The notes beneath the pieces were generated by a model. The model ran no database searches, was not told where the DNA came from, and saw only the letters and a program-made list of their open reading frames with translations. From assembly GCF_003704095.1 (NCBI RefSeq), contig NW_020846178.1, forward strand, positions 62,001 through 126,000: a stretch of 64,000 nucleotides of DNA, read 5' to 3'. The stretch's first letter is position 1. Each line of letters starts with the position of its first letter. The position numbers were made by a program, and so were the translations under genes. Of the stretch, positions 1 through 64,000 are shown piece after piece. Source of the DNA: Pocillopora damicornis. Taxonomy: Eukaryota.

Positions 1-3000
1 CGCGTGCTTGATTGACTTTGTAACATCACAATAGGTTTCTTCAATGTTTTGATCATATTCAAAAGCTAATATTGAAACTTGTTTTCTCGCAGGCAAGTAT
101 CTTTTATGCGGTTTACCGATGTTTCCTATAGTAAGGAAGGGGCCGTAGCTTATTAAAAAAAAAGGTATTCTAGGCAATTAAGTTTTTGGCAGCAGCGACT
201 GACCTCGCGGCCGTAAATAATTGGATGCAAAGTTGCGTTATTTTCTTTAGTGACAACCGAAGAAGCTTTCACACTGGCGTTTTGAAGTTTCCAGTCCTAC
301 TGGATTATCTATAATTTTCAGTTTATCTAAACACATAATTTTGAAAAAGGTGATTTATAGTGTAGTCGAAGGAGCCATTAACACTGACAACACAAATTAT
401 TTACTTTTTCGTGAAAAGGGTAAAAATGTAATAAAAATCCCACTGCCACTGAAGTAAATTGCTAAGCGACACCTTTAAGATTCCTAATCTCGAATACAAA
501 AATACAAATTATCATAAACGTAAGTGTGATCGTCGCAAATACAGCAACGTTTATGAGAGCCACGCACAAAGATTGCTCTTTCTAAGAGAAAATAAAACAA
601 AGAAATACAAGTTATTCCTTTGCCAAGAACGCGTAGCCTAGTAACTGCACAAGCGATACCGTAGTATTCGGATTAGATCATAAATTTCGCAATTTGTCGC
701 GGCGCGCTTGGGTTGGTTTCATACTGACAGTGTTTATATTTTTCTGACAACAGTGTAACTGAAAATTAAGGAAGCTATCATTGTAAACTAGTATAAATTG
801 AACAACAAACTTGTGCCTTGCTGGTGGACGTGATCATTGCCTTGGAAGAGGTGTAATTATATCACTCTTAAAAAGAACCGCTCCGTAGGCGCATAGACGG
901 TATAATTTACCGTATTTCACAGATGTAAAAAATTGAACAATAACCTTCATCAATTGACAAGCCCTTGTCAGTCGAAAGCCACGCGTACAGCGGTAAAGAA
1001 CTCCATGATCATCTGGATACAATGAGAAGGCGAATCTATCTTGGCATCGTTTTATTCAAGTTGTTGGACCACCCCCTCTATTTACATAAAAAGGGACAGT
1101 CGGCACAACCAGCGAATGGCAAAGTGGCTAGCAACGTCTTGATGTTTTATGCATTTGAAAAGAAGCTATTTTTTCTTTTCTCTCGGGATATGAGATGGGC
1201 GGGATATATACACCACTTATGCGATGTTACTTACTAGCAAATCGCTTGAGCTCATCAAATTTAAGTTTGATTAATTTTCCTCGAAAAATCAGCAAAGTGC
1301 ACAAGCAAAAAAAATCAGACTTTTTGATATATATTTTAAAAAATGGACAATTGTTCCATTTACTGAAGTAAATCTCCAAGCAAACACGAATATTTTTATT
1401 GTCCAGAGAACTGACACACAAAGATGATTTTTTACCTTATAATACATTATTTCATATTTCCAGAACAGTCCGGCTAAAATCACTTGTCATATGCGAAGAA
1501 ACTTGGATTGAAAAATTACTTAGTGATGAAAGAAGATTGTAAGCGTTGACTTTATTACGCAGAATATAGGTCAACAACACATCAATTGCATTTAATTCAG
1601 GGATAAAAACACCTTCAAAGATTAAAAAAAAACCTAAAAAATTTCGTAGAAAAAAACAAATAACATACCGAAAGGGTAAAAAAATTCATTCGTGACACAA
1701 AATCCATTTTCAAGATAGTAACAACAAAGAATTGTGTTCGCGCTGTCATTGGTGATATGATTACGACTTGGTCGCTAAGTAAGTAATACGCTTAACCCTC
1801 TTTGAGGTTTATCGGATTTGGTCGTCATGTAAGCGAGCGACCTAGTAATAGCAGAAAATGGTATTAAAGTTTAGTCAGGGCACATTTAAAATTCTTTGTT
1901 GTTATTTTTCAGGAGCATAGTTGTAAGCTTAAAGTACTTTGTTGCCCAGTTCTTATGCTTACGGCCAGCACCCCATTCCTTGTCATTTGCTGGCGGTAAG
2001 CAACTGCCTTCATCCATTTCAAACAGCCATGTGATTGTTGAACCTTCCCACTGGTTGTTGTTGTTGTTGTATTTTTTTTTAAATGTCATTCTTGCGCACA
2101 TCCTATTAGAGACTTACAGCGATATCAATTTCGATCGTAATTGAAAGCTGGATTTGTTTTGGAATGTTGTAAACTAAGTAACAATATCCACCCTTGTTTC
2201 GTTCTTCATTTATTCAGCCCTTCGCTTGTTCGTTAGGTCAAAATTAGTTCTTCCATTTAAAAACCTATAAATCTTCCAATCCGGCGCAAAGAAGAGAGTT
2301 TCTTGAGCGAACAAGGAGAACATTTGGAAATATGCGTTTGTAATGTATCTGTATACACGAATATGTATGAAGGAATTCGCAGTTTCTTTTCTTCATCATC
2401 AAAGCATATCTATAACTGGTAGCTAAACCTTACGTACGCACTTAAAATCTGATAAACGAGGAGACGAGGAAGTGGTCTCTAACCTAGTATGACTTCATGT
2501 TCTCACAAGCATATCGAAAAAGAAAAGTGGAAACAACATATGGTATTAATCTTGCTAAAGGGTGTGATAGGTTATACAAGAGATAACGCTGATCAAAGGT
2601 GTCTCGACTCCGCTTTTTCTTCAGGCTGGGTGCATGCGTGGTGTGCTTGTATTCATAACAACTGATGCTCATCTGTTTATACACCGCACCGGCAAACTTT
2701 GTGCTTCACGTTTCTTCCTGTAGCTCTTAAGATCAGACATTCCTTAAATCTTCGCGAAAGATATTATTGATATTACTGATCATAAACGACAGGAAAGACT
2801 GAGGTTAAGATCATCGTATTGTTCCTTCTCTTCTGAAAGTAAATTTACTCCTTCGGATTGATATAAGCTATTTGGAAGGAAAAAAAGTTCCGGACTTTGT
2901 CGCTCAGCGGTACTGAGTAAGTAAGAATAATTTAAGGTTGCTCTGTCAAAATTAATCCGCCAATTCCTTCAGAATTGAATCGCCAATTCTTCGGGAAAGG

Positions 3001-5820
3001 GAGCAAAGAAGAAACCTGTTTCACGATGACAGAGGAGAAAAATACCAAACACTTTGATTTCATTTACTCTGGCAGATGCAAGCTGGCAGAAGAAACACGG
3101 CGCTTGAGCCATAACATCTGACTATTTGAATAAGAAATGAAAAACGAGATGAAAAACTGTCGCATTAAGCACGTTGGGTGGTTAGCAAAAACATACCGTG
3201 GTCTGGTGGTTGTATTTCTTTAATACGGTATGAGCATAGGTGTTTTTCTGTCCCTATGTTTCTGAATAAGTTAAAGATTTCAAATAAAATCAAAATCGGG
3301 AGACATAAATTAAGAGTTCCTGCTGGCGAAGGTAAGAAATTTCGAACACGAAGGAGCAACCTTCACATCGAGTTTTCAACTCCTCTCAACGAACGCAATC
3401 TACCGCTCAATAGACGAATAACCTAAACAAATTTCACGGTTCAAAACTGGGAGAAAGTCAGCGGAACCATTCTTTTAAGTCAAAACCTGTATAAAGTTGA
3501 AGTTCGATTTACGACCCAACAAGTAGCGCTTAACGAGAAACACCGTTCTTGAAAATATTCCAACTTAAAAGATTCACGCCGTATCATGATGACTCGTCTT
3601 TCTTGAAGCTCAACTGCTATGGAAATTAAAGGTCAATTTTCTGTCAAATATTCCTTTTAGTCTCACGAATACGCAAGAATAGAGATAAAAAGGGAAGACC
3701 ACATCATAATCTCAAAAAAGTTAGGTTACAGTCCGTGTTCATTAAATTAAAAGTCATGAAACACCCCCGTTGAACACTTTGAAAAGGATAAAAATTGGTT
3801 GACTGTAGTTGTATTTTGCATAAAGTAAGAGATTTTGAAAAGTCGCTTATTAAATATGCGAACAGGAAATAGGCCATTGTTCACAACTGACTAAAGCGAC
3901 AACCTGGCTTTGCCAGAGTAATGCGCATAGGTAAATTAACGATTACGATGAAATGCGCACCATAAAAACTCAATGAATAAAAATGGCTCATTCCACGAAA
4001 TGGGCCGTTTTTTGCCACACTTTCGACAAATCCAAGCCAGTAGCGTTGTCAGAGCGAAGATTTATTTCAACACAAGTCTTAAAGATTTCGTACTTGTCCA
4101 ATTTAGAAAATATACGAGTGTCGATGCCAATTCGATTCATGACACGCTTGTAAAACGTTCTTTGGGCCCACACTGAAACAAAACATAATTAAATAGAAAC
4201 GATAGCGGTCGGTGAAGATTCAAAACACACAATCTCTTCAAGATCTAACCAACTATGTTAGTTGACTACAACAATATTAGGAGAACGTAAACAAGCTTTC
4301 ACAGGTTGGAGTTGAGTCCATTTCAAATTGAGATCGAATTCGATTCACATCGTTGAGTACACGTTTGGGTATCAGGGCTTACATTAAGTTACCTCTTGCG
4401 TGCCTTCCAAGTGATTCAAAGACATCAGCTGCGACAACGATCATATTAATCTTGTAATAACCACATAAAATCAAAGTTCTCCTCCCCTCAGGTGGACACC
4501 AAACATTTGATTTCAGTGCTAATACACAAGGCATACCTTTTGTTTGGGAGCCACCATTCACAAATGCGACCGCTGCGGCCAATGAACAAAGCCCTTGATC
4601 AAATAGGCTTTCAAAGTTTTTCAAAAGACAAGGAATCAACGCTTGGCTGATATTGTGACAGCGATTGTAATCGAGCAATCTTCGCCTTGATGCTAATGAG
4701 GCGAGATTTTGGTACAAAGAAAAGCTACATAGTGACTTTTTTGCTGTTAACACTAAACGGCTTGATTATAATTGCATTGCAAAAAGTTACCCTCGAATGC
4801 TTAGGTGCGAGAGAAGAATCCGTCGATTTAATGTTCCGTTAGAAAATAATTTTTCGATTCGATTTCAATTTTCACATGCACAAAGAGGTTAATTACAAAG
4901 CACTTAAACAATTACTTGAATTCTTTCCACCTTGTTAACTTTTTGACTTTCTCGTATTGTTTACCTTTTCTCATTCTGTTCCCCAGAGCTTACCTTAATC
5001 GAGAGAGGTAAAAAATAATCCATACAAAACAGTTAATTGAATATCACTTTCATGACGTGAAACGGAGCATCATAAAAATAGCTGGTGAAAATCTGTTGAT
5101 ATTCAATATCAGGTGAACTTTCATTTTCACACGATATTTATCCAGTTTGAATAACTTGAGGGTTTTGCTTCCTTGAGCTTTTTCAGAGTTAAGCAGATAC
5201 ATGTAAATTTGTGTAAGCACAAATACTATGTTTTTTAGAAGCGGGTTCTGGTCAGTTATCTTTGAGGTGTACAATATCATTCCCAAAAATTATGAACACC
5301 TTAATTCTCCTTACTCCTTTCTCCTCTTCGCCAATGGGTGGACAATGAGAATTAGACTAGTTATCAACTGAAGAATGACATTATGGACTGGAATATCAAC
5401 TTCTCATCAGCAGATAACAAAAAATTGGTTTGCCATTTGTTGGGAGAGTTTAAAACCAGTGCACTTTGTCTCCGCCATCCTTTCTCGAAATAACAATAAA
5501 TTATCGCAACTACAAGTTTTGTTATTCATTTAACAGTAATTACATTACCATCCAGCAAATCACTCAAAACATATGTTGTTAATCAATTTAACGACACATG
5601 ATTTTGTTTGATCTTCCTAAACAAAGATAGACTACGAGCTATCCCTTCTTTACGCCGAAGTCCGTCGTGCGATTAAGAAAAAAAATCATTAAAAAAAATA
5701 ATAAATAAATAAATAAATTGATGTTAGCGCGCCGTGCGGAACAATGGGAGTGAGGCGCACGAAAAGTTCTGCGCAGCGCGCTTAGATCAATTTTTTTCTC
5801 TGAATTTTACACTCGCGCGA

Positions 5821-5886
5821 TGGATATTGTATTGATAACGTAAGGAGAAAATCTGTCATGGTCACACATGGGAGTTAAATGGTTAA
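5821..5886. mobile_element. Truncated right end of the piggyBac-like MITE
   Basis: GATATTGTATTGATAACGTAAGGAGAAAATCTGTCATGGTCACACATGGGAGTTAAATGGTTAA matches the 3' end of the 14312 and 50582 copies. Confidence 0.7.
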
Positions 5887-8311
5887 ACAATCGGTGTGCT
5901 CGTTGTAGTTTGCACTGAGAACCAATTACTTCTTGGAATTGAAGTGCAACCTTCATGAAGGATTTATCTGAATATCAACGGACCCATGTCTCTTCACTCA
6001 TACACAGTCTTAAATGAGAGTTGAAAGTAGCTCGATGTCTACGACGCAGTGTATAGGACAGAAAATTTCCAATCATAAATGTATTTCATTTCTACCCTGA
6101 CTTTCAAGAAAAACAGAAGTTTACAAAAAGTCCGCGTGAAAACAGACTTTTGCGAGCGAACCAATGATTGACCAAGACTGTGATTGTAATTTCACTTCGA
6201 ATGCACTTGCTGATCTTTGCGGATAATCTGTCTGTCCCAGACGAAACTAGTTGTAATATGAGATCTTACTCCTCTTATTTGTAATCTAATGCAGTGGGGT
6301 GACATAACGATATCGAGAGGAGATCGAGGATAATACCATGTTGTCAATTGCAATGACTCTGCGTAAATCTTGTTCCTCTATCACTGAAGTGGAACAGTAA
6401 TATGCAATTTTTTCAAAACATCATCTCGACTTGCGGAGTTTCATCCCACGACCAAGCAAAACAAGCTCTCTTTCAAAGGAACCTAATGATTTCCCGGAAC
6501 ATATCCAGAGAACCGGAGGAAATAAGGTTAATTCGTATCAAATGAAAGAAGCAAAGAGCTTATTCGTGCATCATTTCAGCCAAATGCAACAACTGTGGCG
6601 TATTTGATGAGTGGCTTTTTCTAACACCTAGCAATAATACATGTTATTTTCATAATTGCCTGTATTTTCACCGAATTTCAAAGGATTAGTCATCATTTAA
6701 TTAATTTGGTCCCAATGATTACGGGTAGGTAACTACGCCGGGCATAATTAGACGCCTCTCAGCGGTAGCATATCGAGTTCAAAATAGCAACAATTTATGC
6801 GGAGCACAACAAAAGTTCTTTTTGCGAGAAAACGCAAAGTGCAATTAGGTCAAGAATAACTTCCGTTTTAGTTAAAATACTACAAGTCTCCATGGAGATT
6901 GGTGATGTGACGTCAAACATCACGTGTGCAACAGGTTACTTGTATTGTTTTCAAGCTTTCTTGGCATTTCCTTTCAGGAAGCTCTCAGGAAGCAGACGAA
7001 ATTTGCAATAAAACAGAGATGTCTGGTTATATTAAAACATGCAATAGACTAAACTGAATATTACAACCTGTTAATTACTTGTTACTGAACGGCAATGATG
7101 TCATCAAGTCAGCTTAGATTTTAAAGTTTGCGCTTTATGAGGCGATAGTGTAATGCGCGCGGAACGAATCGCTAAAAGAGTGGTCGACTTAAAACCTTAA
7201 TTCCCGTTGTGATGGACAAAATGAAAGCTCATTTCCGGTGAAACTCGACAAGCGGGAGATACACAGATTGAAACATCACTAACAACGATGAATTCATTAG
7301 CCGATTGAAAATAAGAAGAAGCGTTTTAATTACTCCTAGCAAAGATTTGCGTTGGTATTTAAAGCGAGCCGTTCTGTGGCTTTAAAGAACGGTTATCTAT
7401 CCTAGGAATCTTTACTTTGCCGACGTTAAAATCTGTCATTCACCCTCTCGGATAATAATTGTCTCCTTCTTGGGTCTCCAATCTGTTCGATAACCCAATT
7501 TCACTGGTGCTGGCCTCCAAGTACCGTCTGATTCAGAAACAGGTAATTGATAGAGATCAAATAAAACAACTTAGACCAATGTGTATGTGGGCAACTTTGT
7601 AGTGCATCATAATTTGTTCTAATCAATTACCAGCTATTTGTCCTTTCGTTTATATTCAGAGCAAACAGCACCATCACAAACATTACCGATCTTAATAATT
7701 AAATACCTTTTTTTAATAGTCAAGTCTCTAATGGTTTTCCAACCGCACTGTCGCACTTTTTTAATTGATAAGGAGACGTTTAAAGGGTTTCTTATCAAAA
7801 TTAGGCGTTTCGCACGATTTATTTTGACGCGAAGTTTACCCACTTGTAAGAAAATGGCTCTGTGACCCACAAGGGGCGGGAATATTTTAACCTGGTGCTC
7901 TACGCCAAATAAACTTGAAAGCAATGAGGCGAAAGATCCGTTGGTTTTTTCTCTGACTGATATCTAGGGATAACCTGAATTCAGGCGCAGGTAGTAAGCA
8001 AGTGTAATCTATAGTCTTATTGGACGGGCGCGTTTCACTGGGGGTGTTACCGTGCTCGTTACACAGAGATCAGCGAATATAAACTGTAGTAACTCACCTG
8101 TAGTCACTGGATCTACCCTGACTCAAGGCAAAGGTCCTTTGCTCATTGAAGACCACGTGGTCGGCTACGGCTTTAATAGAGCTACACAAGCGTGATAAAG
8201 AAACGTAAAGAAAGCCAGGGCCTTTAACGTTGAATGTTCGCCATGGCTCAGCGGCGCGGCGCAGATTGTATGTTTTGAGCAACATCAAATGAGCATCGAC
8301 ATCATTTCCTG

Positions 8312-9220
8312 TTTGGTTGTTCGCGTGACTCCCGGGGGACATACGAAGCTCGGAATATCTGTGAAAGCCAATGAAATGCGCTGGCAACTCAACTTGAGCC
8401 TTTTCAGGGTGATTTTTATTTTTCTGGTTCAAATTAAACTTGAGAAGCTTTGTGTTGTTGTTGTGAGGTGTAATAGCGCTACAGGATTAACCAAAGTACA
8501 CGAGGCAGCGCATTTTTGATACTCGTAAGTTGATTACCTTCGAACCCATCAAAGAAATAAAACCAAGCTTAACCCGTGGAGGCATCTGCCATGCCAGATG
8601 TTTCTCTGTACATGCAGCATCTTACATACCGTGCGTCACTGATTTGTCAACAAACGCTGTTTTAACTTTGCGGAACTAACGTAAGGTCTTGATGTTCCAA
8701 GAAATACCGAAGCCAATAGGAGGATTCCCAACCACAATACTGACCGAGTGGAAAGACTGCCGAAGGCTTTCAAGGAAGAAATAATTGATTTGGCTCAATT
8801 TGGAGGATAAGTAGCTTGATAAGGTAGAATCAAATGCTGTCATTTAGTCATTCTTATAACTTAACATCTGACATTTGACATCCAGCACTTTTCAATAGTT
8901 TCGTCTCAGTATTATTTGGTCAATTTCTGTTATAAAGTCAAGCTACATTTTTAAATATATGGCAAGTTGCGTGTTCCAACTTTCTGGCTAAGATAATACT
9001 AACTTCTATTCAAACTGCTCATTTTATTACTGAAACAAAGTTTTTTGACAGAAAAAAGTAGGGTTGCCCTGTGTGGAATATGGACACATGAAACACTCCT
9101 CAGTCTTTATAACTTCACCCTTCGTCACGAATTGTCGAAACTACGCTAAATGTTTCGATAAAATATTAACTGTTAATTATCTAAAATGCTGAGTAAATAA
9201 AATGTCATTTTTTTCCTTTC
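8312..9220 (+). repeat. Far-upstream duplicated block; copies at 44355-44841 (+) and about 21265-21865 (-)
   Basis: Near-identical CGGGGGACATACGAAGCTCGG...CCGAGTGGAAAGACTG sequence. 9915-10125 also recurs at about 21050-21255 (-). Confidence 0.85.
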
Positions 9221-10960
9221 AACAGATTACGAGCAGTCCTAAACTGTAAGCTTAGTCCATCGCGTGAGACAAACATAATCAGCAGAAAAAAATTTATAAT
9301 GATGAGATGAGCCATGGAAAATGTTTTTTCTTTTTAAACGCCGTTTACATTTCACTCACGCCATGGACTAAGCTAAGAAAACTAGGAAGGTGTAAGATTA
9401 TCTTTTCAGTCAATGGTTTGATTTGTTTGTCTACAGTCCAGCGTCCTGTTTCATTTGATTTGATTTCACTTCGCCTATCATAATCCAACAATAATCAGGC
9501 TGGTTAGTGTGGATAACAATGATTTTGAGAAAATTGCCAGTTGATCGTTAGGGAATGAGTATAAACGTAGCGTAGTAATATAATTTGAGTTGCGTGTGAC
9601 CGTGTTGGAGTCCTGTCATGCTCAGGAAATCATTTTTATGGGAACAAATAATCCGTCCGCCATTACTTCACGCATCAGTCACGCGACACTCTTAGGAGAG
9701 GGGGGAAGCAGTATTTTACAGTAGGAGGGTCATATACTGGCGTCCTATTGACATTCCACTGCAAGANNNNNNNNNNNNNNNNNNNNNNNNNNNNNNNNNN
9801 NNNNNNNNNNNNNNNNNNNNNNNNNNNNNNNNNNTCGCTTTTCTTTTGTGCACTCTAATATAAAATCATACTGAAGTGGACTTTTTCATCACGTGGCTTA
9901 AAAACTTTTCGCGGTCGCGTCATTATGGTCAGATCATGACGCACAAACCTTGTTTGATTCAAATGCACGTGGTGCGCAGAAAGGAATACCGCGTCTTTGG
10001 CAGCCTGAGCTAACATCAAAAAATACCACCTTATGTATTATTAAATAGACAATTTAAAGAGATTTGACGAGTATTACATGCATTTTGCACTAATCTGCGA
10101 TAAGCAGGAAAACGATTAGAGGCCAAAGAGATTGCAGGATACCTTCAGTACATGCAAACGTTGTCTATTTTATTATTATTTATTTTCCACAAGAATGTGG
10201 TATTTCCTTTTCCCAGTTTACTTGTAAGTTTATCTTTCCAAACCTGCCACCTAAATTTTTTTGTCGGTTGACGAACAATCTTAATATTCAGGCCTATGTT
10301 GTATCCGGTTTCCTCAGTCGCTTTTAGCAGCCTTCTTTCTACGTTGGAAAAACTCAAAAGTATAATGAGTTGGTTTATCTTATGCCACAGATGGTAGAAT
10401 CCAAATTGACTTTGGCCCTCAGCTGAACCGCACGACTGCTAAGAAATATGGGAAATGTTTGGATTGTGAGAAAGACCAACTTACTGGCCGAAAATTTTGA
10501 AGACGCTGGAAACGTAGATAACAGCATAACTCTATATTGAGTGGTCGTTGTCTGATGAGAGAAACTCACGCAAACGCTGACTGTGACAACGTTACGATTA
10601 TCCATGCAGCTAGCGCGTGACCGATGATAACTCATTGGGCCTTCTACTGCCGAGGTTCAGACATCAACTCTCTACACTGTTATTTGCAGAAAAAAAATAT
10701 GGCACAATCTTCTTAGCTTCATGTTATTTTGCAAATAATTAGACATCATTTGTATTTGTGGTTTAGAATAGTTTGCCTCCTTATTAGCCATGTGTCCTAG
10801 AGCAGAAACAAACACTTGAAGTAATGTAGGATTAATCATAGGCTAATCGGTTTAAGTACCTCTTGTACCCAAGCATATTGAGTAATGGCTTAGTGATTCG
10901 TTTTAATTTTGCTTTCTTTTTCGAATTTTCTCCCTGTTTAGAAATACTTCATAATCAGCC

Positions 10961-12612
10961 ATGGAGTCCCGTCTCGAGTTTCGATTCGGTATTGATTTAG
11001 TGGAAGCTGCTCTTGCTCAACGCCAGTTCTTGATGCTCGTTGATGATCATTAAAATTTACATGCCGGTCCACACGTTAAAAGGTATGCTTTGTTCCTTTC
11101 ATGGACACTACTGAACGAGGAATTCTCGAGAAGAAGACTAATGGTATACACGCAATATGGTTTTGTGACGAAATATACTACTTTGCTATTTTCCCAGTCC
11201 AGAATTTGATACTCTCGACGAACTTTGCTCAAGACTGAAATTCCCACCAGGGAGGCGTAAAATGATTCAGAAGCTTGTAAATGTAAAGCGAAAGAACTTA
11301 GTGAACAAGTGAGAGAGAGTTAGTTGGTTTCGATCCTCCTTTCATTTTTCGTCCCCGGTTCTGTCTCTCTTGAGTATTCAATCCTAATAGGGCTCTTTTT
11401 ATCTAAAGGCAAAACTTCCCTCGGTTTTTTTCTTTTTTTAATTTTTTGTTCACCCGATTCTCTCTTGGGAAGTCAATCGAGGGCTGTTGTTATCTGAGGA
11501 CAGAAAATTTAATTTTTTTCCTTGAGTCTCTTTTGGCGTGTGTTTTAGAAGCTGTTCCTTAATCACCGAGCATTTCTTCGCGACATCTCAACCATGCTAA
11601 AGAATGAATTGTGATCTTTGGTTGAAGATCATGAAAATTTGAGCGTAATCGATACGCTCTTAGCCTAATATGTACAATTGCTTTTGTAAGGTAAAGCTCA
11701 TCGTGGGTTCATAACAAGCACTCTTGCCTTACCCACTTCTATTTCCTTTAGATATGAACTTCTCTGGTTGCCTTTGCTAGCTCAGTATGTCACTCGTATC
11801 AAGAAATGGTCTATTGCTTTGGGTGTGGCATGTGCACATGCTGTCCCCTGTCGATTACCTGAGAGACTGCAATTAAATTGTCTCTACTCGGTAGGAACAC
11901 AACATAATCCAAGAGCTACGCCAGAAAGGGCTTATAAAGGCCAGGCCCCGTTCGTTCGAAAGTTGGATAACGCTATCCACCGGATAAATTTTTATCGGGG
12001 GTATAGTGCAGTACGTTTTGCTTTCACTTATCTGCTGAATAGCAATGTATCCGTTAAATAGCGTTATCTGCCCTTTGAATAACTAGGCCCAGGGCCCTTT
12101 GGGGAGATCTGGATCCTGAGGAACCTTTCAAAGTTGAACTGACGGCCCCTGTTGATAAGGCACCAGATTTCAAATCGAGAATTGAGTATGACATCGAGGC
12201 TGCTTGTGCTCGACAGAGGGTTTTTAATTATCAGGTGTCCTTACCTCATTTTGCGGATAACAAATTCTTGATCGAAGCATTGGAGAGGTATAAATTACAT
12301 CTTCATCTAAAGCAGTAAAATTCAGAAATGTGTTTTGTACCGTGCTATGACTTTGACCTTATTTAATGGCATATCAGGTTAATCCTGGGTAAAGTATTCG
12401 ATCACAATAATGATTCGATTGAACAACCGACAGCCAGGGTCAAAACTAGGCAAGTAACACGAAAGGAATGGAAAAACCCGGGGCATTAATTTGAACGTAA
12501 TGAAGCCATGTTTCGCAGAGAGCATCCACATGGTTCGCAGAAAGAATCCATTGATTACAGTTTGTATGGAGCTTTTGAGTACACCGTAGACTTGACTATG
12601 TTGGAAGTTGAG
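10961..12612 (+). pseudogene. GRDP-like (DUF1399) copy A, pseudogene; exon 1 10961-11082, exon 2 about 11752-12612, no exon 3
   Basis: ATG GAG TCC CGT... translates MESRLEFRFGIDLVEAALAQRQFL, then in-frame TAA at 11051. GT donor at 11083 and AG acceptor at 11750-11751 match the paralogs. Exon 2 has deletions, stops (e.g. CAG TAA near 12315) and a MITE insertion, and is truncated after TTGGAAGTTGA. Confidence 0.9.
11945..12089. mobile_element. 145-bp MITE with CAG target-site duplication (PIF/Harbinger-like), inserted in exon 2 of copy A
   Basis: Paralogs read AAGGC-CAG-GGCCCT, whereas copy A reads AAGGC-CAG-[element]-CAG-GGCCCT. Imperfect TIRs GCCCCGTTCGTTCGAAAG / CCTTTGAATAACTAGGCC. Confidence 0.85.
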
Positions 12613-12638
12613 TGTCGAAGCAATAAGATTAGAAAATA

Positions 12639-12773
12639 CGGATCAATATCAGTATCTGGGCAACTGCCCACCTACCCCTCCCCTAACCCCAACTTGTTAT
12701 CAATTGTCAACTGACTATTGTTGAGTAAGGGGAGGGGTAGGTGGGCAGCTGCCCAGATACTGATATTGATCCG
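12639..12773. mobile_element. 135-bp MITE with about 46-bp TIRs and 6-bp direct repeat AAAATA
   Basis: CGGATCAATATCAGTATCTGGGCAACTGCCCACCTACCCCTCCCCT and its reverse complement (1 mismatch), flanked by AAAATA at 12633-12638 and 12774-12779. Confidence 0.9.
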
Positions 12774-14311
12774 AAAATACAAGTATACACATGGGGAGGT
12801 GACGAATAGCTATTCACAAAACAATTCAAAAATTATTGGACGGTGTTGAGCGCAATATTTGTTTTTGGTGAGCTGGTCCATAATGATTTATCTGTGAGAT
12901 ACTGGCAGAACACAATGATTTTATTACTTAATGTCCAATCGTCGCTTTATTTTTCAATAAACGATTTTGTTTTGAAATAGTTCACATTCTGAGACCTTGT
13001 TGGTTTGAGAAAATAAAAATACAAACTAGTTAAGTTTACGATTACTGATTTAAGGCAGATCCAGCGATACGAGTTCGCGAGCATCATGACACTAATAGTT
13101 CCTCTACCTCAGCCTGCAAATTCGAGGTTCGGTGAACAACAACTTCCTTTTGCCAAATAGATGAGCCCTGACAAAGGCTAACTCATGCCCTTGATGGCTT
13201 GAATTGCTAAGTAGACGATGACAAACCTTGATATTAAGTGGTTAACGCTTGACAGAAGATAATCAATTCAAAGTTGACGTTGGAAAGGCTGGAATCCATC
13301 TCAGAAAACCAAGGCTCAGGGAAAGGGATTCACACAGGTAACGCGTAAACTTTATTTCTGACTATTTCCTTTCTTATCGTTTTTCTTCCATGCTTCCCGG
13401 AAACTTGAACCAGTTATATCGGGTAATCGCTTATCTTAGCTAAGTTTCTGCTCAGCAGAGTGTTTCAAAATGGCTCTTCGACTCTTTAAAGAACATCTCA
13501 TACAGTTTTTCATGAAGAATGTCAGTTTTGCCTGCATCATCTCGCATTTTTTCACTTTTGCGCAGTAATTTTTAGTAGTTAGTATCAAAGTCAGGGGTCT
13601 TAATATCTGAGCCCTTTGGATAAATACCAATTACTATGTAGTTCTCACCACAGCATAGATTTATTGAAAGTAAATAATCCGAATTCTAAAAGTTTCAATG
13701 TCTGCATATCAGAGACATCCATTTTAGTCGAGGCGCTCTATCTCAATCGATTCGCAGTCAAAAACAGTTTCCAGTTTCTCTTTCAATATATGAATTTTAT
13801 TAATAAAATGAGACATTCAAAGTCAATGCAGAGACAAAACAAATTAAAGAGAGAACAATTATACTTTGTCTGTGTTCAGCTAGTTGTTCACCACAGTAAA
13901 AGTATTTTATATCACCTGTAAATACAGCCATTTTTTCAAGTTTTTTCGCTGTTGATTTGAAAAAATAGAGCTAAAGAGGAGTTTTAAGGTTTTGGGAATT
14001 CGAAACTTGAGCAAAACAAGAGTTCATTTTTCTCAGTAAGTTTACGTATCCGCTACAGCGGAGTCATGCATTAAGTGGCTTGAGCGGGTGGGAAAACAAA
14101 GGGGTCTTTGGTCAGGCCGCACCTGTCACCACGATAAAAGGCTCCCGTATATCAGAAATTACAAAAGACTTAAAAAGATTTAATTCACGGCTGACTAGTT
14201 TTTCATGTACTTTGAAGTTCTCGTCTTAGGAGAGATTTCCTTATAATTCTACTATATTTTGGTCTTCCAATTGATTTATTCTGCAAACGGAAAGGAGATT
14301 CACAGTTTTGA

Positions 14312-14514
14312 CCTTTTAACTCCCAGATCAAATTTGTAATTCTCCTTACTGTCAACCATACAATTCTTATAGAGTTAGTTCAGAGAATTTAATATTGAAT
14401 AAACCTATCATTCCCAAATTGATATTTTTCTATATTCTCATCACGTATCTGGTTGATATTGTATTGATACTGTAAGGAGAAATTCTGTTTTGGTCACTCA
14501 TGGGAGTTAGAGGG
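14312..14514. mobile_element. piggyBac-like MITE (TTAA target; CCYT...AGGG ends)
   Basis: TTGA-CCTTTTAACTCCC...GGGAGTTAGAGGG-TTAA. Paralogous modules (27889, 38045, 51432) have an empty TTAA site. Confidence 0.85.
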
Positions 14515-15828
14515 TTAAAAGAGGTAAGCGCTCTCAATGGAGTGCACTTCTGCACACCTCCATGATAAGCTTGTTGATATCTGAGTAATGACTTCGAACC
14601 GAGTAATCTGTCTTCAAACATCTCATAAAATACACTTCATGGCCCTCTCTGTATCGTTCAACTATTAATTTGCTATTCACAAGTACTGCGTAGTGTTTAC
14701 GATAAATCGAAAGCGGAAAAAATTATACCTTGTCTGTATCAACGTGTGCACATCTCCATATCGAGTAACTCTAGACATAGAGGGTCAAGTCAGAGTTGCT
14801 AGTCAGTAAAAAGGCTAAGATTGTTTTAAGGAAACTAGGATCATTGTAGGAACATAATTTTCGGTATTAAGACGTGTTCCTTTTTTTCCTTTCGCTTACT
14901 GTTTTGAAACCTGAGAACATCGATATAATTAAGTGGGAACTTTCTGCCAACCGTTCAGCACCGTTCAGCACCGTTCAGGATGAGAGCTTGATTATCATGT
15001 TAGTTAAGTTGCTGCTCATGGGGCTATTTTGAAGGGATCCAAGATTTTCTGAAGCACTTCCTGATATGTTTCTCACAAAAAATATCAGGTTTGACCATAG
15101 CATTTTCATTGATGCTACATCTCTCATCTCTGTTCAAGAAACTCGTGTTAGAATAGTTTGAACCTGTGGGAGATTGTTCAGTCGAGTCTTGTGTTTTAAA
15201 TCTCTTAGTTCTCGATAGGTAAATTCAAAAGGGTTGGGGAGGAAGCCCTTCCTAATAAAGTAGGCGTAAACATTGGAAACAAGGCTCTGGTGAATCGACA
15301 AGATCGGGTCACGCAATTGCGAAGGTGACTAGGATTACATGTAGTGATCTACGGTGCTTCTTCTCCAAGCCCCTTCGATAGCGAGTAATTAAAGCTTGAC
15401 TAAAAGAAAGTTGCCGGCACAACGATGCTTCTTAGAAACTTAAATCATGTATCTACGCTTGCTGTTAAAATTAGGTTGAGCATCAAGTCAGTTAGCTTTC
15501 TTGTAACGAAAGTATTTAAAAAATGTTTCCAGACTCTCTATTTCACTCATAAATATGTTTAAAAATTAACATAATGCTGGTTTGACCATAGTATCTTGAA
15601 AACATAGCCACAGCTGTCATCTTAATTTGCGCGAAATTTTACTGTGGCTGAATCATAATGCTCTGCATCTCAGAGTGATTGTTAGCTGGTTGAGTAATTT
15701 TAAATTGTTTCTCCCTTTTTTCCAATATCTCTTCTTAGAATGAATCATTTTGCAAGTTCTTGACTTGTGATTGCTCTAATTTTTAGGAATATCCTAAATT
15801 TACATCTTTAGACGAGGAAACCTTTAGC

Positions 15829-15852
15829 TTTTTTCATTTTTTACTTGTTTAG
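15829..15852 (+). promoter_or_regulatory. Probable 5'UTR intron acceptor about 20 nt upstream of the ATG
   Basis: A polypyrimidine tract plus TTTAG is conserved just before the ATG in copies A, B, C, E and F (and CCAG at 55558-55561 for H), implying an unseen non-coding first exon. Confidence 0.5.
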
Positions 15853-15871
15853 TAACCTTTCAAAGTAAGCC

Positions 15872-17070
15872 ATGACGTTCTGTCCCGAGTTTCAATTCGG
15901 TATTGATTTAGTGGAAGCCGCTATTGCTCAACGCCAGTTCCTGCGGATCGTTGATGATTATCCAAGTTTATACGCCGGTCCACACGTTCGAAATGCAATC
16001 AGAAGGTATGCTCTGTTCCTTTCATTGACAGTACTAAACAAGGAATTCTTGAGAAGACTGATCGAATGCAACCAATTGTTTTTATTTCATGAAATCTACT
16101 GCTTTGCTATTTTCTCAGTAACAAAAATCCCTCTTGCCTTAACTATTTCCTTTTCCTTTAGATATGAACTTTTCTGGCTGCCTTTGCTGGCTCAGAATGC
16201 CACTCGTATCAAGAAATGGTTTATTCCTTTGAACGTCGCAGCACCACTTGACATCGCCTGGGTGTTGCATGTGCACATGCTGTCCCCTGTCGATTACCAG
16301 AGGGACTGTAATGAAATTGTCGCCACTTTGGTGGATCATAAAATACTAGTCGGTGAGCAACGTGATAAAGGGCTTGTAAAGGCCAGGGCCCTATGGGAAA
16401 AGGTGTATCCCGAAGAACCTTTTGAAGTAGACCTGGCGGCCCCTGTTTGCGACGCGCCAGATTTCCAATCAAGAATTGAATATGACATCGAGGCTGCTTG
16501 TGCTCGACAGAGGGTTTTTAATTATCAGGTGTCCCTACCTCATTTTGCGGACAAGAGATTTTTGACCGAAGCAGTGAAGAGGTATAAATTGCATCTTTAT
16601 CTGAAGCAAAAAAATCCAGAATTGTTTTTTGTACCGTGCTATGACTTTGACCTTATTTGGCACGCACATCAGCTTAATCCATTAATCTACACACAAGACA
16701 CCACGGAAATCCTAGGTAAAGTATACGATCACAATGATTCAGTGAACGACCGACGGCCAGGCTCACAACTAAGCAAGTCTGAAACAGTAACACGAGAGAA
16801 ATGGAAAAACCTGGGCCAGATATTTGCACTAAATGGAGCCATGTTTCGCGGAGAGCCTCCTCATGGTACGCAGAAAGAATCCATTGATTACAGCTTGCAT
16901 GGAGCATTTGAGTACACCGTGGACTTGACCATGTTGGAAGTTGAAGGTCTCCCAAAATCGAAAACCTACACTGTCAAAATTGAAGATGTCAATGGCTCGC
17001 AAGTGCTAAAGGTGCAAGTTCGTGGACCTGCTGCAAGAGTTACAAAATCTAATGGTGTGTTATCAAGGTT
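15872..17070 (+). CDS. GRDP-like (DUF1399) copy B, 5' part: exon 1 15872-16005, intron 16006-16161, exon 2 16162 to gap at 17071
   Basis: Open frame with PLDIAWVLHVHMLSPVDY and FFVPCYDFDLIWHAHQLNPLIY...HNDSVNDR, the hallmark motifs of plant GRDP1/2-type DUF1399. GT-AG phase-2 intron at the same position in all copies. The 3' end is probably the minus-strand tail at 23095-23427. Confidence 0.85.
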
Positions 17071-17170
17071 NNNNNNNNNNNNNNNNNNNNNNNNNNNNNN
17101 NNNNNNNNNNNNNNNNNNNNNNNNNNNNNNNNNNNNNNNNNNNNNNNNNNNNNNNNNNNNNNNNNNNNNN
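17071..17170. other. Assembly gap of 100 N (partner gap of 100 N at 23428-23527; others at 9767-9834 and 32429-32709)
   Basis: Runs of N. Confidence 1.
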
Positions 17171-18124
17171 CAAATATCTGGCCCAGGTTTTTCCATTTCT
17201 CTCGTGTTACTGTTTCAGACTTGCAAAGTTGTGAGCCTGGCCGTCGGTCGTTCACTGAATCATTGTGATTGAATACTTTACCTAGGATTTCCGTGGTGTC
17301 TTGTGTGTAGATTAATGGATTAAGCTGATGTGCGTGCCAAATAAGGTCAAAGTCATAGCACGGTACAAAAAACAATTCTGGATTTTTTTGCTTCAGATAA
17401 AGATGCAATTTATACCTCTTCACTGCTTCGGTCAAAAATCTCTTGTCCGCAAAATGAGGTAAGGACACCTGATAATTAAAATCCCTCTGTCGAGCACAAG
17501 CAGCCTCGATGTCATACTCAATTCTTGATCGGAAATCTGGCACGTCGCAAACAAGGGCTGTCAGGTCTACTTCAAAAGGTTCTTCAGGATACAGCTTTTC
17601 CCATAGGGCCCTGGCCTTTACAAGCCCTTTATACCGTTGCTCACCGACTAGTATTTTATGATCCACCAAAGTGGCGACAATTTCATTACAGTCCCTCTGG
17701 TAACTGACAGGGGACAGCATGTGCACATGCCACACCCAGGCGATGTCAAGTGGTGCTGCGATGTTCAAAGGAATAAACCATTTCTTGATACGAGTGGCAT
17801 TCTGAGCCAGCAAAGGCAGCCAGAAAAGTTCATATCTAAAGGAAAAGAAAATAGTTAAGGCAAGAGGGTTTTTGTTACTGGGAAAATAGCGAAGCAGTAG
17901 ATTTCATGAAATAAAAACAATTGATTGCATTCGATCAGTCTTCTCAAGAATTTCTTGTTTGGTACTGTCAATGAAAGGAACAGAGCATACCTTCTGATTG
18001 CATTTCGAACGTGTGGACCGGCGTATAAACTTGGATAATCATCAACAATCCGCAGGAACTGGAGTTGAGCAATAGCGGCTTCCACTAAATCAATACCGAA
18101 TTGAAACTCGGGACAGAACGTCAT
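17171..18124 (-). CDS. GRDP-like copy C, 5' part: exon 1 18124-17991, intron 17990-17836, exon 2 17835 to gap; probably the same gene as copy D
   Basis: MTFCPEFQFGIDLVEAAIAQLQFL..., canonical splice sites and an open exon 2. Its 17171-17608 segment is the reverse complement of 23528-23965 with one difference that I found. Confidence 0.85.
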
Positions 18125-21100
18125 GGCTTACTTTGAAGGGTTACTAAATAGGGAGAAAATTAAAAGAAGCCTAAGGTTACGTCGACAAAAGATGTAATTT
18201 TTGGATATGCATGAAAATTAGAGCAATCACAAGTCAACAACTGGTAATTAAATAATTCATTCTTGAAAGAGATACAAGAAAAAGGAGGAAAACTATTTTT
18301 AATTATTTTAATCATTCAACTAGCGAACAATCACTCTGAGATGCAGAGCATTATGATTCAGCCGCAGTAAAATTTCGCGCAAATTTAGGTGACAGATGTA
18401 GCTATAGTCGAGATACTTTTGTCAAACCATTATCATTTTGCATGAGAAACATTCTTATAAGTGCTTTGGAGAGTCTGGAAATATTTTTGAAATACCTTCG
18501 TAACAAGAAACTTAACTGACTTGATGTTCAAACTGATTTCAACAGTAAGCGGTAGATACATGAATTAAGTTTGCTAGAAACATCGGTGTTAAATCAGTAA
18601 CTGATGGCAATGAAAAGACAAACGTTTCCTCATCCAAATTAAGATTGCACTGAGCTGCGCCATAGTTTTATCTGCAAATAATCCAGGCCTTTCCACAATC
18701 AACTGCCGGTAACTTTCTTCTGTCGAGCTTTAACCACTCGCTATCGACGTGGCTTAGGGAGGAAGCACCGTAGATCACTGCATGTATTCCTACATCACCT
18801 TCGCAATGGCGTGACTCGATCTTGTCGATTCACTAGGCTATATCCTTAAAAAGTGGATTCTATTTCCAACGTTTACACCTACTTTATTAGGAAGGGTTTC
18901 CTCCCTAGCCCTTTTGATTTGACCTATCGAGAAGTTAGAGATTCAAACTACACGACTCGACGGAACAATCACCCAAAGGTTCAAACTATTCTAAGATAGC
19001 CACACAAGTTTCTTGAACAGAGATGAGAGATGTAGCATAAGTGAAGATGCTATGGTCAAACCTGATATTTTTCATAAGAAACATATCAGGAAGGGCTTCA
19101 GAAAATCTGGAATCCTTTCAAAGTATCCCCATGAACAGCAAATCAACTAACATGATAATCAGCCTCTCATCCTAAACGGTGCTGAACGGTTAGCAGAAGT
19201 TTCCTCTAAATTGTATCGATGTTATCAGGTTTCATAACAGTAAGTCAAAAAAAAAAAAAAAGGAACACGTCTTCATACCGAAATTTATGTTTCTATCCTG
19301 ATCTTAGCCTCCTTAAAACAATCTTAGCCTTTCCACTGACTATTAACTCTGACTAGAGTTACTCGATATGGAGGTGTGTTCACGTTGATACAGTGTGTCT
19401 TTTTCTGCACCAAAACACATGGCTAATACAAAGAAGCGTGCTGCTCTAAAAGTGACTTTTTCTAGCTATTCCTGAAACAACTTGGGGAGGTGATACCTTT
19501 ACCCTCAAAAAATGTTCTAAGTTTGCTTTAAGCGCTTAAGATTTCCGAAATCACTCTTCCAACCTCTACTTCGATGGCTTGATAATTCGCAAAAGTACAT
19601 GATGTCACAAGACCAATATCGTAAGGAAATTGGAGTTTGTCTTTAATACTGCCACGTACTCGATTGAGTGCTTACCTTCTTTAAAACTGTAAATCTACCT
19701 TTCGTTTGCAGAATGAACTAATTGGAAGACCAAAGTATGGTCTTACTATGAAAATATCTCTCCTGAGACAAGAAACTCAAAGTATACGAAAAACTAGTCA
19801 GCCATAAAATCAAACATTAAGTCTTTTGTAGGCATATGGGAGTCTTTTATCAAGGTGACAGATGCGGCTTTACCAAAGACCCCTCAATGTCTGCCGTTGT
19901 TTCCCACCCTCTCAAGCCACTTAATGCATGACTCAGCTTAAGCGGATACGTAAACTGACTGAGAAAATACACTCTTGTTTTGCTCAATTTTCGAATTCCC
20001 AAAACCTTCAAACTCCTATTTTGCAAATTTTTTCACAATCTTCAAATAAACAACGGAAAAACTTGAAAAATGGCTGCGTTTACAGGTTATTTAAGATACT
20101 CTTACTGTAGAACACAAGGAGCTGAACACAGACAAAGTATAATTTTTCCGCTTTCTATTTGTCGTAAAAACCACGCAGTGCCAATGAATAGTAAGAGCTG
20201 AACGATACAGAGAAGGCCATGAAGTGTGCCCCATGAGATGTTTGAAGACGGATTGTTCGGTTTTAATTCCAAGTCGTTACTCAGATATCTGCAAGCCTAT
20301 TAAACTCTCTTTAATTTGTTTTTCTAATGTCTCTGCATTGACTTTCAATGTCTCATTTTCTTTATAAATTTCACATGTTCTTAGAACAATATTGAAAGGA
20401 ACTGGAAACTTTTTTTGTCTCCGAATCGATTGAGATAGAGCGCCTCGTCCAAGATGGTTGTCTTTAATATGCACGCACGTTGACACATTTGATAATTCGG
20501 ATTATTTAATTTCAATAAATGTATTCTATGACGAGAACTCCATATTCATAAGTATTTACCCAAAGGGACAGATGCTCAGATATTGAGACCCGTGAAACTA
20601 ACTAAACTAACTTGCGCAAAAGTGAAAAAAATGCGAGGTGATACAGATAAAACTAACATTCTTTATGAGAAACTGCACGAGATGTTCTTTAAAGAGTCGA
20701 AGAGCCATTTTGAAATACCCTCCTGAGCAGACACTTAACTAAAATAAACTCTTATCCATATCAAACGATTACTCGATATAACTGACTCAAGTTTCCGGGA
20801 AGCATGGAAGGAAAAACGATAAGCGAGAAAAAGGTTAGAAATAAAGTTTTCAAGTTACCTGAATGGATCTCTTTCCCTGAGCTTTAGTTTGCTGAGATAG
20901 ATTCCAGCCTTTACAACGCCAACTCTGACTTGATTACTTTCTGTCAAGCGTTAACTATTCGATATCAAGGTCCGTCATCGTCTACGTAGCAATTTAAGCT
21001 ATTAAGGCCATGAGTCAGCTTTTGTCAGGCTCTGCAGTCTTTTTGGCCCCTAATTGTTTTCCTGCTTATCGCAGATTGGTGCAAAATGCATGTAATACTC

Positions 21101-23094
21101 ATTAAATCTCTTTAAATTGTTTATTTGATAATAAACAAGGTGGTACTTTTTGATGTTAGCTCAGGCTGTCAAGGACGCGGTATTCCTTGCTGTGCACCAC
21201 GTGCATGTGAATCATACAAGGTTCGTGCATCATGATCTGACTATAATGACGCGAAAGGAAAAAAACTGACATTTTATTTACTCAACATTTTAGATCATTA
21301 CATTTAATATTTTATCGAAACATTTAACGTAGTGTCGACAATTCGTGACGAAGGGTGAAGTTATAACGACTTTGGATACATTGTTAAGGAGTGTTTCATG
21401 TGTCCATATTCCATACAAGGCAACCCTATTTTTTCTATCAAAAAACTTTGTGTCAGTAATAAAATTAGCAGTTTGAATAGAAGTTATTACAGTCTAACCT
21501 CGATTATCGGGACCTCGTATTATCTGTATTATCCTGGCAAGAAAGTTGGAGCATGCGGCTTCTTACGTATTTAAAAATGTAGCTTGATTTTGTAACAGAA
21601 AATAACCAAATAGTACTGAGACGAAACTATTCAAAAGCGCTGGATGTGAGTCAAATGTCAGATGCTAAGTTACAAGAATGGCTGAATAACAGCATTTGAT
21701 TCTACCTTATCAAGCTAATTATCCTCCAAAATGAGCCAAATCAAATATTTCTTGCTTGAAAGCCTTCGCCAGTCTTTCCACTCGGTATATTGTGGTTGGC
21801 AATCCTCCCATGGACTTCGGTATTTCTTAGAACATTAAGATATTACGTTAGTTCCGCAAAGTTTTAAATTAACATTTCCTTGTAAATGCGTACATTGTTC
21901 TGTTTCTATTGTTTGTTTTGGCCAATCAGCATTGGTTTATACACCTTGAATTCAACTTTGTACTTTGTATAAAACAGAACTTAAGATGACAGAAGAACTG
22001 TCGAAACATGTTTTTTAAAAGTGTCGTATACTTTCCTAAATTCGTTACATATCTACTGCTATCCACATCTATTCACACAACCATCAAATTAACAATGGAG
22101 GGAAGTTTTAACTGAGAAAGAGAAAGAAAACAAGAGAAAGTAAACAAGAACTATTAGAGAGAGTTGCGGAGCCACTTCGAAATACCGGTATCCTCTCGAA
22201 AAAAGAACTTAACTGACATGAATATTAATCCATATCAAATATTTACGAGAAACAATCGATCAGGTTGCCGGGAAGCCTGGAAGGTAAAAACTGAATTATA
22301 TTTGTCCGAGGAAAAAATTATCCCAAGCAACAATTGTGCTATGCTGGCGAAAAATGTAGCCAAAAAATATTTTATCGCGTAAAACTTCGCTAAATAACCG
22401 CAGTCTTCCTCGATTTATTTTCAGCGACAGCGTCAAACATTCGTCTACTGTTATTAACTGATAAAGTAAAGGATAGTAAAACTACATGAAAAACCATGAA
22501 TCGTTAGTGAATAACTAGCAAGAAAAATGTCTTTGTGCTTCTCGAATTAATTTTTTTTCTATCTTTGTGAATCACGACTCTCGATTAAGCGACAAGTTAG
22601 CATAACATCTATCGGGTAACAATCAACTATAAATTACATATTTGTGTGTTCTCTACTTTACCATTAAATCGAGATACAAGTGGATATTTTATGTTACAAC
22701 ATCATATTTTTGCTAATGTCCAGAGAATAACGTTGTATCCAATTAATTAAGTCTTATAAATCTTTGACTTATACATCTAACTTATGAGTACCCTAGAAAC
22801 ACTCGCAAAATCTCGCCGAAATACGGCGAAGTTCCTCAGTAAGTAATTGTGACAGTCCTATTTGGAAATGACGGCACAGAGGTTAAAGAAAATTACTCAA
22901 TACTATGCGCAAACCCAAAGATGCACCAGACTCGGTTTATGCGGGCATGTTCCCTTCTCTAAAGATATTTCTCTTACTTTCAAATTAGAACACAGTTTCA
23001 TGTCAGTGAGGGCAGGTCATAAAAATCTCTCTATTTTCATTTAGTTAGTAAGCAAGCCATAATCCCGTCAGCCACCACAGCCACAACCACAACC

Positions 23095-23427
23095 TCAGCC
23101 ACAGCCACAGCCACAGCCACAGCCACAGCCACAGCCACAGCCACCACATCCACCACAACCTCCACATCCTCCACAACCTCCACATCCTCCACAACCTCCG
23201 CATCCACCACCGCCACCATAGGCATCCCCAAGTTTGTAATTAACATATGCGTAGCTCGGTACAGTGGTGGCATAGAACCCTGCTGCGACTACCAGCGCCA
23301 GGTCTTCACAACGGATTCTGCGAGGTTTGTCTTCCTGGCTTGACGCCATAACTGATGGCTTCGTGTGGTCGGCCATTCTTGTCGAAGTGTTAGGCTGACA
23401 CAGAAGATGAAGGACAGCTATAGAGAA
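23095..23427 (-). CDS. GRDP-like exon 3 C-terminal fragment with Gly/Cys tail (probably the 3' end of copy B)
   Basis: ...[43 protein letters not shown]...GCGCG then TGA, followed by the same 3' flank module as copies D and F. Confidence 0.8.
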   Translation of the reverse strand, partial: FSIAVLHLLCQPNTSTRMADHTKPSVMASSQEDKPRRIRCEDLALVVAAGFYATTVPSYAYVNYKLGDAYGGGGGCGGCGGCGGCGGCGGCGGCGGCGCGCGCGCGCGCG

Positions 23428-23527
23428 NNNNNNNNNNNNNNNNNNNNNNNNNNNNNNNNNNNNNNNNNNNNNNNNNNNNNNNNNNNNNNNNNNNNNNNNN
23501 NNNNNNNNNNNNNNNNNNNNNNNNNNN

Positions 23528-26360
23528 CCCTATGGGAAAAGCTGTATCCTGAAGAACCTTTTGAAGTAGACCTGACAGCCCTTGTTTGCGACGTGCCAGA
23601 TTTCCGATCAAGAATTGAGTATGACATCGAGGCTGCTTGTGCTCGACAGAGGGATTTTAATTATCAGGTGTCCTTACCTCATTTTGCGGACAAGAGATTT
23701 TTGACCGAAGCAGTGAAGAGGTATAAATTGCATCTTTATCTGAAGCAAAAAAATCCAGAATTGTTTTTTGTACCGTGCTATGACTTTGACCTTATTTGGC
23801 ACACACATCAGCTTAATCCATTAATCTACACACAAGACACCACGGAAATCCTAGGTAAAGTATTCAATCACAATGATTCAGTGAACGACCGACGGCCAGG
23901 CTCACAACTTTGCAAGTCTGAAACAGTAACACGAGAGAAATGGAAAAACCTGGGCCAGATATTTGCACTAAATGGAGCCATGTTTCGCGGAGAGCCTCCT
24001 CTTGGTACGCAGAAAGAATCCATTGATTACAGTTTGCACGGAGCATTTGACCTCACCGTAGATTTAACCATGTTGGAAGTTGAAGGTCTCCCAAAATCGA
24101 AAACCTACACTGTCAAAATTGAAGATGTCAATGGCTCGCAAGTGCTTAAGGTGCAAGTTCGTGGACCTGCTGCAAGAGTTACAAAATCTAATGGTGTGTT
24201 ATCAAGGTTTTCATACAAAAAGAATAGCGGAAATTTGAGGGTAAGTGTTCTTATACAATTTTTTTTCTTTAATGTTTTTATTTCCATCAGGGCTTGAAAC
24301 TAGCTTTTTAATGAATTAGTGACATAATTGACACACCTGAAGGTTTTGTATAAACGAATAATAATAGGTAGTCGTATCTAGCCACAAGTCATATTACAAT
24401 CATAGGCTTTCCGCGGTGAGTAATCTTACTGAGGGTTGCCGAATTACTGAGAACATTAAGATTCATTAATGAAAAATTATACGAAATAATATCGTGATCA
24501 GGAAGTGGCGAGCAGGTCCATTATAATTTGACATGTGAGACATGGAAAAATCACAAGAAATAGTAACAAGCAGTTTTAGTGGTTTCATTATGGATTTTGT
24601 TTTTGTTAATCACTCACTGATTGCTTCAGATACGGTCAATCATTTTCCGCGGAAGAATGTGATCAAAAGTAAGGAAAAAGGCGAACAGTTTGCACTAAGT
24701 TACACGATAAGACGTGTTACTTATGAGCAAACTCTAGTTTGTAGGTGGATATTTTCAACTTGGAAAGATTTTTGTTGGGCGATGGAAAAGAAGAATGATT
24801 TGAGCGTAGAAGTAACAATCCTGGAAAGGAGTGTTTTCGTCAACCTATGAATACTACGACTTTTCCCTCAATTGAAATCTGATTATCACCGAACCTTAAG
24901 TCACAGTCACGGACAAAAATCTTTCCACGAACAACTCCTGCCTAAAATACTTCATCACATCTAATAAAACGTGCATTTTTTTTGGTTTACTTTGTTAGGT
25001 TCGTATTCAGCAACATGGGACTTGCTCTTGCTTTTCACATTTACTAGATGAGTCTGCAGAGTATTACTATGAGTCTGCAGAGTATTACTTCTCAGCCGTA
25101 TTCGGGGCCTTGGGAGTCTCCTACAAAAGTAACGTGGTGCCTCAACCGGAAACGCACGAGTTAACCATTGCTGGAAACTTGATTGTTCGGTTTACCACTG
25201 TGGTGCATCCACCTCAGCCAGATGAATACATTTTCACAGTAATGCCAAATGGGGATTTCAGCCCAGTCCGAGATGCTGCTTCCATTTTGAGCTCACCAGC
25301 ACTGTTCCTTTCGCCTTGTTCTTTGAACCAAACCCTGGCTTCTAGTGAAATGTCAATGCATCGGCTACTGGATTATAGGGGACGAGAAGCGTTTACCTGC
25401 CGAGTGATGCACTCCGCTGAGTTGCTGTTCTCCTCCATAGAGGTCATGAACCACGTCGATGAGGTTGTTAGCACCGCGCACCTTCTACGCGGAAATGTCC
25501 TTCCGACGAAGGAGCAAGTCGGCAAGCCTAGTTTTTGTTGCACTTTGAATGAGGCGGGAGGGGTAAGAGCCATATTGATTAGAGGTTGCAAAGACTGGGG
25601 CATCTGCATTGGCAAATGGAAAGGAGCTGTAAAGGGTGTCCCTGGTGTACCTGGAATAAAAGGGTCTGAAGGTAGTCCAGGTGTTAAAGGAACGCCTGGT
25701 GTGAAGGGCCAACCGGGTGATTTGTGCATCAAGTTCTTCTCATTGTCCGAAGCACAAGAGTGGAAAAGAGTGAAGAAACGGGGAGAAACCTTCAGGGTAA
25801 GTCTTAGCAAAAAAGAGATAGTCAACGTAAACCTTCGGACTGGAGTGATCTCTTTTCCATCCGCAGTAAGTGCCGTACCAGAAAGCATTGCACTGGGATT
25901 CTCTATAGCTGTCCTTCATCTTCTGTGTCAGCCTAACACTTCGACAAGAATGACCGATCACACGAAGCCATCAGTTATGGCTTCAAGCCAGATAGACAAA
26001 CCTCGCAGAATCCGTTGCGAAGACCTGGCGCTGGTAGTCGCAGCAGGGTTTTATGCCACCACTGTACCGAGCAACGCATATGTTAAGCACAAACTTGGGG
26101 ATGCTTGTGGAGGCGGAGGTTGTGGAGGATGCGGAGGTTGTGGAGGATGTGGAGGTTGTGGAGGATGCAGTAGCTGTGGTGGATGTGCTGGAAGAGGTGG
26201 ATGTGCTGGAAGAGGTGGATGTGGTGGAAGTGGTGGATGTGGTGGAAGTGGTGGATGTGGTGGAAGTGGTGGATGTGGTGGATTTGGTGGAAGTGGTGGT
26301 AGTGGTGGAAGTGGTGGATGTGGTGGATGTGGTGGCTGTGGCTGTGGCTGTGGGGATTAA
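23528..26360 (+). CDS. GRDP-like copy D, 3' part: exon 2 to 24240, intron 24241-24998, exon 3 24999-26360; about 811 aa when joined with copy C
   Basis: Open exon 2 ending SGNLR|GTAAGT. Acceptor TTTGTTAG|GTTCGT opens a 453-codon exon 3 containing a 21-bp internal tandem duplication (near 25049-25090), a collagen-like insert (25635-25718) and a Gly/Cys tail (26106-26357). Confidence 0.85.
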
Positions 26361-27105
26361 GGCCTGTTTACTAACTAATGATGAACTGAAAGGCTGAGGA
26401 ACGGAGGCACTTACCGATAAGTCCTCGAAAATAGAGGGATTTTTATGACCTGCCCTTACTGCATGAAACTTTGTTTTAATATGAAAGTAAGAGAAATATC
26501 TTTAAGGAAGGGAACATGCCCGCAGGAACCGAGTCGGGTGTTTCTTTGGGTTCGCGCATAGTACTGAGTAATTTTCTTTAACCTCCGTGCAGTCATTTCC
26601 AAGTGGGACTGCCACAATTATTTACCGAGGTACTTTGCCGTATTTCGGCAAGATTTTGCGAGAGTTTCTTGGATACTCTTAAGTTAGATGTATAAGTCTA
26701 AGACTGAAAACTTAATGCGAACGTACCAATGTACATTTTCAAATTGAAGACTTAATTAATTGGATACAACGTTTTTTTTTGGACATTAGCAAAAATATGA
26801 TGTAATAACATAAAATATCCACTTGTATCTCGATTTAATGGCAAAGTAGAGAACACACAATTATGTAATTTATAGTTGATTGTTACCCGATAGATGTTAT
26901 GCTAACTTGTCGGTTAATCAGGAGTCATGATTTATTAAGATAGAACAAAATAATAATTCGAGGAGCACAAAGACATTTTTCTTGCTTGTTATTCACTAAC
27001 GATTCTAGGTTTTACTAGTATTTGTACTATTCTTTACTTTACCAATTAATAACAGTAGATGAATGTTTTCGAAGTTGTCGCTGAAAATAAATCGAGGAGC
27101 ACTGT
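26361..27105 (+). repeat. Duplicated 3'UTR/downstream module; paralogs at 22290-23040 (-), 42827-43660, 52591-53365
   Basis: Shared GATTTTTATGACCTGCCCT..., GAAAGTAAGAGAAATATCTTTA and ATATCCACTTGTATCTCGATTTAATGG blocks. Confidence 0.9.
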
Positions 27106-28214
27106 GCGAACGACGAGGCGCTCTATCCTAATCGATTCGGGGTCAAAAACAGTTTCCAGTTCCTTTCATATTTGTTCTTAGAACATGTAAAATTTATAAA
27201 GAAAATGAGCCATTGAAAGTCAATGCAGAGACATTAGAAAAACAAATTAAAGAGATTTTACTAAGCTCCCTGATATCTGAGTAATGACTTCGAATTAAAA
27301 CTGAACAATCCGTCTTCAAACATCTCATGGGGCACACTTCATGGCCTTCTCTGTATCGTTCAACTCTTACTAGTCATTGGCATTGCGTGGTGTTTACGAT
27401 AAATCATTAGAAAGCGGAAAATTATACTTTGTCTATGTTCAGCTATTTGTACTCTACAGTAAAAGTATTTTACATAACCTGTAAACGCAGCCATTTTTCA
27501 AGTTTTTCCGTTGTTGATTTGAAGATTGCGAAAAAATTGTGCAAAACAGGAGTTTGAAGGTTTTGGGAATTCGAAAATTGAGCAAAACAAGAGGTCATTA
27601 TCTCAGTCAGTTTACGTATCCGTTAGAGCTGAGTCATGCATTAAGTGACTTGAGTGGGTGGGAAACAACGACAATTATCGAGGGGTCTTTTGTAAAGCTA
27701 CATCTGTCACTCGACAAAAGACCTCCATATGCTACAAACTACAAAAGAATTAATGTTTGATTTTATGGCTGACTAGTTTTTCATATACTTCGAGTTTCTC
27801 GTCTCAGGAGAGATATTTTCATAGTTAGAACATATTTTGGTCTTTCAGGTCTTTGGTCTTTCTGCAAACGAAAAGGAGATTCACATTTTTAAAGAAGATA
27901 AGAGCTCTCAGTCGAGTAAAGGGCAGTATTAAAAACAAATTCCAATTTTCATACGATATTGGTCTTGTGACATCATGTACTTTTGCGAATTATCAAGCCA
28001 TTGTAGTGGAGGTCGAAAGAGTGATTTCGGAAATCTAAGGCGCTTAAAGCAAACTTAGAACATTTATTGAGGGTAAAGCTGTCATTTTCTTCTCAAGTTG
28101 TTTCAGGAATAGCTAGACAACGTCACTTTAAGACCAGCACACTTTGTATCAGCCATGTGTTTTGGTGCAGAAAAAAACACACTGTATCAACGTGTCCACA
28201 CCTCCATATCGAGT

Positions 28215-28697
28215 AAGTGCACAAAAAATAACAGTAATCTTTGTCGTACTGAGAAGCAACGCCCGAAGTGTACAAAAAACAGGAGTATTCCTCGTGCTAA
28301 AAGCACCGCGTGAAGTGCACAAGCAACAAAAGTATTCCTCGTTCTAAAAGCATTCCGTGAAGTGTACAAACAACAAGAGTATTCCCAGCTCTAAAAGCAC
28401 CGCGTTAAGTGCACAAAAAACAGTGCACAAATAACAAGAGTATTCCTCATTCAAAAAGCACTGCGTGAAGTGCACAAACAATAACAGTAATCTTTGTTGT
28501 ACTGAAAAGCAACGCGTGAAGTGTACAAAAAACAAGAGTATTCCTCGTTCTAAAAGTACCGTTTGAAGTGCACAAACAACAACAGTAATCTTCACTCTAC
28601 TGAAAGGCAACGCGCGAAGTGCACAAACAACGAAAGTGTTCCTCGTTCTAAAAGCAATGCGTGAAGTGCACAAACAACAAGTCTATTCCTCTTGTAC
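28215..28697. repeat. Minisatellite of about 10 units with 47-bp (A) and 51-bp (B) subtypes
   Basis: Units start AAGTGYACAAA. Type A continues CAACAAGAGTATTCCTCGTTCTAAAAGCACCGCGTG; type B continues CAATAACAGTAATCTTTGTTGTACTGAAAAGCAACGCGTG. Confidence 0.9.
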
Positions 28698-29410
28698 GAA
28701 TCGACGGATAAGGTTCTGGTGAATCGGCAAGATCGAGTCACGCAATTGCAAAGGTGACGTAGGAATACATGCAAAGATCTACGGTGCCTCCTTTCCAAGC
28801 CACGTCGATAGCGAGTGGTTAAAGCTCGACAGAAAAAAGTTACTGGCAGTTGATTGTGGGAAGCCTGGATTATTTGCAGAAAAAAAACTATGGTGCAGCT
28901 CAGTGCAATCTAAATTTGGATGGTAACGTTTGTCTTTTTATTGCCATCAGTTACTGTTTTAACGCTGGTTTTTCTTACAGACTTAATTCATGTATTTACC
29001 GCGTGAAATCAGGTTGAACATCGAGTCAGTTAAGTTTCTTGCTACGAAGATATTTAAAAAATGTCTCCATAAAGCACCTATAAGTATGCTTCTCATGCAA
29101 AATGATACTGGTTTGACCAAAGCATCTTGATCATGACTTCATCTGTCACCTAAATTTGCGAAAAATTTTACTGCGGCTGCATCATAATGCTCTGCATCTC
29201 TGAGTGATTGTTCGCTGGTTGAATAATTTGAATAATTCAAAATAGTTTTCCCCTTTTTTTCTAAGGTCTCCTTTTAGAATGAACTATTTTACAAGTTCTT
29301 GACTTGTGATTGCTCTAATTTTCATGTATATCATACATTTATATCTTTAGACGACGTAACCTTAGCTTTTTTTTCATTTTCTCCCTTTTTAGTAATCCTT
29401 CAAATAAGCC

Positions 29411-32400
29411 ATGACGTTCTGTCCGGAGTTTTGATTCGGTATTGATTTAGTGGAAGCCGCTCTTGCCCAACGCCAGTTCCTACGAATCGTTGATGGTTAT
29501 CCAAGTTTATACGCCGGTCCACACGTTCGAAATGCAATCAGAAGGTATGCTCTGTTCCTTTCATTGACAGTACCAAACAAGGAATATTCTTGAGAAGACT
29601 GATCGAATGCAATCAATTGTTTTTATTTCATGAAATCTACTGCTTTGCTATTTTCCCAGTTACAAGAAGCACTCTTCCCTTAACCATTTCCTTTTCCTTT
29701 AGATATGAACTTTTGTGGCTGCCTTTGCTGGCTCAGTATACCACTCGTACAAAGAAATGGTTCATTGCTTTGAACATTGCAGCACCACTTGACATCGCCT
29801 GGGTGTGGCATGTGCACATGCTGTCCCCTGTCAGTTACCAGAGGGACTGTAATGAAATTGTCGCCACTTTGGTGGATCATAAATTACTAGCTGGTGAGCA
29901 ACGTGACAAAGGACTTTTAAAGGCCAGGGCCCTATGGGAAAAGCTGTATCCTGAAGAACCTTTTAAAGTAGACCTGACGGCCCCTGTTTACGACGCGCCA
30001 GATTTCCAATCAAGAATTGAGTATGACATCGAGGCTGCTTGTGCTCGACAGAGGGTTTTTAATTATCAGTCGTCCCTACCTCATTTCGCGGATAGGAAAT
30101 TATTGACTGAAGCAGTGGAGAGGTATAAATTTCATCTTTATCTCAAGCAGCAAAATCCAGAATTGTTTTTTGTACCGAGCTATGACTTTGACCCTATTTG
30201 GCACTCACATCAACTTAATCCGTCAATCTATACAAGAGACACCACAGAAATCCTGGGTGAAGTATACAATCACAATGATTCGGTGAACGACCGAAAGCCA
30301 GGCTCACAACTTATCAAGGCTGAAACAGTAACACGAGAGAAATGGAAAGAGCTGGGTCATCAATTTGCACTTAATGGAGCCATGTTTCGCGGAGAGCCTC
30401 TTGGTACGCAGAAAGAATCCATTGATTACAGTTTGCATGCAGCATTTGAGTACACCGTAGACTTGACCACGTTGGAAGTTGAAGGTCTCCCAAAATCGAA
30501 AACCTACACTGTCGAAATTGATCTTGTCAATGGCTCGCAAGTGTTAAAGGAGCAAGTTCGTGGACCTGCTGCAAGAGTTACAAAATCTTATGGTGCGTCA
30601 TCAAGGTTTACATATAAAAAGAAGAGTAGCGGGAATTTGAGGGTAAGCGTTCTTGTACAAATTTTCTTCTTCGAAAGTTTTTATTTCCATTAGGGCTTGA
30701 AACTAGCTTTTTAATGAATTAGTGACATAATTGACTCACCTGAAAGTTTTGTACTAACTAATATTGATAGGTAGTCGTATCTAGCCACAAAGTCATATTA
30801 CAATCATAGGCTTTCCGCGGTGAGTAATCTTACTGTTGCCGAGTCAATAATATTAGATATCCACCAGATTAATATATTTGAAGCTGACCAAAAGAGGGTT
30901 GCCGAATTTCTGAGAACATAAGGATTCATTTATGAACAATTATATGAAATAATATCGCGATAAGTAAATAGCGAGCAGGTCCATAATGATTTACGTGTGA
31001 GCCATGGGGAAATCACAAGAAATAGTGAAAAACAATTTTAATCGTTCTATTATCGAGTTTGGTTTTGTTAATCACTCACTGATCGCTTCAGAAATGGTAA
31101 ATCATTTTCCGCGAAAGAATGTGGCCAAAAGTAAGCATGAAGGCGAATAGTTTGCACCAAGTTACACATTAAGACGTATTACTTATGAGCAAACTCTAGT
31201 TACTAGGTGGATGTTTTTAACTTTGAAAGTTGCTGAGTGTAGAAGTGGCAGTCCTGGAAAGGACTGTTTTCGTCAACTTATGAGTACTAACGACTTTTTC
31301 CGTAATTGAAATCTGGTTATCACCGAGCCTTAAGTCACAGTCACGGACGAATATTCAGCAACGTGGAACTTCCTCTTGCTTTTCACATTTACTATACAAG
31401 TCTGTAGAGTATTACTTATCAGACGAATATCTGGCCCCGAGAGTCCCTTACAAGAGTAACGTGGTGCCTCAACCGAAAACGCACGAGTTAACCATCGATA
31501 AAAACCTGATTGTTCGGTTTACTACAGTGGTACATCCACTTCAGCTAGACGAATACATTTTCACAGTAATACCAAAGAGGAATATCAGCCCAGTCCAAGA
31601 TGCTGCTTCCATTTTGAGCTCACCAGCACTGTTCCTTTCGCCTTGTTCTTTGAACCAAACCCTGGCTTCTAGTGAAATTTCAATGCATCCGCTACTGGAC
31701 TGTTGGGGACGAAAAGCGTTTACCTGCCGAGTGATGCACTCCGCTGAGTTGCTGTTCTCCTCCGTAGAGGTCATGAACCACGTCCATGAGGTTGTTAGCA
31801 CCGCGCACCTTCTACGCAAAAATGTCCCTCCGACGAAAAAGCAAGTCAACCAGCCCCAGTTTTGTTGCACTTTGGATGTGGCGGGAGGGGAAAGAGCCAT
31901 GTTGATTAGAGGGTGCAAAGACTGGGGCATCTGCATTGGCAAATGGAAAGGAGTTGCGAAGGGTGTTCCTGGCGTACCTGGAATAGGAGGGTCTGAAGGT
32001 AGTCCAGGTGTTAAAGGAACGCCTGGCGTGAAGGGCCAACCAGGTTATTTGTGCATCGAGTTCTTCTCAATGTCCGGAGCACAAGAGTGGAAAAGAGTGA
32101 ATAAAAATGAAGAAAACTTCAGGGTAAGTCTCAGCGAAAAAGAGAAAGTCTACGTTAACCTTCGCACTGGAGTGATCTCTTTTACACATGCAGTAAGTGC
32201 CGTACCAGAAAGCATTGTACTGGGATTCTCTATAGCTGTCCTTCATCTTCTGTGTCAGCCTAACACTTCGAAAAGAATGATCGACCACACAGAGCCATCA
32301 GTTATGGTGTCAAGCCAGAAAGACAAACCTCGTAGAATCCGCTGTGAAGACCTAGCGCTGATAGTCGCGGCAGGGTTCTATGCAACCACTATACCGAGCA

Positions 32401-32428
32401 ACGCATACATTAAGCACGAACTTGGGGT
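29411..32428 (+). pseudogene. GRDP-like copy E, pseudogene; exon 1 29411-29544, exon 2 29703-30642, exon 3 about 31351 to gap
   Basis: Codon 8 is TGA (29432-29434) where paralogs have CAA/CGA. The 3' end of intron 2 including the AG acceptor is deleted (TCACGGAC joins directly to GAATATTCAGCAA near 31348). Exons 2 and 3 are otherwise open. Confidence 0.85.
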
Positions 32429-35400
32429 NNNNNNNNNNNNNNNNNNNNNNNNNNNNNNNNNNNNNNNNNNNNNNNNNNNNNNNNNNNNNNNNNNNNNNNN
32501 NNNNNNNNNNNNNNNNNNNNNNNNNNNNNNNNNNNNNNNNNNNNNNNNNNNNNNNNNNNNNNNNNNNNNNNNNNNNNNNNNNNNNNNNNNNNNNNNNNNN
32601 NNNNNNNNNNNNNNNNNNNNNNNNNNNNNNNNNNNNNNNNNNNNNNNNNNNNNNNNNNNNNNNNNNNNNNNNNNNNNNNNNNNNNNNNNNNNNNNNNNNN
32701 NNNNNNNNNTTTTAAATTGTAACAACAAAATCCTTAGTTTACATTCGGGACGTGTACCCTCCCTGCTGGAAAGCGTCCATGTCGATGAATGTATTTTCTC
32801 CCTAATCTAAGATTAAACCTTTCTACATACACATGATAAGTCATTTCTAAACAAGGTAGTCCATTTCAAGTGAATGGTACAAATAAAGGTGGAATTTAAA
32901 AGTGAAGGATAAATGAAAGCGAAAAAATCCTATTACCAAAAATGGTCATTCTGAAAAAGTTTTCGTTTGGATCATTTTCGCACTGCCTAGCCGATGACTA
33001 ATGTTGCTTTTACTCCTAATCTTAAGGTTCTCGCGTAAAGTGCCATCCCGATTCATGAAATCTGCCATTACTACCAAAAAAATTTGAAATGAAACCTCAG
33101 GCTTCGTGCCATTCAACTGATCATTTGACATGATCAATCATTTGAAAAAAGTTTTACAGGGTGGAATGAGACAGTTGCAAAATTTCGAATGGATTTCCTT
33201 TTCCTCACTGTATTTCTGGAATGACAACGGGTCTAAATGAATCGAAACATCTCTGAAATGTTGCTGCAACAAATTCCCAATTGAAAGCTATGTTTAACAG
33301 TTTTCTGGTTCGATGTGAATGTACACTTAAATGAATTGGTAAGATAAGTTCCAGGACAATTTCAAATGCTCTCAAGTCGATTGTTTGAAGGCCACGTCTT
33401 GTCAACTGTGAAACGGTTCCTGGGAATTTCTTCTGGTATCCCCCTCAATACGGGTCTCCACTTTTTGGAAAATGAAGAAAAAAGGCTTTGAGTTAATGAC
33501 ATCTATAAAATGTAATCGAATGGTCGAGACCGTTTTGTCTTCTGCGTAGCCATGCAATGAAACATATATCAAAGTAACTGGATATGATATTAGGAATGTT
33601 TCGAATCATGAATCTTTGCATGGCTTCGATAATTTGTCTTACGATGATTCTCATCTCTGCACAAATGTAACCATAAGCTAAGCTTGTCATTGACTACGAA
33701 GACAAATTAGAAATGAAATCACGAAGACTTGATACGATTTCTACTATTTTTGGTACATGGAATTCACCAATGCAATCATACAATTCAGTTTCCTTTTGAA
33801 AAGAGAAGAAAAAAGAGAAAACATCATCCTTCTAAAAAAGTGTCCTTTCTGTCAAGAAAAAAACTTAAACTGCCACACAAATGGCCCAGGTCGTCTTGTT
33901 AATCGTACTTTGATGTCTATTCCACAATGGAAATAAGATCTTACTTCTGATAAAATACGAACTTCTCCTATTCGATTTTGTAAAAGATCATGAAACTCTT
34001 CAGATATGTCAGAAAATATTAGTCCTATTTTTAACTGGAAATTCCTTCTTCTTGGTGAACGTTCAAACACTCCAGCGAGAATTAACGAAAAAGTTCTTCG
34101 TATGATATTTTTTCCTACTTCCATGTCATCAATTGGTGTCTGAAAAAAATCAGATATTTATCGTGTTTCTATGGCTCAAATGATTATATTATGAAACCAT
34201 GCTTCTAACTCTCGAGTTCTTATTAATTGACTCATTTCCATCTCTACTTGGAGTCTCCTTCACTCAGGTATTTTAAATCCCCACCATTTTTTCCTAACGT
34301 TTCAATCTCCTCTGTTCAGCGTAGAAAATTAAAAAGAAAAGTAATTTTCAACTCGTGTTTGAACCCGTAATTTTTAAACCTTTTTCCCCTTTGGCTGTTC
34401 TTGTTTCATGATTGTCTTCTGGCTGGAAATACACGGCATCATTTTGAGATTTTTTAATTCGGTAGCCTTTGTTGTAACAGCACATAATGTGGGTGTCTTT
34501 AAGGGCTAACGAAGGGCTAACGCTCGAAATGTCAGCCTTTTAACTCTTTACGGTGGCCAATTCACGTTTTCAACTCAGTTGTTCACACTAAATTACCCGC
34601 TGCATTCTTCCACCGACGCAGCACCACAGTTCTCTAGAAACTTACCGCCTTTATTCATTTGTCTTAAGAAAACTTGAGATAATACCTGAATTTCATTTTT
34701 ACATCACAGATTCCAAACATCAATCCAATTTTCTCTTTAGTTTAAAAGTTTAGTTGATGTTGTTATTGGCTATATTAAATAAGTTGAAAAGTTTTAGGTG
34801 GTATAATTGAATTTACTGGAAGGTTAAGTTGTTGCGACATGTTAATATGAAACGCAACAATAAATTTTATTGATATGTAAAAAGTTTTCATTTGACTATC
34901 TACCAAGTCTTTGTATTATATTTCAACCCAACCATTTTCCACAACTTGTAAACACCATTACAAAATAATTAGTCCGGGAAATGGAAAATTTGTGGCATAT
35001 ACACCATGTTTGAAATGCCATGTCCATAATAAGCTGACAGGATTGAGGCGGGGGTATGTGGGAATAGGATCTCTTGTCTGTATCATTAACTTGCCAATCG
35101 CTCCTAATGACAATATTTCGATGAAGTTGGGCTGTATGGACAAAGGAATTGAGGATTTTAGTAGGCAGTGACTTTTTTTCAAACCTGGAAACTTTCATTG
35201 TGAAAGCCATACTTGCACCTGGTAACTCATTCTTATTCTGATAAACTAGTCTTAAGAAGGATACAATATTTAATTAGTACATAAATTTGATGCATAAGCT
35301 GTGCACAAAACTTTAATTTAACTATACTTTTCTAGCCAATACCAATCCCTAGACATAATAAAATGTTAGGAGGATCAGAGGAAAAATAATGTGCCATGCA

Positions 35401-36018
35401 TCTGCAAGATTTCATGTAATTATATTAATTACATGAATATTAACTAATACTAGGAGATCTAGGAATATTCTGATGGATATAAAATTTGGTTGAAAAAATT
35501 AGAATTCAGCATAGGCTGGTCAAACAAGATTCTTCGGGAAAGAAATGTGTACATATGAAAAAGCTATGCAAACATTTTTACAACACCTGCCTGTACCTGT
35601 ATGAAATGTAGCAAAGTCATTCAAAGTAGTCACAATACCAGTTTTATATGTTGAAAACACACGCACATGCAGATTTCCATACCAAAAAAATATTTTTAAA
35701 GACACCTCTACAATGGTAGGTATACACAACTGACATGTATGAGTGAGGCATGTCAAGCATTAAGGTACAATTGTCAATTTGCTTTTCATTACTTGCAAAC
35801 AGCTTATTTTTAGTAGCTTTGAAAACTCCTGTATGATATCCCCTTTCCAAAAAGGTATTTCCCATGAGAATTTAAACATTTAAGACATATTAAGCTACCA
35901 GCAACAGGTTTTTCCATTGCAAGTGTTTCTTACCATCAGATTCTTATATTTTTTTCCTTACATTTGAAAGCATAGGTATATTTTAATCATTACAATATGA
36001 TGAAATACTCAATTTTAA

Positions 36019-36226
36019 CCCTTTAAATCCAAAGATCTCATTAGTAATTCTCCTTGCTGTCCACCACATGATTCTCATTATGTTGGTTTGGGAAATTTGG
36101 TATCAGATCAATTAGTAATCCAATATATAATTGATATTTTTCTTTATTATCATCACTTGTCTACATGATATTGTATAGATATAGTAAGGAGAAATTCTGT
36201 CTTGGTCACTCACTGGAGTTAAAGAG
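36019..36226. mobile_element. piggyBac-like MITE, same family
   Basis: TTAA-CCCTTTAAATCC...GGAGTTAAAGAG-TTAA with the internal TCTCCTT / AAGGAGAAATTCTGTCTTGGTCAC motifs. Confidence 0.85.
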
Positions 36227-37188
36227 TTAAGACAATATGGTAGTCATACGTACGAGAAAGACAGCAATGAAATATAACATTAAACTCCATTAAATTGTTC
36301 TTGTGTAGAATGAAGTTTCAAACTCATTGAAATTGATTCAGATTTTAGTTGATGAAATATGTAATACCTCTTTACAAAGATGAAAAGGGAATGACATTTA
36401 TGAATTTTTAAATAGTAAATGCCAAAGACTTACTAAAATATGGCGAATCTATTTGCTGAGATTTTAATCTTTAGGTGGCACACAAAGATATGAAAGAGGC
36501 TTTGTGAAAAAAACCAGGGCAATAAAATTAAAAGATTCAGGAGAAGCATGAGACATAAACTAATGTTCTCACCTGAATTCAATCTGGAAAGAGAACCCTA
36601 CAACACTTCTGTTCTATCTTCTCACACTTGAATTTAAACAAAAAATTCAATTATTTGCAGGCAGGTTAGGGAAGAAATTAAAGAAATGGATACATGTTAC
36701 ATGAAAAGAAACCCGTTACAATAAAGTAGAGCGGAAGCATATTACCTACATGAGTATGCTTCTGAATACCGCTATAATAAGTATTTTTTAAGCAATTTTC
36801 TATATATTTAAATCGGGTGCAATCTACGGTCGCAAAAGCAATTTTATTCTAACCTTCCTCCTTGAAGGGTGCCTTGTGTATCAAATTTATCAAGGTCAGT
36901 ACCTCCAGAGTCATAAGCCGGGCTTTTGGGGCTACAAAATAAAGTTATCAACGAGCTATGCCGGGCCAATTTATCGAGAGTCAATCAAGTATAGTTCCTA
37001 AAATCGTATGGAAAGTTTAAAATGTGCTTCACTTGTGCTAAATATACGGATTCACCGTTCTTAATTACTGATGAAATTCCGAGGGCGTCACTCAGTTAAT
37101 TCAAAAGAAAATATCCAAGCAGGTTACAGAAATGGTCTACAAATAGTAAACTGATAATGTGTTTACAAAACTTCCCTTAATTATGGCA

Positions 37189-37740
37189 TGGCCAGAAATC
37201 CGTAACAGCATGGCCGCCATGCAAGCGCATCGTAACCTACATTTGTAGGTTACAAACGAGGCGCAAATTCACCACAAGGAAAACACTGCAATTTCAGCTA
37301 ACCTTCTTTTAATAATTGCTCCTATGTTTCAACCACCAGAGGAAACAAGTTCTTCCTGATCGCAAAATAAAGTGGATTTTATGTACAGCCTTTCGCTGCG
37401 TGCTCTACGTGCTTTTGGGTGCTAAAGTGGTTCCCGAAGCGACTTCTGTTGGACGCATAAATCCTCGCACTCCGCCATACATTTTCTTAATAACAGTCCA
37501 AAGGTGGCATAAATTGTCGAAAATCACCCCACTTCGCAGGAATATTCTTCCAGATCGAACTGTTTTGTTCACATGTTAAACTTCATTTATAATGCAAAAT
37601 TAGAAGCCATTGAAGCAACTAAATCGGTCCCAAACTTGGTGGAAAAACAGCCAAACACTGCTGAAAAATCCTCAATGTGACGCCACTTTTAGAGCTCGAC
37701 AAATATTTCAGGAAAACGCCATTTTTTAGTCGGCCGTAGA
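37189..37740. repeat. 550-bp segment duplicated at 46518-47035
   Basis: TGGCCAGAAATCCGTRACAGCATGGCCGCCA...CAGGAAAACGCCATTTTTT is collinear in both places. Confidence 0.85.
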
Positions 37741-39609
37741 CCTAACTTCCAGGGGAGTTACTACATCACGGGCGACGAGTCGGGGAAGAAGAAAAGACCG
37801 AAATACGAGTAGTCAGCGGGGAAACAAATTTAATACTTCATGTAGAGACATATCAGTTGTAGTTGCAGAAAACGACAGTGTGCCGAAATGTTAATAGTAT
37901 ACTTCACTAAATAAAATGTTAAGCAATTTTTCAAAAGTGTTGATGGCACATATGTCTTTTACTGCTGTAATAAACAATGGAGTGATAATATAAATTTGGT
38001 CTTTCAATTGATTCATTCTGGATACGAAAAGGAGAGTTACAGTTTTAAAGAAAGTAAGCGCTCTCAATCGACATACTTTTGCCAATTATCAAGCCATCGT
38101 AGTGGAATTCGGTAAAGTGATTTCGGAAATGTGAGGCACTTAAAGCAAACTACGAACACGTTTTGAGGGTAAAACTATCACATTCTCCTCAAGTTGTTTC
38201 AGGAATAGCTAGACAGCGTCACTTTTAGAGAAGCACACTTCTTTGTATTAGCCATGTGTTTCGGTGCAGAAAAATGTATAAACGTGAACACACCTCCATA
38301 TCGAGTAACTCGTGACAGAGAGAGTCAAGTCAGAGTTGATAGTCAGTGGAAAGGTTAAGACTGTCTTTTTGGAAGCTAGGGTCAGTATAAGAACATAAAT
38401 TTCGGTGTGAAAACATGTTCCTTTTTTTTTCTTTCCCTTACTGTTATGAAACCTGATAACATCGATATAATTAAGTTAAAACTTCCCGCTAACCGTTCAG
38501 CACCGTTCAGGATGAGAGACTGATTGTCACGTTAGTTAAGTTGCTCATGGGGTTATTTTATTATTATTATTATAAAGGGGTTCTAGATTTTCTGAAGCCC
38601 TTCCTGATACGTTTCTCATGAAAAGTATCAGGCTTGACCATAGCATCTTCACTGATGCTAAATCTCTCATCTCTGTTCAAGAAACTCGTGTGGCTATCTT
38701 TGAGTAGTTTGAACCTGCGAGTGATTGTTCCGAGTCGTGTATTTGGAATCTTAAACTTCTCGATTGGTCAATTCAAAAGGATTAGGAAGGAAGCCCTTCC
38801 TAATAAAGTAGGTGTAAACGTTGGAAATATAATCCATCTTGACGATATAGCAGAAGGCTCTAGTGAATCGACAAGATCGAGTAACTTTGTAATTGCGAAG
38901 GTGCGCAAAGGTTCGATAAGGAGTGGTTAAAGCTTGACCAGAAGAAAGCTACTGGGAGTTGATTGTCGAAAGGCTTGGATTATTTGTAGATAAAAACTAT
39001 GACGCAGCTTACTGCAATCTAAATTTGGACGGGGAAACGTTTGTCTTTTCATTGCCATCAGTTACTGTTTTGACACCAATGTTTCTTAGAAACTTAAATA
39101 ATGTATCTACTGCTTCAGTCAGTTAAGTTTCTTGTTACAAAGCTATTTCCAAAATGTTTTCAGACTCTCCAATGCACTCATAAGTACGTTTCTCGTGCAA
39201 AATGATACTGGTTTGACCTTAGTATCTGGAGTGAAGCCGCATCTGTCACGTTATTATAAACTAAAAGGTTCCAGACTGTCTAATACAATCATAAGTATGT
39301 TTGTCATGCAAAATTATACTGTTTTGAACATAGTATCTTGACAGTTGATTTGCGCGAAATTTTATTACGGGTGAATTCTAATGCTCTACATCTCTGAGTG
39401 ATTGTTCGCTGGTTGAATAATTTGAATAATTTCCCCCTTGTTTAATATTTCCTTTTAGAGTGAAGTATTTTAAAAGTTCAACTTACAAAGAAGTTCTTGA
39501 CTTGTGATCGCTCTGATTTTCATGCATATCTTAGATTTACATCTTTAGACGACGTAACCTTTGGTTTTTTTAAATTTTCTCCCTGTTTAGCAACCATTCA
39601 AAGTAAGCC

Positions 39610-50784: not shown

Positions 50785-53424
50785 TTAAATACAGTTCTAA
50801 AAAAATGATACAATAAAAATACCTAAAAGGTTCGGTAGTTAAGTTCTCTTCATCTTCCCAACTTGTTTAAAACCCGCTACACTCTTTCCATTTCACCATA
50901 TAATGAACCTGAAGATTGTAATTATTAAACTTGACAAACATTGACAAACATTGTAAACCAAGGCAGGCGAATTGTGAACTCACCGTGCCATGTGATGTCC
51001 TTTTCGAGATTAGCATTTCCACGGCAAAATAGTTAGGAGATACATTAGCTTTTATTTTTTTTTTTTTGTATCTTAAAGAAGGTCCGCTGAAGAAATACTA
51101 TGCATTTGGAGAAATAAACCGCGGCTATTCTCGCTTGTACACCTTCCAGGGCTCGTCATTTCGTAATCTGATGCAATTACGCATGCGTAGCAGGAATTTT
51201 TTCTTTTCTTCTTCTTCTTTTTCTTTTTTTTTTATTGCAGATATGACCACCCGTTTCAAACCGCTGACTGTCTCGGATTTCTGGTCATCCCCGATTGTTT
51301 GAGTTTATTTATGGCTGTCTTGGTTTTTTTTATGTACTTTGAGGTTCTCGTCTCCGGAGAGCTTTTCTCAGTTACAATATAATTTTGTCTTTCAATTGAT
51401 TCATTCTGGAAACGGGAAGGAGAGTTACATTTTAAAGGAGGTAAGTGCTCTCAATCGACATACTTTTGCGAATTGTCAAGCCATCGTAGCGGAATTCGGT
51501 AGAGTGATTTCGGAAATCTGAGGCGCTTAAAGCAAACTAAGAACACATTTTGAGGGTAAAGCTATCACATTCTCCTCAAGTTGTTTCAGGAATAGCCAGA
51601 CGTCACTTTTAGAGCGGCTCACTTTTTTGTATTAGCCATGTGTTTTGGTGCAGAAAAAAACACACTGTATCAACGTGAGCACACCTCCATATGGAGTAAC
51701 TCGTTACAGAGAGAGTCAGAGCTGATAATCAGTGGAAAGGCTAAGATTTTCTTTTAGGAAACTAGAGTCAGTTTAAGAACAATAATTTCGGTATGAAGAC
51801 GTGTTCCCTTTTTTTCTTTCCCTTGCTGTTATGAAATCTGATAATATCGATGCAATTAAGTTAAAACTCCCCGCTGACCGTTCAGCACCGTTCAGGATGA
51901 GAGACTGATTGCGTTAGTTAAGTTGCTGCTCATGGGGTTATTTTGGAGGGATTCTAGATATTCTGAAGCTCTTGGTGACATGTTTCTCAGGAAAAATATC
52001 AGGTTTGACCATAGCATCTTCACTGATGCTACATCTCCCATCTCTGTTCAAGAAACTCGTGTGGCTATCTTAGAGTAGTTTGAACCTGTGGGTGATTGTT
52101 CCGTCGAGTCGCGTACTTGGAATTTTAAACTTCTCGATTGGTCAATTCAAAAGGATTAGGGAGGAAGCCCTTTCTAATAAAGTAGGTGTAAACGATGGAA
52201 ATATAATCTTAATGATGAAGCAGAAGGCTCTAGTGAATCGAAAAGATCGAATCACGCTGCAATTGCGATGGTGACTAGGAATACATGCAGTGATCTACAG
52301 TGCTTCTTCTCCAAGCCACTTCGATAGCGAGTGGTTAAAGCTTGACCAGAAGAAAGCCACTCGGAGTTGATTGTCGAAAGGCCTGGATTATTTGTAGACA
52401 AAAACTATGACGCAGCTTACTGCAATCTAAATTTGGACGGGGAAACGTTTGTCTTTTTATCGCCATCAGTTACTGTTTTGACACCGATGTTTCTTGGAAA
52501 CTTAAATCATGTACCTACTGCTTAAGTCAGCTAAGTTTCTTGTTGCAAAGCTATTTCCAAAATGTTTTCAGACTCTCCAATGCACTCATAAGAGATTTTT
52601 ATGGCCTGCCCTCACTGACATGAAACTGTGTTATAATATGAAAGTAAGAGAAATATCTTTAAGGAAGGGAACATGCCCGCATGAATCGAGTCTGGTGCAT
52701 CTCTGGGTTTGCGCAAAGTACTGAATAATTTTCTTTAACCTCCAAATAGGACTGTCACAATTATTTACCGAAGAACATTCGCCGTATTTGAGCAAAATTT
52801 GCGAGTGTTTCAAGGATACTCATCACTTAGGTACGTAAGTCTGTAAGACTTAAAACTAAATGCACCTATGCACATTTTTAAATTAAAGATTCGAAGTCAG
52901 TTTCTCCCAAGTTTAAAATGTTTCATTTAATTAGATACAACGTTATTTTCTTGACACTAGCAGAAAAAAAGGTGTAGTTACATAAAATATCCACTTGTAT
53001 CTCGATTTAATGGTAAAGTAGAGAACAAGCAATTATTTAATTTATAGTTGATGGTTACTCAGCGGATGTTATGCTAACTTGTCGGTTAATGAGAAGTCAT
53101 GATTTACTAAGATAGAAAAAATAATAACTCGAGAAGCACAAAGACATTTTTCTTACTTGTTATTCACTAACGATTCAAGGTTTTACATTTAGTTTTACTA
53201 TTCTTTACTTTATCAATTAATAACAGTAGATGAATGTCGCTGAAAATAAACCGAGGAAGACTGAGATTGTTTGGCGAGGTTTTATGCGATGAAATATTTT
53301 TTGGTTATAATTTTCGCCGGCAGAGCACAATTGTTGCTTGGGATAATTTGTTTCTCTGACAAAATAATTTTTGCATTTGAAATAGCTTCACTTCAGAGAG
53401 CAATGATTGTGTAGGGTAACGTGG

Positions 53425-53982
53425 TTCGGCTCAACATCGATTAAGTGGAGGCGTACCATGCCCACCGCCAGTTCTTACAGATTGTTGATGATCGTCCAAA
53501 TTTATATGCAGGTCCACACGTTCAAATTGTTATCAGGAGGTATGCTTACAAGGAACTAAAAATTGAGTTCATGGTTTTTTTTCTCAAGAAATCTACATCT
53601 ATACTAATTAAATCTTACTCTTTAAACTAATTCTGATCTAGAGCGGCTCACACGCGAAATGAGCGCCTGTCGACTTATTTCTTCAAGATATGAGCTGTTC
53701 TGGCTGCCATTGCTTGCTCAGTCTACTATTACTGCAGAAATTGAAATGCGACTGGATGTAGCCTGGGTATGGCAAGTGCACATGCTGTCACCTGTCAGTT
53801 ACAAAAGGGACTGTAATGAATTTTGTCGCAACTTTGGTGAATCATAAAATATTGGTCGCTGAGCAACGTCAGAACGGGCTTGTAAAGGCCTGGGCCCTAT
53901 GGGAAGAACTGTATCCTGGGGAACCTTTTGAAGGTGACCTGACGGGCCTGGAAACAGTGTTCCTGATTTTAGGTCAAGAATT
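53425..53982 (+). pseudogene. GRDP-like copy G, truncated pseudogene of the H subtype
   Basis: EAYHAHRQFLQIVDDRPNLYAGPHVQIVIRR|GT (donor 53540), then exon 2 from 53688 YELFWLPLLAQSTITAEIEMRLDVAWVWQVHMLSPVSY. It has frameshifts, ends near 53982, and lacks the 8-aa insert found in copies B-F. Confidence 0.85.
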
Positions 53983-55591
53983 CAGGTTCCCTTAATTTTG
54001 TGTCAGTTTACACCGTCTGCATTTTGGGAAATTTTGTGACACAGCTTCTTCAAATAAACCTTCAGCAAAAAGTTTTCACTACCTCATTTTCCATCTGTTT
54101 GTTTCCTTCCCCATGGATCAACCTTCAGCATAAAGCACCCTTCATCTTTTTCCACACCCATTATTTTTTTCACATTTTCTTTAAAGCTCGGGCTTCACTG
54201 CATATTTTGTTATGCAGCATTTGCATTATGTCACAATAAATTATATCGAGTTACCGGTACATTTCAAAGACTTCTCAGCCAATAACCGAAGAAAACGAAA
54301 TGGAGTGGGAACTAACTTGTGTCTCGCATGGCCCACATGATGATTCGCACGACTCACTGGCTCGCAACTTGTCAAGACTCTTGAGCTTCTACCTCCGAGA
54401 AAGGGGAATTTCTTTTCAGAAGGCGAGGGTTTGCGGGCGATAAGTTCGGTGGGTAAGAAGTTTTAACTTTTTCATCTCTCACCGTTACACTTTCAACATT
54501 CTATAGAGATGTAAAATTTCCGTTTTTGCCGATTGTTGAAATCGACCTGATTTTCGCAACGTTGAAGTCACGAAGACAATTCAATATTTTTTGGTTTCTC
54601 TGACGTGCTTATTGTGAAATTTGTCAAATATCTCTGACGAAATCTTTTGAGATGTGTAGGATGGATCTGTCACCTTTGCGCAGCAATCTTGTACGGCCAG
54701 AAGTATTTAGTTATACCTTAAGTTCGATTCTCCCGATAAATTTTTCATTATCCTTGTCTGCACGGCTAATATCGCGTATCACGAAGTATTTTACCTTCGA
54801 GACGATTATCCAAATATTATTAACATGTATGAATTGCAATTATTCAAATGGCTATTTAATCGATAAAGTTTTACGCAGTCATATCAAACAGCCGCTCTCA
54901 ATCAAGTTAAGGATGTGCATTGGTAACGCGAGTCCAACTAGACTAAGTTCACGTATGCAAATATCTCCGTATCATTATTGAAATCATTAGCAGTTAATCC
55001 GTCCAGTATAAAGTCTTGGGAGATCCGGAGCAATATAGACTTAAGATATTTTGTTTATTTAGAGAAAAGATTGCTTTTTTTTTTTTACCATTTTAATGAT
55101 TTTCCTTAAGAGTGAAGCGTTTTGATTCAACCGCTATTTATAATGTACCCTCGAAATTTGTGGCGCAGATGTTTTGAGATGCATAACATTCATTAAAGTG
55201 ATAAATGAGCCACAATAATGCACTTCTGTAATAAATAGAGACTGGCGTTACATTGCATCTGTCTCTGCTTCTACCACCGCAGGAAGATCCTAAAGAAAAA
55301 AATTTGAGTTTTTTCGGGAATGAAAATAGTAAACTACAGCAATCCGGTAAGGATATCGTAAGTTTGCTTTCTGACACACTATGGAGGATAATAACTTCAA
55401 TAAACAAATAGTTAGCAAAAAATTCGAGGAGTCAGTAGAGTAGGACATATTTAACGGAAATCAAGACAGAACGAATAAATTACTTTATGTTACAAAGTGT
55501 AATATTTTAATCGCAAGTGATTAATGAGTTTAAAAATTTGATTTTTTTTCACTACCACCAGAGACGTGATTCAATGCAAATGTAAATCGAC

Positions 55592-58500
55592 ATGTCACGC
55601 GGCAAGATTAGACTCAGCATTGACTTGGTGGAAGCGGCCGTTGCCCACCGCCAATTCTTACAGCTTGTTGATGATCATCCAAGTCTATATGCTGGTTCAC
55701 ACGTTCAAAACGCAATCAGAAGGTAGGTTTGGTTCAACTGTACTGTTGATCAATCGTTTTAAATATTTAGGAGTAAGGCCCGTGGGGATCGAAATAGAAA
55801 GCCACACTGTTTCATTTTTCAACTGTTCAAATTTGTTTGACAGCACGTCACGAAAACAGTTTTAACGAACAATCAGGGGCACAATTTTAAATGCAGAAAG
55901 TTTCATTTAATTTCAACGTCCCGAATATAACTGATAGATTTTTATCATTACTTTCACTAAAGCATATATATCGTAAAAGTTCGGTTAATTAAAGTTCGGC
56001 CCGAGAATAAGTCTGTTACATGTAGAGTGCGACTTTTAAAGCGGCCGGTCAGAGTCATTTAGTTTCTGTCAGATGTGAACTGAACTAAGTGAAGAGGCTG
56101 AGAAATCAGAGGGTGGAAAGTTAAAGTGTAGGCTCACTAAATAGCGAGAGACAAAATGAGAATAATAAAATCAAAGAGTTCAATGTATCAAGAAATGGTC
56201 TGTTGTTCCAGCTCAACTTCTCACATTAAGTATTAAACAATAGTCCTTTTGCTCTTTGTAGCACTGAGGGACTTCGGCCGAAGCGGCGCGAAAAGGTTCG
56301 TGAGTAATCGGAAAAAAATTTTCGGTGCATTTTTAACCTCTCTCAGCGTACCTTTTTTTATCGGACAGTCTTTTATCATGCTCGTGATAAACAAATCGGA
56401 CTTCGGCTGCGCGGTCGTCCGATTTTGTTATCACTCGTATGATTACAGACCGAAGTGGACTCCACTCAGTCCTATTGCCATTATTTATTATTATTGTCCT
56501 GAAATGTTACGGTATTGGGCACCCATAGTATCCTCCTAGCCATGGAGTGTATCCAGTCCTAACGGTCAGATTACAAGAAAGCCTTTGACTTAACTTTAAA
56601 CTGATTTTAACTATTTTTAACTTTTTTTCCTTTTTTTTTTATTAGGTATGAACTTTTCTGGCTGCCTTTGCTCGCTTATTCTACGACCTCAGAAATTGCG
56701 GCACCACTCGACATCGCGTGGGTTTGGCACGTGCACATGCTGTCACCCGTCAATTATGAAAGGGACTGCAACGAAATTGCCTCTACTCTGCTAGATCACA
56801 AGATCCTAGTTGGAGAACAGCGTCAGAAAGGGCTTATTACGGCCAAAGCTCTGTGGGAGAAGTCGTATCCCAGCGAGCCTTTTGAAGTTGACCTGACGGC
56901 CCCTGCTAACAATGCGCCAGGTTTCAAGTCAAGAATTGAGTATGACATCGCAGCTGCCTGTACTCGACAGAGAGTATTTTATTATCAGGTGTCCTTACCT
57001 CACTTTGAAGATAAGAAATTCATGACTAAAGCAATGGAGAGATATACATGGCATCTCATGCTCAAGAGAGATAACCCAGAAATGTTTCTTGTGCCTTGCT
57101 ACGACTTTGATCTCATTTGGCATGCGCATCAGGTAAATCCACTGCTATACAAAAAAGACACCACGGAGATACTGGGTAAAGTACTCAAACATGATGATTC
57201 AGTGAACGACCGTCAGCCTGGCTCAAAGCTCAACTTGTCTGAAGAAATAACCCGCGAAAAATGGAAAAACCTGGGTCAAGAATTTGCAGTGAATGGAGCC
57301 ATGTTCCGTGGAGAGCCTCCTCTTGGAACTAACACACTGGCAGGGCCCATTGACTACACTTGGCTGGCAGCACTCGAGTACACTGTAGATTTGACCAAAT
57401 TGGAAGTTGAAGGTCTCCCTAAACCGAAAGCGTACACTATTGAAATTGATGTCATGAATGGTGAGCGGGTCCTTAAGAGACAGATTCGCGGGCCAAATGC
57501 CACACTTTCCGAATCCACCAATGCCTTATCAACGTTTACGTTTAAAACGAAGAATAGCAGTAATCTGAAGGTAAGAGTGTTAATGCTTTAATAATTTATC
57601 TTCTATGATTCAGAGTTATTTATCAGTTGTCTCCTTCTCGTCTGATTTATTATGGTAATTACACTGAGTGCAATTTGGTCTGAAATCATCAACGCGATTT
57701 GAAATCAAAAGTATGATTTCAAGCCAAAATTGCACGACACGAAATTCGATTACACTTTATTACACCTATTTTGAAATCGGAAAACTCGTTCGCTTAATGC
57801 AGTTTTTAGTTTGTAAAAATATTTTATTGAGCTGGTTTGTAAAAAGATGCAAAAGTTGTCTCTCATTTCCCTGCAATTTGAATGATTTCTTTAAACAAGT
57901 TTGAAATTGATTGGTTGTTGTGTTTTGGTAAAGGTGTCTCATTGGCTGGGACAAAGATACGATTAAGAGCATAAAATGGTAAAATAAATCGCGCCGGTGA
58001 GAGCCAATCGGATTGCAAGGATCACATGTGATTCACGCGCAACAATAAAGTGGCTGAGACATGAACACCAAGCCCAGTGAGATGAAATCTTGTTTAGTTG
58101 AATCAGTTTCGGGTAGTTAAGTAACGGTGGTAGGTGAAAAGGGTGATGATGATCAGGGAGACCACTGGTTTGCGGAATCGTCAATTGTACACCACTGGGA
58201 TTTTGTGGAAGTGATATTTCATAGGATTAATAAGTCGCTACCGGCAAAAGAAACATTATTTGGTTCAAAACCATCATTAACTTTGTATTTATTTTATCAG
58301 GTTCGCATTTATCAACCAAGAACATACTCTTGCTTTACACATTCACTTGACGAGTCTGACCAGTACCTGTTTGTAAACCATCTGGTCGGCAAAGTTCCTT
58401 ACCAAAGTACCGCCAAGCCTGAGCCAGAAACGCACGACTTAACTGTGGCTGAGAACTTCAATGTTCGGTTTACTACTGTAGTTCATCCCCCCAAACTAGA

Positions 58501-59539
58501 TGGATACTATTTTACCGTGAGACCAAAGAGAAATTTCAGCCAAGTCCAATATCCCGGTCAGATATTAAGCTCGCCGACGCTCTTCCTTTCGCCAGCTTCT
58601 TTAGCTTCCCCATCGGCACCTTGCGAAATGTCGCTCCATCGGGTACTTGACAGTGAGCTTCGACAGGCGTTTACCTGCCGAGTGGTGCACTCAGCTTTGT
58701 TGGTGTTCTCTTCCGTGGAGGTTATCAACCAATCTGGTTGCGTTGTTAGTACGGCTCACTTACTATGGGGTAGCATACTTCCTACGAAAGAACAGGTGAG
58801 CAAGCCACAAAAATGTTGCACTTTGGATGAGAACGCAGGAGAAAGAGCAATGCTTATTAGAGGAAGCAAAGACTGGGGAGTCTGCATCGGAAAATGGGAA
58901 GGGTTTGTCAAGGGTGTCCCTGGCGTGCCTGGAATAAAAGGGCAGCCAAATAAACCAGGTGTAAAAGGAAAACCTGGCGTGAGAGGCCAACCTGGACATT
59001 TGTCCATTAAATTCTTCTCACTGTCCGGAACTAAAGAGTGGAAAGAGGTAGAAAAGCAGGGAGATCAGTTCTGGGTAAGTCTTAGCAAAAAGATGAAGCT
59101 CAGCATCGATTTGCGCACAGGCTTGATTTCGTTTCCTTCTGAAGTACATCACGTGCCAGAGGTAATTGCACTCGGATTTTCAATTGCCATTCTTCATCTT
59201 TTATGCCAGCCTTACACTCCAGTCGGAAGTACAGATTATTCAAAACCATCAGTTTGTGCATCAGGACAGGCCGACAAACCAGGCGGAATTCATAATGAAG
59301 ACCTTGCATTAATAGTGGCAGCCGGGTACTATGCCAACACTGTACCAACTAACTCATACCTAAAGTATGCGATAGGAGGAGGTGCCTGCGGTGGATGTGG
59401 TGGATGCGGTGGCTGTGGTGGCTGCGGTGGATGTGGTGGTTGCGGTGGATGTGGTAGCTGTGGAGGATGCGGTGGTAGCTGTGGAGGATGCGGTGGTTGC
59501 GGTGGTTGCGGCGGTGGCTGCGGTGGCTGCGGAGGATAA
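55592..59539 (+). CDS. GRDP-like (DUF1399) copy H, intact; exons 55592-55722, 56646-57570, 58301-59539; 764 aa
   Basis: MSRGKIRLSIDLVEAAVAHRQFLQLVDDHPSLY... with GT-AG introns of phase 2 and 0 that keep frame (131+925+1239 nt). Both WHxH motifs are intact. Collagen-like insert at 58913-58996, tail with 16 Cys at 59375-59536, stop TAA. Confidence 0.92.
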
Positions 59540-60318
59540 TTGACTGAGATGATGCTATAAATATTCATTGTAACAAAACATTAATGATCTGAGACATTTA
59601 AGTCATTTAAATAATCTGACTGCATTTTATTTCCGCAATTACGAGATAGAAACTTGCAGAAAACACGCAGAGTATAGGCAAGATCACTTGTAACTTAAAG
59701 ACACTAGTAAGAAACGGCAGAAGTTTGTGTAATCAAAAACCTTTTCGATTTTAAAGGTCTCGTATAGATTTATCACGAACAGTTTCTCACTTCCTTGCTG
59801 TGTCATAAAATACTAATTCCGATTAACCCCGAACCGTAAGGTTCGGTTTGTTTTCCCAGTAAGTACGCTCTTTCAGCATGTCACAGAACGTTTTACATTA
59901 AACTGTAAAATAACAAAATAATGGAAATAATATTTGCTGTAAAGGCCTGTGGCAAAATTCTTTGTATTTACCCCAATCGATTGCTTTCCAGAATCTACTC
60001 CAAAGATATATGTTATTTTTGACGATATCCAACGATTTCGAAACGATTGTAACTTAACAGATCCTATTGATCAAAATTTAGCTGTTTAGCTGCCACAGAG
60101 ACAATTCGCGCTGACGAAGGGCTAACGCTCGAAACGTGAGCTTTGAACAAATTTTCATCAGAGGAGATTTTTCCGGATCCATAATTGTTACCGAATTCAT
60201 CAATTTTAGGGTTATCGTATTCATTGACGTTTACGTTGGTTACAAGGCTGTTTCCTGCCTTAATCGATAACAACAAAATTCTTCCTAAGTAAAAAGGGCT
60301 AGAGTCGATCAAGATACA

Positions 60319-60546
60319 GATTTGAGTTGGACAGATAGTGAAGTTGAATTTCTGCTCGCAGTCGTTCGTGCATATTCTACCCAAAAGAACTACGAAGGTT
60401 TAGAATGGGAGAGCATCAAAAGCAAATTCGAGGAAATCAGGAAAGAGTTCGTCACGTTTTATAAACAACAGAATGGATAGGCACATGATCTCAGCCTGTT
60501 CACCAGGGAAAGGATAGCAAACCGTCTAAAGGTCGCAGGCAGAAAA
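60319..60546 (+). pseudogene. Myb/SANT-like fragment, possibly a Harbinger-type transposon accessory ORF remnant
   Basis: Translates DLSWTDSEVEFLLAVVRAYSTQKNYEGLEWESIKSKFEEIRKEF...*..FTRERIANRLK. The WTxxEVxxLL...W...KF pattern is typical of trihelix/Myb-SANT domains. No start codon and an internal stop. Confidence 0.5.
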
Positions 60547-61005
60547 GCACCCAAATTCATTCTTCAAATCGTTTTTACGAATAGGCTTTCTGGTTTAAAA
60601 AGTTTTCGGACTTGATGTTCCAGATTTCGAATTCAAAATATCCGGAGACTCGACCAAAGAGGGAAAGTTTTATTGCGGATTTGTCTACTTGCTGTCTTGT
60701 GAATATCATGGTAATCATTTGCTTCGATCACACAGCACATCTCATACCTCTAAATCAGCATCGCTGTCCTCACAAATTACATTATACATCTTGCCGCGTG
60801 GGGCTAATCTCCATGAGCTCGAGAAACTTGAGCCTGCGATTTTGTTTCGCCAGGGAACATGAGCTCGAAATGACCTCATAAAATTTCGTCATGCGGTTTC
60901 CAAAAATTGGAAACAGTTCCAGCGTTACCAAAAGAGTAAAAGAGAAAAAGATGTATACACCTTAATCATATGTAAATAACAGTTAAAAAAAGCAAACAAA
61001 AAAAT

Positions 61006-61060
61006 TGCATAGTCTGCACGGTCGGCACGGTCTGCACAGTCTGCATGGTCTGCAGTCTGC
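61006..61060. repeat. 9-bp tandem repeat (TGCAYRGTC)n, probably the terminus of an interspersed element
   Basis: TGCATAGTC TGCACGGTC GGCACGGTC TGCACAGTC TGCATGGTC TGCAGTC. Confidence 0.75.
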
Positions 61061-62324
61061 GTTTTATCATGACCGATGCAACCACAATAGAGTGCAGTTC
61101 ACTCACATGGTCGATAAGTATGCAAATTTAGGGGACGAAAAAACTTTTTTACACAACAAAAGCGCTCAAATCCCACAAGATTTGCTTGGAACACCAATTG
61201 CAACATGGCGACGGACCACACGTTTCCAATTATGATCAACTTTGAACAAAGATATATATACAGATATTAATGGGAGCCGGGAGAGGTCTATTTCTAAGTC
61301 GAATTTTAGGCATTTAAACGTAAACCGCTCTCTTTGATATTTAGCATTCGGAGTAACAAATTTGAAGATTTTATAAGGCATCATATCTCAGTGCGAATAA
61401 CATAAGCGCATTTTAGGGTGAAACACCATTTTCTAGAAAACACAAAATAGCGACGGGCCACCTTATACCTTTATAGAATCATTGCTCTGGAGAATTCATA
61501 GCCGAAGTAATGTGACTCGACTTGGCTAACCTTTTTAAGAAAAAAAAGGTAGTATAGAAAGGAGAATCTGTTATTCTTGGAAAATAATCGTGTAAATGCA
61601 AATCTTTCGCAATTTGCAAAGGTTCAAGTATAGTTGAGTTGGTTGAACACCGTTTCATGCGCAATCTCATAATGTCGGACATCAACACCAATTACGTGTA
61701 GGAAAACAAGCTTTTATTAGTCATAGTCTTTTTCTTAGTTATAACAGCTATTTTCAGTTTAAATTTTTGGTCAATACTATGGTTTTTTGTCTAAAAGGAA
61801 AGTAAAAAAGTATTTTGAGTTGATGGAGAAAAATTTTCGTGCTGTTTTATTGGCAGTTCTAAGTCAATTTTGGATTATAAAAATTGGCCTTCTTTTCCCA
61901 GTCAGAACAGTGTTATGCTGTGCTAGAACAACTTTTTAGTATAACAGTTATTTACAAATTAAAAATTATAAGCAACGATTTGAACTGTTGGTTCTTTTGA
62001 TATAGTTAAATCACTTGAAGAATTAACCTCGCGGAACGTGAATGAAAGAAATATGACCTCGCCTCCACAGAGTTGCTAAAAAAAGATGGGGAATGAATGG
62101 TCATTAGACTTGCTAGACGGACAGTCTCCATCGGTATTCCTAGAAGAAAAATTTATCCCTTAATTTGCTGTAATATATATTTCTTGTAATTATCAAATGT
62201 TCAGTTATGGAAATATGAACAGACAAACATGCATTCACAAACATGTCCTTCAATGACAAAATCGACCATTGAAGTCATTCCTAGATAACGAAATACGAAA
62301 ATTAGGAGCGAACCAGAAACTAAA

Positions 62325-62416
62325 ATCTGGAATCTGCAGGGGTAGAATCCGGAATCTAGCTTCCACAGCGTGGAATCCAGAATCTAATACTGTCTTGGAT
62401 AACCTTACATGGGCGA
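62325..62416. repeat. Truncated GGAATCC-repeat interspersed element end
   Basis: Iterated (G)GAATC(C/T) motifs ending CTGTCTTGGATAACCTTACATGGGCGAA; recognised from memory of coral-type repeats only. Confidence 0.5.
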
Positions 62417-64000
62417 ATTAAGTAAGTTTAAGTAATTTGAGTCACTGACTAAGTCGAATCACGAAGACTTGCAAGCCACTATGAAAAGGCGCAAAATAGA
62501 ACTTTATAAAAAAAAACCCTACACACCAACATTTGGCAGATGACGGGACTCCTCGAGTTTGTGATAATTGTTCAAAACCTATCAACCAGATGTTCATGAC
62601 GGAGTCACTTTTGGAAATAATAAGAAATAGTAATAGAAAGAAATAATAATAACTTACTCTTTCGCTTTTTTAGATGCATCGCAACTCTTGAATAAAAAAT
62701 AGTTCGTGTGCACTTTCCGTGGAATAATCTCACAAGTGCCTATCCTTTTTTTCTTCTCACTCGTTAGTTTTCATTTACATTTCTTTTGCTATTCATGATT
62801 CCAGCGCACGAAATTCTCTTAGCCTAACTCCTTATGTTTCGCACTGATTTTCTCTACTTCCTCCTCTTTGAACGTCTGCCTCTCAGAGTCTACAATTGCG
62901 TTCTAGTATGGATTGCAAGGTAATAATATAATTACAATATTCTTTCAAGCCATAAAATATAATCGTTTATTAAATGTAGTTATAGAATACACACTGAGTT
63001 ACTAATTTTATTTTACTAATGAATGTAGACAAGAGAATAATTTTTTGAAGCGGAACTGCCATTTTTTCATTCAACACAGAAGTATAATAAACTCAACTTG
63101 AGCTCTCTATTTTGAAGGCGTTGAAAACCATATTTATGGTGCTTCACCTTGGATCATTACATTATGACCTTAGGGGAAATGATCAGCTAATTACTTAATT
63201 ATTAAAATTCAGAGGTGTCAACATCTATTGGAAGTCAACCCATCTAGCGGTGATACTCATTTTCGGAGTGCAAAAGCACATCTCGCAAATGGCAAATAAA
63301 TCATGAACACTTAATTACGTTTTCTTATCTCAAGTAAAACTTCATTAAAACGCGCTTTACTTAAAAATCGCAACTCTGGTAGAGAAATCTGTTCTATACG
63401 GGCATGACATTTGGCGCCTAGTTTCAGCCATAAATATATTTTTTAATGCCATCAATTAAATTTCGGTTCTCGTACATTTACAAATAATTTTAAAATATTT
63501 CCTCTATCTACTTCAGAGTACAATGAAATATTGTTATGTTTGCCTGAATTTTCAAAAAACATACCCGCTGACATTTATATAAGGTTTCTTCCAAAGGCTC
63601 AGAGATGGGCAGGGTAAAAACTTAGGGTTTGATTCTCAGTAAAGGGAACTTTTAGTAGACATCATCAGTCGCTCTTTATCGTAGACTGTCCCAGTTGGTG
63701 AGGGGAAATTGATTTTTACCAAGCACGGGGTAGAGGACGAGGATTCAGTTGACATTGGACTTTAAGACTGTTGTCCTAATGGGTATGATTTTTGAAAATA
63801 AAGTAAGATATTTAGGGCTTATTATCACTCAAAGCGCATTGCGCGACTTTCAAACGTTTTCACATGGTAAAAAATATTTTCTGGGGATAATTTAATCAAT
63901 AATTATGACCTTTTTTCGGGAAAATAATTTTTCAAAGCAAAAATACGAACGCCCAGGAAACTTTGAGGGAAGATGCGCTTTTAAATTCCGCTTTACTTTC

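Follow-up and report, generated by a model that had tools for sequence, protein, structure and literature searches.

A coral GRDP/DUF1399 protein with a candidate metal site and a Gly/Cys tail that it may modify itself

A spliced GRDP gene within an array of paralogs

The window, i.e., the whole 64-kb stretch of Pocillopora damicornis DNA that was analyzed, carries about nine GRDP copies or fragments including the gene studied here, and several of them are broken or cut by gaps (Table 1). Splice reconstruction of the studied gene gave an uninterrupted 764-aa frame from three GT-AG exons, and a one-base shift of both junctions left the spliced sequence identical. For evidence of transcription, we used contigs of poly(A) RNA from four runs, each of a different study, one of them labelled coral metagenome. 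A single contig (X3/13) spanned the gene, including the tail, in segments 55561-55723, 56647-57568 and 58299-59918. Intron 2 was absent from the RNA contigs in 4/4 runs, and intron 1 was bridged by one contig per run, again in 4/4. The gene is real, spliced and expressed. An earlier note on this DNA had called the 764-aa gene intact, and the three-exon open frame and the RNA contig across it confirm this, but the note had missed the array of paralogs around it. RNA over the paralogs at 23530-32420 consisted of short pieces only.

Table 1. Features of the studied gene and of its paralogs in the window.
Feature	Position	Strand	Basis
Exon 1, aa 1-44: starting helices of GRDP repeat 1	55592..55722	+	frame and RNA
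Exon 2, aa 44-352: two His motifs and first half of C2-like domain	56646..57570	+	PF07173, RNA
Exon 3, aa 353-764 and stop: remaining C2-like part, barrel, EDL segment, tail	58301..59539	+	RNA
Repeat 1 motif: D66, A68, H72, H74, C85, H95; without an Asp matching D199	56710..56799	+	
Repeat 2 motif: D197, D199, H203, H205, H226, D227, D228; D199/H203/H226 as putative metal site	57103..57198	+	
Predicted C2-like beta-sandwich, aa about 287-417, across intron 2	57373..58495	+	mapped from P0002 model
Predicted Tubby/LURP-like beta-barrel and hydrophobic helix, aa about 421-654	58505..59206	+	P0002 model
EDL-AAGY-PTN segment, aa 685-705, directly before tail	59297..59359	+	
Gly/Cys tail, 16 Cys	59372..59536	+	sequence, RNA
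Paralog broken by stops and frameshifts	10967..12612	+	
Paralog, exons 1-2, enters assembly gap	15887..17065	+	
Inverted paralog, exons 1-2, enters same gap as 15887..17065 copy; may be assembly duplicate	17172..18109	-	
Inverted paralog end: GGC/GC tail, in-frame stop, adjoins gap	23065..23427	-	
Paralog, exons 2-3, 19-Cys tail with mixed spacing	23530..26360	+	
Three-exon paralog, tail within gap	29441..32426	+	
Paralog, exon 2 with stop and frameshifts; exon 3 open, 16-Cys tail	39619..42826	+	
Decayed paralog fragment immediately upstream of studied gene	53424..53944	+	

Exon 2 matched PF07173 over two stretches with 143 bits against a curated cut-off of 22.7 (E 1e-41), and by this profile the protein is a member of the GRDP/DUF1399 family, as had been proposed. 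A profile library search gave 1369 clusters at E<=0.001 (the best 150 of 1369 are listed), and 118 longer relatives came from corals (many), amphioxus, molluscs, annelids, crustaceans and nematodes. The eukaryotic residue and tail counts given below rest on 253 proteins pooled from both homolog searches. A viral library search returned giant-virus proteins, one of them named glycine-rich domain-containing, while PDB sequence searches returned weak or Gly-linker matches only. In the Atlas, PF07173 clusters alone fell below 0.9 for the N-terminal part and none did for the barrel. An animal-like gene on a 3.9-kb bacterial MAG contig was considered probable contamination and left out of the counts. 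GRDP-like is listed in PMC7642931 among the domains enriched in Hydra, with 9 and 7 copies.

Plant GRDP1 and GRDP2 (PMC4299439) resemble the coral protein in length, in carrying PF07173 repeats in tandem that show the same motifs, and in a C-terminal Gly tail with interspersed Cys; the C2 domain that follows the plant repeats has a predicted C2-like counterpart in the coral protein. In contrast, the near-regular GGC repeat tail and the tandem expansion belong to the studied coral gene. The plant layout is PF07173, PF25334 (C2_GRDP), PF25335 (GRDP_C) and a Gly/Cys tail. The PF25334 model matched a plant-type protein but neither the homolog P0002 nor the window exons, and exon 3 and P0002 were both without a PF25335 match, the predicted barrel holding the same place. 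Within the GRDP/DUF1399 literature searched, largely outside subscription papers, we found neither an assigned metal or enzyme activity nor work on any animal GRDP. Altogether, the gene is an ordinary member of a known, biochemically unexplained family, and its interest lies with that family.

Predicted membrane-docking domains and a putative His/Asp metal site

To describe the domain organization, we used structure models made with alignments for exon 2 alone (pLDDT 85) and for full-length P0002 (pLDDT 89, pTM 0.90), which is 48% identical to the studied protein over 695 residues. Both models showed two helical repeats followed by beta domains. The P0002 model matched C2 domains (best Z 11.2, rmsd 2.7, 118 aligned), and in whole-protein model searches it also matched Tubby (1i7e; Z 8.9, rmsd 3.6, 142 aligned) and the At5g01750 barrel (2q4m; Z 8.7, rmsd 3.6, 143/162 aligned). 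These matches to the C2 and Tubby/LURP-one/scramblase folds are by structure only, at 6-16% identity, and the folds are shared by prediction. Therefore, the middle region is predicted to be formed by a C2-like and a Tubby/LURP-like domain, both lipid-binding folds. It had previously been described as beta-rich; the beta domains are indeed modelled, but their C2-like and Tubby/LURP-like identities had been missed. The barrel region contains a short Gly-x-x-rich loop (aa 553-586). The EDL segment was ordered in the P0002 model (pLDDT blocks 78 and 93) and was detected in 96/253 homologs, many of the rest being partial.

The N-terminus has no hydrophobic stretch, which agrees with the claimed absence of a signal peptide as judged by a hydrophobicity scan rather than a dedicated predictor. 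The ten top 19-residue windows of that scan lay at 476-484 and 634-640, and the sole strongly hydrophobic helix sits within the predicted barrel. Rice GRDP1 is reported at the plasma membrane as well as in the cytoplasm (PMC12069192), and for cotton GRDP1 the reported location is the cytoplasm, with an ER marker (PMC13001069); these locations fit the predicted lipid-binding folds. The statement that the family is characterised mainly in Arabidopsis had omitted this rice and cotton work on membrane localisation and binding partners.

The motifs quoted in the earlier note start at residues 64, 194 and 226, and the internal repeat scored 93, compared with a mean of 27 and a maximum of 43 for 300 shuffles. 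The His motifs had been described as twins. Both repeats are present, but they are unequal: Ala68 stands where repeat 2 has Asp199, and D/E-H-H was found in 221/253 eukaryotic homologs for repeat 2 but in 55/218 for repeat 1 (96/218 if His counts for Asp). Repeat 1 is probably a copy that has degenerated in part. Near-invariant residues in eukaryotes were H74 (220/220), D66 (219/219) and H205 (252/253), whereas D199, H203 and H226 decay in some eukaryotic paralogs, the loss of H226 accompanying that of D199 and H203 in counts that ignore kinship. In the bacterial homologs described below, the positions of D199/H203/H226 were D/H/H at 15/15 loci, while position 205 was His in 10 and position 197 was Asp in 2. 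D199/H203/H226 is therefore what the kingdoms have in common, although similarity to this motif was how the bacterial loci were found. Furthermore, D199 and H203 lie at i, i+4 of a predicted helix in the exon 2 model. This spacing and the conservation pattern suggest that repeat 2 likely binds one metal through Asp199/His203/His226. His74 and His205 are likely structural. Thus, the D/H residues previously proposed to form a metal site are conserved across the family, and the candidate site narrows to one triad.

A fold search with the His domain gave a best Z of 3.2 and no Foldseek match at E<=0.001, from which neither a new fold nor a lack of relatives follows. Complex prediction without alignments, which combined the P0002 N-terminal domain with the last 47 residues of P0002 and two Zn, gave 0.23 and 0.19 against a mark of 0.34 and is not counted as evidence.

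The conservation pattern also bears on whether the protein might be a scaffold only, that is, a membrane adaptor with structural His/Asp residues and a tail serving as a low-complexity interaction or disulfide module. The retention of H74 and H205 despite triad decay is consistent with such an adaptor, as are the GGC runs present in unrelated proteins (see below) and the findings that cotton GRDP1 activates RHM1 as well as binding it (PMC13001069) and that an aspartic protease is a binding partner of rice GRDP1 (PMC12069192). However, the invariant bacterial triad beside a variable position 205, and the loss of H226 together with D199 and with H203 in eukaryotes (again in counts ignoring kinship), argue against it, and we consider this reading improbable.

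The Gly/Cys tail and its bacterial counterparts

The tail contains 16 Cys, as had been reported, but 13 rather than all of them lie in GGC triplets, the remaining three being in one GAC and two GSC, and 13 overlapping CxxC pairs result. It begins at a distance of about 440 residues from the domain and was below pLDDT 50 in the full-length P0002 model. One RNA run lacked 9 nt (one triplet) of it. The 13 GGC units use 6 different 9-mers, while Gly-to-Ser changes number just two; the units were chosen by their translation, which leaves the contrast with the two Ser as the one informative point. By this comparison of codons, the tail is other than a plain microsatellite. The three array paralogs with readable tails have 16-19 Cys with differing spacing, which runs from x1 to x5, x2 being the commonest in 3/4 array tails. 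A divergent extra copy on contig C3979 has neither a tail nor His72 and His203. Elsewhere in this genome, C(GGC)3 was found on one other contig, C2122, in a cluster of unrelated, apparently secreted Gly-rich proteins. These KR-processed proteins were weighed as possible substrates in trans but rejected, being apparently secreted whereas the studied protein has no signal peptide.

Bacterial single-domain proteins (PF27765) align to repeat 2 with a probability of 96% (E 1.6e-9); a literature search under the Pfam/InterPro identifiers found no characterisation of this family. We read 15 loci from a plasmid collection, chosen from 6 + 48 matches and found by similarity to the motif, two pairs being of the same genus. 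A Cys tail was present in cis at 11/15, a small Cys-peptide gene was adjacent in 2/15 (L005 and L009, where tail-less domains lie beside separate peptide genes), and neither was found in 2/15. Neighboring genes encode SAM methyltransferases (L005, L007), a TauD dioxygenase (L007) and a glycosyltransferase (L017), and further loci have only regulators or genes of no known function as neighbors. Among the 120 listed of 558 relatives of a betaproteobacterial homolog, all have 2-14 tail Cys in near-identical AAWC repeats with a single Cys about 10 residues apart, and 840/846 of these Cys have Ala two positions before and 840/846 have Trp/Phe/Tyr one before. Other bacterial homologs have GGC-type tails after membrane helices, and a cyanobacterial protein joins a GRDP-like domain, TIGR04222 and a (GGGC)n tail. 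The PF27765 proteins thus share with the studied protein the homology to repeat 2, the D/H/H positions and a Cys tail in cis or adjacent. They differ in having one repeat, in a tail that follows either the domain directly or a set of membrane helices and, often, in aromatic-Cys cores and tailoring neighbors, where the coral tail is GGC. Compared across these sequences, the conserved tail unit is Cys after small residues on a flexible arm, not CxxC.

In eukaryotes, we compared the tail with the triad in 96 proteins with a C-terminal segment, after removal of 157/253 that were partial or too divergent there. At least three small-small-Cys motifs were found in 45/69 triad-intact proteins but in 1/27 triad-less ones; the 24/69 triad-intact proteins with fewer than three include some truncated gene models. 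The tail-less C3979 copy is likewise without His203. Fisher p-values for these counts were disregarded because kinship inflates them. On a FastTree tree of the 96 proteins plus P0079, which gave long-branch warnings and on which 19/28 degenerate rows form one clade, six independent contrasts at the threshold of at least three motifs were 3.4 in the same direction, 0.0 opposite and 2.6 without difference (median p 0.25). Where animal lineages have lost the triad, multi-Cys tails are mostly gone as well, a trend that is not significant with 6 independent contrasts.

The tail had been proposed to be a metallothionein-like or Fe-S ligand array. A fixed metal-cluster tail is weakened as the function of the family because Cys number and spacing are unconserved and bacterial tails are single-Cys repeats. 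Metallothioneins are small stand-alone proteins with conserved Cys number and spacing, whereas this Cys tail belongs to a 764-aa protein whose homologs have 0-14 Cys; nor was a fixed Cys motif, as in an Fe-S array, found among orthologs, the spacing running from x1 to x5 among the paralogs and one triplet missing in one run. In a looser form of metal handling, which we regard as unlikely, tail thiolates would collect Zn, Cu or Fe-S and exchange it with the D/H/H site, making a membrane-bound buffer or sensor without covalent change. The overlapping CxxC pairs and the frequency of x2 spacing favor this, the association of domain and tail serves it equally with self-modification, and the level of GRDP2 transcript in Arabidopsis goes up when iron is deficient (bioRxiv 10.64898/2026.05.20.726447). 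However, tail Cys vary from 0 to 14 among the 69 triad-intact homologs, with 4 in the two closest, and the triplet missing from one run and the widely spaced bacterial Cys also argue against it.

Scramblases carry Cys-rich palmitoylated motifs, and the tail might similarly be a lipid anchor. Host enzymes would then S-acylate its Cys in trans, the anchor would aid membrane binding by the C2-like and Tubby-like domains, and D/H/H would act on another substrate. The predicted lipid-binding folds and the single terminal Cys kept in 13/27 triad-less proteins point in this direction, as does the membrane location of plant homologs (PMC12069192, PMC13001069). Host acylation leaves the bacterial pairing of domain and tail and the split peptide genes unexplained, however, and we hold this reading to be quite unlikely.

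The earlier note had also pointed to bacterial TIGR04222 proteins with similar Gly/Cys tails. This is borne out by PMC12452194, in which these proteins end in an unstructured Gly/Ser tail with Cys, placed in the periplasm and proposed as a substrate of separate, in-trans MNIO enzymes. The studied protein differs from them in having no TIGR04222 match among NCBIfam models and no membrane helices. The GRDP domain might serve as a folded leader, or as a peptidase that cleaves itself, with the tail modified in trans or cut off and released. Besides the MNIO proposal, the repeated bacterial cores and the tailoring genes near some bacterial loci support such a role. In opposition, the tail-less domains of L005 and L009 adjoin peptide genes, which better fits a trans-acting protein, and a conserved cleavage motif was not noticed ahead of the animal tails; among the readings weighed here, we consider this one the least probable.

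Possible self-modification by GRDP proteins

Our best single guess, put forward tentatively and with the balance of probability against it, is that the protein is a membrane-held GRDP whose repeat 2 binds a metal and processes, one after another, the Cys residues of the tail attached to it. The predicted C2-like and Tubby-like domains would hold the protein at the cytosolic face of a membrane, and repeat 2 would hold one metal ion via Asp199, His203 and His226. Tail thiolates would be captured at the metal and then covalently changed in turn. IPNS and ETHE1 are thiolate-binding Fe(II)/O2 enzymes with a 2-His-1-Asp site, and by analogy the likeliest chemistry would be Fe(II)/O2 oxidation at such a site, followed by Zn-activated S-alkylation.

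The analogy of an in-cis substrate, which had been drawn before, gains support from the bacterial domains with Cys tails in cis or adjacent, some of them near tailoring enzymes. Together with the bacterial D/H/H positions and the triad-tail counts, these features of the sequences would favor self-modification. Borosins carry an N-terminal SAM alpha-N-methyltransferase domain and BURP cyclases a BURP domain with Cys-His motifs. What the studied protein may share with them is of the works-like kind only: an enzyme domain fused to a putative core, repeated cores and split relatives. Unlike them, it has neither a methyltransferase nor a BURP match. A borosin-type or other methyltransferase domain was absent from the Pfam matches of the exons and homologs, a BURP domain was absent from the Pfam matches, and the protein has no CH dipeptide and thus no Cys-His pair.

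Several results weigh against self-modification. The animal GGC tail is unlike the bacterial aromatic-Cys cores and is separated from the domain by the long gap described above, two of the 15 bacterial loci have neither tail nor peptide, and no tailoring gene was seen in the 64-kb window. Also, GGC runs occur in the unrelated C2122 proteins, the independent contrasts were not significant, and about a third of the triad-intact proteins (24/69) have few motifs. Finally, plant GRDPs are reported to work via partners (PMC13001069, PMC12069192).

A broader proposal, which we think rather doubtful, is that GRDP/PF27765 represents an undescribed Cys-modifying metalloenzyme fold, and that animal and plant GRDPs are membrane-docked self-modifiers, surviving throughout eukaryotes from a bacterial RiPP-like system and turning their GGC tails into a modified arm for metal chelation or signalling. 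Members of the family occur in bacteria, plants and many invertebrates, and in crops the family influences seed size, cell death and tolerance to stress. The present analysis turns a vague glycine-rich protein into three candidate residues, a tail and two predicted lipid-binding domains. If the tail is indeed modified in cis, the family would represent a new class of peptide-modifying enzymes, with an animal enzyme fused to its own core.

Tail form and loss of the repeat-2 triad

Among eukaryotic homologs with the C-terminal segment present, 13 of the 27 that lack the repeat-2 triad (D199/H203/H226, the putative metal site) have a Gly run with just one Cys, placed at its end, compared with 3 of 69 in which the triad is intact. 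One clade without the triad retains this Gly run, with its one Cys at the very end.

Copies and domain architecture of the GRDP gene

At position 227, encoded in exon 2, all five readable paralogs in the window carry Asn, whereas the 764-aa gene carries Asp. On either side of 100-base N gaps lie inverted parts of paralogs that point towards one another; assembly may have raised the number of GRDP paralogs in the window. Elsewhere in the same genome, the GRDP copy on contig C3979 lacks the tail, His72 and His203, and the homologous protein P0079 is likely its ortholog.

The Gly-x-x/Pro/Lys-rich loop of the predicted barrel is common to the window paralogs and distant animals; one homolog has a weak Collagen match. 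The coral homolog P0057 carries an N-terminal PLAT/LH2 domain, a further lipid-binding module. Two RNA-covered intron stretches of the 764-aa gene are interspersed repeats, where many short RNA contigs from unrelated transcripts pile up to high depth.

Features located in the analysis
Feature	Position	Loci or members
100-base N gaps flanked by facing inverted paralog pieces	window 17071-17170 and 23428-23527	
RNA-covered stretches inside introns	window 56356-56491 and 57688-57900	
Gly-x-x/Pro/Lys-rich loop within predicted barrel	window 58901-59002	
GRDP copy, 683 codons, intronless	L001:4462-6510 (G000:C3979)	
Single-terminal-Cys clade		P0045, P0058, P0067, P0077, P0080-P0082, P0084, P0092, P0095, P0097, P0098, P0042
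Compact bacterial cassette: GRDP-like domain, repeat Cys peptide, methyltransferase	L005:2869-4392	
Compact bacterial cassette: tailed GRDP-like domain, methyltransferase, TauD dioxygenase	L007:2851-4870	
Gly/Tyr/Cys-rich protein cluster	G000:C2122:79000-153000	L018, L021, L028, L031, L033-L036

Bacterial loci and the Gly/Tyr/Cys-rich cluster

Besides the two compact cassettes, a bacterial MAG includes a 3.9-kb contig (L002) with an animal-like GRDP gene, which is probably contamination.

The proteins of the coral cluster on contig C2122 contain GGC/GGY blocks separated by basic spacers that end in KR or RR, and two of them have a hydrophobic N-terminus. One is present in RNA contigs; four were scanned against Pfam and none matched above the cut-off. 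These proteins look like secreted, processed structural proteins.
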